DNA of 64,000 bases, taken from Herpetosiphon llansteffanensis. GTDB lineage: Bacteria > Chloroflexota > Chloroflexia > Chloroflexales > Herpetosiphonaceae. This document shows, one piece after another, positions 1 to 64,000 of this stretch; within the stretch, counting starts at the first letter, position 1; every line of letters starts with the position of its first letter. The stretch spans positions 1-64,000 of the forward strand of contig NZ_PUBZ01000089.1 of assembly GCF_003205875.1 (NCBI RefSeq), given 5' to 3'. Made by a program: the position numbers and the translations under genes. The notes beneath the pieces are model-generated. The model was given only the letters and a program-made list of their open reading frames with translations. It did no database searches and was not told the DNA's origin.

Positions 1-8119: not shown

Positions 8120-9901
8120 TTGTCCCCTTCAATGAAACTTGATGTAGAAAGTGTAGAGGCAATGTCTACGTTAACCTATCCACACCTGCCCGCGCCCTTC
8201 GAAATCATCGGGGCTTGCGGCAAGCAGTCGAGCCATCGGCGTTTTTTTATGGCCAAAAAATCGGGCATTCCCTACTTGGTTTGGTGGGAAAGCCGCATTC
8301 CCGATGCCTTGCGTAAACAGCAAATGGTGGTGCAAATTGCCGAGCAGGCTGGGAGCGAAGTCGCTATTTTAGATGTTCAGGCCTTGTCGTTGCAACAACT
8401 TTTGGATACAGCTGGCAGCCTGCCTGCACCAGTTGCCGCTCAATATGCCTTGGGCCTGATCGAAACAGCCGAATTTAATCATCGCCAACGAACTGCATTG
8501 ACGAGTAGCAATCTGTATGGGCCAAACTTGCTCGACCTTGGTTCACAAGGCACGATTGTGCCAAAAATCGATTCCAGCTTGGCTCAAAAAGCCGCGCCAA
8601 TTCCAGCTCAATTATTGCCAGTCAACGAACAGCCAAACTCGCAAACCGATAGCTATTATATCGGAGCCTTGATTGCGTGGATGATGAGCGGCCAATTTGC
8701 CCCGCAAGGCAATCCTTTAGCCATGCTGCCAGCAATCGATGGCCGCCTAGCGAGCATTTTACAACGCGCCACTGCCGCCAATCCAAAACAACGACCAAGC
8801 GCCCAAGAGCTTGGCCAACTCATCCAAGATTGGTTATCGGGCAAAGTTACCGAAGCTGCCAAAAAGAAACCTTCAAAGCTGAAATGGGTGGTCGGTGCAA
8901 TTGGCACAGCAATCGTCACCTTCTTAGTCATCTATGGTTTATCGCAGCGTGATAAACCTGCTGATACTGAGTTTGGGCAGGCCAAAGCCAATGGTCCAAG
9001 CACCGATTTCCAATCAGACAAACCAGGCACAGGTTTGGCCATGCTCACTGATGTCAATGAAGTTGAGATTAATCGCATCGATGATACGGGCTATCCCGAC
9101 ATTGATATGTATCTGAGTATCATGCGCCCGACGGGGGTGATAACCGATGTGCCACGCCAAAATGTTAGCGTCTTTGAAAATAATAATAAAATTGAAAACT
9201 TCTCGTGGGTTAATCTCTCGAAGATTCGTGATCCGCTGAATATTATGTTGGTGATGGATACCAGCGGCAGCATGGGGCCAAGTAAAGAAGGCTTAACCGA
9301 TGGCGGTTTAGATGCAGCCAAAGTAGCAGCCCTCGATTTTATCGAGCGCCTGCCATCAAACACCAATCTTGGCTTAATTCACTTTGGCACGATGGTGACG
9401 GTTGATCACTCATTAACCGATGATATTGATGCAGTGCGCCAAAGCATTACCGAGCTTAAAGCCGAAGGCCAAACTGCGATTTATGATGCCTTGGCAATTA
9501 GCTACACCCAATTACGCCGCGCTGAAGGCCGCACATTCATCGTGCTGATTTCTGATGGCGCTGATACCGCCAGCAAGGGCGATAATTACGATAGCATTGT
9601 GGCTAAAGCTGCCAAAGCCAAAATTCCAACCTATATTATTGGCTTGACCAGCCCAGAATTTGATGGCAAATTGCTGGAAGATTTGCAACGCGATACCAAA
9701 GCCATGATCTACCAAACCCCATCCAAAGAGCAATTAACCAGCTTCTATGGCGAGGTCGCCCAAGAGGTTGCTGGCCAATATCGGGCAAGTTTCAGCGTGC
9801 CAGATAGCTATACAAGCGGCGCTGGAATTACGCTCAAGGTCGAGGTCAACGCTGGCGATGGCCGCTTAGTTACCAAAGAACGCAACTATAACAAACCTTA
9901 A
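8120..9901 (+). CDS. Ser/Thr pseudokinase-like domain, TM helix and von Willebrand factor A (vWA) domain protein
   Basis: The N-terminal ~250 aa have a kinase-like layout (FEIIGACGK degenerate G-loop, a PSAQELGQLIQDWL-like C-lobe) but no HRD or DFG catalytic motifs. A TM segment (WVVGAIGTAIVTFLVIYGL) follows. The C-terminal vWA has a MIDAS motif (VMDTSGSMG ... FGT ... LISDGADT). The start is uncertain; ATG 8132 and 8162 are alternatives. Confidence 0.6.
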   Translation: MSPSMKLDVESVEAMSTLTYPHLPAPFEIIGACGKQSSHRRFFMAKKSGIPYLVWWESRIPDALRKQQMVVQIAEQAGSEVAILDVQALSLQQLLDTAGSLPAPVAAQYALGLIETAEFNHRQRTALTSSNLYGPNLLDLGSQGTIVPKIDSSLAQKAAPIPAQLLPVNEQPNSQTDSYYIGALIAWMMSGQFAPQGNPLAMLPAIDGRLASILQRATAANPKQRPSAQELGQLIQDWLSGKVTEAAKKKPSKLKWVVGAIGTAIVTFLVIYGLSQRDKPADTEFGQAKANGPSTDFQSDKPGTGLAMLTDVNEVEINRIDDTGYPDIDMYLSIMRPTGVITDVPRQNVSVFENNNKIENFSWVNLSKIRDPLNIMLVMDTSGSMGPSKEGLTDGGLDAAKVAALDFIERLPSNTNLGLIHFGTMVTVDHSLTDDIDAVRQSITELKAEGQTAIYDALAISYTQLRRAEGRTFIVLISDGADTASKGDNYDSIVAKAAKAKIPTYIIGLTSPEFDGKLLEDLQRDTKAMIYQTPSKEQLTSFYGEVAQEVAGQYRASFSVPDSYTSGAGITLKVEVNAGDGRLVTKERNYNKP

Positions 9902-9926
9902 ACTGCTCACCGACAGCACGTTTTCA

Positions 9927-9962
9927 ATCGCAGCATCGTACCAATGCTGCGATTTTTATTTT
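9927..9962 (+). terminator. Rho-independent terminator
   Basis: 10-bp stem atcgcagcat/atgctgcgat, followed by ttttatttt. Confidence 0.6.
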
Positions 9963-10015
9963 GGCCGGAAGTTGTGCTACAGTGCAAACCACAATTGAAC
10001 CTATGAGAACACCCT

Positions 10016-10918
10016 ATGCTGGATTTACAAAAACTGCGCATGTTTGTGGCGGCAGCTCAAAGCCGCAATTTCACCCGCGCCGCCGAGCAACTCGATCTCA
10101 CGCAACCGACTGTTAGCCAACAAATCCAAACCCTCGAACGCGAACTTGGCGTGAGTTTGTTCGAACGGTTGAGTCGTGGCATCGAGCTAACCGCTGCTGG
10201 GCGAGCACTGTTACCCCATGCCGAGCAAATGATCGCGCTCGAACGGATTGCCGAACAGGCGGTACGCGCCGCTGCTGGCCAAAGCGAACGCACATTGCTT
10301 CTGGGCGTTGGCAATACCTTGGCCACCTATGCGCTGCCCGATTTGCTGCAACGCTTCAACTGGGAACACCCAGAATTTGTCGTGCACATCGGCACTGGCA
10401 ACACCGAGCAGTTGCTGGCTCAAGTGATTTCTGGCGAATTTGAATTGGCGCTGGTTGGTTCGCCGATTAGCCACAATCAATTGATCGTGATGCCATTTCT
10501 TAGCACCGAATTGGTGGTCATCGTCAGCCCCGATGACCCGTGGGCACGCTTGAAACAGATTAATCTCGAAGCCTTGCATGGGCGGCGAATGCTCTTGCGC
10601 GAGGAAGGCTCAGCATTGCAAGCGAGCGTCAGCGAGTTGCTCACCAAGCAACAAATTCGCCCCAAACAGCCAATTGTGCTTGGCAATCTCGAGGCAATCA
10701 AGCGCTCGGTTGAAGTTGGTTTGGGCATCGCCTTAGTACCAGCCATGGCCGTGCGCCGCGAAGTAGCAGCAGGGCGTTTGCGCCAATTGCATTTGGCCAA
10801 TATGCCAACGCGGCGGGTTTACAATGTGGTGCATCATCGCGACCGCCACATTACGAATGCAGCCCAATTATTCCTCGATCTTTTGCGCAAACCCTTGGGA
10901 CCCGATACTAACGAATGA
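10016..10918 (+). CDS. LysR-family transcriptional regulator
   Basis: N-terminal HTH (LRMFVAAAQSRNFTRAAEQLDLTQPTVSQQIQTLERELGVSLFER) plus a LysR substrate-binding domain. Confidence 0.85.
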   Translation: MLDLQKLRMFVAAAQSRNFTRAAEQLDLTQPTVSQQIQTLERELGVSLFERLSRGIELTAAGRALLPHAEQMIALERIAEQAVRAAAGQSERTLLLGVGNTLATYALPDLLQRFNWEHPEFVVHIGTGNTEQLLAQVISGEFELALVGSPISHNQLIVMPFLSTELVVIVSPDDPWARLKQINLEALHGRRMLLREEGSALQASVSELLTKQQIRPKQPIVLGNLEAIKRSVEVGLGIALVPAMAVRREVAAGRLRQLHLANMPTRRVYNVVHHRDRHITNAAQLFLDLLRKPLGPDTNE

Positions 10919-11002
10919 GCCATTGATATGATATGATACGAGCTATTGCTTCCGACCACCTTTTGGAGCAGAACCCGTTATGGGCTTGGGGGAATGGCCT
11001 GC

Positions 11003-11590
11003 ATGACCGATGCAGAACGACAATGGGTGAGCGCCGCCAAAGCTGGCGACGTTGAAGCCTTCAATCAATTAGTGCGCATGTACGAAGGTCGAGTCTATGG
11101 CTTGGCCTATCGCATGCTGGGCGATAGCGATAGCGCTGCCGATGTGGCCCAAGATACCTTTATCTCGGCATTTAAGGCAATTCAGCGCTTTCGCGAAGGC
11201 TCATTTGCGGCATGGTTGCTGCGCATCGCCACCAACGCGTGCTACGATGTGTTGCGCGCCCAAAAACGCCGCCGCACCACCTCGATGGATCAAATGCTTG
11301 CTGGCGATGATGATAGCCCTGGCGAGCAATTTGAAGATCAATCGCTGCCACTCGATCAGCACATGATCAATCGCGAGCTGCAAGCAGCCATCCAAGCAGG
11401 ATTGGCAACCTTGCCCGAAGATCAACGAGCAGTGTTGATTATGTGCGATATTCAAGGCTTTGCCTACGAGGAAATCGCGGCAGCTACTGATACCCAACTG
11501 GGCACAGTCAAATCGCGGCTCAGCCGAGCACGGGCAAAGTTGCGCGATTATCTTAAAAGTCGGGAACTTTTGCCAACTGCCGAACGTTAA
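11003..11590 (+). CDS. ECF-type RNA polymerase sigma factor (sigma-70 regions 2 and 4)
   Basis: Region 2 (VYGLAYRMLGDSDSAADVAQDTFISAFKAIQRF) and region 4 HTH (DQRAVLIMCDIQGFAYEEIAAATDTQLGTVKSRLSRARAKLR). The longest ORF starts at 10946; ATG 11003 (MTDAERQW) fits the family length. Confidence 0.8.
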   Translation: MTDAERQWVSAAKAGDVEAFNQLVRMYEGRVYGLAYRMLGDSDSAADVAQDTFISAFKAIQRFREGSFAAWLLRIATNACYDVLRAQKRRRTTSMDQMLAGDDDSPGEQFEDQSLPLDQHMINRELQAAIQAGLATLPEDQRAVLIMCDIQGFAYEEIAAATDTQLGTVKSRLSRARAKLRDYLKSRELLPTAER

Positions 11591-11620
11591 GCGTGATATG
11601 ACGACACAAGTGGGTATGCA

Positions 11621-12469
11621 ATGACACTAATATCTGAACAACAACAAGAACTTCTTTCGGCAGCCCTCGATGGTCAGCTTAGCGCCGCCGAGCAAGCTCA
11701 GTTGGATCAACAGCTTGAGCACGACCCTGGCTTAGCTGTAGAATTTGCCGAGTTGCGCTCGATGCAGGCGTTGTTGCAAGACCTCCCGCCTGTTCGACCA
11801 CCACGCAGCTTTACGCTTGATCCCGCCCTCCATGCGCCCAAACGTAGCTTCTGGCTCAGCGGCTGGACACGTTGGGTCACGGTAGTTGGCGTATTCGCGT
11901 TAATGCTGACGGTTGGCTTGCAGCTAACCAATCAGGCTGAGCAATCGATGACGATGGCTCCTGAATCGCGCATCCTGAGCACTGAATCAGCAGCTGTTCA
12001 ATCCCAGCAAAATGACGAAAGTGCTAATCCTGTAGCGACACCAATGGACACTGGCAGCGGCGGCGCAGCCATGCCAACCCCAGAGATGGCACTGCTGCAA
12101 CAACCAACTGGTGGAGCTGCCGATACAATGGGTGGGGCTTATCCACCGCCAGCCCAGCCATATGCTGCTGGCTCAGTTCCAATGAGCGATACGCTCGATA
12201 TGGCACGGAGCATCAGCCCTGAACAAGCGACTGCCTTAGCTGGCAATCCCTTGAACCAACCATTGATCGAGCCTAATCGCACCTCATCGCCCGATACCAA
12301 TGAGTTGGAGCAACCAGTGCTCAAGGATCAGGTGCTTGAGCAAGTAGCTCCTGCGCCAGCAGCTGAGTCTGAATCATCATTATTGCTCTGGTTCAGCATC
12401 GCACTTGTGCTCGGAGTTGGCTTAGCGTTCGCCATGGGCTATTGGTTCAAACTGCATAAACAAGCCTAA
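11621..12469 (+). CDS. Putative anti-sigma factor (membrane-anchored)
   Basis: Sits immediately downstream of the ECF sigma. N-terminal anti-sigma-like helix (LSAALDGQLSAAEQAQLDQQLEHDPGLAVEFAELRSMQALL), a TM segment (WVTVVGVFALMLTVGL), a low-complexity periplasmic part and a C-terminal hydrophobic segment. Confidence 0.6.
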   Translation: MTLISEQQQELLSAALDGQLSAAEQAQLDQQLEHDPGLAVEFAELRSMQALLQDLPPVRPPRSFTLDPALHAPKRSFWLSGWTRWVTVVGVFALMLTVGLQLTNQAEQSMTMAPESRILSTESAAVQSQQNDESANPVATPMDTGSGGAAMPTPEMALLQQPTGGAADTMGGAYPPPAQPYAAGSVPMSDTLDMARSISPEQATALAGNPLNQPLIEPNRTSSPDTNELEQPVLKDQVLEQVAPAPAAESESSLLLWFSIALVLGVGLAFAMGYWFKLHKQA

Positions 12470-12471
12470 AT

Positions 12472-13074
12472 TTACCACGGCTGCCCTTGTGCTTCTGCTT
12501 GGGCAGCCGTAATAAATTGGGCTAGCACTGCAATCCGTGCTTCAGCCAAACGCTGGGCGCTGGCAAGGCGCAGTTGGCTCGGCAAATGGTGTAGGTTGTG
12601 CTCCAAGGTCGCCAACACATCGCCAAAGGTTCGATAGCGTGTATCGCGACCAACTTTACTCACAATTCGCAAGATTCCTACCGCCCCTAGTTGCTCCAAA
12701 ATATCAGCATCGCGCAATAAAGTGGCTTCAAGGCTAGTTGGCGTTTGCTGCGGGCTATGTTGGCCAATCGCCGCCACCACCGCCGCAATTTTGGCGCTGG
12801 GGAATTGCCATTGTTGCAAGAGCGCAGGCACTTGGCGCATGGCATAGGCCACATTATCCCAAGCAGCCAATGCGGCAGGTTCAGCAGGCCGATGGCCAAT
12901 AAAGACTCCAAGATCGTGCAACCACGCCGCCGCATACAATACATCATCATCATAGACCAAACCTGCACCAAGTGTTATCGCCAACTGATATAAGCGCGGC
13001 TGATGGCTATATTTATCGATCGGCAGGGCTTGTTCACGAATATAAGTCTGAATCTGGGTGCGAAAATCTGGCAT
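12472..13074 (-). CDS. HD-domain phosphohydrolase
   Basis: HD motif AAWLHDLG. ATG 13074 (MPDFRTQIQ) is chosen over the longer ORF-track start because of an upstream GAGG RBS. Confidence 0.65.
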   Translation of the reverse strand: MPDFRTQIQTYIREQALPIDKYSHQPRLYQLAITLGAGLVYDDDVLYAAAWLHDLGVFIGHRPAEPAALAAWDNVAYAMRQVPALLQQWQFPSAKIAAVVAAIGQHSPQQTPTSLEATLLRDADILEQLGAVGILRIVSKVGRDTRYRTFGDVLATLEHNLHHLPSQLRLASAQRLAEARIAVLAQFITAAQAEAQGQPW

Positions 13075-13299
13075 AAAACGACCTCTTGCACTACGAAATT
13101 TCCATTTTAGCCGCCAAAAGCAACCCATCTGTCACCCGTGTAGACCCTACTTTTGAGAATTGACATAAACGTCGTATCACAGGTACACTACAGCGACCAC
13201 TCAACCACAACCCATTTTAGCAAGCAATGCTGCGTTGCCGAGCTTTAGGCGGTATGGTATAGTTTGGTTGACAGCAGTCTGCAACGTGAGAGCATCACC

Positions 13300-14121
13300 A
13301 TGAGCGTAATCGTCATTGATGACCAAGTTGTGCATTACGAGACCTTTGGGCGTGGTCGTCCAGTCCTATTTCTCCACGGCTGGCTCGGTTCGTGGCGCTA
13401 TTGGATGCCGACGATGGAATACGTTTCCAAAGATTTCCGCACATATTCGTTCGATTTTTGGGGTTTTGGTGATTCAGATAAAACAAGTACTGCCAAGAGC
13501 ATTAGCATTACCAATTTCTCTGATCAAGTGATTCGATTTTTGGATGCCATGGGCATCGATAAGGTTCCGCTGGTCGGCCACTCAATGGGCGGAATGGTCG
13601 CGCTCAAAACTGCAATCCGCCACCCCAATCGGATTAGCCGAGTTGCGGCTATTGGTGCTCCAATCGTTGGTACATCGCTTTCAGGCTTGCTCAAACTCAC
13701 CGATAATCAGTATGTTTCGCGAGCAATGGCGCGCGTGCCAGTCGTCACCAAGTTTTTGTTTCGCTGGTTTTTGGGCAATGTCAACGATACGTCCTATGGC
13801 GAAATTCTCGACGATAGCGTTAAGCCAACCGAAGAAAGTTTGCGCCGCGCCGTTGGCTCGATGATGCGCACCGATCTGCGGCCTGAACTCGAACAATTGA
13901 CGGTTCCGACCTTGGTTGTCCATGGCGCTCGCGACGATATTGTCAATCCCAATCAGGCCGATATTTTCTTACAACGCGATATGGCCAACACGCAAGTTTT
14001 TGTGATGCCAGAAAGTCGCCATTTTCCTTTCCTTGACGAGCCAGCTCAATTTAACAAGGTGCTTCACGCCTTCTTAAAACGGCCAGTCAACGAAACCCGT
14101 GCTGCTGCTGAAGCAGCATAG
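13300..14121 (+). CDS. alpha/beta-fold hydrolase
   Basis: GHSMGG nucleophile elbow, HGxxD acid motif (VVHGARDDIV) and C-terminal His (SRHFPFLDEP). ATG 13300 is the chosen start. Confidence 0.75.
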   Translation: MSVIVIDDQVVHYETFGRGRPVLFLHGWLGSWRYWMPTMEYVSKDFRTYSFDFWGFGDSDKTSTAKSISITNFSDQVIRFLDAMGIDKVPLVGHSMGGMVALKTAIRHPNRISRVAAIGAPIVGTSLSGLLKLTDNQYVSRAMARVPVVTKFLFRWFLGNVNDTSYGEILDDSVKPTEESLRRAVGSMMRTDLRPELEQLTVPTLVVHGARDDIVNPNQADIFLQRDMANTQVFVMPESRHFPFLDEPAQFNKVLHAFLKRPVNETRAAAEAA

Positions 14122-14138
14122 GTAGTTAGGTCAAGTTC

Positions 14139-14426
14139 ATGATTGATGAACAAACTGAAGCCTTAGTCCGGCGACTCAAAAGTATCGAAGGCCATGTGCG
14201 CGGCGTGCAACGTATGCTCGAAGAGGATGCCTACTGTATCGATGTGCTGCGTCAAACCCTGGCCATTCGCCGCGCACTCGAAAAAGTCGATGCCCTGGTG
14301 CTCGAACGCCATCTCTCAACCTGCGTAACCAATGCAATTCGCTCGCCCAACGAGGGCGAACGCGAACAGGCCATTACCGAAATTCTCGAAATTTTTGCGG
14401 CAACCCGCAGTGTTAGCGAGAAATAA
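14139..14426 (+). CDS. CsoR/RcnR-family metal-sensing transcriptional repressor (DUF156)
   Basis: ~95 aa with the conserved C..H..C-type pattern (YCIDVLRQTLAIRRALEKVDALVLERHLSTCV). Confidence 0.7.
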   Translation: MIDEQTEALVRRLKSIEGHVRGVQRMLEEDAYCIDVLRQTLAIRRALEKVDALVLERHLSTCVTNAIRSPNEGEREQAITEILEIFAATRSVSEK

Positions 14427-14434
14427 CCAACTCT

Positions 14435-15463
14435 ATGAATGAGCTGCTACCCTACCCATTGTTGGGCATTGTCGGCCAAAGCGAGCTAAAAACCGCGCTT
14501 ACCTTGGCCTTGGTCAATCCCGCTGTGGGTGGGGTTTTGTTAAGTGGCCCTTATGGCGTAGGCAAAACCACCGCCGTGCGCGGCTTGCTCGATATTATGC
14601 CCTTGGTCAAACGCTCGCGCTGTGAAAATAATTGCCCGCCCGACGACGAGAGCGACCTCTGCCCAACCTGCCTTGATTACCTCGAACGCGGCGAATCGCG
14701 GCTCAAAGATGATCTCATGCGCTTGATCGAGCTGCCACTCAACGCCCGCTTAGAGGATGTGGTCGGCGGTATGAACGAGCGCGTCGCCATCGAACAACAA
14801 CGGGTAGTGCTTGAAGAAGGGGTTTTGGCCCGCGCCAACAATAATTTGCTCTATGTCGATGAAATTAATTTGCTTGATCACGCGGTGATCGATGCGATTC
14901 TCGATGCTGCCGCCCAAGGCCAAACCTTCGTGCGCCGCGGGGCAATGGTCAAACTCTATCAAAGTCGCTTGGTGCTCATTGGTTCGATGAATCCAGAGGA
15001 AGGTCGCTTGCGTCCGCAAATCTTGGATCGTTTGGGCTTACGGGTGTGGGTCGGCCCGCAACCAACCGCCCGCGAACGGCTCGAAATCTATCGCCGCGCA
15101 ATTGCCTTTCGCCAAGATCGTACAGCCTTTCGGCTAGCCTATGCCCAGGCTACTACCCAACTGCGGCTTGATGTGCTCAAAGCCCGCGAGTTGCTGCCCA
15201 ACGTTCATCTAACCAAAGCTGCTGAACGCTATGCCATGCAGATTATTACTCAATTGGCGATTCCTTCGCATCGGGCTGAAATTGTGTTGCTGGAGGCTGC
15301 CCGCGCCCGCGCTGCTGCTGATGATCGGCTTCGCGCTACACCCAACGACATCAAAGCAGTTGCTCCAATGGCCTTGCGCTGGAGACAAAGCCCGCATCTC
15401 AGCGATTTTCTGAAGCAGCATGCAACCGAAGAAGGCCTGATCGCCCAAGCCTTGCAAGCCTAA
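14435..15463 (+). CDS. BchI/ChlI-family AAA+ ATPase (Mg-chelatase subunit I-like)
   Basis: N-terminus LLGIVGQSELKTALTLALVNPAVGGVLLSGPYGVGKTT (ChlI Walker A). Walker B YVDEINLLDHAVID, sensor/arginine finger LIGSMNPEEGRLRPQILDRLGL, and an inserted Cys cluster CENNCPPDDESDLCPTC. It lies 8 nt after the CsoR-like gene. No chlD/chlH partners are in the window. Confidence 0.75.
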   Translation: MNELLPYPLLGIVGQSELKTALTLALVNPAVGGVLLSGPYGVGKTTAVRGLLDIMPLVKRSRCENNCPPDDESDLCPTCLDYLERGESRLKDDLMRLIELPLNARLEDVVGGMNERVAIEQQRVVLEEGVLARANNNLLYVDEINLLDHAVIDAILDAAAQGQTFVRRGAMVKLYQSRLVLIGSMNPEEGRLRPQILDRLGLRVWVGPQPTARERLEIYRRAIAFRQDRTAFRLAYAQATTQLRLDVLKARELLPNVHLTKAAERYAMQIITQLAIPSHRAEIVLLEAARARAAADDRLRATPNDIKAVAPMALRWRQSPHLSDFLKQHATEEGLIAQALQA

Positions 15464-15855
15464 TAATAGACTTCGCGACCAAAAAAGGCTTCTACATCAC
15501 GCGAATTCATATAGGCCAGCACAATGACATTCCACAACATGCCGCCCCAAGCCCAGCGCTCACCCAACAAACCATCCAAAATATAGCCACCAATCGAAAC
15601 ATAGGCGCTGACAATGACAACCCACCACATGATCCGCCAGCCTTGAAACAGCGCCAAACCCATGACCACTTGAAAGCATGCGGTCACAACCAATACAATC
15701 GGATCTTCCGATAAGATAAATGATTGCAAAAAAGCTGGCACGCGCCCCAGCAAGGCCACGCCAATCTCAACCATTGCGGTCAGCACATAGCCAATCGCAA
15801 TCACGGTAATCAAAAATGGGCGGCCAAAAGCCAACGATTCATTGCGTTTGAGCAT
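15460..15855 (-). CDS. Small integral membrane protein (4 TM, DoxX-like guess)
   Basis: Hydrophobic helices throughout. ATG 15855 (MLKRNES) is chosen so the gene does not overlap cls. Confidence 0.45.
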   Translation of the reverse strand: MLKRNESLAFGRPFLITVIAIGYVLTAMVEIGVALLGRVPAFLQSFILSEDPIVLVVTACFQVVMGLALFQGWRIMWWVVIVSAYVSIGGYILDGLLGERWAWGGMLWNVIVLAYMNSRDVEAFFGREVYY

Positions 15856-15868
15856 ACTTGCTCCATTT

Positions 15869-17089
15869 CTACAAAATCGGCCACAGCGGCGAGAGCACCA
15901 GTTCAGCAGCCTTGGTATACCACGGACGCTGAATCCATTCGGCCAAGGTAAGTTCGCGGGCATTGGTCATATCGCAGGCAAAAATTGCTTGCATTCGTTC
16001 AGCAAAAGCCGCATTGTAAATTTCAAGATTAATTTCGTGGTTGCCCGCCAAACTCAGCCGATCAAGATTGGCCGTGCCAACCGTCGACCAAATGCCATCA
16101 ATCGTCGCGGTTTTGGCGTGAATCATGGCGTTTTCATACAGAAAAATTTTAATTCCATGGCGCAAGCAAAATTCAAAATAATGACGCGCCAGCCAATCAG
16201 CCAACACATGGTTCGATTCAGCTGGAACCAAAATCCGCACATCAACCCCGCGCCGCGCTGTGAGCACCAACGCCTCTAAAATCGCCCGATCAGGAATAAA
16301 ATAGGCGTTGCTAATGTAGACAAAACGCTCGGCCCGTTCAATCGCATCAAGATACATCGAACGAATTGGAAACACCAAACGCCCAGCATCGTTGCGCTGC
16401 ACTCGCACCGTTGATTGCCATTCCAAATCAAGGTCGATGTTGAGCCGAGGCAAGCGCCGCCGATAGCGATTCCATTGCGAAGCAAACATCTCGGCCAAAT
16501 TACTTACAATCGGCCCGCGCACTTGCACATGGGTGTCGCGCCACTCGGTGCGATACAATTCGCCCAAATTGTAGCCACCAATAAAGGCTACGTCGTTATC
16601 GACAACCAATAGTTTGCGATGGTCGCGCGCATACGAGCCAATATCAAAAATTTGCGATAAGCGCGGAAATGCCGGATAGGTCAACAAGTGAATTTCAGCA
16701 GGAAACTTTTTGAATTTACGCGGAACCACCAAATTTGCAAAACCATCGACAATCACATACACCGCCACGCCGCTATGCGCTTTACGCATCAAGGCATCGC
16801 GAAATTTTTGGCCTAATTCATCGCCTTTGAAAATAAACGTTTCGAGCAAAATCAAGCGTTGCGCCGATTCGATAGCTTGCAGCATCGCCGGAAACAGCTC
16901 TTCGCCCGACATATACAACTGAAATTCATGGCGATCGTCGCTGGTTGGCGGCAGGCTAATCCGTGGATAGCGTTTATAGCTGGTTGGTCGCCATTTGCGC
17001 ACGCCAATCAACAAAAAAGCCAAGCTCACTTGGAGTACCACGATTACCACCAGCATCGTTATCAGATCTTGAAATGATTCAAATGGCAT
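15869..17089 (-). CDS. cls: Cardiolipin synthase (phospholipase D superfamily, two HKD motifs)
   Basis: HKD motifs HRKLLVVDNDVAFIGGYNLGE and HAKTATIDGIWSTVGTANLD, with an N-terminal TM helix. Confidence 0.85.
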   Translation of the reverse strand: MPFESFQDLITMLVVIVVLQVSLAFLLIGVRKWRPTSYKRYPRISLPPTSDDRHEFQLYMSGEELFPAMLQAIESAQRLILLETFIFKGDELGQKFRDALMRKAHSGVAVYVIVDGFANLVVPRKFKKFPAEIHLLTYPAFPRLSQIFDIGSYARDHRKLLVVDNDVAFIGGYNLGELYRTEWRDTHVQVRGPIVSNLAEMFASQWNRYRRRLPRLNIDLDLEWQSTVRVQRNDAGRLVFPIRSMYLDAIERAERFVYISNAYFIPDRAILEALVLTARRGVDVRILVPAESNHVLADWLARHYFEFCLRHGIKIFLYENAMIHAKTATIDGIWSTVGTANLDRLSLAGNHEINLEIYNAAFAERMQAIFACDMTNARELTLAEWIQRPWYTKAAELVLSPLWPIL

Positions 17090-17106
17090 CCGCCGTACTC
17101 CATCAA

Positions 17107-18342
17107 CTATTGCAGTTCGCCAAACAGCACAATTTCGGCGTATTCACCACGAATAATGCCACGACTTGCCTCTGGCACAATCAACAAACCATTGGCCCGT
17201 GCCATTGAGCTAACCAAACCTGATCCTTGAGCACCAGTTAATTCAGCGGTCAAGCCTTCAGCACTGCTTTTAACAATTACCCGCAAATATTGGCGACGTT
17301 CGTTGCTTTCCAAATCGGCATCAAGCAATTTGGCCCAAACGCTAGGCCGAAATAGCTGCTGATAACCACCGATCTTGCGTAACGCAGGCCGCACAAACAG
17401 CTCAAAACAGACCATAGCCGAAACAGGATTGCCAGGCAAGCCAAAAATTGGTTTGCCTGCGATCGAGCCAAAAGCCAAGGGTTTGCCTGGACGCATGCGC
17501 ACGCGCCAGAATTCAAGCTTGCCAACTTCATTCAAAATTTGCTTGACCAAATCATAATCGCCAACTGACACGCCGCCAGAGGTCAGCAACACATCAGCTT
17601 CAGCCACGGCTTGGGCTAAAGTTGCGCGCAAAGCAGCAGCATTATCGGGCACAATTGGCATTAAAATCGGAACCGCTCCCGCTTCGCGCACTTGGGCGGC
17701 ATTGGCATAGCCATTCGAGTTACGAATTTGGCCAGCGTTTGGCTCGACTCCCACATCAACCAACTCATCGCCAGTAGCAATAATTGCCACGCGTGGTTGG
17801 CGAAAAACGGGCACTTGAGCCGCGCCAATCGTTGCCAAAACCCCAATACTGCCAGCATGCAAAACCTGCCCAGCATTTAGAACCAAGGCTCCAGCCTGCA
17901 TATCCTCGCCTGCTGGCCGAATATTATTGCCATGCTGGGTTGCTTGAAACAGCTTCACAACCTCGGTTTGGGCGTTGGGTTGGCCTTCGTCGGTTTCCTC
18001 GAAGGGCACAACAGCTTCTGCATTAGCCGGAACTTGGGCTCCAGTCATAATCCGAATCGCGCTGCCATGCCGCAGTTCATGCTTTGACACCGCTCCCGCC
18101 GCAACCCGCTCAATAATCTCTAACGCCGCAGGCTGATCGGCACTAGCTTGGGCCAAATCGGCGACTAAAACCGCATAGCCATCCATGGCCGAGTTGGCAA
18201 ACGGCGGGGCATCGCGATCGGCGTACATTGGCGTGGCCAAAACGCGACCCAAAGCCTCAGTTAACGCAATTGATTCGCTGGCGAGGGTGGTCATGCGCTC
18301 AAGAATCGCCGCTTGAGCATCAGCAACAGCAAGTAAGCTCAT
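17107..18342 (-). CDS. moeA: Molybdopterin molybdenumtransferase MoeA
   Basis: Full-length MoeA architecture (..TGDELV.. GQIRNSNGY ..LLTSGGVSVGDYD.. GLPGNPVSAMV). The start is uncertain: ATG 18342 and 18357 both abut or overlap the panD terminator hairpin. Confidence 0.8.
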   Translation of the reverse strand: MSLLAVADAQAAILERMTTLASESIALTEALGRVLATPMYADRDAPPFANSAMDGYAVLVADLAQASADQPAALEIIERVAAGAVSKHELRHGSAIRIMTGAQVPANAEAVVPFEETDEGQPNAQTEVVKLFQATQHGNNIRPAGEDMQAGALVLNAGQVLHAGSIGVLATIGAAQVPVFRQPRVAIIATGDELVDVGVEPNAGQIRNSNGYANAAQVREAGAVPILMPIVPDNAAALRATLAQAVAEADVLLTSGGVSVGDYDLVKQILNEVGKLEFWRVRMRPGKPLAFGSIAGKPIFGLPGNPVSAMVCFELFVRPALRKIGGYQQLFRPSVWAKLLDADLESNERRQYLRVIVKSSAEGLTAELTGAQGSGLVSSMARANGLLIVPEASRGIIRGEYAEIVLFGELQ

Positions 18343-18343
18343 A

Positions 18344-18383
18344 TAAAAAAAGGCCATGGATGGGCCAAAACCCAATCCATGGC
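18344..18383 (-). terminator. Rho-independent terminator downstream of panD
   Basis: On the minus strand, stem ggccatggattggg/cccatccatggcc is followed by a T7 run. Confidence 0.6.
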
Positions 18384-18399
18384 ACACTCCTCACAACAA

Positions 18400-18777
18400 C
18401 TAACGACCACCAGCAGGCTGCAACGCCTTCACCTCGGTAATCGCATTTTGTTCATCAACAAAGACCACGGTTGGCTCCCATTCTTCGGGTTTGGCATCAA
18501 CTTGGGCATAGGCCATGATGATCACCAAATCGCCAACATTGACCAAGTGCGCCGCAGCACCGTTAAGTTGAATTGTGCCAGAACCACGTTCGCCTACAAT
18601 TGCATAGGTTTCGAGCCGCGCACCGTTATTAACATCGACTACTTGAACCCGTTCAAATGGCCAAATTCCCGCTGCTTCCAACAGATCCTCATCAATGGTA
18701 ATCGAACCAACATAATTGAGGTCTGCCCCAGTGACGGTGGCGCGGTGAATTTTGGCATGCACGAGGGTACGAATCAT
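18400..18777 (-). CDS. panD: Aspartate 1-decarboxylase
   Basis: [38 protein letters not shown]... matches the PanD family N-terminus, including the Gly-Ser processing site. Confidence 0.9.
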
Positions 18778-18953
18778 CGTTGATTACTCCTTAGGTTGGT
18801 CGCCGCTGTTCATCCCATCGATCAACAGTCGCCGCCATAAACCATGATACGGCTGTCAGTGGTCTAACGCAAGTCGTTTTTATTGAGGTTTCGATTCAAC
18901 CACAAATCCCTGCTTCCTTCGCCCGCGTTCAGTGGAACTGAGGGAACAGCGCC

Positions 18954-19175
18954 TTACTTTTGTGGATTAGGATAGCGTTCGAGTTTACCATCAAGGTCAG
19001 CAATGCGCTCGCGCAATTGCTCGACACTCAAGGCTGTGCCATCGTCATCGGTTGGCAACACAATCCCTTCAGCCTCAAGATCCCAGTTTTGTTCGAGGCC
19101 TTCCAAGGCGCGGGCCAATTTGCGGCGTTCCGAAAGCCATTCTTTGCGATACATGCGGTTTTTATATTGTGGCAT
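18954..19175 (-). CDS. Small hypothetical protein (74 aa)
   Basis: ATG 19175 has a strong GGAGG RBS 7 nt upstream; the product (MPQYKNRMYRKEWLSERRKL...) has no recognisable family. Confidence 0.4.
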   Translation of the reverse strand: MPQYKNRMYRKEWLSERRKLARALEGLEQNWDLEAEGIVLPTDDDGTALSVEQLRERIADLDGKLERYPNPQK

Positions 19176-19213
19176 ACAATCCTCCAATTCAAGTAATAGC
19201 TCTATTGTACCAT

Positions 19214-19882
19214 TCAGCGTTGCGCATTTTGAGCCAACCAAGCGGGCAGTTCGCTCAGCTGAGTTACGATCGCCACTGGTTGGGCAGCGCTGAGCGTTGC
19301 CAGATCATGCGTGCCTGTTGTGACCGCCACACTAGCAACTTGGGCGTTATGTCCAAGCGTAATATCGTGGGTCGTATCGCCAATCATCAAGGCTTGGGTT
19401 GAATTCAGGCCAAAATAGGCCAATGTTTTTTCCAACATCTCAGCATGCGGTTTGGGCTGGCTCACTGAATCATTGCCCAGCAACAAATCAAAATAATCTA
19501 AAAGGCCAACCTGGCGCAGCACCGCAGCACTCACTGGCGTAATTTTCGAGCTAGCAATCGTCAAACGATACCCAGCTGATTTTAATTCGCTGATAGTTTC
19601 GGCCACACCTGCAAACAAACGGCTGCTTGGAATCGCAATCTCACGATAGATTGTACGATAGCGCTCGGTCAAAATCGCATAGTTTTCAGGCAGAAAATCG
19701 GTTAAGCGTTCCCAAAAAACCTGCAATGGCAAACCAATCCATGGCGCGATTTGGCTATATTCTGCTCCAGCAAAGCCATGTTCCGCCAACACTTGATTGA
19801 CCGTATCAACAATCCCTTGCGCCGAATCGACCAAGGTTCCATCTAAATCGAACGCCAATAATTGAATCTGTGTCGCAACCAC
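19214..19882 (-). CDS. HAD-superfamily hydrolase (phosphoglycolate phosphatase-like, subfamily IA)
   Basis: Motif I LLAFDLDGTLVDS and motif IV GDTTHD. Confidence 0.8.
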   Translation of the reverse strand: MVATQIQLLAFDLDGTLVDSAQGIVDTVNQVLAEHGFAGAEYSQIAPWIGLPLQVFWERLTDFLPENYAILTERYRTIYREIAIPSSRLFAGVAETISELKSAGYRLTIASSKITPVSAAVLRQVGLLDYFDLLLGNDSVSQPKPHAEMLEKTLAYFGLNSTQALMIGDTTHDITLGHNAQVASVAVTTGTHDLATLSAAQPVAIVTQLSELPAWLAQNAQR

Positions 19883-20091
19883 AACCTGCTCCTAGCTTAT
19901 GCAACGAATCTAAACAGCTATTATGCAACGTTTGAGCAGTTTCGCAAATTGCTCAGCAACCCATGCCAAAAATCGTGATCAAGTGTATCTAACCAAGCTG
20001 AGTGAATAGATTTACCAGCTATGTTCTGCATAGCATCCATTCCACAAAGGCTGGCAATCTTCACCCAAACCCAGCCTTTGTGGAGTTACCC

Positions 20092-20973
20092 ATGCGCTAT
20101 CTTGGCCTGAGTGGCCGCATTTTAAAACGACCTGATTTACAAGCGCCCAACCAGCAAGGCCTAAGCCAATGGGTTTTGTATCTTTACGATGTGCTGCGCT
20201 ATCTCGACCAACACCACATTCATTGTTATCGCTTGCCAGCTTGGCCGTATGAGTTGCTGAATAGCTGGCCCGAAGCCGCCGACCAAATTCATTTAATTGG
20301 AGAATATGCCCAACAAGCCAAGATTCGCCTAACCTATCATGTGCCAAGCAATGTGCTGCTCAATAGCCATGATCAGCACATTCGCCACTATGCGCTGAAT
20401 TATTTAACTAGTGCAGCAGCCTTTTTGACCCAGCTTGGCAGCTATGATCCAGTGATTGTGGTGCATATCGGGGCGCAATATGGTGATCGCGCTTGGGCTT
20501 TGGCGCAAACGGTTGCTAGCTTGCAGCAGCTTGATCCCGCAATTCTCAATTGCTTGGCACTCGAGGCCGATGGCCGCGTTTGGAGCTTGCTCGATGCGTT
20601 GCACATTCATGCCCAAACCAAGATTCCGGTGATTTTCGATTGGCTGCATCATCAGCTTTACAACCCAGCCCAATTAAATGCTGCCGCTGGATTGGAATAT
20701 GCGCTGGCGACATGGCCAAGCCAACGCAAGCCCAAAGTGCATTTTAGCTCACCTAGAACCGAAATTCGGCTTGGTCAACGCCAGCAATTGCTATTGCCAA
20801 CATGGCACGAACACAGCGATTTGGCCAATCCATTTGAATTAATCAGCCTGCTGCGTTTGCCATTCCAGCGTGATTACGACCTGATGCTTGAGGTTAAGGC
20901 GGGCGATTTGGCGCTAGAACGAGCACGGAGCGATCTCCAACGCTTTGCGCCAGAGCTTGTTGATGTGGAGTAG
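20092..20973 (+). CDS. UV damage endonuclease UvdE-like (TIM-barrel sugar-phosphate isomerase/endonuclease fold)
   Basis: MRYLGLSGRIL... and RLTYHVPSNVLLNS..IVVHIG blocks resemble UvdE/UvsE. ATG 20092 has a GGAG RBS. Confidence 0.5.
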   Translation: MRYLGLSGRILKRPDLQAPNQQGLSQWVLYLYDVLRYLDQHHIHCYRLPAWPYELLNSWPEAADQIHLIGEYAQQAKIRLTYHVPSNVLLNSHDQHIRHYALNYLTSAAAFLTQLGSYDPVIVVHIGAQYGDRAWALAQTVASLQQLDPAILNCLALEADGRVWSLLDALHIHAQTKIPVIFDWLHHQLYNPAQLNAAAGLEYALATWPSQRKPKVHFSSPRTEIRLGQRQQLLLPTWHEHSDLANPFELISLLRLPFQRDYDLMLEVKAGDLALERARSDLQRFAPELVDVE

Positions 20974-20976
20974 CGT

Positions 20977-21615
20977 ATGCCAGAAGCGAACACGCCAGTT
21001 TTAGTCGCAGTTTTGAATAATCAAGCAGATTGGCAACGGATTCAGGAGCAGCAGTGGTATCGGGTGCCATTGGCGCATGCCCCACGGCGGATGGCTGCTG
21101 GCATCTTGGCATGGTATCAAACCAAGGCGTTTGGCGCTGAGGGCGGTCAAATTCGCTGGTATGCAGAAATTAATCATGTGAGCCAAGCCACCCGCATCCA
21201 GCTTATCCCCGAACAGCCTGAGCATCCCCGTGCTCAAGAGCACTACTGGCGGCTGCAAATTGGCGCGTTGCAAAGCTTGCCCCAGCCAATTAAGGCCCAA
21301 CGTTTTCGGCGCATAACCTTCATTAGCACCAATTGGCAGCAGTTCATTCACGCCAAACAGATCAATGATCTATGGCTAGGTGATAGCTTAATCGAGCAAC
21401 TAAGTCAACAACTCATCAGCGAGGGTATGAACGTAGTGCGGCGGCGCTTACACGATGGTAATACGCCGCCGCAAGGCACGTGTCTGCTGATTCCGTTGCT
21501 CAATCAACTTGAGCTCCAGATTGGTGAGCAAGTTTTACGCTTCGAGCATGAGGATTTAATTTGGGATTTTGCTGGTTGCTTAGCCCAAATTCGGGCTATT
21601 CAAAGCCGAAATTAA
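20977..21615 (+). CDS. Hypothetical protein
   Basis: Starts 4 nt after uvdE-like and has codon usage typical of the window, but no recognisable motifs. Confidence 0.4.
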   Translation: MPEANTPVLVAVLNNQADWQRIQEQQWYRVPLAHAPRRMAAGILAWYQTKAFGAEGGQIRWYAEINHVSQATRIQLIPEQPEHPRAQEHYWRLQIGALQSLPQPIKAQRFRRITFISTNWQQFIHAKQINDLWLGDSLIEQLSQQLISEGMNVVRRRLHDGNTPPQGTCLLIPLLNQLELQIGEQVLRFEHEDLIWDFAGCLAQIRAIQSRN

Positions 21616-21627
21616 GGAAAGCTGCGC

Positions 21628-22173
21628 TTACTGACCAGCAAGCAACAAACGGGCGAGGCGCTCACCGCCAACCAAATCGGCCAAATGGGCTAATTGGTTA
21701 TCTTCATAGGCTTGATTAAACAGCGCTACATCGAGGGCTAGCACTTTGCGGAAAGCAATAATTGCCTTGGCAGGGTCGCTACTCGTAGCGGAAATCTGCT
21801 CGCCACACGGCATAATAATATCCAGCATCGCCAACGGATAGCGCACAGGTAAACCGATACGTACATGAATTTCGCCAATTTTCAAGCGTTGCTGAGCATA
21901 CGCTTCATCATATGTCCCGCGAAACAAATCGCTAAACCATGTTCCCAGCATACCCGTCAAGCGTTCGACCGAAACGCCATCGAGATATTCAGCGGTCGCG
22001 GCGTGACCAAGCAAGCGCTTGTAAAACGCATCGGTAAAATCTTTGGTTTGGGCTTTGGCCTGCTCGTGTAAGCCGCCGAGTAATTGAGCTTCGGCAGCAG
22101 AAACATCCATCATTTTGACCAACTCGGTAAGAATGGCCGTGCCTTTCACGCCCCAACTTTGACGATCTGCCAT
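21628..22173 (-). CDS. Stand-alone sensor globin (protoglobin / globin-coupled-sensor globin domain)
   Basis: FTDAFYKRLLGHAATAEYLDGVSVERLTGMLGTWFSDLFRGTYDEAYAQQRLKIGEIHVRIGLPVRYPLAML matches the protoglobin consensus, including a proximal His in the IGxIHxRIGLP block. No output domain is fused. Confidence 0.65.
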   Translation of the reverse strand: MADRQSWGVKGTAILTELVKMMDVSAAEAQLLGGLHEQAKAQTKDFTDAFYKRLLGHAATAEYLDGVSVERLTGMLGTWFSDLFRGTYDEAYAQQRLKIGEIHVRIGLPVRYPLAMLDIIMPCGEQISATSSDPAKAIIAFRKVLALDVALFNQAYEDNQLAHLADLVGGERLARLLLAGQ

Positions 22174-22188
22174 GAGCTATCTCCTTGA

Positions 22189-22566
22189 TTAAGCACTCAT
22201 CAATTCGGCGATTGCCCGACCAGTTTCCCGCGCTTCAATCCGAATCATGCCAAGGTTGGCTTGTTGGCGCAAAATAATGGCCAAAATCATTTGAGTAGCT
22301 ACAGGCATAACCAAGAGATAGCCACTTTCGGCGTTTACAATGGCCTCGTTGGCCTTACCAATTTTCAAATCGTTGACCACGCGGGTCGTAACCCCCATCA
22401 TGGTGGCTGCAATCGCTCCCATGCGGTCGGCATTAACATCAGCCGACATGCGCGAGCTAATCAAAATCCCATCTGAACTAATTAATGCGGCCCCATTAAT
22501 ATCGTTACCGTTATTGGTAACCAATTGGCCTAAAATAGTATTAATTTGTTCCGAACGACTAGCCAT
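22189..22566 (-). CDS. Roadblock/LC7 (MglB-like) domain protein
   Basis: ~125 aa; ...GAALISSDGILISS..MGAIAATMMG..LVMPV... is typical of the Roadblock/LC7 fold. It overlaps the upstream GTPase by 8 nt. Confidence 0.7.
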   Translation of the reverse strand: MASRSEQINTILGQLVTNNGNDINGAALISSDGILISSRMSADVNADRMGAIAATMMGVTTRVVNDLKIGKANEAIVNAESGYLLVMPVATQMILAIILRQQANLGMIRIEARETGRAIAELMSA

Positions 22567-23134
22567 GCAAATGCTCCTTGTGAGTTACAGGCGAGGAGGA
22601 TGAATTTTGGGCTAAAACGTCGATTCGATCTAATAACGTTGAAATAACATCGCTTACCGCAGCATAATCAGTTGCCACGCAAGCGAGAATCGGAATATCG
22701 TTTGGTAGCCCTAAACGGCGGCGAATATACGTTGGCGGCAAGGCCCCAGGTAAATCTTGTTTGGTGGCGGCAACCACAAATGGCACGGGGGTCATGGCCG
22801 CGAAGCGTTCCAATACCACAATCGTCTCGTTAAAATGGGCTGGGCGACAGCTATCAACTAAAACAATATAGCCCAAACAACCTTCGGCTAAAATTTCCCA
22901 CATAAAATCAAACCGCTCTTGGCCTGGTGTACCAAATAAGAGCAGCCGTTGTTCGGCATCAATCGTCAACGTGCCGAAATCCAAACCAACCGTCGTATGA
23001 TGTTTAAGCTCTTTTTCTTCGACGTGGGTCACGGGAACATCAGTATCAACGACATCGATTTCGCTGACCGTGCGAATAAATTGCGATTTACCCGCAGCGT
23101 ATGCTCCCGTGATGACAATTTTATAATTGACCAT
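22559..23134 (-). CDS. Ras-superfamily small GTPase, MglA/Arf-like
   Basis: G1 ITGAYAAGKS, G3 LFGTPGQER (DxxG with Q), G4 ATKQDL, and a switch-I Thr in HHTTVGLDFG. Confidence 0.8.
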   Translation of the reverse strand: MVNYKIVITGAYAAGKSQFIRTVSEIDVVDTDVPVTHVEEKELKHHTTVGLDFGTLTIDAEQRLLLFGTPGQERFDFMWEILAEGCLGYIVLVDSCRPAHFNETIVVLERFAAMTPVPFVVAATKQDLPGALPPTYIRRRLGLPNDIPILACVATDYAAVSDVISTLLDRIDVLAQNSSSSPVTHKEHLHG

Positions 23135-23142
23135 TGTTACTC

Positions 23143-23841
23143 CTACGCACTAGCGCTGGTACGACGCAACCGCGCTTTGATCGCTTGAACCAACCCACGC
23201 ACGCGATTTTCAACCATATGCTCGGAGTTGGGGGCCATCAAAACTGGGCTAAGCGAACGCTGAGAAACAACAATCTCGCTAGACACCTCCACTAAGTTCA
23301 AGGCGATCAAACGGTGCAAGACGGTGAGGGTTTGATCGTAATTCCAACCAGTGGCTTCAACCAGTTCGGCCACACTTAATTCTTGGACCAATTGGCTCAA
23401 AATGCGCCAATCTTCGAGGGTCAGGGTGATGTCGCTGGCTTGGCTAAGCTTTGGCACCAAGCGCAAACGCGAGGTTGGCTGAAGTTTGGTCGTGCCAGCC
23501 AAGCGTTGTGGTTGGTCGCGGCGACGCAAGCCTTCAATAATCAGCCAATCAATTGAACGTTGAATTTGCACGCTGACCGTTTCTTGTGGGTTGGGTGGCA
23601 AAAAGACAAACTGGGCATCATCCCACGCCAGCATATCAAACACCGCTTGTTCACCACACGTTACCCGTTCGTGGGAGGTATTTTTGACCACCCCTGCATT
23701 GATAATCGCACCATCAAAAAACCACAACATCGCCTTGAATGGAGCATTCGCAATCAGTAGACGACCAGTTTTGCGCCCATGATGAAATACATGCATCAAA
23801 TCAATCAATGGCATATCAGCAAAATTACCTTCGAGAGCCAT
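23143..23841 (-). CDS. PATAN (DUF4388) domain protein
   Basis: N-terminal MALEGNFADMPLIDLMHVFHHGRKTGRLLI... is the DUF4388/PATAN signature. ATG 23841 has a GGAG RBS. The ORF-track extension to 23961 is probably non-coding. Confidence 0.65.
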   Translation of the reverse strand: MALEGNFADMPLIDLMHVFHHGRKTGRLLIANAPFKAMLWFFDGAIINAGVVKNTSHERVTCGEQAVFDMLAWDDAQFVFLPPNPQETVSVQIQRSIDWLIIEGLRRRDQPQRLAGTTKLQPTSRLRLVPKLSQASDITLTLEDWRILSQLVQELSVAELVEATGWNYDQTLTVLHRLIALNLVEVSSEIVVSQRSLSPVLMAPNSEHMVENRVRGLVQAIKARLRRTSASA

Positions 23842-24203
23842 AGCCGTCTCCTTTTTGCGCAGTACAACCAGTCGATGTTGTCTAGGTTTTGTCCATATTC
23901 TGTACAAAAATAATACATAACTGGAACAAATATATTTTCTAGCAGGCTTAAGTGCAGGCATCGACGTAAGAAAAATGACAACTCTATTATGGCCGCAACT
24001 GGATGTATCCGTCTATGATATGTCAATACTCTTTATGGCTATGCAGGGGTAAGGTGACTATTGGGATGGAAGTACTAGAAGACGTTTCCATGGAGAGGAG
24101 CGCAGGTATAACGTGCTAGGTTGATTGAACCATGCCTAAGAGGGGTTTGTCAAGATGGGATACAATAGCCACGATCTGCTGTTTTTTTAGTATTGAGGTT
24201 GTT

Positions 24204-24824
24204 ATGGGCTTACATGTATCATCGCATCCATTGGTTTTACATAAATTGGCGTTGCTGCGACGCGTTGAGAGCGAACCAAAGAAATTCCGCGAATTGGTGC
24301 GCGAAATCTCGCAATTTTTGGTCTACGAAGCAACTGCTGATATGCCGCTTGCGCCCTATACCATTCAAACCCCGTTGGGTTCGATGGAAGGCCATGCAAT
24401 TGGGGCGAGAATTGGCTTGATTCCAATTTTGCGCGCAGGCTTGGGCATGGTCGAGCCAGTGATTGACCTCTTGCCAACCGCCCATGTCTGGCACTTAGGC
24501 CTGTATCGCGACCATAACTCGCTTGAGCCAGTTACCTACTATAACAAATTGCCAGCTCAACCTGATATTGATGTGTGTTTGATTCTCGACCCAATGTTGG
24601 CAACTGGTGGCTCAGCAGTTGCTGCGGTGGATATTTTGAAGGCTTGGGGCGCTGCCAAGATTAAATTCTTGGGGTTAATCGCCGCACCTGAAGGGGTAGA
24701 ACGCTTGCAAACTGCTCACCCCGACGTGGAAATTCATTTGGCGGCGCTCGACGAACGATTGAACGAGCAAGGCTATATCGTGCCAGGCTTGGGCGATGCT
24801 GGTGACCGCCAATTTGGGACGTAG
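24204..24824 (+). CDS. upp: Uracil phosphoribosyltransferase
   Basis: [12 protein letters not shown].. and the PRPP-binding block [20 protein letters not shown]. Confidence 0.85.
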
Positions 24825-24830
24825 GCAAGA

Positions 24831-25811
24831 ATGCGCATTTTAGTCACTGGGGCAACTGGTTTTTTGGGTTCGCACACCGCTTTGGCACTGCACAAAGCTG
24901 GGCATACGGTACTAGGTTTGGGTCGCCGCTGGCAGCAGGTTCCGCAGCTTGTGAACGCTGGCATTCAGCCAATTACTGCTGATTTACGCGAGCGCGAGGC
25001 AGTGATTGCAGCCTGCGCTGGTTGCGATCTGGTGGTGCATAGCGGAGCACTTTCTACGCCGTGGGGCAGTCGCCGCGATTTTCAGGCAATTAATGTTGAT
25101 GGAACCGCGCATGTGCTGGCTGGTTGTGCTGCCCATAATGTTGGACGCTTGGTGTTTATCTCATCACCAAGCGTTCTCTCGAATGGCTACGATCAGCTAG
25201 ATTTAGTTGATACTGCGCCCTATCCGGCGCGGCCAATCTCGCTGTATTCAGCCAGCAAACAGCAGGCCGAGCAGCTGGTGTTGGCGCATACAACGCCAAG
25301 CGTCATTTTGCGGCCTAAGGCGATTTTTGGCGAAGGTGATCAAGCGTTGTTGCCACGAATTATTGCTGCGGCGCGGGCTGGGCGCTTACGTCAATTTGGC
25401 GATGGTCAAAATCTGGTTGATTTAACCTATGTTGAAAATGTGGTGCATGCGATTGAGCTGGCGTTAACCGCACCAGCAGCGCTTGGCAAGGCCTATACAA
25501 TCACCAACGCCGAACATCCGCAACTATGGGCGGTCATTCGGCGCGTGCTGACGGAGTTGGGCGTAAAGAGCGATTTGCGGCCCATGCCCTTGCCGGTGGC
25601 ATTGCTGATGGCGCGCATAATGGAAACAATCAGTTTGCTGACCCGCCGCGAGCCATTGTTGACGCGCTATAGCGTGCTGGCCTTGGCGCGGAGCCAAACC
25701 CATTCGATCGTGGCAGCCCAACACGATTTGGGCTATCAACCCCAAATTAGCCTTGAGCTTGGCATTCAACGCACAATCGCCGCCCTCAAACAGCCAACAA
25801 AGGTGGATTAA
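24831..25811 (+). CDS. NAD-dependent epimerase/dehydratase (extended SDR)
   Basis: MRILVTGATGFLGSH Rossmann motif and YxxxK (YSASKQQAE). Confidence 0.8.
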   Translation: MRILVTGATGFLGSHTALALHKAGHTVLGLGRRWQQVPQLVNAGIQPITADLREREAVIAACAGCDLVVHSGALSTPWGSRRDFQAINVDGTAHVLAGCAAHNVGRLVFISSPSVLSNGYDQLDLVDTAPYPARPISLYSASKQQAEQLVLAHTTPSVILRPKAIFGEGDQALLPRIIAAARAGRLRQFGDGQNLVDLTYVENVVHAIELALTAPAALGKAYTITNAEHPQLWAVIRRVLTELGVKSDLRPMPLPVALLMARIMETISLLTRREPLLTRYSVLALARSQTHSIVAAQHDLGYQPQISLELGIQRTIAALKQPTKVD

Positions 25812-26627
25812 ATGCAGGTTTTCTTGCTGGACACTGGAATTTGCCGCGTGCCCGAATATCATATGTTGCGCGATGGCAGCAGCCAAATTATCGATTGCCA
25901 TGCAGTTGTGGCCTTGATTGAGCATCCTCAGCGCGGTTGGGGCTTGTTTGATGTTGGGTATAGCCAAGCGATGCTCAGCGCCACCGAGCATTTGCCGTGG
26001 TCGCTCTATCGGCGGGCTACGCCACTGCGCTTATCGCCAGCGCTAGAAGTGATCAATCAACTGCCAAACTATGGCTTGAGCGCTGCTGATATTGGCTGGA
26101 TTGTGCTTTCGCACGCGCATGCCGACCACGTAGCCGCGTTGGCCGATTTTCCAGAGGCCGAGTTGTATCTTTCGGCGGCAGCGTTTGAGTTGGTCAGCCA
26201 AGTTCAGGGGATTAATGCCTTACGGCGGGGCATTATCCCAAGCTTATTCCCCCCAGATTGGCACCAACGTCTGCATTTAATTCATGCATTTAACGATCAG
26301 CCGTTGTTTGCCTTGGGCAATAGCCACGATTTGTTTGGCGATGGGCTATTGCGTTTGGTTGAATTACCCGGCCATGCGCGCGGCCAAATTGGCATGTATG
26401 TTGCCAATCAACGCCCAATCTTGCTGGCGGCAGATGGAGCGTGGCACTCGCGGGCGATTCGCGAACAAGTGCTGCCCCATCCAATCACCTATTTTATGAT
26501 CGACGATGCCAAAGCCATGGCAACGACCTTGGCGCGTTTGAGTGCTTTTGCCCAAGCCTATCCCGAGGTATTGATTGTGCCTTGCCACTGCCCAGAAATC
26601 TATGCTAGCGAGGTAGCCAAGGCATGA
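25812..26627 (+). CDS. MBL-fold metallo-hydrolase
   Basis: HxHxDH motif LSHAHADHV. Start and stop are coupled to the neighbouring genes. Confidence 0.75.
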   Translation: MQVFLLDTGICRVPEYHMLRDGSSQIIDCHAVVALIEHPQRGWGLFDVGYSQAMLSATEHLPWSLYRRATPLRLSPALEVINQLPNYGLSAADIGWIVLSHAHADHVAALADFPEAELYLSAAAFELVSQVQGINALRRGIIPSLFPPDWHQRLHLIHAFNDQPLFALGNSHDLFGDGLLRLVELPGHARGQIGMYVANQRPILLAADGAWHSRAIREQVLPHPITYFMIDDAKAMATTLARLSAFAQAYPEVLIVPCHCPEIYASEVAKA

Positions 26628-27922
26628 GTATCAGCGATATGGTGATTACAGGCGCGTATTTTGGGCGGGCGCGGTGGCGTTGGCGGCTGAATCGGCAGCG
26701 CTTGCGGGCTTTTCAAAATGCCAAGGCCCAGCAATTAATTCCATGGGTGGCTCAGCATTCGGCATTCTATCGCCAGCATTGGCATGGCCACGACCTGCGC
26801 GATTGGCGCAATTTGCCAACCGTCGATAAACGCTTGATGATGGCCAATTTCCGTGAATTCAATAGCTTGGAAGTGCCAGCAGCAGCGGCCTTCGATTTGG
26901 CGCAACAAGCAGAGCAAGAGCGTGATTTTGTGCCGCGCTTGGGCAATGTGACGGTTGGGCTTTCGTCGGGCACATCTGGCCATCGCGGCTTGTTTTTAAT
27001 AAGTGCTGCCGAGCAATTGTTTTGGGCTGGCACGCTGTTGGCGCGTACATTGCACCAAATCAAGCCAACCAAAATCGCCTTTTTCCTGCGTGCCAACAGC
27101 AATCTTTACCAACAATTGGGCGGGCGTTTGATTCAATTTCGCTATTTTGATTTGACTCAAGCGCTTGAGCCGCAACTTGAAATGCTTAATACGTACCAGC
27201 CAACAATTATCGTTGCGCCGCCTGCATTACTGCTGCAATTGCTCACGGCAGCGCAAAATGGTGAATTGAAGCATCGACCTGAGCGTATGATTAGCGTGGC
27301 CGATGCGTTGGCTCCAGATGAACAAGCGCAACTCAGCACGTTTTTTGGCATTCCAATCGAGCAAATCTATCAAGCAACCGAAGGTTTGCTCGCCATTTCG
27401 TGTGCGCACGGCAGTTTGCACATTCAAGAAGATTTGGTGGCGCTGGATTTTGAGGATTTGGGTCAAGACCGAGTTACACCGTATGTCACCGATTTGTGGC
27501 GACGCACCCAGCCGATTATTCGCTATCGCTTGAACGATGTGTTGCGCTTGAGTTCGCAGGCCTGCAGCTGCGGCAGCAGCTTCAAAGTAATTGAGCAAAT
27601 CGAGGGACGACGCGATGATATTTGCTACTTTACGGCCCATGGCCAGCGCCAAGCAATGTTCCCTGATAGCTTGCGCCGCGCCATTCTCCTAGCCCATCCA
27701 GCGATTCAAGAATATCAAATCATCCAGCCAGCAGACAACCAACTGCAAATTACGTTGACCGTGGCCAACGCAGTAGATCCTACAGTGGTTAGTACAGCAG
27801 TTGAGCAGCAGATTCAGCGCCAGCTAGCAGAATATGGTTGTAGCGATTATCATTTAAGCATCCATTTTGCAGCAATCGACTATGGTACGCTGAATAAACG
27901 GCGGCGTGTAATTCGCCAATGA
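26624..27922 (+). CDS. F390-synthetase/phenylacetate-CoA-ligase-like adenylate-forming enzyme
   Basis: ~430 aa PaaK/CapK-like. SSGTSGHRG P-loop-like motif and conserved YQATEG and RY..ND blocks. Confidence 0.6.
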   Translation: MSISDMVITGAYFGRARWRWRLNRQRLRAFQNAKAQQLIPWVAQHSAFYRQHWHGHDLRDWRNLPTVDKRLMMANFREFNSLEVPAAAAFDLAQQAEQERDFVPRLGNVTVGLSSGTSGHRGLFLISAAEQLFWAGTLLARTLHQIKPTKIAFFLRANSNLYQQLGGRLIQFRYFDLTQALEPQLEMLNTYQPTIIVAPPALLLQLLTAAQNGELKHRPERMISVADALAPDEQAQLSTFFGIPIEQIYQATEGLLAISCAHGSLHIQEDLVALDFEDLGQDRVTPYVTDLWRRTQPIIRYRLNDVLRLSSQACSCGSSFKVIEQIEGRRDDICYFTAHGQRQAMFPDSLRRAILLAHPAIQEYQIIQPADNQLQITLTVANAVDPTVVSTAVEQQIQRQLAEYGCSDYHLSIHFAAIDYGTLNKRRRVIRQ

Positions 27923-29172
27923 ACTATTGTATTTTGGCGCTTGGCTCGCGCGGCGATGTGCAGCCGTTTATCGCTTTGGCGCTTGGTTTGCAGGCTCAAG
28001 ACCATCAGGTTGTTATCGCCGCCGCCCACGATTATCGGGCGCTGGTCGAAGGCTATGGTTGCCGCTTTGCACCCTTGATTGGCTCGATTCAAGCCTTGCT
28101 TGACCCTGAGCAAATGGCAGCGGGCTTGGCAGCAGGTCGCGGTGCAATTATCAAGCAATTTTTGCAACAAACGCCGCCAATTATTCGCCAATTAATCGCC
28201 GATGCGCTGGCGGCCTGTCGTGATGCAGATTGTTTGATTGTGGCAAGTTTGGGCATCTGGCCAGCCTTACATCTCGCTGAGCATTTGCAAATTCCAGTGG
28301 TGGTGGTGCATATGCATCCGTATGGCGCTAGCAGCCAAACGGCGCATCATTTTATGCCCCAATTGACGTGGCCTGCCTATCGCCGCATGAGCTACCATTT
28401 GGCCGAACAGGTGCAATGGCAAGTGCTACGCATGGCCTTCAACCAAGCGCGGCAGCAGATTTTGCAACGGTCAAGTTTGAGCATTGGCCAACTTTGGCAA
28501 CGCAGTCGCCGGTTTCAGCCGCCAAGTTTGTATGCCTATAGCGCCTTGGTTGCGCCGCCGCCTGCAAATTGGCAGAACGCTGGCTCGATTACAGGCTATT
28601 GGATGCTCGAACCAGCATCACATTGGCAAGCTCCGGCAGCAGTGCGTGATTTTCTGGCAGCAGGCCCAGCGCCAATCGCCGTGAGTTTTGGCAGTATGAT
28701 TCATGGCCAACAGCGCGGTGCGGAATTAAGCCAATTGCTGATTGCAGCCAGCCAAAAAACCAACGTGCGCTTGATTATCAACCAAGGTTGGGGCGATTTG
28801 GGCCAAGGTCGGTTGCCAGCTAATTGCTTTGCAGCTAATGGCTTGGATTATGCTTGGCTGTTTGAGCGCGTTGCGGCGGTGGTGCATCATGGCGGCGCAG
28901 GCGTAAACGCAACCGCCTTGCACGCAGCCAAGCCTGCGTTGGTCACACCATTTTTGGGCGACCAATATTTTTGGGGCCAACGAATCTACGATTTAAAGGC
29001 TGGGCCAGCCCCTGTACCAGCCAATCGATTGCAGATCGATCGCTTGGCGCAGCTGTTACGCAGTCTGATTGAACGGACTGATTATCACCAAGCAGCCCAG
29101 CAGATCGCCAGCAAATTAGCCGCTGAGCATGGCGTACAGCAAGCCATCGACTGGCTACAGCAACGGTTTTGA
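27919..29172 (+). CDS. GT1-family glycosyltransferase (MGT/UDP-glucuronosyl-transferase-like)
   Basis: N-terminal GSRGDVQP motif and the C-terminal PSPG-like nucleotide-sugar motif VVHHGGAGVNATALHAAKPALVTPFLGDQYFW. Confidence 0.8.
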   Translation: MNYCILALGSRGDVQPFIALALGLQAQDHQVVIAAAHDYRALVEGYGCRFAPLIGSIQALLDPEQMAAGLAAGRGAIIKQFLQQTPPIIRQLIADALAACRDADCLIVASLGIWPALHLAEHLQIPVVVVHMHPYGASSQTAHHFMPQLTWPAYRRMSYHLAEQVQWQVLRMAFNQARQQILQRSSLSIGQLWQRSRRFQPPSLYAYSALVAPPPANWQNAGSITGYWMLEPASHWQAPAAVRDFLAAGPAPIAVSFGSMIHGQQRGAELSQLLIAASQKTNVRLIINQGWGDLGQGRLPANCFAANGLDYAWLFERVAAVVHHGGAGVNATALHAAKPALVTPFLGDQYFWGQRIYDLKAGPAPVPANRLQIDRLAQLLRSLIERTDYHQAAQQIASKLAAEHGVQQAIDWLQQRF

Positions 29173-29196
29173 ACTTTTTAATTACGAGGTAGTGTT

Positions 29197-30183
29197 ATGC
29201 AGTTTCCTCTGCGCATCGCCGGCATCGGCGCTTACGTTCCAGCAACCATCGTTACCACCAGCGACTTAGCCGAGCGCTTTGGGGTTGATCCGAGCATCAT
29301 TGAGCGCACCACCGGCATTACCGAGCGCCGTTATGCGGTGGAAGAAACTGCCTTGACGATGGCGGTTCAAGCCTCACAACAAGCGCTAGCCGATGCCAAG
29401 TACGAGCTTGATAGTATCGATTTGATTGTGGTGGCCGCTGCAGGCATGCATCAATACATTCCATGTACCGCTGCTTTGTTGCAAAAGGCTTTACAAGCGC
29501 CAGCTGGCCGGAGTGCATGTTTCGATTTAAATGCCACCTGTTTAAGTTTTCTGTTTGGCTTGCAATTGTTAGCACCCTTGATTGCCAGCGGAGTTTATAA
29601 GCGAGTGCTCTTGGTCAGCACCGAACGGGCTTCGGTTGCGCTCGATCCAAACGAATGGCAATCGACAGCCTTATTTGGTGATGCTGCTGCAGCCGTTATT
29701 TTAGAGCGTGGCGATGGCAGCAGCAGCCTAGAACATAGCCAATTTACAACATGGAGCAATGGCAGCGATTTGATTCAAATTCGCGGCGGTGGCTCAAACC
29801 AGCATCCCAACGCAGCTACTACCACGCCCGATATGAATTGGTTTTCGATGCAAGGGCCGTTAGCGTTTCGCTTTGTGTTCCGCGAGCTTCAGCAATTTGT
29901 AAAGCAATTTTTGGTCGATCTTGGCTGGCAAAACCACGAAGTCGATGCCTTGATTCCACATCAAGCCAACCGCCATGCCATTGAGCAAGTGCAAGTTCGC
30001 TTAGGCTTTACAGCGGATCAAGTGATTAGCAATTTTGCCAAACGTGGTAATTGTGTTGCTGCCTCAATTCCCTTGGCCTTGGCCGAAGCTGTCGCCGAGG
30101 GCCGCATTCAACGGGGCAATCGGCTGGTGTTGCTTGGCTCGGGTGCTGGCATTACTTTGGGCGTGGTGGCCTTGATTTACTAG
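29197..30183 (+). CDS. 3-oxoacyl-ACP synthase III (FabH-like, KAS III)
   Basis: Active-site Cys in CFDLNATCLSF, His (IPHQAN) and Asn (GNCVAAS), at FabH-family length. Confidence 0.8.
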   Translation: MQFPLRIAGIGAYVPATIVTTSDLAERFGVDPSIIERTTGITERRYAVEETALTMAVQASQQALADAKYELDSIDLIVVAAAGMHQYIPCTAALLQKALQAPAGRSACFDLNATCLSFLFGLQLLAPLIASGVYKRVLLVSTERASVALDPNEWQSTALFGDAAAAVILERGDGSSSLEHSQFTTWSNGSDLIQIRGGGSNQHPNAATTTPDMNWFSMQGPLAFRFVFRELQQFVKQFLVDLGWQNHEVDALIPHQANRHAIEQVQVRLGFTADQVISNFAKRGNCVAASIPLALAEAVAEGRIQRGNRLVLLGSGAGITLGVVALIY

Positions 30184-30192
30184 GAATTGGCG

Positions 30193-30939
30193 ATGGTTGT
30201 GTTGATTACTGGGGCTGGCACTGGCCTTGGTCAGGCGCTGGCGCTGGCCTTGGCCAAACGGGGTGCGACAATTATTTTGGTTGGTCGCCGCTCCGCAAAG
30301 TTGGCGCATAGTACTGGCTTGATTACCCAAGCAGGCGGCCAAGCTTGGCCAATTGTTTGCGATTTAAGCAATCAGCAGGCGGTGGAAGCACTCGCCAACC
30401 AGATTAAACAACGCTATCGGCAGCTCGATTTGGTCATTCATAATGCTGCAATCCTCGCTGGCGGAGCATTTGAACACCTGCCTGAAGAGCAAATTTTACC
30501 TGCAATTAATGCCAATTTAGTATCCCCAATTTGGCTTACCCGCCAACTCTTGCCCAAAGCAATCTTGATTGTTGGCAGCACCGTCAGCAGGGTTGCCATG
30601 CCCGGCGCAAGCCTGTATAGCCTGAGCAAAGCAGCGCTTGAGGCGTGGGCCTTGGCGCTCGCCGCCGAAACCACAATCAGGGTTGTGCGGGCCTATCCGC
30701 CTGCCAGCAAAACCGCCATGACTGCCGCCATGGCCAAACAAAGCGGCCACCGTTTTCCCCTAGCTGAGCCAAACCACGTAGGCGAGCACATTATTCGGCG
30801 CTACTTGGCTGGCGAAACCGAAATTATACTGAGTATCAATGATAAGTTAATTTTTTGGCTGCAACGCTACAGCCCAAAACTGCTCCAAGCGTTGCTCAAA
30901 CGCTTTCATCGACAATTGATCAAGCTTTGGAGCGCCTAG
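30193..30939 (+). CDS. Short-chain dehydrogenase/reductase
   Basis: VLITGAGTGLGQA Rossmann motif and YSLSKAA catalytic motif. ATG 30193 is chosen over the TTG at 30187. Confidence 0.8.
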   Translation: MVVLITGAGTGLGQALALALAKRGATIILVGRRSAKLAHSTGLITQAGGQAWPIVCDLSNQQAVEALANQIKQRYRQLDLVIHNAAILAGGAFEHLPEEQILPAINANLVSPIWLTRQLLPKAILIVGSTVSRVAMPGASLYSLSKAALEAWALALAAETTIRVVRAYPPASKTAMTAAMAKQSGHRFPLAEPNHVGEHIIRRYLAGETEIILSINDKLIFWLQRYSPKLLQALLKRFHRQLIKLWSA

Positions 30940-31011
30940 CCCAAGCAATTTGACAAACCCAACCCAGCCGACTACAATTGCCGCCTTGTTGATACTTAAT
31001 ATCAATAAATA

Positions 31012-32583
31012 ATGAAGAAAGGTTTGGCAATGCGGCGTTTTGGTGCTCAGCTTTCAGGGCTGATTCTGCTTCTCCATCTGTTAATCGCCTGTGGATCAAC
31101 CAGCGAAACAGCTCAAACAACAACATCGACGAATGCAACGACCGAGCAAACGGCCAATTCCAACGGCGTATTGCGAATTGGTACTGGTATCAATTTGCCA
31201 GTTGGCTTGGATGTAGCCCAAGGCTCAACTGGCTACAACATGGTGACCTATGGTGCAGGCGAAACCTTGATGCGCTTTACCGCCGATAATAAACTTGAGC
31301 CGTGGTTGGCCGAAAGCGTTAGCCCAATCGATGCCACGACGTGGCAAATTAAATTGCGCCAAGGCGTGCGCTTTCACGATGGCAGCGAACTTAAGGCCAG
31401 CGATGTGGTTACTTCATTCAATAGCAGCTGGCAAAACCTGAGTGCCGCCAAAAACTTCATTCCTGCAGATAGCAAAACCACAGTGATTGATGATTACACC
31501 CTCAACTTGAGCACCAGCCAAGCTGAAGGCAGCGTGCCCTATAGCCTTGCCAACTGGAATTTCGTCATTCACAAGCCTGCGGTCAATGGCGTTTCAGTTT
31601 TGACCGGCATGTATCAGCCAATCAGCCTCGAAAAAGACCAAGAATTGGTGCTCGAACGCTTTGCCAACTATTGGGATGGTCAGGCAGGCCTACAAAAAAT
31701 TAGCGTCAAGAAAATTCCCGATGCCAATGCCCGTTCTTTGGCCTTGCAAAGCGGCGATTTGGATATGTTGACCAACGTCGCGCCGGATCTGGCCAGCGGC
31801 CTACCAGCAGATATTGAGCTTCAGAGCGTTGCTGGCACGCGCATGCATTATGTTATGTTAGATAGTGCCTATCCGCCATTCGATGATCGTTTGGTGCGTC
31901 AAGCGCTGAGTTTAGCAATTGATCGCAAAGCCTTATTGCAAGCAACGCTTGATGGCCAAGGCGCAGTGGCAACCAACCTCTATCCAGCAAGTGTTGGGAT
32001 TGAACTGGTCGAAGCCCAAATCTTTGATCCAACCCAAGCTGCCACATTGCTTGACCAAGCAGGCTGGGTTGTGGGCAGCGATGGCATGCGCAGCAAAAAT
32101 GGCCAAGCGCTCGCCTTTACCCTGCACAGCTACCCGGGCCGGGCCGAACTAACCTTGATGGCAATCGCGATTCAAGCCCAATTGAAAGACCTTGGGATTG
32201 CCGTCGAAGTCAAGGAAGTAACCGATATTGGCGAAATCGTCGAAAAAGGCAACTTCAACGCCAGTATGTATTCAATCGGTACCTCGCCAGATCCCCAATA
32301 CACGGTTGGCACGACGCTGATCAAGGGTGCGGCCTACAACTACGCTGGCTATAGCAACCCAGCGATTGAAAGCGCCTTTGCAGAGCTACGCGCCGAGCAA
32401 GATCACGCCAAACGGATCGCGATTGCCAAGCAGATTCAAACCGAGGTCAAAAACGATCCGGTGAATGTGTATCTTGCCAGCCCACCGCTGATTACGGCCT
32501 ATCGCAAGGGCAGCCTCAGTGGCTATGTGCCCAATCCAAATGATGTCTATTTGATCACCAAGGAATTGAAACTCAATCAATGA
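31012..32583 (+). CDS. ABC transporter substrate-binding lipoprotein (family 5, peptide/nickel/opine type)
   Basis: Lipobox LLIACGS and SBP_bac_5 topology. Confidence 0.8.
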   Translation: MKKGLAMRRFGAQLSGLILLLHLLIACGSTSETAQTTTSTNATTEQTANSNGVLRIGTGINLPVGLDVAQGSTGYNMVTYGAGETLMRFTADNKLEPWLAESVSPIDATTWQIKLRQGVRFHDGSELKASDVVTSFNSSWQNLSAAKNFIPADSKTTVIDDYTLNLSTSQAEGSVPYSLANWNFVIHKPAVNGVSVLTGMYQPISLEKDQELVLERFANYWDGQAGLQKISVKKIPDANARSLALQSGDLDMLTNVAPDLASGLPADIELQSVAGTRMHYVMLDSAYPPFDDRLVRQALSLAIDRKALLQATLDGQGAVATNLYPASVGIELVEAQIFDPTQAATLLDQAGWVVGSDGMRSKNGQALAFTLHSYPGRAELTLMAIAIQAQLKDLGIAVEVKEVTDIGEIVEKGNFNASMYSIGTSPDPQYTVGTTLIKGAAYNYAGYSNPAIESAFAELRAEQDHAKRIAIAKQIQTEVKNDPVNVYLASPPLITAYRKGSLSGYVPNPNDVYLITKELKLNQ

Positions 32584-33530
32584 GTACGCTGATTCGCCAA
32601 ATTGCTGGGCGCTTGCTAAGCGGGCTGATCGTCCTATGGATGGTCAGCGTGCTGGCTTTTCTGATTATTCATGCAGCTCCAGGCGACCCAGCCCGAATGC
32701 TGTTGAATGCCAATGGCCTTGATGCACCGCCAGTCGAAGCGGTCGAGGCCAAACGCCGCGAGCTTGGCCTTGATCAGCCGTTGCTCAAGCAATATAGCAA
32801 TTGGATTGGCGGCATTGTGCAGGGCAATTTTGGCAACAGCTACCATTCGGGCAAGCCAGTTTGGCTACTGTATCGTGAGCGTCTGCCAGCAACCTTGCTG
32901 ATGGCAGGCTTGGCGTTGACGCTCTCGCTGGGCATTGCAATTCCCTTGGGCTTGCTCAGTGCAATCAAACGCCACAGTTTGTTGGATCATGCGGCGCAAC
33001 TGATAGCGGTCATCGGGGCGGCGATTCCTGGCTTTTGGATTGCCTTGGTGCTGATTTTAGTCTTTGCTGCCAAACTACGTTGGTTGCCAGCCTTGGGGAG
33101 CGCCACATTTAAAGGTATGTTGCTGCCAGCAATCATCTTGGCCTTGCCCAATATTGCCCTAACCTCGCGGCTCGTGCGCGCTACGACGCTCGATGTGCTA
33201 AATCAACAATACATCGTGACTGCGCGGGCCAAAGGTCGCTCGGAACATGGCTTGTTATTTGCCCATGCCTTGCCCAATGTTGCTGCCAGTTTGATCACCC
33301 CCATTAGCCTTGAAATAGCGTTTTTGCTCACAGGAACGGTGATTATCGAGCATGTTTTTGCCTATCCTGGGATTGGGCGCATGGCTGTTGAGGCAGCGTT
33401 AATTGGCGATATGCCAGTTTTGGGCTTGGCGGTGTTGATTGCAGGAGGAATCTATGTTATCGCTAACTGGTGCGCTGACCTCGGCATGGCAGCGCTTGAC
33501 CCACGGCTCCGCCAACATCGCCAAAGCTAA
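32580..33530 (+). CDS. ABC transporter permease (DppB/OppB-like)
   Basis: EAA-like motif and 6 TM helices. The start overlaps the SBP gene stop. Confidence 0.8.
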   Translation: MSTLIRQIAGRLLSGLIVLWMVSVLAFLIIHAAPGDPARMLLNANGLDAPPVEAVEAKRRELGLDQPLLKQYSNWIGGIVQGNFGNSYHSGKPVWLLYRERLPATLLMAGLALTLSLGIAIPLGLLSAIKRHSLLDHAAQLIAVIGAAIPGFWIALVLILVFAAKLRWLPALGSATFKGMLLPAIILALPNIALTSRLVRATTLDVLNQQYIVTARAKGRSEHGLLFAHALPNVAASLITPISLEIAFLLTGTVIIEHVFAYPGIGRMAVEAALIGDMPVLGLAVLIAGGIYVIANWCADLGMAALDPRLRQHRQS

Positions 33531-34362
33531 GCAGGATGATGAGCAACGCGCCAAGCAGCAGTTGAGCCGAATTGGTCGCGTGGCTGCTGGAATGTTGCTG
33601 CTCATGGTTGTGGCTGTCAGTATTGGGCCATTATTTTGGCAGGTCGATCCGCTGGCGCAACATATTGGGCAACGGTTGAATCCGCCCTCATTGAGCAATC
33701 CACTTGGCACCGATCAATTTGGGCGCGATGTTTTAGCCCGAATCTTGATTGGCGGACGTTGGTCGTTAGCGGGAGCGGCCTTGGTCTGTCTTGGCACAAG
33801 TTGTTTAGGCTTGGCAATTGGCGCATGCTGCGCCTTGGGGCCGCGTTGGTTGGATTATCTGCTGAGCCGCATGACCGAAACTTTGCAAGCAATTCCGGCA
33901 GTGTTATTGGCCTTGGCGCTGAGCGCGATTCTCTCACGCTCGTTTGGCAATTTGCTGCTGGCGTTGGTGCTGACCAATTGGACGTGGTATGCCCGCATGT
34001 ATCGGGCCTTGATCATGAAAGAATTGGCAATGCCCTATATCGAAGGTGCGCAGGTCATTGGAGTCAAGCCGCTGGCGATTCTAACCCGACATGTGCTGCC
34101 CAACCTCTTTGGTGCGCTTGTTGTGGTTGCTACGACCAATTTTGGCAGCGTGATTTTGAATCTCTCGGCGCTCTCGTTTATTGGCTTTGGCCTCAACCCA
34201 CCAACGCCTGAATGGGGCAATTTGATCAACGAATCGCGGACATTTTTTCAACGTGAGCCACGCCTGATGATCATTCCAGGCTTATGCATCGCCACAACTG
34301 TGCTTTGGATCAATCTCTTGGGCAATGCCCTGCGCGACCGCGTAGATCTTGATAAAACGTAG
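33439..34362 (+). CDS. ABC transporter permease (DppC/OppC-like)
   Basis: Typical DppC C-terminus. The start is uncertain and overlaps the previous gene by up to 90 nt. No ATPase gene follows. Confidence 0.7.
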   Translation: MQEESMLSLTGALTSAWQRLTHGSANIAKAKQDDEQRAKQQLSRIGRVAAGMLLLMVVAVSIGPLFWQVDPLAQHIGQRLNPPSLSNPLGTDQFGRDVLARILIGGRWSLAGAALVCLGTSCLGLAIGACCALGPRWLDYLLSRMTETLQAIPAVLLALALSAILSRSFGNLLLALVLTNWTWYARMYRALIMKELAMPYIEGAQVIGVKPLAILTRHVLPNLFGALVVVATTNFGSVILNLSALSFIGFGLNPPTPEWGNLINESRTFFQREPRLMIIPGLCIATTVLWINLLGNALRDRVDLDKT

Positions 34363-34364
34363 AG

Positions 34365-34850
34365 AGTGGGGGTTGGGGGTTGGGGATCGGGAGATCGATT
34401 TAACACAGAGAAATGATGGCTATTGGCTATGGGAGCAATAATCAAGCTAATCTGTGCAATCTGTGGCTAAAAATACTTATTCGTGCAATTCGTGCAATTC
34501 GTGGCTAAAAGTACCCTTTGTGAATCAAGCTTTTAACGCAGAGGCGCAGAGAAAGTATGGCTTTGGGCTATAGCAATAATTAATCTGAGCTAATCTGTGC
34601 AATCTGTGGCTAAAAATACTTATTCGTGCAATTCGTGCAATTCGTGGCTAAAAAAATAAAAGAACAGAGAACCTAATCCCAACAATCTGTGTCAATCTGT
34701 GGCAAAAAACTTCGTGTTCTTCGCGTCCTTCGCGGTTTCCGTCCTTCCTGCTTTCCCTGCTTCGTGTAACTTCGTGTACCTTCGTGGCTCAAAAACAAAC
34801 CCCCGCCACCAAAACGGTAGCGAGGGTTCGTAAGCCATAGTAAAAACCTT
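34365..34850. repeat. Mosaic intergenic repeat cluster
   Basis: Contains a ~65-bp direct repeat (taatctgtgcaatctgtggctaaaaatacttattcgtgcaattcgtgcaattcgtggctaaaa) at 34446-34510 and 34581-34650. Also carries the motifs shared with 1516-2130: ttttaacgcagaggcgcagagaaa, cttcgtg..cttcgcggtt, gggatcggg. Confidence 0.8.
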
Positions 34851-35909
34851 TTAGTCAAGATATGCTCGGAGGTGTTGGCCAACATTTGGTTGGCGCAAGT
34901 GGCGCATTGCTTCGGCCTCGATTTGGCGGGTGCGTTCGCGGGTAATCCCGAATTCGGCCCCGACTTCTTCGAGGGTACGGCGTTTGCCATCGGCCAAGCC
35001 ATAGCGCAACTGCAAGATTTGGCGTTCGCGGTCGGGCAATTGCGAAAGTGCATCGGCCAACTCATCGTGCAACATCATGCGCGTTGCTTGCTCGAGTGGC
35101 GCTTCATCGGTATCGTCGGCCAAAAACTCGCCAACCCGGCCTTGGCCTTCTTTGCCAATTGGTTGCTCAAGCGACACTGGCTGCACCGAAGCATTCAACA
35201 TGCGCTTGACCTTGCGCAAGCTTACGCCCAAGGCATCGGCCAACTCATCGGGAGTAGCCTCGCGTTGCAGAGCTTGTTCAAGCTGATACGCAACGCGGCG
35301 CATTTGCGCGATTGATTCGCTCAAGTGAACTGGCAAGCGAATGGTGCGGCTTTGCTCGGCAATTGCCCGCGTTACTGCTTGGCGAATCCACCATGTTGCA
35401 TAGGTTGAAAAACGATTGCCTTTGCGATAGTCGAACTTTTCGACAGCACGCATCAAGCCAATGTTGCCTTCTTGGATGAGATCCATGAACGACATATGAT
35501 TGCCAATATATTTTTTGGCGACGCTGACGACCAAGCGCAAATTGGCTTGAGTTAGTTTGCGGCGGCCTTCATTGCCATAATCAACGCGGCGTTCGAGGGC
35601 TTTACGCTCGTCCCACGTTGCGTATTGTTCGGTTTGCAACTGGAGCTCCGCCTTGCGCCCAGTTTCAATTTGTTTGGCGAGGGTAATTTCTTCCTCGGCG
35701 GTAAGCAGCTCGACCTCGCCGATTTCACGCAAATACATCTGGACTGAATCTTCGACAGCCTCGGAATAGAGCGTTTTCTTGCGGCGTAGGTTTACTATGG
35801 CTAATTCTGCGTCTTCATCATTAAAACCCGGCTCAAGCTCCCAGCCCTCAGGGGCATCTTCAAGCTCCGGTTGGTTTTTTGCTACATTCATCGTTTCATA
35901 CTTTGTCAT
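34851..35909 (-). CDS. rpoD: RNA polymerase primary sigma factor (sigma-70/RpoD family)
   Basis: Regions 1.2-4 are conserved (LIQEGNIGLMRAVEKFDYRKGNRFSTYATWWIRQAVTRAIAEQSRTIRLPVH; region 4 TLEEVGAEFGITRERTRQIEAEAMRHLR). ATG 35909 is the chosen start. Confidence 0.9.
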   Translation of the reverse strand: MTKYETMNVAKNQPELEDAPEGWELEPGFNDEDAELAIVNLRRKKTLYSEAVEDSVQMYLREIGEVELLTAEEEITLAKQIETGRKAELQLQTEQYATWDERKALERRVDYGNEGRRKLTQANLRLVVSVAKKYIGNHMSFMDLIQEGNIGLMRAVEKFDYRKGNRFSTYATWWIRQAVTRAIAEQSRTIRLPVHLSESIAQMRRVAYQLEQALQREATPDELADALGVSLRKVKRMLNASVQPVSLEQPIGKEGQGRVGEFLADDTDEAPLEQATRMMLHDELADALSQLPDRERQILQLRYGLADGKRRTLEEVGAEFGITRERTRQIEAEAMRHLRQPNVGQHLRAYLD

Positions 35910-36398
35910 CGTCCACGCTCGCTGGGCTACGCCCACTATGGCTCTCGCTGCTGGCGGCGCACGAAAGCTATCTATTGAACCCGCAGGATTCTTTCAATGT
36001 ACTACGTTACGTCTGGTAAGTTTGGATGTTTGCTGGATTGTGACGGGCCGCTTATCGTTTGGACTAGGCTAAGCAAAAACCACGCCACGAACTGTAATTC
36101 TTACAGTTACAGTATAACAAGTATAGTATAGCAAGAGATTCGTCAAGATCAATAAGCCAAAAGGGGTAGTTTATAGATGTTCAAAGTTTCTTCATAGGTT
36201 AGGAGTAAAGTGCTAGTGTACAATGGGACTATTGTATGCATTGGGGGATTTATCGAATTGTTAGGTATCAAAAAGTAGCTTGAAATGAGGTCAAATAATA
36301 GTTAAAAACTATTGCAAAGGGTATAGCTATCCGCTATAATGCGTTGCGGTCAAAACCGAGGTTCCTTGCCGCAACGCACCTCTGCGGTGATAAAACCA

Positions 36399-36581
36399 TT
36401 AGCGATCTTTGTACATGGTGCGAATATAGCGGGTGCTAACTTTCATTCGCTTCATTTGACCATTAACTTCAACCATAGCCCATTGGATATTTGGTTTCCA
36501 TGAGCGATTGGTACGGTTTTTAGCGTGGCTCACATTGTGGCCGAAGGAGCGCTTTTTCCCCGTCATTTGGCAAACTGCCAT
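36399..36581 (-). CDS. rpmB: 50S ribosomal protein L28
   Basis: MAVCQMTGKKRSFGHNVSHAKNRTNRSWKPNIQ... is the L28 signature. ATG 36581 has a GGAGG RBS. The ORF-track extension to 36668 is rejected. Confidence 0.85.
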   Translation of the reverse strand: MAVCQMTGKKRSFGHNVSHAKNRTNRSWKPNIQWAMVEVNGQMKRMKVSTRYIRTMYKDR

Positions 36582-36875
36582 GGGCGGACCTCCGTAGTTG
36601 AGACTTAAAAAGAGCCACCCTTGGTGGCTGTACCCGCTGACTATACCATAGGACGCGCTCTGATGCAACTTTTTAAATTATGCAAGTTTTCTGGTTGAAT
36701 GCATAGCAATCACGGCCAATTGAGCTTCAGATTAAAGCCAATTATGGCATATGCTAGCTCTTGCATAATCGAGTATCATACAGCAGTAGCGCGGTTTGTT
36801 CCGCGCTATTCTCATCAAAAAACGGACGCTCGTGAGCGCCGACCATCGAACCATCTAGTTGCGAGGACTGTTCGA

Positions 36876-37355
36876 GTGAACGAGAAAACAAGTCTCGCGA
36901 ATGTGCGCCAAAACGACGCTGGACGCATCGAGGTACATTCTCGCGCCATTGCTACTGTGGTAGCCGGAGCGGTAGTGCGGTGCTACGGCGTTGTGGGCAT
37001 GGCCCCGCGCAACTTACGCGATAGTGTCGCCCATGTGTTGCGACCAGAAGATCAATATAAAGGTATTGACGTGCAAGTCAGTAGCGAGGCAATTAACATC
37101 GATCTGTTTGTGATCATCGAGTATGGCACACGGATTGCCACGGTTGCCCGTAATATTATGGAAACGGTTCAGTACGCGGTTGTGCATGCACTTGGCGAGG
37201 CCAATATTACGGTCAATGTGCATGTTCAGGGCCTGCGAATTGAGCAAGCAGACAAAGAACCAACAAAAGATGCAACCGAAGGCCAGCCCAGCCGCTGGCG
37301 ACGTTTTGGCGTAATGGGAGGTCTGCGTGGACAGCGCACCGAAGAATCAAATTGA
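36876..37355 (+). CDS. Asp23/Gls24-family (alkaline shock protein-like, DUF322)
   Basis: Asp23-family block IEVHSRAIATVVAGAVVRCYGVVGM...INIDLFVIIEYGTRIATVARNIMETVQYAV. GTG 36876 has a GAGGA RBS; upstream ORF-track sequence (36699-36875) is treated as leader. Confidence 0.7.
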   Translation: MNEKTSLANVRQNDAGRIEVHSRAIATVVAGAVVRCYGVVGMAPRNLRDSVAHVLRPEDQYKGIDVQVSSEAINIDLFVIIEYGTRIATVARNIMETVQYAVVHALGEANITVNVHVQGLRIEQADKEPTKDATEGQPSRWRRFGVMGGLRGQRTEESN

Positions 37356-38964
37356 TGGCACTCGGCTGTTGGCGGTTTTTCGCGCAGCCGCAGCGTGGTT
37401 TAGCCAGAATGTGGCAACTGTCAACGCGCTCAATGTGTTTCCTGTGCCCGATGGCGATACAGGAACCAACATGAACCTTACGCTGACAGCGGCGCTCAAG
37501 GATGTGCAGGATGATGCCTCGGTCGCTGTGGTGGCCGAACGAGTCTATCGCGGGGCTTTGATGGGCGCTCGCGGCAACTCTGGCGTGATTCTTTCGCAAA
37601 TTCTGCGTGGGCTTTCGCAGGGTATGGCAGGCCAGCAGGTTTGCACGCCCGAAATCTTGGTTGCGGCCTTAGAACAAGCCTCAACCACTGCCTACAAAGC
37701 GGTGATCAAGCCAGTCGAAGGCACGATGCTCACGGTTATTCGCGAAACCAGCGAAGCTGCACGGGCAGGCTTTAAGCCAGAGATGAACTGGCACGAAGTG
37801 CTTGATTTAATTGTTAAAGGTGCACGGGTTTCGGTCGATAATACGCCTAACCTGATGAAAATGTTACGCGATGCTGGCGTGGTCGATGCTGGTGGCGAGG
37901 GATTGTATGTGCTCTTCGAGGGCGCGCAGGCATTTGCCCGTGGCGAAAAACTTGAACAACGAGTTGCGCCAGTCGATCAATTGGCCATGGCCTTTGACGA
38001 TATTCATAGCGATGACGATTTTGGCTATTGCACCAACTTTATGATCCAAGGCGAAGACATCCCGTACGAAGATGTCCGACGCACAATTGCCGAAATGGGC
38101 ACGTCGGTGGTTGCTGTTGGCGATGAGCGTTTGGTCAAGGTGCATTTGCACACCTTGCGGCCTGGCGATGCGCTCAATTATGCCGTGCAATGGGGCAGCC
38201 TTGGGGCGATTGAAATTACCAATATGGATAAACAGCGCAGCGATCTGCATGAGGCCAAAGCCCAACAAGCCAGCCAACCAGCGCGGGTTAAACCCGATGA
38301 GCCGGTGAGCGATGTTGGGGTGGTCGCGGTTGCGCCTGGCCAAGGCTTCCGCGAGCTGTTTGAATCGTTAAATGTTGGCGAAGTGGTCACTGGCGGCCAA
38401 ACTATGAATCCATCGATTCAAGATTTGGTGACGGCAATCGAGAAATTGCCTCAGCCAGCGGTCGTGGTTTTGCCAAACAATAGCAATGTGATTTTGGCAG
38501 CGCAACAAGCGCAACAATTAACCAATAAAGTTGTGCATGTGATTCCAACCAAAACTGTGCCGCAAGGCATGGCGGCAATGTTTGCCTTTAATTATGCGGT
38601 TGGCGCTGAGGAAAATGTGCAGGCTATGAGCCGCGCAATTAAAGCTATTACCACGGCGGAAATTACGACTGCTGTGCGCGATGCTACCGTAAATGATGTT
38701 GAAGTGCGCGATGGCCAAACGATTGGCTTGCTCAACGGCGCACTGGTTGAATCTGGCGATCAGCCCGACGACGTGATTGATCGCATCTTAGCCCGGATGG
38801 ATTTGGACGACCATGAGATCGTTACCATCTATTATGGCGAACAATGTTCGGCGGAACAGGCTGAAACACTAGCCCACAAAATCAACGCAACCTACCCTGC
38901 GCTTGATGTTGAGGTGCAAAACGGCGGACAACCATTTTATGATTACATTCTCTCTGCGGAGTGA
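37327..38964 (+). CDS. DAK2-domain fusion protein YloV/FakA-like (fatty-acid kinase ATP-binding subunit-like)
   Basis: Dak2 motif DGDTGTNM, at YloV-family length, with a GTG start overlapping the asp23 end. Confidence 0.8.
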   Translation: MDSAPKNQIDGTRLLAVFRAAAAWFSQNVATVNALNVFPVPDGDTGTNMNLTLTAALKDVQDDASVAVVAERVYRGALMGARGNSGVILSQILRGLSQGMAGQQVCTPEILVAALEQASTTAYKAVIKPVEGTMLTVIRETSEAARAGFKPEMNWHEVLDLIVKGARVSVDNTPNLMKMLRDAGVVDAGGEGLYVLFEGAQAFARGEKLEQRVAPVDQLAMAFDDIHSDDDFGYCTNFMIQGEDIPYEDVRRTIAEMGTSVVAVGDERLVKVHLHTLRPGDALNYAVQWGSLGAIEITNMDKQRSDLHEAKAQQASQPARVKPDEPVSDVGVVAVAPGQGFRELFESLNVGEVVTGGQTMNPSIQDLVTAIEKLPQPAVVVLPNNSNVILAAQQAQQLTNKVVHVIPTKTVPQGMAAMFAFNYAVGAEENVQAMSRAIKAITTAEITTAVRDATVNDVEVRDGQTIGLLNGALVESGDQPDDVIDRILARMDLDDHEIVTIYYGEQCSAEQAETLAHKINATYPALDVEVQNGGQPFYDYILSAE

Positions 38965-39008
38965 TACACAGCCCCGTTTCTGACGGCGCGATGGAGATAT
39001 GTTGGGTT

Positions 39009-39857
39009 ATGGCGCGAGTAAAGATTATTACCGATAGCACTGCTGATATTCCACCAGCCTTGGCACAAGAGCTGAACATCACCGTGATTCCAATTCATGT
39101 GCATTTTGGTGATCAGACGTTGCGAGCTGGAATCGACATTAGCAACGAGCAGTTTTATCGGCGGATGGCCGAGGGTGGGCCGTATCCTTATACGACTGCA
39201 CCAGCACCAGGAGTGTTTGAACAGTATTATCGTCAATTTTCCCGTGAATATGACGGGGTCTTTTCAATTCACTTGTCGAATCGCTTTGGCGGCGTAGTTA
39301 AATCGGCAACGATTGCCCGCGATAAATTGCCAGCCTCGCTGACGCGGGTTGAGGTCATCGATAGCACCTCGACCTCGTTGGGTTTGGGTATGGTAGCAAT
39401 CGCCGCAGCGCGGGCAGCACTCGATGGCGCATCACTTGATGAAGTGCATCGCACTGTGATGCAAACTATTCAATTGACCCACGTGGTGTTTTTTGTCGAT
39501 TCAATTGATTATCTTGAACGTAGCGGGCGTTTATCGCAAGCCTCGGCAATGCTTGGCTCGATGCAACGAATCAAGCCTTTGCTGATTCTTGATGATGGTG
39601 AAATTGTGCCCTACGATCGCACCCGCACGCGAGCCAAAGCAATTGAAGGCTTATTTACCTTTATTGAGGATTTCCCCAAAGTCGAGCAGGTAGCAATTAT
39701 GCACAGCACCACGCCCGATGATGTGGAAAAATTGCTTGAGAAGATCGACCCGATCTATCCTCGCGATCAGGTCATGATTGTGGAATATGGGCCAGCGCTT
39801 GGCGCACATCTTGGGCCAAATGCAATGGGTGTCGTGGTTTACGAAGGTGTCGAGTAA
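39009..39857 (+). CDS. DegV-family fatty-acid-binding protein (FakB-like)
   Basis: N-terminus KIITDSTADIP and the DegV fold blocks. Confidence 0.8.
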   Translation: MARVKIITDSTADIPPALAQELNITVIPIHVHFGDQTLRAGIDISNEQFYRRMAEGGPYPYTTAPAPGVFEQYYRQFSREYDGVFSIHLSNRFGGVVKSATIARDKLPASLTRVEVIDSTSTSLGLGMVAIAAARAALDGASLDEVHRTVMQTIQLTHVVFFVDSIDYLERSGRLSQASAMLGSMQRIKPLLILDDGEIVPYDRTRTRAKAIEGLFTFIEDFPKVEQVAIMHSTTPDDVEKLLEKIDPIYPRDQVMIVEYGPALGAHLGPNAMGVVVYEGVE

Positions 39858-40041
39858 GCCAGCGCCGCCAAGCAACTGCGCAGCAACCAATCAATAAACC
39901 AAAGCAATACCCCACGCAGCGCCATTTTCGGCTATTATACGGCTGCGTGGGGTAGCTATTCCCTTAGCGAGCAGGGTGCTGGCAGTGTCGCCGAACGCCG
40001 CTCGCTACGATTTGGCTAAAATAAAGCCAGAAGGAGGCCAA

Positions 40042-40875
40042 GTGGCGATTATTGTAACCGACAGTACTGCTGATATTCCGCCAGGGTTGGCAGCAGAACA
40101 CGACATTCATGTAATTCCATTAACGGTTAATTTTGATGCAGAATCGTTCTCCGATGGAGTCGAAATTACCCACGATCAATTTTATACCCGCCTCGTTGCC
40201 AGCAACAATTTGCCAACCACGTCGCAGCCCTCAGTTGGGGCCTTCGAGCAACTGTATCGCGCAATTGGCAACGACGAACCAATTATCTCGATTCATATTG
40301 CTGGCAAATTGAGCGGCACGATTCGCTCAGCCCAACAAGCAGCCGAATTATTGCCCGATTTCGATATTCGGGTGATTGATGTTCAAAGCACCACCATGTC
40401 GCAAGGCTGGGCAGCGCTCTTAGCAGCCCGCGCCGCCAAAGAAGGCAAATCGGCTGATGAAATTGAAGCCTTAGTCCATAGCATCGTCGAGCGCACCCGC
40501 TTGCTGGCAGCCTTGGATACCTTGCGCTACCTCGAAAAAGGTGGCCGAATTGGCAAAACCCGCGCATTGCTCGGAACGTTGCTCAACGTCAAGCCGATTA
40601 TCGACGTGCGCGATGGCGAAGTTAAGCCGTTCGAGCAAGTGCGCAGCAAGAAAAAAGCAGTGGCCCGCTTGATCGAAGAAGCGCGCAACATGGCTCCGTT
40701 TGAAGAATTGGCAGTGCTCTATTCGCGCAACGAGGAAGAAGCGCAAGAGTTTGCCCAAAGCCTCAACGAAATTTTCCCCGCCGAACGGATTGTGCTGGCC
40801 GAAATTGGCGCAGTTGTGGGAACCCACATCGGGCCAGGCGCTTTAGGCTTCACTGGCGTACGTAAGAATAAATAG
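40042..40875 (+). CDS. DegV-family fatty-acid-binding protein (FakB-like), second paralog
   Basis: N-terminus VAIIVTDSTADIP. GTG 40042 has an AAGGAGG RBS 5 nt upstream. Confidence 0.8.
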   Translation: MAIIVTDSTADIPPGLAAEHDIHVIPLTVNFDAESFSDGVEITHDQFYTRLVASNNLPTTSQPSVGAFEQLYRAIGNDEPIISIHIAGKLSGTIRSAQQAAELLPDFDIRVIDVQSTTMSQGWAALLAARAAKEGKSADEIEALVHSIVERTRLLAALDTLRYLEKGGRIGKTRALLGTLLNVKPIIDVRDGEVKPFEQVRSKKKAVARLIEEARNMAPFEELAVLYSRNEEEAQEFAQSLNEIFPAERIVLAEIGAVVGTHIGPGALGFTGVRKNK

Positions 40876-41280
40876 GCGATCAGGAATCAGGGGTCAGGGA
40901 TCAGGCTTGAAATGGTGTACCTGATCCCTCATCCTGTGCAATGCAGCTTGAAACCACAAAGAGCACGAAGCTTGAAACCGCAAAGATCGCGAAGGCCCCT
41001 TTTCGCCACAGATTGCCACAGATTGGTGGGATTATGTTCCCAGAGCCAATAGCCATCCTTCACTCTGCGCCGCTGCGTTAAAAACTACAATATTTTTAGC
41101 CACGAATTCCACAAATTGCACGAATAATGTTCCGATAGCCCAAAGCCATTTCCCCTTCGTGCTCTTCGCGTTCTTCGCGGTTAAATTTCATCCTTCATCC
41201 CTCATCCTTCTATCTTGAATTCATCCCTCATTCTTCATCCTTAACAACAGCGACTTAAGTCATAGCTAGTCGTGCTATAA
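40876..41280. repeat. Mosaic intergenic repeat cluster
   Basis: Motifs gatcaggaatcaggggtcagggatcagg, cacaaagagcacgaag, cacagattgccacagattg, tttagccacgaattccacaaattgcacgaataa, cttcgtgctcttcgcgttcttcgcggtt and catccttcatccctcatcc, shared with the other clusters. Confidence 0.8.
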
Positions 41281-41355
41281 TCGTTCTAAATAGCATAACA
41301 AGATTGCTCAATGGTGCGCGACACTCGCATCATTGTTATAGGAGCGCATAGCACC

Positions 41356-42435
41356 ATGGGCTTGTTTGGGAAACGGGCGGATGCGCCAACACAAGAGGCA
41401 GTCTTAGCTGCCCTTGCAACGGTGCAAGAGCCAGAACTCGGCGGCAATTTAGTTGCCCGCAAAATGATCAAAGAACTGACCATTGATGGCGGACGCGTCG
41501 TCGTCTTAGTCGATCTGACCACGCCAGCCTGTCCGTTCAAGGACCAGTTGGCCAACGATGTGCGCGCAGCTTTGGCCCAAGTGCCTGGCGTAAGCGAAAT
41601 CGAGGTCGATTTTACTGCCACTGTGCGTTCATACAATGGGATTCCTGATAAAGCCCGCGTACCCGGCGTGAGCCATATTTTGGCTGTGGCTTCGGGCAAG
41701 GGCGGCGTAGGCAAATCAACAGTTGCGGTTAATCTTGCGGTCGCTTTGGCCCAAGAAGGCGCACGGGTTGGCTTGCTCGATGCAGATATTTATGGGCCAA
41801 GCGCTCCGTTGATGACTGGCGCACGCGGCAAGCCAGGCATTACCGAAAATCAAAAAATTGCCCCGCTCGAAGCGCACGGCATCAAAATCATTTCGGTGGG
41901 CTATTTTGTTGATGATAGCCAACCCTTGGTTTGGCGTGGGCCGATGATTTCATCGATGTTGCGTCAATTTTTGTTCGAGGTCGATTGGGGCCAGCTCGAT
42001 TATTTGGTCGTCGATTTGCCCCCGGGCACTGGCGATATTCAATTAACGTTGGCCCAAGCGATTCCGCTTTCAGGCTCGGTTGTGGTAACGACACCGCAAG
42101 ATGTAGCCCTTGCTGATGCGATTAAAGGCGTTGAGATGTTCCGCAAGTTGAATGTACCCATCTTGGGAATTGTCGAGAACATGAGCTACTTTATCGCGCC
42201 CGACACTGGCAAGCGCTACGACATTTTTGGCCATGGTGGCGCTCGAACCGCCAGCACCAAATTGGGTGTACCCTTCTTAGGCGAGATTCCGTTGGGTATG
42301 TCAATTCGCGAAGGTGGCGACACCGGCCAGCCAGCGGTTACCCAAACAGCCAAAGATGCCTATGCAGAAGCCTTCCGCGATGTTGCGCGCACGCTCGCAG
42401 GCCGCATCAGTATTGAAACCATGGTGGCGGCCTAG
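41356..42435 (+). CDS. Mrp/NBP35 (ApbC) family iron-sulfur cluster carrier ATPase with N-terminal DUF59
   Basis: Deviant Walker A (VASGKGGVGKST), CxxC in the C-terminal half region, and a DUF59 N-terminal domain. Start 41356 versus 41311 is uncertain. Confidence 0.8.
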   Translation: MGLFGKRADAPTQEAVLAALATVQEPELGGNLVARKMIKELTIDGGRVVVLVDLTTPACPFKDQLANDVRAALAQVPGVSEIEVDFTATVRSYNGIPDKARVPGVSHILAVASGKGGVGKSTVAVNLAVALAQEGARVGLLDADIYGPSAPLMTGARGKPGITENQKIAPLEAHGIKIISVGYFVDDSQPLVWRGPMISSMLRQFLFEVDWGQLDYLVVDLPPGTGDIQLTLAQAIPLSGSVVVTTPQDVALADAIKGVEMFRKLNVPILGIVENMSYFIAPDTGKRYDIFGHGGARTASTKLGVPFLGEIPLGMSIREGGDTGQPAVTQTAKDAYAEAFRDVARTLAGRISIETMVAA

Positions 42436-42509
42436 CGCCTTGCCACTGGCAACGCTTCAATGACGCATGGCTACAGCTATGCGTCATTGTTGTCTGAAAG
42501 AGCAAGCCG

Positions 42510-43544
42510 ATGATGCCGATTGAACTACTGGAAAGCCCTCAAACCAGCCAAATTCACGCAACTGCCCCTGCCCACGATGCCCATGGGCGGCGGATTAATT
42601 ACCTGCGCATTTCACTAACCGACCGCTGTAATTTCCGCTGTTTCTACTGTATGCCTGAATGGGGCATGCAATTTGCACCCAAACCAGAATTACTGACCAA
42701 TGACGAATTGATTCGTTTGGTGCGAATTATGGCCCAAACTGGCTTTGAAAAGATTCGCCTAACTGGCGGCGAGCCAACCTTGCGCCGCGATTTGGTTGGG
42801 CTGGTCGAAGCAATTGCCAATATCCCAGGCATTAATGAAGTTTCGATGACCACCAATGCCTTATTACTAGCTCCAATCGCCCAGCAATTGGCCGATGCAG
42901 GCCTCAAGCGAGTCAATATCAGCATCGATTCGCTCAACCCAGAAAACTTCCGCAAAATTACGCGTGGCGGCGATTTGGCCCGCGTTTGGGCTGGGATCGA
43001 AGCAGCAGAACAAGCTGGGTTGACTCCACTCAAACTCAATTGTGTGATTGTGCGCGGCGTAAATGACCAAGAAGTGCTCGATTTGGCCCGCCTGACGATC
43101 GATAAACCATGGCAAATGCGCTTTATCGAGGTGATGCCGTTGGTGGGCGTGGCCGATGTGGCCGATAACGGCGTAGTGCCAAGCAATGAATTAATTGGCC
43201 AAATTGAGGCCAACTTGGGCCTCGATTTCCTTGGCTGGTATGGAGCCGACCCTGCGCGCACCTATCAAATTCCTGGGGCACAAGGCAAAATTGGCTTTAT
43301 TAGCTCGATTAGCGATCCGTTTTGTGCCACCTGCAATCGTATGCGGCTCACAGCCGATGGCAAATTGCACCTGTGTTTGCTGCGCGATAATGAGCTTGAT
43401 CTGCGGTCGGCGCTGCGTAGCCAAAGCAGCGACGAAGAGCTAGCTGCCTTGGTTCGGCATGCAGTTTGGATCAAACCATGGGGCCATGGTTTGCCCGATG
43501 GGGTTAAGCCAACCATACGTGGGATGTCGGAATTAGGCGGGTAA
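42510..43544 (+). CDS. moaA: GTP 3',8-cyclase MoaA (radical SAM)
   Basis: CNFRCFYCMP radical-SAM motif and the C-terminal Cys cluster CATCNRMRLTADGKLHLCL. Confidence 0.9.
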   Translation: MMPIELLESPQTSQIHATAPAHDAHGRRINYLRISLTDRCNFRCFYCMPEWGMQFAPKPELLTNDELIRLVRIMAQTGFEKIRLTGGEPTLRRDLVGLVEAIANIPGINEVSMTTNALLLAPIAQQLADAGLKRVNISIDSLNPENFRKITRGGDLARVWAGIEAAEQAGLTPLKLNCVIVRGVNDQEVLDLARLTIDKPWQMRFIEVMPLVGVADVADNGVVPSNELIGQIEANLGLDFLGWYGADPARTYQIPGAQGKIGFISSISDPFCATCNRMRLTADGKLHLCLLRDNELDLRSALRSQSSDEELAALVRHAVWIKPWGHGLPDGVKPTIRGMSELGG

Positions 43545-43562
43545 TAGTGGAGAAGCAAGCAC

Positions 43563-44018
43563 ATGCCAAACCCATTACGCATCAGCGCCAACGAATTGCT
43601 GAGCAGCGATCAAGCAACGACCTTTGCCTATGTTTGTCGGTTTGAAAATAACCGCGAGTGGTGGCTACCAGTCACCCATACTCAACACATCAGCGGCGCG
43701 GGCGTTGGCGCAATCTACGAGGAACACGCCAAAGTGGCGGGGATTCCGATGAAAATGCAGTTAAAAGTTTATCACTACGAGCCACCAAAACAGATCAAAT
43801 TTACAATTAGCTCGGCGTTAATGCAATCGGATATGGATTATCAGTTTGTGGTTGAGCCAGCAGGCACACGCTTAATCATTAGCACGGCGATTGATTTCAA
43901 GTGGTTTTTGCGGCCATTTGCCCCGCTGATGCGTTCTGCATTAATCAAAGAAGCCAGCCAACATTTGAGCGTGCTCAAGCGCGTGTTGGCCCAAAAAACT
44001 GCGCAAGCGAGCGGTTAA
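43563..44018 (+). CDS. SRPBCC (START/Bet v1-like, polyketide-cyclase-like) family protein
   Basis: ~150 aa with a length and helix-grip pattern typical of the family; a weak call. Confidence 0.4.
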   Translation: MPNPLRISANELLSSDQATTFAYVCRFENNREWWLPVTHTQHISGAGVGAIYEEHAKVAGIPMKMQLKVYHYEPPKQIKFTISSALMQSDMDYQFVVEPAGTRLIISTAIDFKWFLRPFAPLMRSALIKEASQHLSVLKRVLAQKTAQASG

Positions 44019-44132
44019 TAAGCAACTTTTTTGCTTAGGTCACCCAAACTTTATGGTATCCTATACAAAACTTAGACGCTGAGGTCAACGTTGTTGCTCG
44101 GCGTTTTTTGTTGTTGAAAGGATAGTGGCGCA

Positions 44133-44573
44133 ATGGCGCGTACTGATCAAACCACTGAATCGGAAGTTTTAGCAGGTAGTAGCCGGGTTTTACGCTTTGC
44201 CTATTGTGTGCTGGCAATTTCTGCTGGCGCGCGGGCTTTGTTTCAAGTTGCCACCAAATTCAATCAAGCGCCGCTGGCCTATGGCTTAACTACCATCGCC
44301 GCGTTAATTTATGGAATCGCTTTCTTAGGCTTTGGGCGACGCTCACCGCAAGCATGGCGCGTAACCATGGCGGTGTGTGCGGTTGAGCTGTTGGGCGTGA
44401 TTACGGTTGGCATTTTGACCTTAATCGAACGCGATTGGTTTCCAAAAGATACGGTTTGGAGCGATTTTGGCATTGGCTATGGCTTTACGCCATTAATCTT
44501 GCCAATCGCTGGGCTATGGTTATTGCTGCGTCAAGAAACCCGCGAAGCCTATGGCGTTGCCAATAAATCCTGA
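44133..44573 (+). CDS. Integral membrane protein, hypothetical
   Basis: Four hydrophobic helices. Confidence 0.45.
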   Translation: MARTDQTTESEVLAGSSRVLRFAYCVLAISAGARALFQVATKFNQAPLAYGLTTIAALIYGIAFLGFGRRSPQAWRVTMAVCAVELLGVITVGILTLIERDWFPKDTVWSDFGIGYGFTPLILPIAGLWLLLRQETREAYGVANKS

Positions 44574-45358
44574 ACCGCAGCCACAACCGCTGACCACTCG
44601 CGACTCGACGGATCGATTAACTCAAAATGATGAGCGTTTGGTAGCGCTACCAGCCGCACATCATCGCCAGCAGCCAGTGCTTGGGCAACATAGCTTTGGC
44701 TGATGCCAAACGGTACTGGCCCGTCATCGGTGCCATGCAGCACGATTTGGGGCACGCCCAACGGCAATAAGGCAACTGGCGAAGCATCGTGGTAGCGTTC
44801 GGGATAGTCGGCCGGCGAGCCGCCCAATAATTCTTGCACCGCTTGTTGGCTCAAACGACGTTGATCAGCCAAGGCCAAATCGGCAACCCCAGCCAAACTG
44901 ACAACGCCTTGTAATGCTAAAGGTGCTGCTTGCCAAAGCGGGCTGGTTGGGGCAAGTTTCGAGCGTGCAGCCAGCCATAAGGCCAAATGACCACCAGCAG
45001 AATGGCCCAAGCCAATCACACTTTGAGCATCAATGGGATAGGTTTGGGCCAACTGGGGCACAAAATCGGCAGCTTGAGCAACATCAATAAAGGTATTGGG
45101 CCAACCACCGCCATTGCCAACCCGCCGATATTCGATATTCCACGTCGCATAGCCAAGTGCAGTCAGTGCAGCACAAACGTGGCCAATATGCTCAAGATCA
45201 TAGCGAGCGCGCCAAAAACCACCATGGACAACGATGACCACAGGAAATGGCCCACTGCCAGCTGGCAAGCGCAAATCGCCAAATTGCAACGGATCAGCAG
45301 CATACCAAATTCGCTGATCAGCAGGCGGCGCGGCCTGAGCCAAAATCGAATCACTCAT
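44549..45358 (-). CDS. alpha/beta-hydrolase-fold esterase (carboxylesterase/arylformamidase-like)
   Basis: HGGFW oxyanion motif, GHSAGGHLA nucleophile elbow, C-terminal Asp/His. Confidence 0.75.
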   Translation of the reverse strand: MSDSILAQAAPPADQRIWYAADPLQFGDLRLPAGSGPFPVVIVVHGGFWRARYDLEHIGHVCAALTALGYATWNIEYRRVGNGGGWPNTFIDVAQAADFVPQLAQTYPIDAQSVIGLGHSAGGHLALWLAARSKLAPTSPLWQAAPLALQGVVSLAGVADLALADQRRLSQQAVQELLGGSPADYPERYHDASPVALLPLGVPQIVLHGTDDGPVPFGISQSYVAQALAAGDDVRLVALPNAHHFELIDPSSREWSAVVAAVQDLLATP

Positions 45359-45515
45359 CGGCTATTCCTAAATGCTTAAAAAATACATACTTGTTAATAA
45401 AGTTTTAAAGGCGAATAGGACTGTTGGCCTATAGTCAATTAGGGCTTAGCATAGCACGATCTACCCATTATTTCCATTTAACTGCCAAGTTTGCAGTCAC
45501 GGAGGAGTGTCTGGT

Positions 45516-47255
45516 ATGTTCATTCGAAGGATGATGTTTGTTCTGCTCGTTATTTTTAGCTTGAGCACGGTTTCGGCAAAGCCGCTCGAAACGAGCGCAC
45601 CTGAAGCCTCAGTCGTCGCTAGCCCAGCCGCAACCAACGCCTACAACATGCGCGCTGGCTTTCCAGCAACCAAGCCCAATGGCTCCTATTTTTCGTCACC
45701 AACCGTCGTCGATTTGTTCAAAGATGGCTCGCCGGAAATTCTCTCCGCCGATGCAACTGGCTGTATTTGGGGCCATAACATTTATGGTCAAGTGCTGCAT
45801 GGCTTCCCATGGATGACCGGCGGCGCATGCGCCAACACTCCACGGGTGAACGGCTCGTTAGTAGTCGCCGATATTAACCAAGATGGCTTGCTTGAAATTG
45901 TGGTTGGAACGCGCGGCAAAGGCACTGCTGTCGGCCAACGCGGCAAAGTTTTTGTCTATCAACGCAATGGCGCAATCTTGAGCGGCTGGCCCAAAGAGAT
46001 GGATTGGGCTTATATCACTAATGGCAATTTCCCCGAAGTTGTGCACGTTGCAGTTGCCGATATTATTGGCGATGGCAAACTTGAAGTGATTGCAACCACG
46101 ACCAACGAAGCTGGCAACAATACCAATTTCGCGCCAAATGTCTATGCATGGTCGTCGAACGGAACGATCCTCAATGGCTATCCCCGCAGTGCCGACAAAG
46201 GTTCGGGCATTTGGGGCCACCCAGCCTTGGCCGACATCGATAACAACGGCCATTCGGAAATTTTGGTTGGCCGCGATGAAATCTATTTCTATCGCTACAA
46301 TGGTGATGGTAACCAATATCCAGGCTGGCCAATTCGCACCTATACCAACGTCAATCAAACTACTTGGAACACCCACGATTATCTGGAGTTTACCCGCTCT
46401 GGGCCAGCAGTCGCCGACTTAGATGGCGATGGCAGTTACGAGGTTATTGCAGCAGGCAAAGTGCGTACGCCCGATGGTTTACCCGATAACAACTACGACC
46501 CCCAAATTGCTAGCGCGGTGATTGTGACCGAGCCAAACGGCACACGGCGCGCAGGCTGGACTGATGCCAAACGCGCAGGCGCACCGTTGGATGTGAACTT
46601 CACGCCCAATAACCCAATTGTTGTCGCCGATTTGGATGGCGATGGCATCAAAGAATTTGTCGTGACCTTCGATGATGGCACGATTCGCGCCTATCGCGAA
46701 AATGGGGTCCAAATGTGGTCGTTCTTCTATGCCCAAGAGCCGGTTGCTGGTGCACCAACCCGCAAAGTCTTTGGCAGCGAAGTAACGATTGCCGATGTAA
46801 CTGGCGATCGCAAAATCGACATTGTGTTTGGCACCTATTCATTCGATCGAATTTATGCGGGAATTGTGGGTCTGTACGCGCTCGATGCTCGTACCGGAAC
46901 CTTGCACAGCGGTTTTCCATTATCGCTGCCCAATGAAGGCCCATCGAACGATAACAGCGCTGGCTCGCAAAAAGGCATTCAAGCTGCGCCAACCATCGCC
47001 GATATTGACAACAATTGTTATGTTGAGATTTTGGCCCATAGCCGAGCTGGCAATATTTATGTTTGGGAAACCCCAGGCCGTAATTTGCCCGAATTAATGC
47101 CTTGGCCAATGAGCCGCCAAGATTTACAGCGTACCGCGTGGGTCAAAAACCCTGCGCCAGAAGCACCACGCCAACAAGTGTATGCTCCAGAGCAACTGCA
47201 AGGTGGCGATTACAAGGCCTATTTGCCAATTACTCGCACTGGCTGCGATTTCTAA
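45516..47255 (+). CDS. Secreted FG-GAP/VCBS-repeat (integrin-alpha-like beta-propeller) protein
   Basis: Signal peptide (MFIRRMMFVLLVIFSLSTVSA) followed by 7 or more repeats of the ADhDGDGxxEhhhG type (ADINQDGLLEIVVG, ADIIGDGKLEVIATT, ADIDNNGHSEILVG, ADLDGDGSYEVIAAG, ADLDGDGIKEFVVTF, ADVTGDRKIDIVFGT, ADIDNNCYVEILAH). Confidence 0.75.
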   Translation: MFIRRMMFVLLVIFSLSTVSAKPLETSAPEASVVASPAATNAYNMRAGFPATKPNGSYFSSPTVVDLFKDGSPEILSADATGCIWGHNIYGQVLHGFPWMTGGACANTPRVNGSLVVADINQDGLLEIVVGTRGKGTAVGQRGKVFVYQRNGAILSGWPKEMDWAYITNGNFPEVVHVAVADIIGDGKLEVIATTTNEAGNNTNFAPNVYAWSSNGTILNGYPRSADKGSGIWGHPALADIDNNGHSEILVGRDEIYFYRYNGDGNQYPGWPIRTYTNVNQTTWNTHDYLEFTRSGPAVADLDGDGSYEVIAAGKVRTPDGLPDNNYDPQIASAVIVTEPNGTRRAGWTDAKRAGAPLDVNFTPNNPIVVADLDGDGIKEFVVTFDDGTIRAYRENGVQMWSFFYAQEPVAGAPTRKVFGSEVTIADVTGDRKIDIVFGTYSFDRIYAGIVGLYALDARTGTLHSGFPLSLPNEGPSNDNSAGSQKGIQAAPTIADIDNNCYVEILAHSRAGNIYVWETPGRNLPELMPWPMSRQDLQRTAWVKNPAPEAPRQQVYAPEQLQGGDYKAYLPITRTGCDF

Positions 47256-47265
47256 ATTCAGTGCC

Positions 47266-47302
47266 AGCGCAGGGATGGTCGAGCCATCCCTGCGCTTTTT
47301 TA
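47266..47302 (+). terminator. Rho-independent terminator
   Basis: Stem agcgcagggatgg / ccatccctgcgct followed by tttttt. Confidence 0.75.
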
Positions 47303-47303
47303 A

Positions 47304-48011
47304 TTATTGCAATGGAAGGCTAGGATCAATTTTGTAGCTTTGGACAATCCGTTGCAGGTCGGGCTGCAAGCTCTCAAATTGCTCAAGTGGCACCAAAATC
47401 TGAATCATGCTGAGATATTTGCCATCGCGGCGCACATAGCCATCGCCACTCATCGCCAGCAAGCTTTGCGGATCAACGAAACTATAGGAAACATAGGTTG
47501 TGCCATCTGCTTGCTTGACTGGCTGATCAAGATTAAACTCCGCCGACTCACCCACAATTTGGCTAATAAAATCGTTTAAAAACTCTTCATCGTTCGTAAT
47601 CAAGTTTTCGCTATCCTCAACCACCAGCAATTGAATAAACGCTTGTTCTAAGGGATCGACCCAAAACAGCAGATTATTGCCTGCATCAACGCTATCGCGT
47701 AGTTGCCAATCGCTCGGTACATCAATTGAAAAAGCCTTGGTTGGATTGGTGTAGGTTTGCAGTTCGTTGATCACGATAAAGGATGTGCTATCGCCTGGAA
47801 TATTTGCCAAATCGTCGATGGTTGGGGTTACTTGTGGACGTGGGGCAACCGTCGCTGGAATGGTGGGAGTAGCTGATGGCATGAGCAAAACTGGCTCAGC
47901 AGTAGCTGTGGCCGCTTGGGCAACCTGTTCGGTTGGTGGCACGGTTGTGGCCGTCGCGTCACCACAAGCGACCAAACTACAGATCAGCAAAAAATAGCCA
48001 ATAAACCGCAT
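47304..48011 (-). CDS. Lipoprotein, hypothetical
   Basis: ATG 48011 with a GAAGGAG RBS, lipobox LICSLVACG, and a Thr/Pro/Ala-rich linker. Confidence 0.55.
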   Translation of the reverse strand: MRFIGYFLLICSLVACGDATATTVPPTEQVAQAATATAEPVLLMPSATPTIPATVAPRPQVTPTIDDLANIPGDSTSFIVINELQTYTNPTKAFSIDVPSDWQLRDSVDAGNNLLFWVDPLEQAFIQLLVVEDSENLITNDEEFLNDFISQIVGESAEFNLDQPVKQADGTTYVSYSFVDPQSLLAMSGDGYVRRDGKYLSMIQILVPLEQFESLQPDLQRIVQSYKIDPSLPLQ

Positions 48012-48073
48012 AGAAACTCCTTCCGACCAAATTGGTCGGCTCAATGACGGTTTAGAGTGTACTCGATTTCGGC

Positions 48074-48913
48074 TTAGGCTAATTCGCCGCGTTGCCAAAG
48101 CGCCAATTGCTGCAATTCTTCGTAATAATCAGCCACACAGGCAATTCCTGCTTGAATGCCATCATCAAGGTGCAGGAGATCGGCCATACTCATGCGATTC
48201 ACATCGGGGCTGAACAGCAGATCAGGCGGCGTTTCACGCAAGCGTTGCAAGGTAATTTGATGCACCATTATACCAATCGCCCGTTCGGCCAAGGCTAATT
48301 GAGTGAGTGGAACCCAGCGCCGCCACGAAAAAAGGCTGCTTTGGGCAGCACTGCTAACTTCAAATTGATCAAATTCGCCAATGAGATTGACCGCAATCAC
48401 TCGTTCAGCCCCAAGTTGACGAGTTATGTCAATTGGCAAATTATTGCGAATGCCGCCATCGGCCAAAATATATTTATCGATGCGGCGCGGCGGAAACACG
48501 CCAGGCACGGCAGCACTCGCCAGCGCTGCTTCAACCAACGAGCCACGTTGCAACACAATCTCATGGCCAGTTACCAAATCAACCGCCACCGCTGCATAGG
48601 GAATTGGCAAATCCTCGATTAACTGGTCGCCCAATAATTCGCTAAGCACGCCAGCCAATTTTTCCGAGCCAATCAAGCCCCAGCTGGCCGGATCGAGGCT
48701 GAGAATTCGGCGCAATGGAGTCGAGCGAAAGGCTTGCTCGATGGTGGTAGCGTTGTAGCCCGCCGCCACAACCGCGCCAATAATTGCGCCAATGCTAGTT
48801 CCGGCCACCATATTCGGTTGAATGCCAACCCGTTCTAGCTCGTGCAGCACGCCAATATGAGCGCTGCCCTTGCCGCCACCGCCACCAAGGCACAAGCCGA
48901 TTGTCCGTTGCAT
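48074..48913 (-). CDS. Patatin-like phospholipase
   Basis: Oxyanion GGGGKGSAHIG, nucleophile GTSIGAI and a catalytic DGG motif. Confidence 0.8.
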   Translation of the reverse strand: MQRTIGLCLGGGGGKGSAHIGVLHELERVGIQPNMVAGTSIGAIIGAVVAAGYNATTIEQAFRSTPLRRILSLDPASWGLIGSEKLAGVLSELLGDQLIEDLPIPYAAVAVDLVTGHEIVLQRGSLVEAALASAAVPGVFPPRRIDKYILADGGIRNNLPIDITRQLGAERVIAVNLIGEFDQFEVSSAAQSSLFSWRRWVPLTQLALAERAIGIMVHQITLQRLRETPPDLLFSPDVNRMSMADLLHLDDGIQAGIACVADYYEELQQLALWQRGELA

Positions 48914-48949
48914 AGCTCAACTCCTGAGTAAATGACGCACTGCGTTATA

Positions 48950-49330
48950 GTATATCACAAAGGACGCAAATAACACCAAGGCTTTTTAGCCACGAATTCC
49001 ACGAAAGACGAAACCGCGAAGAGCGCGAAGACCGCCAAGGCTTTTTAGCCATAGATTGACACAGATTATTAGGATTATGTTCTATGTTCTATGTGTACTG
49101 GTTCATAGCATTAACCATCGCCTGATCCCCTCACCCCAACCCCTCTCCCGTGCGCGGGCGAGGGGCTTAATCGTGCGATTCTATCGCGATGCGTGATAGA
49201 AAACGGTCGGCTCCCCCTCGCCCGCGTGCAGTGGGAGAGGGGGTTGGGGGTGAGGGGACATGATCGCCAATTCAATGAACCAGTACATCTATGCTCTTCA
49301 TCCCTCATCCCTCATCCCTCATCCTTCACT
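48950..49330. repeat. Mosaic intergenic repeat cluster with a second copy of the palindromic element
   Basis: Motifs tttagccacgaattccacgaaagacgaaaccgcgaagagcgcgaagaccgc and catccctcatccctcatccctcatcc, plus a 135-bp palindrome at 49124-49258 that is near-identical to 1896-2029. Confidence 0.8.
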
Positions 49331-49403
49331 ACCCCTCATGGTTACCCTATCTCGGCAATTGTGCAATCTTAATAACTCTGTTACTGTTTTGAGTAACGCT
49401 ATT

Positions 49404-50360
49404 ATGTGGAGAGTCTGGCATATGTCCTCAGCATCAGGATCGCAGCTTGACAATGCTGACCGAACCGAGACACTACAAGAGCTAGGGCTCCTTGATGTTT
49501 CTTTCGACCCAGCCTTTGATCGATTGACCCGTTTAGCAAGCAAGGTGCTGCAAGCACCAGTTTCATTACTTTCCTTAGTTGAACATCATCGCCAATATTT
49601 TAAAAGTCATGTTGGCTTGGCCGAGCCTTGGGCAGAACGGCGCGAAACGCCTTTGAGCCATTCATTTTGCCAACACGTGGTCAGCAATGGCCATGAGTTA
49701 GTTGTCACCGATGCCCGCGAACATCCTTTAGTTCACGATAACCTAGCCATCCCCGACTTGGGCGTGATTAGCTATGCTGGCATGCCGATTCGCAGCGATG
49801 GCCATGTGCTTGGCTCGTTCTGTGTGATCGATAGCAAACCACGGGTTTGGACAGTTGAAGAACTCGATATTTTGCATGAATTTGCTGAATTGTTGATGAC
49901 TGAGCTTAAATTGCGCCAAGAAATTCGCACCCATCAACACGATATTCGCGAACGTGATCGCCTGCAAACCGAGATTATTGGCTTGCAACAAAACCTGCTC
50001 GATGAGCTTTCAACGCCGTTGATTCCGCTGAATGATCAAGTGTTGGTTGCACCCTTGATTGGCGCACTCGATCAGCAACGAGCGCAACGTATGACTGAGG
50101 CAGTCTTATCGGGAGTTGGCAAATATCGCGCCGATTTCGTGATTCTCGATATTACGGGCGTGCCAGTTTTGGATACCTATGTGGCTTCGTTGTTGGTGCA
50201 AACCTCGCAAGCAATTCAGCTGCTTGGGGCGCGTATGGTGCTGACTGGCTTGCGGCCTGAAATTGCCCAAACCATCGTCAGCGTTGGCCTCGATTTGCGC
50301 AGCGTTGTGACCTATAGCACGTTGCAACAAGGCATCGAATATACGTTTCGGCGTAAATAA
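49404..50360 (+). CDS. GAF-domain plus STAS-domain protein (RsbR/anti-sigma-antagonist-like)
   Basis: The N-terminal half is GAF-like. The C-terminal STAS is ADFVILDITGVPVLDTYVASLLVQTSQAIQLLGARMVLTGLRPEIAQTIVSVGLD. The start is ATG 49404 or 49422; the ORF-track start at 49260 lies in repeat DNA. Confidence 0.6.
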   Translation: MWRVWHMSSASGSQLDNADRTETLQELGLLDVSFDPAFDRLTRLASKVLQAPVSLLSLVEHHRQYFKSHVGLAEPWAERRETPLSHSFCQHVVSNGHELVVTDAREHPLVHDNLAIPDLGVISYAGMPIRSDGHVLGSFCVIDSKPRVWTVEELDILHEFAELLMTELKLRQEIRTHQHDIRERDRLQTEIIGLQQNLLDELSTPLIPLNDQVLVAPLIGALDQQRAQRMTEAVLSGVGKYRADFVILDITGVPVLDTYVASLLVQTSQAIQLLGARMVLTGLRPEIAQTIVSVGLDLRSVVTYSTLQQGIEYTFRRK

Positions 50361-50379
50361 CTGCACTGCTTAATCAAAT

Positions 50380-50404
50380 GACGGCGGAGCGCAAACTCCG
50401 CCGT
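50380..50404. terminator. Hairpin between convergent genes (bidirectional terminator candidate)
   Basis: gacggcggag-cgcaaa-ctccgccgt between the 49404-50360 (+) and murJ (-) 3' ends. Confidence 0.45.
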
Positions 50405-50411
50405 GTTGCGT

Positions 50412-51992
50412 TTAAGCAGCGTTGCGTTTGAATTTGCGTTGCAGGGCTTGGCTGAAAAATTGCAGCGCATCGAGTTTAAGCCACCACAATAAGCCCAAAT
50501 AGATTAAGCCACTGCCGCCGCCCGCCACAATCAGCACCAGCAGCGCATTCAATTTGCTGGGCGTGGTTGGCAACACTTGTAATAGCCCCCAACATGTTGC
50601 CGCCATGACCAAGGCGGCCATTGCAATTTTGACGCTCGCTAGCAGCATAGCTTGGCCATCAAAAACCCGCAGGCGGCGATGTGCCACGACGGCCATTACC
50701 AACGCGTGGATGGTTAATTGAGCCACGTTGCCAGCAATCAGGCCATACATGCCCCAATGGCGATAGCTCAAACCAGCCACCAAAAAATAGCTAGCAATCG
50801 CTGGAGCTTGCACCAAATTGGGCAACAAGGTGTTCTTGCGGGCATAAAAGGCGAAAATTAATGGCTGATCGATCGCTGCCGCCAACATGCTTGGCAAATA
50901 TGCCAGCAACACCAAGGCTGTAACTCGGGTATTTTCTGGGCTAAACTTGCCACCTTCAAACAAAATTCGCAGCACTGACTCGCCTAAAAAGCCAAAAATC
51001 ACCAACATTGGCACAATTAGCAGCAACACCACTTTTAGCCCAATGCCTAAGATGCGACGAAAACCAGCTTCATCGCCATCGCTGTTGAGCCGCGCGAGCG
51101 TTGGCAAAATCGCAATCGAGATGGCCGCTGAAACTAAGCCCAAGGCAAATTGAATAAAAGTTGTGGCATTGCGCATATACGATGCAGATAGGTCATCGAT
51201 GCTGCCCGCCAGCTGACGATCGATCAATGTGCCAATAAACGAAAAGCTAATGCCAAGCGCAACTGGCGCATAGAGTAAACCGATTCGGCGCACGCCTGGG
51301 TGGCGCAAACGCAGCATCGGGCGCAATCGTGCACCGCGCAAAGCTGGCAATTGCAAGCCAACTTGGGCCAACGCTCCAGCCACCATCGCCCAACCCAACA
51401 CCCGCGCATCCTGCGGCCAAAACCAAATCAGCACAATCAAGGCCAAATTAAACACGGTCGAGGTAAAGGCAGGCAACGAAAAACGCCGTTGGGCTTGCAA
51501 TAAGCCAGTCAGCACGCCCGACAAGCACATAAAAACCACGGCGATGACCATTGAGTGCAACATCGATACGCCAAGGTTGAGCATGGTTGGGCTAGCAACA
51601 ATCTTAGAAGCGAGTACCTGATTAATTGGCTCAGCAAAGAGCCAAACTAGCCCACCCAAAAAGCTCAAAACAAGGCTGAGAATGGTCAAAATTGTGTTGA
51701 TAATTTGCCATAAATCGCCATCATCATGCTGATCGATGTAATCGCTGAGCACTGGAACAAGCGCCGCGCTGACCAAGCCACCAACTAAAAAATCGTAGAG
51801 CTGGGTTGGCACGGCGCTGAGCAACGAATACAGGCTGGTTTCTGCGCCAACGCCAAAATTGTGATTGATAACTTTATCGCGGACGAGGCCAAGGATGCGG
51901 CTGGCAAAATTGCCAACCATTAATAACAAAGCGGCTAGCGCAATACTGCGGCCAGCCGTTGCTTGGGCTTTGGTTTCGAGTTTGGTGTTCAT
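50412..51992 (-). CDS. murJ: Lipid II flippase MurJ (MviN)
   Basis: ~14 TM helices and the MurJ family N-terminus (ALLLMVGNFASRILGLVRDKVI). Confidence 0.85.
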   Translation of the reverse strand: MNTKLETKAQATAGRSIALAALLLMVGNFASRILGLVRDKVINHNFGVGAETSLYSLLSAVPTQLYDFLVGGLVSAALVPVLSDYIDQHDDGDLWQIINTILTILSLVLSFLGGLVWLFAEPINQVLASKIVASPTMLNLGVSMLHSMVIAVVFMCLSGVLTGLLQAQRRFSLPAFTSTVFNLALIVLIWFWPQDARVLGWAMVAGALAQVGLQLPALRGARLRPMLRLRHPGVRRIGLLYAPVALGISFSFIGTLIDRQLAGSIDDLSASYMRNATTFIQFALGLVSAAISIAILPTLARLNSDGDEAGFRRILGIGLKVVLLLIVPMLVIFGFLGESVLRILFEGGKFSPENTRVTALVLLAYLPSMLAAAIDQPLIFAFYARKNTLLPNLVQAPAIASYFLVAGLSYRHWGMYGLIAGNVAQLTIHALVMAVVAHRRLRVFDGQAMLLASVKIAMAALVMAATCWGLLQVLPTTPSKLNALLVLIVAGGGSGLIYLGLLWWLKLDALQFFSQALQRKFKRNAA

Positions 51993-52705
51993 GCAAAAAG
52001 TGTCGTTTCTGGCTGATCGTTCAATCCGAACGAAGGATAGACGCGGTGTAAATAGGCGGTATTAAACCAATCGTGTTGGTCAAGGAATTGCTGCCAATCG
52101 TGGCGCTGCGTGGCGTGAGCATCTAATGCTGCGCGCTTGGTTTCGGCAAACTCACTCACATCAATAATCGTCGTTGCAGGCAAGGGATCGGGGAAATTGC
52201 CGCTGCTCGCCGAATTAATCACCCGATCGCTGCCCGGCGCAACGCTCTGATAATATAAGCGCGGCTGCTCGCTGCTTGGATTCAAGGCCATATATTGAGC
52301 AAAAGCTTGGGTTGTGGCCATGCTAATTGCAATATGATCAGGATGGCCATAAATTCCATCGGGGCCAAACGTCAAAACAATTTCTGGCTGCTCCGCATTC
52401 AGCACTTCAACAATTTTATCGCGCAATTCGCTGGCATTTGCCAACGCCAAGCCACCATCGGGATAATCCCAGACGATGCTGCGATCGACTCCAATTGCTT
52501 GACATGCTTGATGCAGCTCCTCTAGTCGCACCGAACCCAAATGTTCAGGATCAATTTCCAGCTCAGGGCTAATATCGCCGCGTTCGCCATGGGTTGCGGT
52601 AATAATCACAACGCGATAGCCAGCAGCACGGGCTTGGGCAAGCACACCAACAGGGCCAAAAGCTTCATCATCGGGATGCGCCCAAACAGAAAGAATGGTT
52701 GGCAT
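51989..52705 (-). CDS. PIG-L/LmbE-family N-acetylglucosaminyl deacetylase
   Basis: AHPDDE motif and HxDH (GHPDHI). It overlaps the murJ start by 4 nt. Confidence 0.8.
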   Translation of the reverse strand: MPTILSVWAHPDDEAFGPVGVLAQARAAGYRVVIITATHGERGDISPELEIDPEHLGSVRLEELHQACQAIGVDRSIVWDYPDGGLALANASELRDKIVEVLNAEQPEIVLTFGPDGIYGHPDHIAISMATTQAFAQYMALNPSSEQPRLYYQSVAPGSDRVINSASSGNFPDPLPATTIIDVSEFAETKRAALDAHATQRHDWQQFLDQHDWFNTAYLHRVYPSFGLNDQPETTLFA

Positions 52706-52723
52706 AGTTAAGATAGTCCTCGA

Positions 52724-53398
52724 CTAAGCAGGCTCTAGCAGGTTTAAATCAAAGATGCGGCTAAAAATCCGAATAACTCGTTGTTGCACATCGCTCAAAG
52801 CTGGCGCGACCGGCAAAAGCTCGGCCAACGACGTTACGCCATAATCGTGAATGCCACAGGGCACGATGGCCGCAAAATCATCCAAATTGGTCGTAACATT
52901 CAGGGCAAAGCCATGCGAGGTAACGCCACGGGTGTTCGAGCGCACACCAATCGCGGCAATTTTGCGATCGCCGACCCAAACCCCGGTATAGCCAGCAAAG
53001 CGCCGCGCACTCAGGCCATATTCCGCCAGCAGTTCGATAATCACTGCTTCGAGCATGCGCAGATATTGGTGTAAATCGCGGCCATGATCGCGAATTTGCA
53101 AAATTGGGTAGCCCACCAACTGGCCTGGGCCATGATAGGTAATATCGCCACCGCGATCAACCTCGATTAAGGCTGCGCCGCGTTGTTGCAAGCTTTCTGG
53201 GCTGACCAACAAGTGATCGTAGCCGCCAGAACGCCCAATCGTGTAGGTTGTTGGGTGCTCCAACAACACCAAGGTATCGGGAATAGTATCGGCGCTGCGT
53301 TGGCTCACTAAGTTGCGTTGCAAGTCCCACGCAGCTTGATAATCGAGCATGCCAAGAATTTGCACAGCCAATTGGCGTTGCACTTGTTGAATCGTCAT
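52724..53398 (-). CDS. lipB: Octanoyltransferase LipB
   Basis: RGGDITYHGPGQLVGYPIL, K in PCGI..., and LipB-family length. Confidence 0.85.
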   Translation of the reverse strand: MTIQQVQRQLAVQILGMLDYQAAWDLQRNLVSQRSADTIPDTLVLLEHPTTYTIGRSGGYDHLLVSPESLQQRGAALIEVDRGGDITYHGPGQLVGYPILQIRDHGRDLHQYLRMLEAVIIELLAEYGLSARRFAGYTGVWVGDRKIAAIGVRSNTRGVTSHGFALNVTTNLDDFAAIVPCGIHDYGVTSLAELLPVAPALSDVQQRVIRIFSRIFDLNLLEPA

Positions 53399-53829
53399 AA
53401 AGGCATCAAGCTAATCATATCGCCGCCGAATGGTGATGGTTGGCTCAGCCGAGCGCCATAGGTTGCTGGTTCGCTCGCCGCCCAATCTACATAATCGGCG
53501 CTATATTGGCCATTAAAATAGACATGCACCACTTGATTGTGGGTCACGCGGCTCATCGCATCCCACACTTCATTATCGTCGTGGGAATATGCCACCAGCA
53601 TGGCACGCTCAGGTGCAAATTCATCTTCCTCTGGCGGAATCACCAAGCCCAGCCATTGATTCGGATAGCGGGCTTCGATGATTTCGATGGCTTCTGTATG
53701 GCCGCGGGTTTCCATCGCGGTATAGGGGCAACCACAATTGCAACTCACGCCACATTCGGCGGTGCCACATTTGCCGGTTGAAACGCGTCCGCCGTGGTCG
53801 GCAGTGGTTAATTGAATTAAAACAGGCAT
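53395..53829 (-). CDS. Hypothetical Cys-rich protein translationally coupled to lipB
   Basis: N-terminal Cys cluster CGTAECGVSCNCGCP and an ATGA overlap with lipB. Confidence 0.45.
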   Translation of the reverse strand: MPVLIQLTTADHGGRVSTGKCGTAECGVSCNCGCPYTAMETRGHTEAIEIIEARYPNQWLGLVIPPEEDEFAPERAMLVAYSHDDNEVWDAMSRVTHNQVVHVYFNGQYSADYVDWAASEPATYGARLSQPSPFGGDMISLMPL

Positions 53830-54018
53830 AGCTTAAACTCACAAATTGAGAACAAACGCTCTGCGAGCATGATAGCACAATCAGCTTATTTGCAACCAGA
53901 TCGCTAGCAATTAAGGAATTTCTGCTATACTAGCACGCTAGTTAGCCGCACATTGCGCGCAAACCTAGTTGCTTATGCTCCGTCAATGCCAAGCAATCAA
54001 GCGGAGGTACGATACACA

Positions 54019-54594
54019 ATGAAGAGTGTTGATCCAACCCAAGCATCCTTAGCACCGGAAGATGCCGAGGCCCTGCTGCGCAGCTTGCAAGCTCGTTTTG
54101 AGCAATTCATGCAGCGCCATCCAACGCTGGAATGGGCCAAGATTGAAGCAAAACTTGCAGCCCAACCCGCCAAACTGTGGTCGCTCAACGAAATGGAGCG
54201 TACTGGTGGCGAGCCAGATGTGGTTAGCTACGATGCAGCAAGCGATCAATATCTGTTTTACGATTGTTCGGTCGAAACTCCTAAATATCGCCGTAGCATC
54301 TGTTATGATCGCGAAGCGCTGAATGCGCGCAAAGAACATAAACCAGCAACCAGTGCCCAAGATATGGCAGCGGAAATGGGGATTGAATTGCTGAGCGAAG
54401 CAGATTATTGGGCCTTGCAACAGCTTGGCGCATTCGATACCAAAACATCAAGCTGGCTTCAAACCCCACCTGCAATTCGCGATCATGGCGGCGCGCTCTT
54501 CGGTGATTATCGCTACAAACATGTTTTTATCTATCATAGTGGTGCAGATTCATATTATGCGGTACGCGGCTTTCGTGGCTTGTTGCGCGTCTAA
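54019..54594 (+). CDS. Conserved hypothetical protein
   Basis: ATG 54019 with a GGAGG RBS; ~190 aa, coding periodicity consistent with the window. Confidence 0.45.
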   Translation: MKSVDPTQASLAPEDAEALLRSLQARFEQFMQRHPTLEWAKIEAKLAAQPAKLWSLNEMERTGGEPDVVSYDAASDQYLFYDCSVETPKYRRSICYDREALNARKEHKPATSAQDMAAEMGIELLSEADYWALQQLGAFDTKTSSWLQTPPAIRDHGGALFGDYRYKHVFIYHSGADSYYAVRGFRGLLRV

Positions 54595-54650
54595 AGCCAG
54601 CTTGTTTAATATCGCGGCATCCTATGCTACGCCAATAGAAAGGTCGATCA

Positions 54651-55766
54651 ATGGTTGGACGTGAACTTTATCGGTTGTTGCAATGCCCTACCTGTAACTC
54701 ACGGGATTTGGCGGTGTATGCTGAGCATGTGCTATGCGCTGGCTGCCGCAACGAATATCCCATTCACAAGGGCTACATTGATTTAATGCCGCGCCAAACT
54801 GAATTTGATTATATTTCAAAATATGTTTCCGAAGAAGAAAGCATGGGCGAGGAGCTTGATTATCGTGAGATGGCTCCCCCATTGCTGGCAGCAGGCGTGC
54901 GCCATCGCCAAATTCGGCGCATGTTGGCGCTCAAGCCCACTGATATTGTGTTTGATAATGCTTGTGGCAATGGGCGCTTTGGCTTGTGGAACGCTGATGC
55001 GGTTGGCTTGATTGTTGGCAGCGATCCAGCGGTGCTTTTCGCCGACCAAGCGCTAGCCGAGATGGAATTGGCCCAAGCTGATTCGCGGCGCTTGCCATTT
55101 GTCGATGGTGCATTCGATAAATCGCTCTCAGTCGATGTGCTCGAACACTTCCCGCGCGACGTGATCCACGATTATTTGGTCGAAACTGCGCGCGTGTTGC
55201 GGGTTGGCGGTCGAGTGGCAATCTTCTCGAATACCCGCGAAATGTCGCCAATTCAGCCGATCATCAATATTTCCAAGCGCTTGGGCAAATTCTTTGTCAA
55301 GCAAGGCGTTTACGATTTCGAGCGCGAAGCACGGCGTAAATCCGACCACATCAAAGACCTCAAAACGTGGGATGATGTGGAAGCGGCCTTGGTTGAAGCA
55401 GGCTTGAAGCCGGTTAAAGTGGTATTTTGGAATAGCGTTTTCACCTCATTTGTCGAGCATGTGCTGATGAAACTGGGCGAATCGCTGATTGCTAAGCGCA
55501 AAACCGCCAAAGCCACCATTGCTCCGGTGCTAACCGATGAGGCCGTCAATGCCTCGGCTGGTGCCCAACGCGAAATCGTGGCCCGCCGCGCAATGCGTCG
55601 CCACCTGACCAAAAACTCGCCAATTTATTGGGCGCTATATCTGGTCACACTGCTGATGGAGCTTGATTTGTGGTTGTTTGGCTGGATGCGCACCGGCCCG
55701 TATTTTGTGTTGGCCGAGAAGGTCGAAGGCCGCTATGTGCCAGCGCCCTTGCCCGCCGAAGAATAA
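54651..55766 (+). CDS. Class I SAM-dependent methyltransferase with N-terminal Trm112-like zinc ribbon and C-terminal hydrophobic tail
   Basis: CPTC..x..CAGC zinc-ribbon; motif I VFDNACGNGRF; motif post-II VDGAFDKSLSVDVLEHF; C-terminal helix IYWALYLVTLLMELDLWLFGWM. Confidence 0.7.
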   Translation: MVGRELYRLLQCPTCNSRDLAVYAEHVLCAGCRNEYPIHKGYIDLMPRQTEFDYISKYVSEEESMGEELDYREMAPPLLAAGVRHRQIRRMLALKPTDIVFDNACGNGRFGLWNADAVGLIVGSDPAVLFADQALAEMELAQADSRRLPFVDGAFDKSLSVDVLEHFPRDVIHDYLVETARVLRVGGRVAIFSNTREMSPIQPIINISKRLGKFFVKQGVYDFEREARRKSDHIKDLKTWDDVEAALVEAGLKPVKVVFWNSVFTSFVEHVLMKLGESLIAKRKTAKATIAPVLTDEAVNASAGAQREIVARRAMRRHLTKNSPIYWALYLVTLLMELDLWLFGWMRTGPYFVLAEKVEGRYVPAPLPAEE

Positions 55767-55773
55767 AAAAAAA

Positions 55774-55808
55774 GCCCTGTTGCTCAGTTGAGCAGCAGGG
55801 CTTTTTTT
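55774..55808 (+). terminator. Strong rho-independent terminator, probably bidirectional
   Basis: A10 run, stem gccctgttgctca / tgagcagcagggc, T7 run. Confidence 0.8.
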
Positions 55809-55855
55809 GGTTAATCGAATTTCTATTGTTATACAGATAATAATCCCATCAAACA

Positions 55856-55885
55856 TTGACAGTTCACATATTCAATTGCTATAGT
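55856..55885 (+). promoter_or_regulatory. Near-consensus sigma-70 promoter for the OLD-like gene
   Basis: TTGACA, 18-nt spacer, TATAGT, ~45 nt upstream of ATG 55931, in AT-rich DNA. Confidence 0.4.
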
Positions 55886-55930
55886 AAGTTTAACGCTTTT
55901 TTGTAATAATTTACATAAAAAGGAACTACT

Positions 55931-57691
55931 ATGAGCAAAGTAACTATTACACGTATTGAATTTAAGAACTTCAAAGCTTTTTCTCGCTATTCAATCTCCC
56001 TGAGCAAGATGAATGTTTTAGTTGGCCCAAATAATTCAGGTAAATCAACAATTCTTAATGCAATTCGCGTATTAAATGCTGGTATTCGGCGCGCAAATGC
56101 CAAAAATGCAGTTCCTGTAGCAGGTCCAGAAGGCTATACATATGGCCATATTATTCCAACCGATAGTATACCAATCTCATTGGAGAATGTTCATACAAAT
56201 TACGATGAAAGTACGCCTACAACAATTATTTTTCATCTATCAAATAATACAAAATTAATGTTGTATTTTCCAATTGATGGTAATCCTGTGTTCATCCCCA
56301 TGGATGGCTCTAAATCCGCGCGAACTGCCAGTCACTTTAAAAAGATTTTCCCTCTAAAAGTAGATTTTGTGCCTGTTATGGGACCAGTAGAATATAAAGA
56401 GGAATTGATTAGTAAGCAGACTGTTCAAAATGGTTTAGTTACGCATCGTGCTTCACGCCACTTTAGAAATTATTGGTACTATTTTCCAGAAAAATTTGAG
56501 GATTTTTCAGAAAAAATTAGAAAAACTTGGCCCGGAATGGATATAAAATTTCCAGAAATTATTGATCATTCAAGTTTAGTAATGTTTTGTAGTGAAAATA
56601 GGATTGACCGTGAAATATATTGGTCTGGCTTTGGATTTCAAATCTGGTGTCAACTAATGACCCATATTGTTCGTTCAAGCGATGCAGATCTTCTAGTTAT
56701 CGATGAACCAGAAATATATTTACATCCAGACCTACAACGACAACTCTTATTTATTTTAAAAGAAATACAGCCCAATATTTTGCTTGCAACTCATTCAGCT
56801 GAAATTATATCTGAATCTGACCCATTAGATATTGTTATAATTAATAAAAGCTTAAATCATTCTCAACGACTAAAAGATATTGACCAAATTCAACATGCAA
56901 TGAATATATTAGGATCAAACCAAAATATTGCATTAACGAGGCTATCAAAAACAAGAAGAGTTTTGTTTATTGAAGGTGATGATTTCAAAATTTTAAGTAA
57001 ATTTGCTCAAAAAACAGATTTCCCTGAATTAGTAAATAAGATAGATTTGACAGTTGTTCCGATCAAAGACTTCGTTCGATGGGAAGATGTGCGATCATTG
57101 ATATGGGGCATCGAACAAACCCTTGGAACATCTCTAGCTTTAGGCACAATCCTTGATCGAAATTATCGTTGTGATGAAGAAGTACAATCTATCCATAATG
57201 AATTAAAAAGTAATTTAAAATTCCTGCATATTTATAAAAGAAAAAATATAGAAAGTTATTTAATTAATATTGATGTTATTGATAGAGTTCTCAAAAAGAA
57301 GCTCGTTGACAATCCAGAAAATCCAAATATCTACACTGAAAATTTTATAACTATCTTGAATACAATAACAGATACATTGAAACCCGAATTTCAAACGCAT
57401 TATATTTCCAATCGAATCAAATTTTTCAATAAATCATCATTAGATCAAACAAGCATTATAAATCAGGCATTACTATCATTCGAAGAACAATGGATTGATA
57501 TAGAAAAAAGGATGAATTTAATTGATGGCAAACTAGTGTTATCTGAAATTAATACCTATTTACTCAATAAATATAATATTACTATAACCAATCAAAATAT
57601 TATTTCAGAATTCAAACCAAACGAAATACCCGAAGAGATAGTACAATTATTTCGTAATCTAGATAGATTTCGTCGAATGCCGATCCAATAG
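55931..57691 (+). CDS. OLD-family-like ATP-dependent endonuclease (ABC/AAA_21-type ATPase plus C-terminal Toprim/DUF4435-like domain); putative defense gene on an AT-rich island
   Basis: Walker A VGPNNSGKST and Walker B/D-loop LLVIDEPEIYLHPDLQ. The C-terminal region has VLFIEGDDFK, a later acidic cluster and an IESYL motif, as in Toprim-like OLD/DUF4435 domains. GC content is far below the window average. Confidence 0.6.
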   Translation: MSKVTITRIEFKNFKAFSRYSISLSKMNVLVGPNNSGKSTILNAIRVLNAGIRRANAKNAVPVAGPEGYTYGHIIPTDSIPISLENVHTNYDESTPTTIIFHLSNNTKLMLYFPIDGNPVFIPMDGSKSARTASHFKKIFPLKVDFVPVMGPVEYKEELISKQTVQNGLVTHRASRHFRNYWYYFPEKFEDFSEKIRKTWPGMDIKFPEIIDHSSLVMFCSENRIDREIYWSGFGFQIWCQLMTHIVRSSDADLLVIDEPEIYLHPDLQRQLLFILKEIQPNILLATHSAEIISESDPLDIVIINKSLNHSQRLKDIDQIQHAMNILGSNQNIALTRLSKTRRVLFIEGDDFKILSKFAQKTDFPELVNKIDLTVVPIKDFVRWEDVRSLIWGIEQTLGTSLALGTILDRNYRCDEEVQSIHNELKSNLKFLHIYKRKNIESYLINIDVIDRVLKKKLVDNPENPNIYTENFITILNTITDTLKPEFQTHYISNRIKFFNKSSLDQTSIINQALLSFEEQWIDIEKRMNLIDGKLVLSEINTYLLNKYNITITNQNIISEFKPNEIPEEIVQLFRNLDRFRRMPIQ

Positions 57692-57694
57692 CAA

Positions 57695-58717
57695 TTATTC
57701 GCAGCATTCATCGTTTTCGTGGCGCACGATCATGCTAATTGGTAGGATTGTGTTTTCGCTGCTTGGCGTTTTGCCTTCGATCATTTCGATCAACACATTG
57801 GCGGCGGTTGTGCCCAAATCGTACATTGGCTGGTGCAGCGAGGTCATGCTGGGGTTGAGGCTGGCAGCAGTTGGCACATCATCAAAACACACCACGGTTA
57901 TATCATCGGGAATCCGTAGCCCAGCTTCATGCAAGGTGCGCAATACCCCAGTTGCCATCACTGCACTGCTGACGAACAACGCGGTTGGGCGTGGTTGCAA
58001 AGCCAACAGTTGCTGAATCGCGCTTTGACCGCCGTGCTCGCTCTCTGCGCCAGTCACAATCAAGGCTGGGTGAATTGGCAAGCCGGCCTCACGATAGGCC
58101 TGTTGATAGCCCTCAATTTGATCGTGGCTAGCTGGAGCGTGCAATGAGCCAATAATCATGCCAACCGATTCATGGCCAAGTGCCAGCAAATGCCGCACCG
58201 CTTGATAGCTGCCAGCAAAATGGTCAATATCAACCGTCACGATATGGTGCAAAAGCGGGTGTTTGCCAACCAAAACCATCGGCACACGATCAGCAATCAG
58301 CTGCGGCAGCAAGGGATCATTGATCGTATTAGGAATTACGATGCGGCCATCGACGCTGCGGCCATGCAGCAATTTGGTCGCTGGATCATCAGCCCGATTG
58401 GCGCTATCGAGCGAGACCATCAAAACGTAGCCCTTGGCATTACAGGCCTCGGTCATGCCTTGTAGCAAATTCGAGAAGGTCGGATTGCGAAAGATCGTCG
58501 CGGTGGTTTCGGAGATAAACACAGCAATAACTTTGGGGCGTTGCCCAGCCAAGGTTCGGGCCGCTGCCTGCGGCGTATAATGATGCTCCTGCATCACTGC
58601 CAAGACCCGTTCGCGCACCTCGGCGCGCACATGCGGCTGATTGTTCAGCACCCGCGAAACAGTCGCGATCGAAACCTGAGCAATTTCGGCAATTTGTTCA
58701 ATCGTAATTGATGGCAT
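57695..58717 (-). CDS. LacI-family transcriptional regulator
   Basis: HTH IEQIAEIAQVSIATVSRVLNN plus a periplasmic-binding-protein-like effector domain. ATG 58717 is the chosen start. Confidence 0.8.
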   Translation of the reverse strand: MPSITIEQIAEIAQVSIATVSRVLNNQPHVRAEVRERVLAVMQEHHYTPQAAARTLAGQRPKVIAVFISETTATIFRNPTFSNLLQGMTEACNAKGYVLMVSLDSANRADDPATKLLHGRSVDGRIVIPNTINDPLLPQLIADRVPMVLVGKHPLLHHIVTVDIDHFAGSYQAVRHLLALGHESVGMIIGSLHAPASHDQIEGYQQAYREAGLPIHPALIVTGAESEHGGQSAIQQLLALQPRPTALFVSSAVMATGVLRTLHEAGLRIPDDITVVCFDDVPTAASLNPSMTSLHQPMYDLGTTAANVLIEMIEGKTPSSENTILPISMIVRHENDECCE

Positions 58718-58851
58718 AATCCGACCTTCTAAACAACTTCTATTTGGAATGCTCGAAACCGCGTCCAAGCCTGATGGCGCAATATTTGCTGCGCTTGCTA
58801 CGGCGATGGGATCGGTTCCGAGATTCGTGCTGCGTGCTCCTGCGAATATGA

Positions 58852-59829
58852 TTAATTGGCCTTGAGCCAAGCCATAGTTGTGGCCAGCAATTGACGGGCA
58901 AACGTGCGCACAACATCAGTGTCATAATTGCGGTAATAGCATTCGATTGCCATAACCAAGGCCAAGTAGAGCGAATAGAGTTGGCAGCGTTGTTCTTCTG
59001 CAGGCGTAAAGCTTATTTTGCCATAGCCATGCATAAAATTGATCAGACTTTCGCCTGAGAAGGGGCGAAATTGGGCTTCCATCAAGGGATCGCCCCATAA
59101 CGCCCGTTCAAAATCGATAATCCCAACAATCGTGGAATCGCGAACAAAGAAGTTGCCATTCCAAGCATCCCAATGCACTAACTGAGGCGTAGTCACTGCA
59201 TCCAAGGCAGCGGCATGCGTGAGCACAGCGGTACGAATCTCTGCATAGCTATGATCAAATTCAACATTTTTGCGCTGACCATCGACAAGCAGGGCATCAA
59301 TGAGCTTAATAAACGTGGCTCGCCAAGTTGTGCCGCGCAATTCGGGGTTGCCTTCGTAGCCAAAATAGCTGCCGCTAAAGCTATTAATCTGGTGCATAAT
59401 TGAACCAATTTGGCGATCAAGCTCAGCTTGGATGCTTGGATCAAGCGTTGCCCGTATCTGCTCAAGGTTGGTGCCAGCAATTTTTTGCATAAAAAAATAA
59501 GCTGAATCACACATGCTCAAGGTGTCGTCGAAAAAGGCGATGCTTGGCACCGGAATCGCTGGATTTTGCTGCACCAAGCGCATTGCTGCAACTTCGGTCT
59601 GCATAATGTTTTTTTCGTAGCTCATCACATCGGCGGTTGGCGGTGGGGCAATTTTGAGCACAAACTCGCGACCATCGGCCAATGTAACCGCATAGGCGGC
59701 ATTGAACCAACCATCTTTGAGTTCTTGAACTGCGTCTGCATGCGGCGCAAGCTGCATCCCAGCAAACGCATGGGCAGCCATTGCAGCAATTTGTTGGCGA
59801 GTTTTGAGATTTTTGGTCGTGCTGTGCAT
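58852..59829 (-). CDS. Phosphotransferase enzyme family (APH/choline-kinase-like) small-molecule kinase
   Basis: Brenner motif LVHWDAWNGNFFV and a DFE-like IDFERAL motif. ATG 59829 has an AAGGAA RBS. Confidence 0.7.
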   Translation of the reverse strand: MHSTTKNLKTRQQIAAMAAHAFAGMQLAPHADAVQELKDGWFNAAYAVTLADGREFVLKIAPPPTADVMSYEKNIMQTEVAAMRLVQQNPAIPVPSIAFFDDTLSMCDSAYFFMQKIAGTNLEQIRATLDPSIQAELDRQIGSIMHQINSFSGSYFGYEGNPELRGTTWRATFIKLIDALLVDGQRKNVEFDHSYAEIRTAVLTHAAALDAVTTPQLVHWDAWNGNFFVRDSTIVGIIDFERALWGDPLMEAQFRPFSGESLINFMHGYGKISFTPAEEQRCQLYSLYLALVMAIECYYRNYDTDVVRTFARQLLATTMAWLKAN

Positions 59830-60188
59830 TGGAGTTCCTTTCGCAATCATGGCGCTACGCCAGATTAGCCCAGTGAACATTGCTGCTTAAATAAAACACT
59901 CCCAGCGCAGCAGCCCTCATCGGGAGAATCAAGGCCAATCCGCTGGAAGTGCAAGGAGAGTATGCTTCGAACACGCGAGGCTTGCGAATCTCGGTTTTTG
60001 GAATGTGTTTGCCGCACATGCTCCAAAGACCATTATCAGACGAAACGCTGAAGCAACGCTTGTGTTTCTGAAACGTTACAGAAGTATAGCACAGCAATGC
60101 TGCTGATGCAATAGACTTATTACAATGATTTGAATAACGCGGCACAACTGCTGCTATAGCCAATTCGGTAAAAATAGACGGGGATTGT

Positions 60189-61193
60189 ATGAACTATCGC
60201 GAATATCGCATTCCTGCGCCAAACGTGCGCTCGTTATGCTGGAAGAATAATAGTTTGATCGATTGGGTTGCTGGCGGAACGCGCTATCAGCTTGATGGCA
60301 AGATCAAGCGTTCGACCACGGTCTATCCTTATCCCTTTGATGCAGCGGTGCAATCGGCCTCAGGCGAAGTGGTGGTCATCTATCAACGCTTGGGAACCAA
60401 GGGCTTGGTGCTGAAAAATGGCAAAATTGTGCGCGAAATTAATCGCAGTTATTACTACGCCGATAGCTATGAATACCCGATAGCCATATTGCAACATGCC
60501 GATTTAAATGATGTGCTGCTCCACTGTCCCGATAAGCACAACCAGCTTGATTTGGAGGATGTAGCAACCGGACGGCGGTTGAGCGAAGGCTGGAAGCGCA
60601 AACCAGTCGATATTTTTCATTCGCGCTTGAGCGTCAGCCCCAAAGGCACATGGGCGGTGAGCGCCGGTTGGCAATGGCAGCCAGCGCATACCGTGGCAAT
60701 CTACAAAGTTGATGAGCTATGGTCTGAGCCACAAATTCTCGATACCGAAGGCTTTTGCCCACCAATCAAAGTTGATATTAGCTCGGTCAGCTTTTTGGAT
60801 GAACAAACCCTGCTGATCATCACCGATGAATTTGCCAACCTCAATGCAAATTTGGTTGATACGCTGGTGCAGCGGCGTGGAGCGCATAGCATCGGCTACT
60901 ACGATTTGGAAAATCGCCAGTTTCGGGCAACCGTTCAGGTCGAAGAAATCGTGGGCACGGCCATGGCCTTAAATGAGCGCTATGTGGTCGGCTTCTTTGA
61001 TCATCCTAAATTGTTCGATTGCACAACCGGCAAAGTGGTGCAGCGCTGGCCAGAGTTGGCTACAGGCCGCCAAACCCACAGCATGATCGGCAGGCTCGAC
61101 CAAGCGCTTCCGCCAACCGCCTTTGATTCAGCCAACAAGCGTTTTGCCGTCGCCGATGATAACGCTATTACGGTGATTGAATTGGACGTGTAG
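60189..61193 (+). CDS. Hypothetical protein, tandem paralog 1
   Basis: Shares N-terminal Y(R)E(Y/D)RI..VRSL.W.NN.LIDW, central AVIYQRLGT and C-terminal ANQRFAVAD..ITVIELD blocks with the next gene. Confidence 0.55.
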   Translation: MNYREYRIPAPNVRSLCWKNNSLIDWVAGGTRYQLDGKIKRSTTVYPYPFDAAVQSASGEVVVIYQRLGTKGLVLKNGKIVREINRSYYYADSYEYPIAILQHADLNDVLLHCPDKHNQLDLEDVATGRRLSEGWKRKPVDIFHSRLSVSPKGTWAVSAGWQWQPAHTVAIYKVDELWSEPQILDTEGFCPPIKVDISSVSFLDEQTLLIITDEFANLNANLVDTLVQRRGAHSIGYYDLENRQFRATVQVEEIVGTAMALNERYVVGFFDHPKLFDCTTGKVVQRWPELATGRQTHSMIGRLDQALPPTAFDSANKRFAVADDNAITVIELDV

Positions 61194-61320
61194 TCCACAT
61201 GTTTTGCATTATTAAGCCCTGCATGGAAACCGTTGGAATGAATTTCTCGTTCAAGCGATGGTTAAACCAAAACGATAGTTGCCTTAGTATAGCAGCGCAA
61301 AACACTTATTGAGGCTTGAG

Positions 61321-62394
61321 ATGGACTACCGAGAAGATCGAATTTCAGCGCTAGGAGTGCGTTCGCTTACGTGGCATAACAATCGCCTGATTGATTGGCT
61401 TGATGGCATGAGCTATCAACTCGATGGTACATCAGAACGTTTTCATGCAGGCTATGACAAAGAGTACGATTCAGCTATTCAGTCGCCTTCTGGCAATTTA
61501 GCAGTTATCTATCAACGTTTAGGAACCCAGGCAATGTTGATTGATCGGCATAAACCTGTGCGTAAACTAACGCGTGATCCATATCACGCTGAGATTTATG
61601 AGTATCCGGTAGTATTTCTGCAAGTTTCCAAAGAGCCTGAATTGCTGATTCATTGCCCTACACGCTATCTTAAACTTGAAGTTGAAGCAGCACGCACAGG
61701 TCGAACTCGACTAGCTCCTGGCACGTCGTTTATTAAGCGCTTGCGTTTATGGTTTTCCGAATCGGATGGGCGCAATCCAGAAGATATGTTTCACTCACGG
61801 TTGGCAATCAGCCCAGGTGGAACATGGTTGTTGAGTGCTGGTTGGATTTGGCATCCCTATGAAACGGTTGTGCTCTATCCAATTGCCGAAGCACTGGCTA
61901 ATCCCGCCTTGCTTGATACAAGCACCTTTGATTTTGGCTATCCAAGGGTAGCCGACATTAGTGCAGCAGCGTTTGTCAACGATCAGGTATTGATGCTGAT
62001 TAGCGGCGAATATCCAGAAGATGATGGCGAAGTACCTGAGTATCACGACGACCCCTTGTTTCATAGCGGCCCATATAGTATTGGGATCTATGATTTAGTT
62101 AATCGCCACTATCGTTCGGTTGTCAAAGCCGAGGAAACGGTAGGGACGATTATGCCATTAACCGAGCGTTACCTGCTTGGTTTTTACGAACATCCTAAGC
62201 TATTTGATGGCACAATCGGCAAAATTATCCAGCGTTGGCCAGAGCTTAATACGGGAACGCAAACCAGTAGTTTATTAATGAAGCCAGAGCTAATTCCGCC
62301 ACCAATCGCCTTCGATCAAGCCAACCAGCGTTTTGCCGTTGCCGACGAAAAAGGCATTACGGTAATTGAATTGGATTCACATGATGCTGCTTGA
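61321..62394 (+). CDS. Hypothetical protein, tandem paralog 2
   Basis: Paralog of 60189-61193. ATG 61321 aligns with the paralog start; the ORF-track TTG start at 61309 is rejected. Confidence 0.55.
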   Translation: MDYREDRISALGVRSLTWHNNRLIDWLDGMSYQLDGTSERFHAGYDKEYDSAIQSPSGNLAVIYQRLGTQAMLIDRHKPVRKLTRDPYHAEIYEYPVVFLQVSKEPELLIHCPTRYLKLEVEAARTGRTRLAPGTSFIKRLRLWFSESDGRNPEDMFHSRLAISPGGTWLLSAGWIWHPYETVVLYPIAEALANPALLDTSTFDFGYPRVADISAAAFVNDQVLMLISGEYPEDDGEVPEYHDDPLFHSGPYSIGIYDLVNRHYRSVVKAEETVGTIMPLTERYLLGFYEHPKLFDGTIGKIIQRWPELNTGTQTSSLLMKPELIPPPIAFDQANQRFAVADEKGITVIELDSHDAA

Positions 62395-63175
62395 ATATCA
62401 AACTCTGCGCGATGGTTTAATCGCGCAGTTACGCACAACCCTCGCCGCCGATCAGCGCTTTGTAGCTGGCTGGCTGGTCGGCAGTTTTGGTCGCAACGCT
62501 GCTGATGCAGTCAGCGATCTGGATCTGATGCTGATAGTGGCCGAGGCAGCAAGCGCCCAATTATGCGCCAAACCAGCGATTAATCGCGCCAGCACAACGC
62601 CTGAACGAGCTGCCTTGTTTACAACATTTGGCCCAATTGCCACCTTGTATGAGGCTCATCAAAATGCGCCAGCAGGCGGAACCCAAAGCTTTGTCTGCTA
62701 CCAAGGCACTGGCTTAATTGTTGATTGGACATTAGTTCCAGCTGACAAGGCACTACGCCCAGTCGATGCGTTGATCTTGTTTGAGCATGAGCCAATTGCC
62801 GTAGCTACTGCCCAGCAGGCTGAGCCAAACCCAATTGAATTAATCAAAGAACGAGTGGCCTTCTTTTGGATGATGAGCACAGTCACGATTAAATATCTGA
62901 TTCGGCGCGATCATGTGTTTGTGACGACGTGGCTGGAGGAATTGCAACGGATTGTGCTTGACGTTGAACGCTTGAGCGAAAAGCGGCCATGGAGCTACCA
63001 ACATGGTTCGCGTAGCCAGTTTGCCACCACAACCCACGCCCAAAAACAGGCAATGCAACATCTTATTGCTGCAATGGTGCAATTAACCTCGCCACTTGCT
63101 GAGCTTACTCCTGCACCGTTGCCAGAGCTTGAGCGATTGCTAGCCTTGGTTAATGCCGAGGATCTTAATCTATAA
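62381..63175 (+). CDS. Pol-beta-superfamily nucleotidyltransferase, ANT(4')/Lnu(B)-like
   Basis: GSxxRxxxxxxSDhDh motif WLVGSFGRNAADAVSDLDLMLIV at a ~265-aa length, as in KNTase/LinB-type antibiotic nucleotidyltransferases. It overlaps the preceding paralog by 14 nt. Confidence 0.55.
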   Translation: MMLLEYQTLRDGLIAQLRTTLAADQRFVAGWLVGSFGRNAADAVSDLDLMLIVAEAASAQLCAKPAINRASTTPERAALFTTFGPIATLYEAHQNAPAGGTQSFVCYQGTGLIVDWTLVPADKALRPVDALILFEHEPIAVATAQQAEPNPIELIKERVAFFWMMSTVTIKYLIRRDHVFVTTWLEELQRIVLDVERLSEKRPWSYQHGSRSQFATTTHAQKQAMQHLIAAMVQLTSPLAELTPAPLPELERLLALVNAEDLNL

Positions 63176-63231
63176 GGCTTAACTTTTTCAATTTAATCTC
63201 TTTGTACAACATTGTTTCGCCACCCTTCCGT

Positions 63232-63273
63232 CCCTCCGCCGGAGGGAAACGTCGGGGGTTTTCATCCCCCGAC
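63232..63273 (+). terminator. Two tandem GC-rich hairpins (terminator candidate)
   Basis: ccctccgcc-ggaggg and gtcggggg-ttttca-tcccccgac downstream of the nucleotidyltransferase gene. Confidence 0.4.
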
Positions 63274-63413
63274 ACCCCCTAATATCTATTTTGTGGATTA
63301 TTATTGGGCCGAGAATTACCCTCAACTTTGTTTTAAAATTGAATAAAAATTATCCTCATCATGAAACGACAATGGTACAATAGCCGCTGCTGATGTGTAG
63401 ATTGGGGTTGGCG

Positions 63414-64000
63414 ATGCGGCGAAAAAAACCATTAGATTGGGCAACTCTTGGGCCAATTGCGGTGTTATTGGGCTTATTGCTGTTAATTGTCAACCAGCTT
63501 AATCAACCAAAAACCCGTTATGCCCCGCTAGGTGCGTATTTCAGCGATGCTGCTGCCAGCGTACCCCAAAGCCAAGTTACACCCTTGCCACCAACCACCT
63601 TGCAAGCGATTGAACAAAGCAACACTGCTGGAAGCTCCAACCAAATCGATTTGGTGCTTGAAACTGAGCTTTACCAAGACCAAAGCAACGAATTAGCGGG
63701 TGAGTTGCAAAGTGCGCTGGATTATGTCCAGGAGCGCACCAATATTCGCCTAAGCGAACGGATGACCGTGGTCATTAGCCAAGATGCGCAATGTGGCTTT
63801 CATGGCGTAACTTACTCCGATGTGCGGGTGATTTACATTTATAGTTGCGCTGGAGTTGCTCGCAGTCGGGTCGTTAATATCGCAGCGCACGAATTTGTGC
63901 ATCAATTGCAGCAAGATCGCTATGGCGCTGCCCATTTGAGCGCCGACTTGGCGCTTTCCGAGGGCTTTGCCACCTGGGGCGCAGGCCGCTATTGGCTCGG
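63414..64000 (+). CDS. Membrane-anchored HExxH zinc metallopeptidase-like protein (3' truncated by window end)
   Basis: ATG 63414. N-terminal TM LGPIAVLLGLLLLIV and an HEFVH motif near the window end. The ORF runs off the window without a stop. Confidence 0.45.
   Translation, partial: MRRKKPLDWATLGPIAVLLGLLLLIVNQLNQPKTRYAPLGAYFSDAAASVPQSQVTPLPPTTLQAIEQSNTAGSSNQIDLVLETELYQDQSNELAGELQSALDYVQERTNIRLSERMTVVISQDAQCGFHGVTYSDVRVIYIYSCAGVARSRVVNIAAHEFVHQLQQDRYGAAHLSADLALSEGFATWGAGRYWL

Follow-up and report, generated by a model that had tools for sequence, protein, structure and literature searches.

A predicted lipid-forming four-gene core, conserved across phyla, in a six-gene operon of Herpetosiphon llansteffanensis

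A stretch of 64,000 nucleotides from H. llansteffanensis (contig NZ_PUBZ01000089.1, positions 1 to 64,000; hereafter the window) was analysed. The original prediction placed six same-strand genes with overlapping or near-contiguous junctions immediately downstream of upp, and all six open reading frames were recovered with exactly matching coordinates (Table 1). The TAA stop of RED directly abuts the ATG of MBL (25811/25812), while ATGA overlaps join MBL to ADE (26624-26627) and ADE to GT1 (27919-27922). KAS is preceded by a 24-nt spacer containing GAGG, and SDR follows KAS after a gap of 3 nt, with TTG 30187 or the in-frame ATG 30193 as possible start. No terminator-like site was found inside the six-gene block. 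The upp gene ends 6 nt before RED and is probably cotranscribed with the operon; it stands next to the cassette only within the genus Herpetosiphon and lies outside the conserved cassette. The strongest promoter-like site of the region (30950-30978, 11/12 match) is located just 3' of the SDR stop, ahead of a nickel/oligopeptide-type ABC transporter, and thus sets the 3' operon boundary after SDR. Synteny of the entire block, with upp at one end and the transporter at the other, extends to H. aurantiacus, H. geysericola and H. giganteus. In view of this genus-wide synteny and the recurrence of a core across phyla (see below), the gene order far exceeds what chance would produce. Together, the six genes constitute one real operon in the Herpetosiphon genome.

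Table 1. Features of the operon, of upp and of a detached gene trio in the window.
Feature	Position	Strand	Assignment	Basis
GT21b	2131-3411	-	Second GT21/GT2-type glycosyltransferase, HpnI-like, membrane-anchored; detached trio	Pfam Glyco_transf_21, 104 bits
GT21a	3317-4483	-	GT21/GT2-type glycosyltransferase, HpnI-like; detached trio	Pfam Glyco_transf_21, 74 bits
abH	4483-5508	-	Alpha/beta-hydrolase-like; first gene of detached trio	Synteny, NCBIfam
upp	24132-24824	+	Uracil phosphoribosyltransferase	NF001097, 265 bits vs cutoff 114
RED	24831-25811	+	Core gene 1; extended-SDR, 3beta-HSD/OleD-like NAD(P)-dependent ketoreductase	Pfam, NCBIfam
MBL	25812-26627	+	Core gene 2; di-metal metallo-beta-lactamase-fold hydrolase, lactonase branch	NCBIfam, PDB profile search
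ADE	26624-27922	+	Core gene 3; PaaK-type ANL adenylate-forming enzyme, "F390 synthetase-related protein"	
GT1	27919-29172	+	Accessory; sterol-glucosyltransferase-like family-1 glycosyltransferase	Pfam, PDB
KAS	29197-30183	+	Core gene 4; KAS III-fold ketosynthase of CorB/MxnB clade	PDB scores, tree
SDR	30187-30939	+	Accessory; classical short-chain dehydrogenase/reductase	Pfam adh_short, 130 bits

The families originally proposed for the six genes were confirmed by Pfam and NCBIfam, with refinements. RED had been labelled an epimerase; it does match the Pfam family Epimerase (134 bits), along with 3Beta_HSD (122 bits), and the label was refined to a ketoreductase of OleD/3beta-HSD type. Its top NCBIfam match is OleD, a 2-alkyl-3-oxoalkanoate reductase (238 bits over the full length, below the cutoff of 580), followed by HpnA as next unrelated family (109 bits). 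The nearest PDB entry is human NSDHL (6jkg, 93 bits). Among 64 homologues, TGxxGFxG and Ser...YxxxK are both conserved to at least 95%, and the catalytic triad of RED is intact. For MBL, the proposed hydrolase could be refined to the lactonase branch. The top NCBIfam match was an AttM-type lactonase (73 bits over the full length, below the cutoff of 390), and when a 21-sequence family profile was run against the PDB, all of the top 18 matches were lactone hydrolases, AHL lactonase 9khq (95 bits), 4-pyridoxolactonase, AiiB, GcL and AiiA being among the matches. Residues H101, H103, D105, H106, H188, D208 and H259 are invariant, and the metal site is complete. ADE proved to be F390-synthetase-like as proposed, and of PaaK type.

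Among solved structures, KAS scored best with CorB (199 bits) and MxnB (188 bits), the stand-alone alpha-pyrone-forming ketosynthases of corallopyronin and myxopyronin biosynthesis, although identity to them is only 33-35%; the best FabH (Aquifex) reached 168 bits. The KAS III fold and the Cys-His-Asn triad are common to cassette KAS and CorB/MxnB (Cys115/His255/Asn285 in 63/63 cassette KAS), as are the active-site motif N[AS][TS]CL[SG]F (NA[ST]CLSF in CorB/MxnB) and a GGG[ST]-containing insertion, the latter being absent from Aquifex FabH. In a neighbour-joining tree with only three FabH outgroups, FabH was split from the rest in 200/200 bootstraps, and CorB/MxnB were nested among the cassette KAS in 169/200. 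Between a FabH and a DarB/OleA-like affiliation, the phylogeny rules out housekeeping FabH and groups KAS with CorB/MxnB. MxnB first joins two long chains through a C-C bond and then forms the lactone (PMC5724707). CorB and MxnB belong to trans-AT PKS/NRPS clusters and act on carrier-protein-bound beta-ketoacyl chains, whereas the cassette loci hold no PKS or carrier protein (no ACP gene in any locus examined), and KAS has a reductase, an MBL of lactonase type and a ligase of PaaK type as its fixed partners.

While the six-gene operon stood up to analysis, the six-gene cluster did not as evolutionary unit: that unit is the four-gene core of RED, MBL, ADE and KAS, to which GT1 and SDR are lineage-specific add-ons. 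ADE relatives occur in at least 586 species genomes, and the core is spread over about ten phyla. Of 5,426 E. coli genomes that are complete, 674 (12%) carry it; it is also present in genomes of Chamaesiphon and B. brevis, and on plasmids of Bacillus and Paenibacillus. Scattering of the homologues in relatives would speak against a functional cluster, and linkage held: in 74 of the 79 testable loci the gene immediately before ADE is MBL, RED is located upstream in 63/72, and KAS III falls within the block in 51/53. No published characterisation of the four-gene cassette was located, in line with the earlier remark that the six-gene cluster matches no obvious textbook pathway. The operon is a mosaic of this widely conserved core and lineage-specific tailoring genes.

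GT1 displays a Glyco_transf_28 N-terminal domain and EryCIII-like_C. It had been described as macrolide/sterol-type, of which the sterol part was retained: the nearest PDB entry is the yeast sterol 3beta-glucosyltransferase UGT51 (159 bits, full-length alignment, E 2e-45), versus about 71 bits for GtfA/B. It is an add-on of a Chloroflexia/Armatimonadota variant, and 13 loci have it inserted after ADE and before KAS. SDR gave generic NCBIfam matches only, each under its cutoff; positional orthologues (34-37% identity) directly follow KAS in nine other Chloroflexia loci. SDR is a Chloroflexia-specific addition to the core.

In related Chloroflexia the cluster is adjoined by an alpha/beta-hydrolase and two GT21 genes. 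Here, this trio is found 19 kb away on the minus strand. AbH is 29-36% identical to the alpha/beta-hydrolase directly following SDR in six loci, shows a weak NCBIfam match to the 3-oxoadipate enol-lactonase PcaD, and overlaps GT21a in a TAATG stop/start junction. GT21a and GT21b are 40-48% and 52-57% identical to the first and second GT21, respectively, of cluster-linked pairs (for GT21a, pairs of Chloroflexia and Armatimonadota that share the gene order). Both carry the Pfam GT21 domain of HpnI/ceramide-glucosyltransferase-type enzymes and have HpnI as top NCBIfam match, at 100 bits each and well below the cutoff of 310. GT21b contains two strongly hydrophobic segments of 19 aa (Kyte-Doolittle 2.9 and 2.0), and it probably begins near 3324 rather than at TTG 3411. 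Since gene order and identity match the cluster-linked trio, the detached genes were assigned to the same pathway, to which, judging from synteny in other genomes, they very probably belong.

Other lineages carry different tailoring genes. Bacillota possess ATP-grasp and GNAT/Fem-like enzymes, E. coli a PAP2 phosphatase with two desaturase/hydroxylase-type enzymes (a sterol-desaturase-family protein and an acyl-CoA desaturase), and one cassette variant a CDP-alcohol phosphatidyltransferase. The lipid-type nature of the E. coli enzymes and of the phosphatidyltransferase, together with the UGT51-like GT1 and the HpnI-like GT21, speaks for reading the product as a lipid. No sterol, hopanoid or sphingolipid biosynthesis genes were found linked to the glycosyltransferases. 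The glycosylated fatty-acyl- or polyketide-derived molecule of the original prediction, such as a glycolipid, is consistent with all findings.

The pathway that we favour, at a probability of roughly 45%, takes its order of steps solely from the closest characterised relative of each protein, with identities of 30-40% or lower. ADE would use ATP to activate a carboxylic acid, most simply to a CoA thioester. KAS would fuse two chains, acyl or beta-ketoacyl, in a Claisen condensation, the product being released by lactonisation as an enol-lactone of 4-hydroxy-2-pyrone type. MBL would open the lactone ring to yield a 2-substituted 3,5-dioxo acid, of which RED would reduce the 3-oxo group and the extra SDR the second keto group. 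GT1 and the two HpnI-like membrane GT21 would then glycosylate the resulting hydroxyls, giving a glycolipid. Alternatively, ADE could act last, on the free acid.

Several observations speak against this scheme. The substrates of CorB and MxnB are carrier-protein-bound chains in a PKS context that is absent here. It is unusual for a pathway to make a lactone and hydrolyse it at once. Long fatty acids are not the usual substrates of PaaK-type ligases, which mostly accept small or aryl acids. Tailoring genes were lacking nearby in 16 of 43 loci. Furthermore, KAS keeps the His-Asn pair used by FabH for decarboxylative condensation and scores above the broad KAS III subfamily cutoff PRK09352 (265 vs 249); on these grounds it may perform an ordinary malonyl-dependent extension.

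Such an extension is the basis of a rather unlikely alternative modelled on PqsA/D/E. Here, ADE would supply an acyl-CoA, which KAS, acting as FabH/PqsD, would extend by decarboxylative condensation with malonyl-CoA or malonyl-ACP, yielding a beta-ketoacyl thioester; MBL as a PqsE-like thioesterase would release the beta-keto acid, and reduction by RED followed by glycosylation would give a rhamnolipid-like glycosylated 3-hydroxy acid. The Pseudomonas alkylquinolone system likewise pairs a CoA ligase with a KAS III-fold condensing enzyme, on whose product an MBL-fold hydrolase acts, and MBL-fold thioesterases such as PqsE of the PQS pathway are an established precedent. The triad with its decarboxylation residues is intact in all cassette KAS, KAS passes the PRK09352 cutoff and scores 168 bits with Aquifex FabH, RED resembles a beta-keto-acid reductase, and activation of a starter suits a PaaK-type CoA ligase. 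However, KAS clusters with CorB/MxnB and scores only 86 bits with PqsD, the MBL profile retrieved only lactonases, with neither PqsE nor glyoxalase II at E<=0.01, and the cassette has no anthranilate chemistry and no PqsBC.

An Ole-like pathway assembled from analogous parts is unlikely, slightly more so than primer extension. KAS would stand in for OleA and form a 2-alkyl-3-oxo acid by head-to-head condensation, RED for OleD, and ADE for OleC, the ATP-dependent beta-lactone synthetase. The role of OleB or of a beta-lactone hydrolase would fall to MBL or to the extended cluster's alpha/beta-hydrolase. The pathway would end in a beta-lactone, an olefin or a mycolic-type 2-alkyl-3-hydroxy acid, the last of which could be glycosylated. 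OleABCD and its beta-lactone relatives (NltABCD of nocardiolactone, LstABCD of lipstatin) cluster the same four kinds of activity, one for one: a thiolase-fold condensing enzyme, an extended-SDR beta-keto-acid reductase, an ANL enzyme and a hydrolase. OleD is by far the best match of RED, and 8-10 loci have an alpha/beta-hydrolase alongside the cluster, besides the one in the detached trio here. ANL enzymes such as OleC are able to form beta-lactones (see also bioRxiv 10.1101/856955). Nevertheless, KAS is not OleA, the match (about 72 bits) covering the C-terminal 85 or so residues only. ADE is of the short PaaK type, with no OleC family among its NCBIfam matches. The hydrolase is MBL-fold where OleB is an alpha/beta-hydrolase, and RED lies far under the OleD equivalog cutoff. 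Olefins offer no hydroxyl to glycosylate, and glycosyltransferases and other head-group enzymes are attached to the cassette.

A module that degrades lactones, be they acyl-homoserine lactones, pyrones or others, is very improbable. MBL would open the ring, RED oxidise the hydroxy acid, ADE form the CoA ester and the thiolase-fold KAS cleave it. The nearest MBL relatives are indeed quorum-quenching and catabolic lactonases, 3beta-HSD-type enzymes often work oxidatively, and abH weakly resembles PcaD; yet we know of no KAS III-clade enzyme that acts thiolytically, and the cassette is linked to glycosyltransferases, ATP-grasp/GNAT ligases, desaturases and exporters (EamA, HlyD), not to genes of uptake or beta-oxidation type. 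Finally, a housekeeping FabH beside unrelated metabolic genes juxtaposed by accident near upp is effectively refuted: public records do annotate KAS as "beta-ketoacyl-ACP synthase III" and its triad is canonical, but it scores under the TIGR00747 fabH cutoff and separates from FabH in the tree, no fab or acp genes occur in the window or the examined loci, about ten phyla keep the four-gene linkage, and E. coli has a genuine plsX-fabH-fabD locus beside the cassette KAS, which is 28% identical to that fabH.

In the favoured pathway of two-chain fusion, lactone opening, reduction and glycosylation, other lineages such as Bacillota and E. coli would decorate the same scaffold otherwise. Among the 43 loci, glycosyltransferases were found in 20 and ATP-grasp/GNAT enzymes in 7, never both, a mutual exclusion which fits alternative decorations of one scaffold. 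Herpetosiphon seems to add sugars to the product of the four-enzyme core, which is probably a lipid.

The six genes downstream of upp were found as plus-strand open reading frames at exactly the positions of the original prediction. They code, in order, for a reductase (RED), a metallo-beta-lactamase-fold hydrolase (MBL), an adenylating enzyme (ADE), a glycosyltransferase (GT1), a KAS III-fold ketosynthase (KAS) and an SDR. The tight junctions claimed for them were confirmed as well: stop and start abut at 25811/25812, and ATGA overlaps are present at 26624-26627 and 27919-27922. A 24-nt spacer including GAGG precedes the KAS gene, 3 nt precede the SDR gene, and 6 nt separate the end of upp from the first gene of the operon. 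No terminator-like site was detected within the six-gene block and the top promoter-like site of the region (11/12) lies right behind the SDR stop codon, hence the transcription unit most likely consists of upp and the six genes. This site is a near-consensus sigma-70-like promoter preceding an ABC transporter. The neighbourhood from upp through the six genes to the transporter is fully syntenic in H. aurantiacus, H. geysericola and H. giganteus; synteny of the transporter with the operon is restricted to Herpetosiphon. Identity of ADE is 96% to its Herpetosiphon llansteffanensis counterpart and 80% to the one in H. aurantiacus.

Coordinates of genes, sites and loci (window positions unless another sequence or locus is named)
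Feature	Position	Strand	Description
RED	24831-25811	+	extended SDR
MBL	25812-26627	+	MBL fold, full di-metal site
ADE	26624-27922	+	adenylating enzyme
GT1	27919-29172	+	sterol-GT-like GT-B, UGT51 relative
KAS	29197-30183	+	KAS III fold, Cys-His-Asn triad
SDR	30187-30939	+	generic classical SDR
Promoter-like site	30950-30978	+	TTGACA-17-TACAAT
ABC transporter	31012-34362	+	nickel/oligopeptide-type; SBP5 substrate-binding protein and two permeases
abH (alpha/beta-hydrolase)	5508-4483	-	trio gene 1; 29-36% identity to cluster-linked counterparts
GT21a	4483-3317	-	trio gene 2; 40-48% identity to cluster-linked counterparts
GT21b	3411-2131	-	trio gene 3; 52-57% identity to cluster-linked counterparts
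GTPase module	21628-23961	-	polarity/motility-type
FakA-like region	37327-40875	+	fatty-acid kinase subunit and two ORFs
Methyltransferase	54651-55766		weak PADLOC mad2 match
ABC-ATPase ORF	55931-57691	+	OLD/GajA/AriA-type
E. coli UPEC 26-1 island	NZ_CP016497 1473450-1480331 (L093 3001-9882)		seven genes; island also in locus L090
L021	10438-16179		Herpetosiphonaceae MAG
L057	5936-9586		Gemmatimonadota MAG
L092	7890-9188		P. amygdali pv. lachrymans megaplasmid pMPPla107

Three further regions of the window were annotated. Upstream of upp, synteny with the Pfam-annotated H. aurantiacus locus identified a protoglobin together with a Roadblock/LC7 (MglB-like) protein, a small Ras/Arf-like GTPase (MglA-like) and a PatA_N-domain protein. 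This set is a GTPase module of the polarity/motility type, and the host is a gliding filamentous bacterium. Behind a FakA-like fatty-acid kinase subunit (Dak2 and FakA_C) lie two ORFs, each of about 298 aa, which may be DegV/FakB fatty-acid-binding subunits. Finally, a 586-aa ORF in a 35% GC patch (remaining window about 51%) codes for an ABC-ATPase (Pfam AAA_21 and AAA_15) with PADLOC scores of 80 bits for Old, 80 for NsnB, 73 for AriA and 67 for GajA; it is likely to be a defence gene gained by horizontal transfer, with a methyltransferase gene adjoining it.

The conserved unit consists of four genes (RED, MBL, ADE and KAS), not of six. When one genome was scanned for each species, an ADE relative turned up in at least 586 of them; the ADE family falls into 486 clusters (50% identity, E<=1e-30). 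ADE loci occur in Chloroflexota (Herpetosiphonaceae, other Chloroflexia and Ktedonobacteria), Armatimonadota, Gemmatimonadota, Deinococcota, Acidobacteriota, Planctomycetota, Bacillota, Cyanobacteriota and Pseudomonadota. Neighbours were counted by tblastn of the window proteins against 81 loci (79 from the species scan and two others), many loci being derived from metagenome-assembled genomes. MBL was located directly upstream of ADE in 74 of the 79 testable loci and RED upstream of ADE in 63/72, while a KAS III gene lay within the block, just behind ADE or just ahead of RED, in 51 of 53. A same-strand GT1 was present in only 13 and an SDR in 15 of 53 loci. The Meiothermus locus contains MBL-ADE only. 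Annotated plasmid records of Bacillus mycoides and Paenibacillus urinalis carry the core; a mobile-element origin of the cassette was rejected, near-identical DNA on plasmids not having been found. Members of TIGR02304, the family of ADE, are not all cassette-borne: the solitary ADE homologue of the Pseudomonas megaplasmid (L092; 37% identity) is surrounded by dozens of hypothetical proteins, without RED, MBL or KAS.

In E. coli, the core belongs to a chromosomal island of seven genes that lies between narI and the tRNA-Tyr genes and was detected in 674 of 5,426 complete genomes (12%); strain K-12 does not have it. The translationally coupled genes code for a KAS III-like protein, an NAD(P) oxidoreductase, an MBL, an F390-related protein, a PAP2 phosphatase, a sterol-desaturase family protein and an acyl-CoA desaturase. 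Identity between the island proteins and the core proteins of the window is 32-36%. One PLSDB 'plasmid' record with the island (NZ_CP141085) contains the chromosomal genes narGHJI, purU and rssAB.

The six genes probably form an operon for the biosynthesis of a lipid-like, glycosylated product, with a conserved Claisen-condensation cassette as its basis. Assigning to each core enzyme the step of its nearest characterised relative yielded a chemically coherent model. ADE, a PaaK-type ligase, would produce a CoA-activated acid. KAS, of the type of the corallopyronin and myxopyronin ketosynthases CorB and MxnB, would join two chains and release a 4-hydroxy-2-pyrone-type enol-lactone, which the lactonase-type MBL would open to a 2-substituted 3,5-dioxo acid, the substrate class of OleD. 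The OleD-like RED would reduce C3, the extra SDR could reduce the second keto group, and GT1 and a pair of GT21-type glycosyltransferases may then glycosylate the hydroxyls. This is the best model overall, with a probability of roughly 0.45; the particular order of activation, fusion to a lactone, opening, reduction and glycosylation is more doubtful.

Among solved structures, KAS matched CorB (199 bits) and MxnB (188) better than FabH (168 at most) and PqsD (86), and OleA structures were matched at about 72 bits over the C-terminal residues 241-325 only. With TIGR00747 (fabH) it reached 236.8, under the cutoff of 292.1, and it passed only the broad PRK09352 subfamily (265 vs 249). Cys115, His255 and Asn285 are retained in all 63 cassette KAS. 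These have N[AS][TS]CL[SG]F and a GGG[ST]-containing insertion in common with CorB and MxnB, whereas the FabH counterpart reads A[AV]C[AS]GF. In a neighbour-joining tree with few outgroups, the FabH of E. coli, Aquifex and 4ryb were split from all cassette KAS and CorB/MxnB in 200/200 bootstraps. CorB/MxnB clustered with a subset of cassette KAS in 169/200, and the cassette KAS were monophyletic without them in only 29/200. The KAS of the E. coli island carries these signatures too and shares 28% identity with the FabH of E. coli itself; it is located at narI-tyrT, the genuine fabH in plsX-fabH-fabD.

CorB and MxnB, a group separate from PpyS and OleA (PMC4578411), join two long (beta-keto)acyl chains by a C-C bond, followed by release through lactonisation (PMC5724707). 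KAS shares with them clade membership, the Cys-His-Asn triad, NA[ST]CLSF and the GGG[ST] insertion. They differ in that CorB and MxnB act in trans, on beta-ketoacyl chains that a PKS assembly line presents on carrier proteins, whereas no PKS is found at the KAS loci. PKS, NRPS and ACP genes were absent from the window and from every locus, and fab or ACP genes from the window and about 88 loci. A carrier protein was likewise not detected in the window or any locus, either by tblastn with AcpP or by the phosphopantetheine-site motif; KAS therefore presumably takes CoA esters, or else acyl-ACPs from the fatty-acid synthase.

The metal-binding residues of MBL (HxHxDH and a distal His/Asp/His: H101, H103, D105, H106, H188, D208 and H259) are invariant in 21 sequences. 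When the family profile was compared with all solved structures (PDB), the top 18 matches were all lactone hydrolases, including AHL lactonases (95 bits, full length), 4-pyridoxolactonase, AiiB, GcL and AiiA; neither PqsE nor glyoxalase II was obtained at E<=0.01. With 72.8 bits against an AttM equivalog cutoff of 390, MBL belongs by sequence to a separate, unnamed subfamily next to the lactonases AiiA/AiiB/AttM/GcL and 4-pyridoxolactonase. A PqsE-type thioesterase role is not supported by the family profile. A Pqs-like decarboxylative extension with MBL as thioesterase is unlikely, as KAS is set apart from FabH in the tree and the MBL profile falls among lactonases without PqsE.

The top curated NCBIfam match of RED was OleD, the 2-alkyl-3-oxoalkanoate reductase (238 bits, full length, far under the equivalog cutoff of 580), which leads the next unrelated family, HpnA (109 bits), by a wide margin. 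Its nearest solved structure is human NSDHL, a sterol-4-carboxylate 3-dehydrogenase, and its nucleotide-binding and Ser/Tyr/Lys motifs are conserved. ADE is a member of TIGR02304, 'F390 synthetase-related protein' (386.8 bits vs an NCBIfam cutoff of 251.9), and shows the core motifs of ANL adenylate-forming enzymes together with a two-domain fold like that of PaaK. The structure search bore out this fold and gave no clue to the substrate. Public annotations of ADE are all generic, being either the family name or the misnomer 'adenylate cyclase'. An Ole-like route to a beta-lactone or 2-alkyl-3-hydroxy acid has somewhat lower odds. RED resembles its Ole counterpart, but KAS does not match, the PaaK-type ADE has no family of OleC, a beta-lactone synthetase of the long ANL type, among its NCBIfam matches, and the operon hydrolase has an MBL fold where OleB is an alpha/beta-hydrolase; the detached alpha/beta-hydrolase of the window is weakly PcaD-like. 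Membership in the canonical Ole pathway was consequently rejected for KAS, ADE and the hydrolase. Lactone catabolism is very improbable. Accidental juxtaposition with a housekeeping FabH, against which the KAS III was to be checked, can practically be dismissed: this identity was rejected on the sub-threshold TIGR00747 score, the split from FabH in every bootstrap, the missing fab and ACP neighbours and the E. coli island KAS beside a separate FabH.

GT1 matched the yeast sterol 3beta-glucosyltransferase UGT51 with 159 bits over its full length (residues 3-412) and glycopeptide GTs with about 71. A macrolide/antibiotic-type GT1 was rejected, as the sterol-GT relative has double the score. Both the N-terminal GSRGDxQP motif and the nucleotide-sugar motif at the C-terminus are retained across 15 orthologues. 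Six Chloroflexia loci are ordered RED-MBL-ADE-GT1-KAS-SDR-hydrolase-GT21-GT21, and the same ordered trio of hydrolase and two GT21 genes (abH, GT21a and GT21b) is present on the minus strand of the window. Judged by synteny in these other genomes, the Herpetosiphon cluster therefore seems to be divided between two loci with about 19 kb between them. The identities of the trio proteins to their counterparts equal or exceed those of GT1 and SDR, and the three genes are translationally coupled. The two GT21 proteins reached 73.8 and 103.7 bits for Glyco_transf_21 (Pfam; gathering score 21.7), both were under the HpnI equivalog cutoff (100.2 bits vs 310), and GT21b contains strongly hydrophobic segments.

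Accessory genes were defined by clustering all genes contiguous with the core. Recurrent ones code for a classical SDR, a GT1 placed between ADE and KAS, an alpha/beta-hydrolase and GT21-type glycosyltransferases, which are often paired and have the hopanoid glycosyltransferase HpnI as top family match. Others code for an ATP-grasp protein (NCBIfam PRK06849, 'hypothetical protein'), a GNAT/Fem-like protein of about 385 aa, EamA or HlyD exporters and a DegT aminotransferase. Among 43 non-redundant loci with enough flank, 20 carried a GT (GT1/GT21), 7 the ATP-grasp/GNAT set, none both and 16 neither, a pattern that fits alternative decorations of one common scaffold. The kinds of tailoring enzymes (sterol-GT-like, HpnI-like, PAP2 and desaturases) point to a lipid product. 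In locus L021, the core is accompanied by ATP-grasp-like and GNAT-like proteins, a Rieske/VanA-type oxygenase and a 765-aa fusion protein with an N-terminal CDP-alcohol phosphatidyltransferase domain; this extension of the core suggests a variant with a phospho-alcohol head group. An apparent 1216-aa ORF in L057 unites ADE with ATP-grasp-like and GNAT/Fem-like modules, which other loci encode as individual genes. Such a fusion, if genuine, would be Rosetta-stone evidence for joint action; the ORF could alternatively be an assembly or frameshift artefact.

Two other product classes were considered. Long-chain 1,2-diol glycolipids occur in Thermomicrobium, Roseiflexus and Thermus (PMC2615216, PMC3504966). 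A link to them is unsupported: the cassette has no oxygenase, cultured Roseiflexus or Chloroflexus were absent from the best 120 matches to an ADE query from a Roseiflexaceae MAG, and Meiothermus has no more than MBL-ADE at its locus. A carotenoid-glycoside ester, the 'pigment ester' of the original prediction, would leave KAS, MBL, RED and ADE unexplained, and the linked genes include none for carotenoids.

The open-access full-text literature, in which absence is no proof, yielded nothing that describes the cassette, TIGR02304 or the E. coli island. The enzyme superfamilies are all familiar, and the logic of condensing, reducing, activating, hydrolysing and glycosylating resembles known pathways. 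A broader reading is offered tentatively: RED-MBL-ADE-KAS may represent an unrecognised, PKS-independent and widespread pathway to new two-chain, head-to-head-condensed polar lipids and the source of the myxobacterial CorB/MxnB. Lineage-specific head groups would be glycosylated in Herpetosiphon, amino-acylated in Bacillota, and dephosphorylated and desaturated in E. coli. The range of this putative pathway would cover Chloroflexota, Cyanobacteriota, Bacillota, Armatimonadota, Gemmatimonadota, Deinococcota, Acidobacteriota and 12% of the complete E. coli genomes.

If the model is true, the cassette would be a compact, carrier-protein-free device for the fusion of two acyl chains, shared by hundreds of species as far apart as soil Chloroflexota and E. 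coli (e.g. the urinary isolate UPEC 26-1), with a product that nobody has yet observed. Bacterial membrane or surface chemistry would gain a lipid or glycolipid class, the CorB/MxnB antibiotic ketosynthases an evolutionary origin, and several large 'hypothetical' families, namely TIGR02304, the PRK06849 ATP-grasp proteins and the unnamed lactonase-like MBL subfamily, a function. As the cassette is natural in E. coli, it is directly testable by genetics and lipidomics; it merits further work for its breadth, its occurrence in E. coli and its kinship with CorB/MxnB.

Follow-up and report, generated by a model that had tools for sequence, protein, structure and literature searches.

A horizontally acquired single gene for an OLD-family-like ATPase-Toprim protein, a candidate defence nuclease, in Herpetosiphon llansteffanensis

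Results

An acquired AT-rich segment carrying one gene

Within the window, by which we mean the whole 64-kb stretch of Herpetosiphon llansteffanensis DNA analysed here, positions 55931..57691 of the forward strand form an intact open reading frame (ORF) of 586 aa, which starts with ATG, contains no frameshift or internal stop, and specifies a product identical to WP_110515067.1, annotated 'ATP-dependent nuclease' [Herpetosiphon llansteffanensis]. The ORF is the only gene on an AT-rich segment (Table 1). A first-pass annotation of this DNA had described the ORF and its upstream region as markedly low in GC, and the GC and codon calculation that it named beforehand as a check bears this out: the segment has a GC content of 0.311 against a mean of 0.510 (sd 0.017, minimum 0.465) for 585 windows of the same size elsewhere (z = -11.8), and the GC3 of the ORF is 0.225. 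The 1-kb bins that cover the ORF have GC contents of 0.331 and 0.361, and the rest of the window about 0.46-0.55. Comparison with related Herpetosiphon genomes fixes the edges; homology ends at 55807-55815 on the left and restarts at 57699-57711 on the right, where the position of the junction is uncertain, somewhere in about 57680-57698. Neither direct nor inverted terminal repeats were found at the ends of the segment, and no integrase appears in the ORF list. A 25-nt inverted pair (I1) sits within both core flanking genes and is probably a chance occurrence.

Table 1. Features at the island locus, in coordinates of the window; residue numbers refer to the 586-aa protein.
Feature	Coordinates	Strand	Basis or detail
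Bidirectional intrinsic-terminator hairpin, 19-pair stem including A and T runs	55767..55808	.	Inverted repeat I2
Acquired AT-rich segment, one gene	55816..57698	+	1,883 bp, GC 0.311
Candidate sigma-70-like promoter, TTGACA-18-TATAGT with TG extension	55856..55885	+	11/12 matches
Shine-Dalgarno-like AAGGA, 6 nt before ATG	55920..55924	+	Read from sequence
ABC ATPase head, residues 1-310	55931..56860	+	Sequence motifs
Toprim core, residues 343-446	56957..57268	+	Strands 343-348, 374-378, 403-408, 431-434
All-helical C-terminal domain, residues 447-586	57269..57688	+	Invariant Y491, F517, W521, R527, G533, K534
Convergent LacI-family regulator, core, outside island	57695..58870	-	Pfam LacI and Peripla_BP_3

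The gene had been placed directly after a strong bidirectional terminator. The hairpin is indeed strong (-31.3 kcal/mol, z = -6.55 against shuffles), but it is kept in H. geysericola, H. giganteus and Herpetosiphon sp. NSE202, all of which lack the nuclease gene; it is therefore part of the core genome rather than of the island, and the acquired DNA begins at about 55816. The near-consensus TTGACA-18-TATAGT that had been put forward as the gene's own promoter is present within the acquired DNA, 46 nt before the ATG. Promoter-like matches in the AT-rich stretch number 11 where 9.7 are expected, which is no enrichment, and we regard this one as a plausible promoter candidate.

A variable intergenic site

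We aligned the upstream methyltransferase neighbourhood from four related Herpetosiphon genomes to the window. None of the four (H. geysericola, H. giganteus, NSE202 and H. aurantiacus) has the segment at the syntenic site. The site is cleanly empty in H. geysericola, where a 34-bp interval separates the counterparts of window positions 53000-55815 and 57699-61000, both collinear with the window at 93% identity; in H. giganteus and NSE202 the exact intergenic site of the nuclease gene is filled by a GC-rich palindromic repeat of ~135 bp. In H. aurantiacus DSM 785 the same site holds a different insert of 1.85 kb (L009 9157-11005) that carries a pair of small ORFs, of 238 aa and 188 aa, whose hydrophobic N-termini suggest export and which gave no matches in a Pfam search. 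On the evidence of these alignments, what lies just past the conserved bidirectional terminator varies among genomes, with at least four states of this site across the genus. Absence of the gene from this site in four congeners and its foreign composition together uphold the original proposal of horizontal transfer: 55816..57698 is acquired DNA, a single self-contained gene with its own promoter-like site.

The ~135-bp repeat found at the relatives' site (L006 9165-9325 and L008 about 9158-9320; H. giganteus, NSE202), with arms CCCTCACCCCAACCCCTCTCCC and GGGAGAGGGGGTTGGGGGGTGAGGG, also occurs in the window at 1895-2030 and 49125-49260, where 0 copies are expected by chance. This dispersed repeat looks like a REP- or MITE-like element.

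The genes flanking the island encode a DUF4256 protein, a methyltransferase, a LacI-type regulator and an APH-family kinase, and are not island partners because relatives without the island have them too. The island ORF stop (57689-57691) and the stop of the convergent LacI-type gene (57695-57697) are 3 nt apart. Aligned by eye, the LacI-type protein ends ...DECCE* here and ...DECCDEEC* in H. geysericola, and the insertion has remodelled this C-terminus, leaving it three residues shorter. In the empty-site genome the LacI-type gene ends beside the shared bidirectional terminator, whereas here no terminator lies between the convergent stops; hence the insertion has probably caused convergent read-through. 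Further along, the APH-family phosphotransferase gene (58852..59880, reverse strand) is absent from H. giganteus and NSE202 and present in H. geysericola and H. aurantiacus, so that, about 1 kb from the island, its region (58796-59884) is polymorphic for presence and absence as well. An additional ORF, encoding a 451-aa multi-pass membrane protein that the window lacks, lies between the LacI-type and APH-type genes of H. aurantiacus (L009 12024-13379).

The protein family and its genomic contexts

A word-indexed search recovered more than 120 full-length homologs of the window protein (44-58% identity, 94-100% coverage), representing a family of ~590 aa that is distributed patchily across phyla in at least seven bacterial lineages. 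Its named members come from Paenibacillus, Geobacter, Grimontia, Archangium and Pyrinomonadaceae, with two copies on Cupriavidus chromids, and the closest homolog shares 58% identity with the window protein. When a profile of the C-terminal half was compared with 1.84 billion representatives, it matched 2,118 clusters at E <= 1e-3. Some matches to this profile, chosen by length (~305-314 aa), were considered as a split, two-gene form of the family and rejected; these short entries (P0128, P0144, P0156, P0157 and P0181) begin inside the ATPase H-loop motif (M-ATHSTEI...) and so are probably truncated gene calls rather than evidence of a split form.

Nine loci were compared, namely the window, two Paenibacillus species, Geobacter, one Pyrinomonadaceae genome and four metagenomic contigs, and no conserved neighbour or partner gene is common to them. 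Mobile-element, toxin-antitoxin or defence-like neighbours are found at six (rve, IS21 and Y1 transposases, TIR_2, HEPN, HNH, an HSDR_N fragment and RelB/YafQ pairs), and ordinary metabolic or regulatory neighbours at the other three, the window included. At each of the eight loci other than the window (L001, L003, L005, L086-L090; flank GC 0.37-0.61) the GC content of the family gene falls short of that of its flanks by 6-17 points. Since it is AT-richer than its surroundings in all eight unrelated hosts, low relative GC is a family-wide trait, and this fits frequent transfer. A tblastn search of a phage collection found no homologs, and tblastn returned just two full-length plasmid or chromid copies, so that the family is rare on plasmids and a prophage or plasmid origin is unsupported.

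An SMC- and PtuA-like ATPase head

The N-terminal region was claimed to be an ABC/AAA_21-type ATPase and scores as one, well above the cut-offs of both Pfam AAA_21 (8.5e-22, 79 bits, cut-off 27) and AAA_15 (2.1e-19, 70.8 bits, cut-off 32.1). The four motifs quoted in the first-pass annotation are all found: VGPNNSGKST (residues 31-40) and VIDEPEIYLHPD (255-266) in the head, and LFIEGDD (345-351) and IESYL (440-444) in the C-terminal half. The Walker A motif spans G32-T40 (K38), and the head further contains H88, a signature-like SGFGFQ (232-237), the Walker B pair D258-E259, the H-loop histidine H288 and an invariant three-helix insert carrying THRASRHFRNYW (171-182). In an alignment of 35 family members, GPNNSGKST, the THRASRHFRNYW helix, SGFGFQ, DEPExYLHxD and ATHS are invariant or nearly so; K38, D258, E259 and H288 do not vary at all, a pattern consistent with an OLD-ABC-type ATPase.

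An ATPase of this kind might instead belong to housekeeping DNA repair or chromosome maintenance (RecF, SbcC or SMC type), a reading that we consider highly improbable and have rejected. The SMC_N, RecF, Rad50 and transporter models match the P-loop or Walker B region only, and the matches to repair proteins cover only the first ~50 residues or Walker B, far below curated cut-offs. Grouping with RecF/SbcC proteins and syntenic orthologs in relatives were both looked for and not found, the gene being absent from the syntenic site in four congeners. Its foreign composition and patchy cross-phylum distribution also argue against a housekeeping role, as does the presence of a C-terminal Toprim nuclease in place of a coiled coil.

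A Toprim core with an AriB-like fold

An AF2 model of the C-terminal region has pLDDT values mostly >90; that of the full-length protein has a pTM of 0.56, which leaves the interdomain arrangement uncertain. The region folds as a Toprim domain in which a Glu following b1 and a DxD following b3 are conserved, as in the OLD family. It is also an AriB-like nuclease fold with the acidic cluster (E26/D30/D88/E90/E122) that marks PARIS, and the match to AriB spans 188 residues as against ~104 for the Toprim core. The predicted metal ligands are E348, D351, D409, N411 (D in 34 of 35 members), N439 (E in 34 of 35) and E441. Invariant or nearly invariant positions in the C-terminal halves of the 35 members include E348/D351 (FVEGxxDF), D409-R-D411 (FDRDY) and K438-E439-x-E441-N442-Y-L (RKEIENYLL), of which K438 is strictly invariant, together with the six residues of the helical domain listed in Table 1. 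In a deeper alignment, of representatives sharing <50% identity, E348, D351, D409, K438, E441, W521, G533 and K534 are still invariant.

Likeness to OLD/GajA Toprim or DUF4435 domains had been suggested for this half of the protein; the Toprim/AriB-like fold agrees with the suggestion, whereas the Pfam thresholds for DUF4435 and OLD-like_TOPRIM are not reached. Pfam gave no match for the C-terminal 275 residues of the window protein. PF20469 (OLD-like_TOPRIM) is likewise not found there and is sub-threshold in 7 of 22 and 7 of 26 relatives (best 8.3e-4), and DUF4435, also without a match in the window protein, is sub-threshold in 1 of 22 and 4 of 26. Against the C-terminal half, the PADLOC AriB models are marginal (E 0.074-0.11). 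C-terminal profiles, both of the family and of the deeper set (representatives <50% identity), matched no solved structure among PDB sequences; phmmer against PDB sequences matched GajA at 3.8e-7, in an alignment that extends into VLFIEGDDFKIL, paired with GajA VLLIEGPSEKIL. The AriB connection came from the fold search and the PADLOC models only, and because the window protein's own sequence matches are absent or marginal, the case for it is built on the fold and on the remaining members of the family. Matches of the C-terminal half to Med10, Fic and R255 were rejected as chance-level.

Substitutions peculiar to the Herpetosiphon copy

Alone among the 35 members, the window copy carries D411N (DxD to DRN), E439N (KEIEN to KNIES), N442S and G380D. 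At columns where the other 34 members are invariant it has seven private changes; the sequence with the next largest number has three. Eight Toprim-motif positions account for three of the seven (hypergeometric p about 0.013, computed by hand for positions chosen post hoc). With Asn at the conserved acidic ligands 411 and 439, the nuclease of the Herpetosiphon copy may be weakened. E439N may be tolerated, because active OLD enzymes have Ser or Asn at a metal-B position (PMC7049728, PMC12392090); the D411N change, which affects the DxD motif, is less easily dismissed.

Taken further, the changes could mark a decaying or domesticated remnant, the nuclease having been disabled after transfer by D411N and E439N and the protein retaining either no role in defence or an ATPase-dependent one. 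The excess of private substitutions, including those in the Toprim motifs, points in this direction, as do the lack of any homolog closer than 58% identity and the placement of the gene among housekeeping genes. Nevertheless, the ORF is full-length, all ATPase motifs and E348, D351, D409, K438 and E441 are intact, a promoter-like site and ribosome-binding site are retained, and the metal-B precedent in active OLD enzymes applies here as well; we think a remnant doubtful. An attenuated nuclease, as these substitutions would predict, may describe the Herpetosiphon copy.

Comparison with known systems

By nuclease fold and HMM affinity, the window protein is nearest to fused PARIS (AriA-AriB; Class 4 OLD in PMC12392090). 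PARIS is defined by AAA_15 or AAA_21 together with DUF4435 at a 27-bit threshold (Rousset et al. 2022); the window protein has the ATPase part but does not reach the Pfam DUF4435 threshold. It is also about 100 residues shorter (586 aa against the 694 positions of the PADLOC AriAB model). The island head is not specifically AriA-like; where AriA has an IS1 and IS2 helical bundle, which forms a hexamer, the head seems to have only its short three-helix insert. The PARIS motif is DxE as opposed to DxD in the island family. A fused PARIS protein in the strict sense, which would sense Ocr or similar phage anti-restriction proteins and arrest translation through cleavage of tRNA-Lys or related tRNAs, is in our view less likely than not.

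Gene context and length match Class 1 OLD (P2 Old, Thermus scotoductus OLD (TsOLD) and Vibrio cholerae Vc OLD), which are single genes of 500-600 aa (PMC12392090, PMC10568477); the island gene, at 586 aa and with no conserved neighbour over nine loci, is an isolated single gene within that range. PADLOC Old is the top match of the window protein (3.3e-23), the island family has a DxD-type motif and x-E pair in common with TsOLD (PMC7049728), and the name given by NCBI, 'ATP-dependent nuclease', is compatible. All of this favours a strict Class 1 OLD protein, a DNA nickase or exonuclease that would act on phage DNA in the manner of P2 Old, TsOLD or Vc OLD. The island protein differs, however, from TsOLD, which has a dimerisation domain inserted in its ATPase and a Toprim domain without a C-terminal helical domain, and we think the strict Class 1 assignment, too, less likely than not.

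The remaining systems have partners that the island lacks, as the first-pass annotation had claimed of a GajB-like helicase and a PtuB-like HNH nuclease; the gene downstream is the LacI-type regulator. In Gabija (GajA; Class 2 OLD) a GajB/UvrD helicase is adjacent, and none lies beside the island gene or in the nine loci; PADLOC GajA models match no more than 6 of 22 C-terminal fragments. The ATPase head is nearest to PtuA of Septu and retrons, but PtuA has no Toprim domain and pairs with the HNH nuclease PtuB. No HNH gene stands beside the island gene, and in only one of the nine loci is one found, about 1.4 kb upstream of the family gene. Class 3 OLD (retron I-B) has an adjacent reverse transcriptase (RT) and msr-msd RNA; there is no RT among the genes flanking the island, and since an Rfam search of 55000-58500 yielded nothing beyond sub-threshold matches on the terminator hairpin, that interval contains no retron-like RNA. 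Fused ATPase-DUF4435 proteins and stand-alone OLD nucleases have already been described (PMC9122126, PMC12392090). For this reason, and given its NCBI name, we class the island protein as a stand-alone OLD-family or fused PARIS-like nuclease and not as a new system.

Discussion

The gene most probably encodes an acquired stand-alone OLD-family nuclease, in which an SMC/Rad50/PtuA-like ABC head is joined in one chain to an AriB-like (DUF4435-type) Toprim and helical domain. The proposal of an OLD/Toprim-type candidate defence gene is supported by the architecture and the fold, and we infer by analogy its anti-phage role, trigger, substrate and oligomeric state; guilt by association makes the family as a whole a candidate for defence function. 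Counting against this reading are the family's absence from the phage collection and its scarcity on plasmids, the ordinary neighbours at three of the nine loci, and the private changes of the window copy.

A mechanism can be outlined by analogy with P2 Old, TsOLD, Vc OLD, GajA and PARIS (PMC10568477, PMC7049728, PMC12392090, PMC11464382, PMC12409363). Judged by P2 Old, Vc OLD, GajA and PARIS, ATP would probably make the heads dimerise, and the head dimer would serve to sense or transduce an infection cue and to regulate the nuclease. In response to the cue, the two-metal Toprim site would be unlocked for nucleic acid cleavage, and cutting of tRNA (like AriB) or DNA (like OLD and GajA) would block phage replication or arrest the cell. 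Because the effector is covalently tethered to the head, the release step of two-gene PARIS is inapplicable and control would have to be conformational.

These features admit a more specific interpretation, which we offer with some reserve and consider rather unlikely: the ~590-aa family could be a distinct, unmodelled clade of single-chain OLD-family defence proteins, in which a compact PtuA/SMC-like ABC head and an AriB-type Toprim/helical effector are switched on within the chain. If this distinct-clade interpretation is true, the Herpetosiphon allele, with its DxN and NxE, would count as a variant that is attenuated naturally, and switching within the chain would be a new regulatory solution, the effector not being releasable, unlike that of two-gene PARIS.

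To our knowledge, the ATPase-Toprim group is least explored among its stand-alone OLD nucleases and fused PARIS proteins. The family is large, with 444 clusters (50% identity, E <= 1e-30), and is missed by the Pfam DUF4435 and OLD-like_TOPRIM models. At the island, it supplies a clean example of a one-gene, defence-type cassette that has entered a predatory bacterium of the Chloroflexota at a variable position between genes. Being tractable, and having its AriB-like effector and ATPase tethered in one chain, the family could reveal how a nuclease of this kind is restrained without a separate partner.
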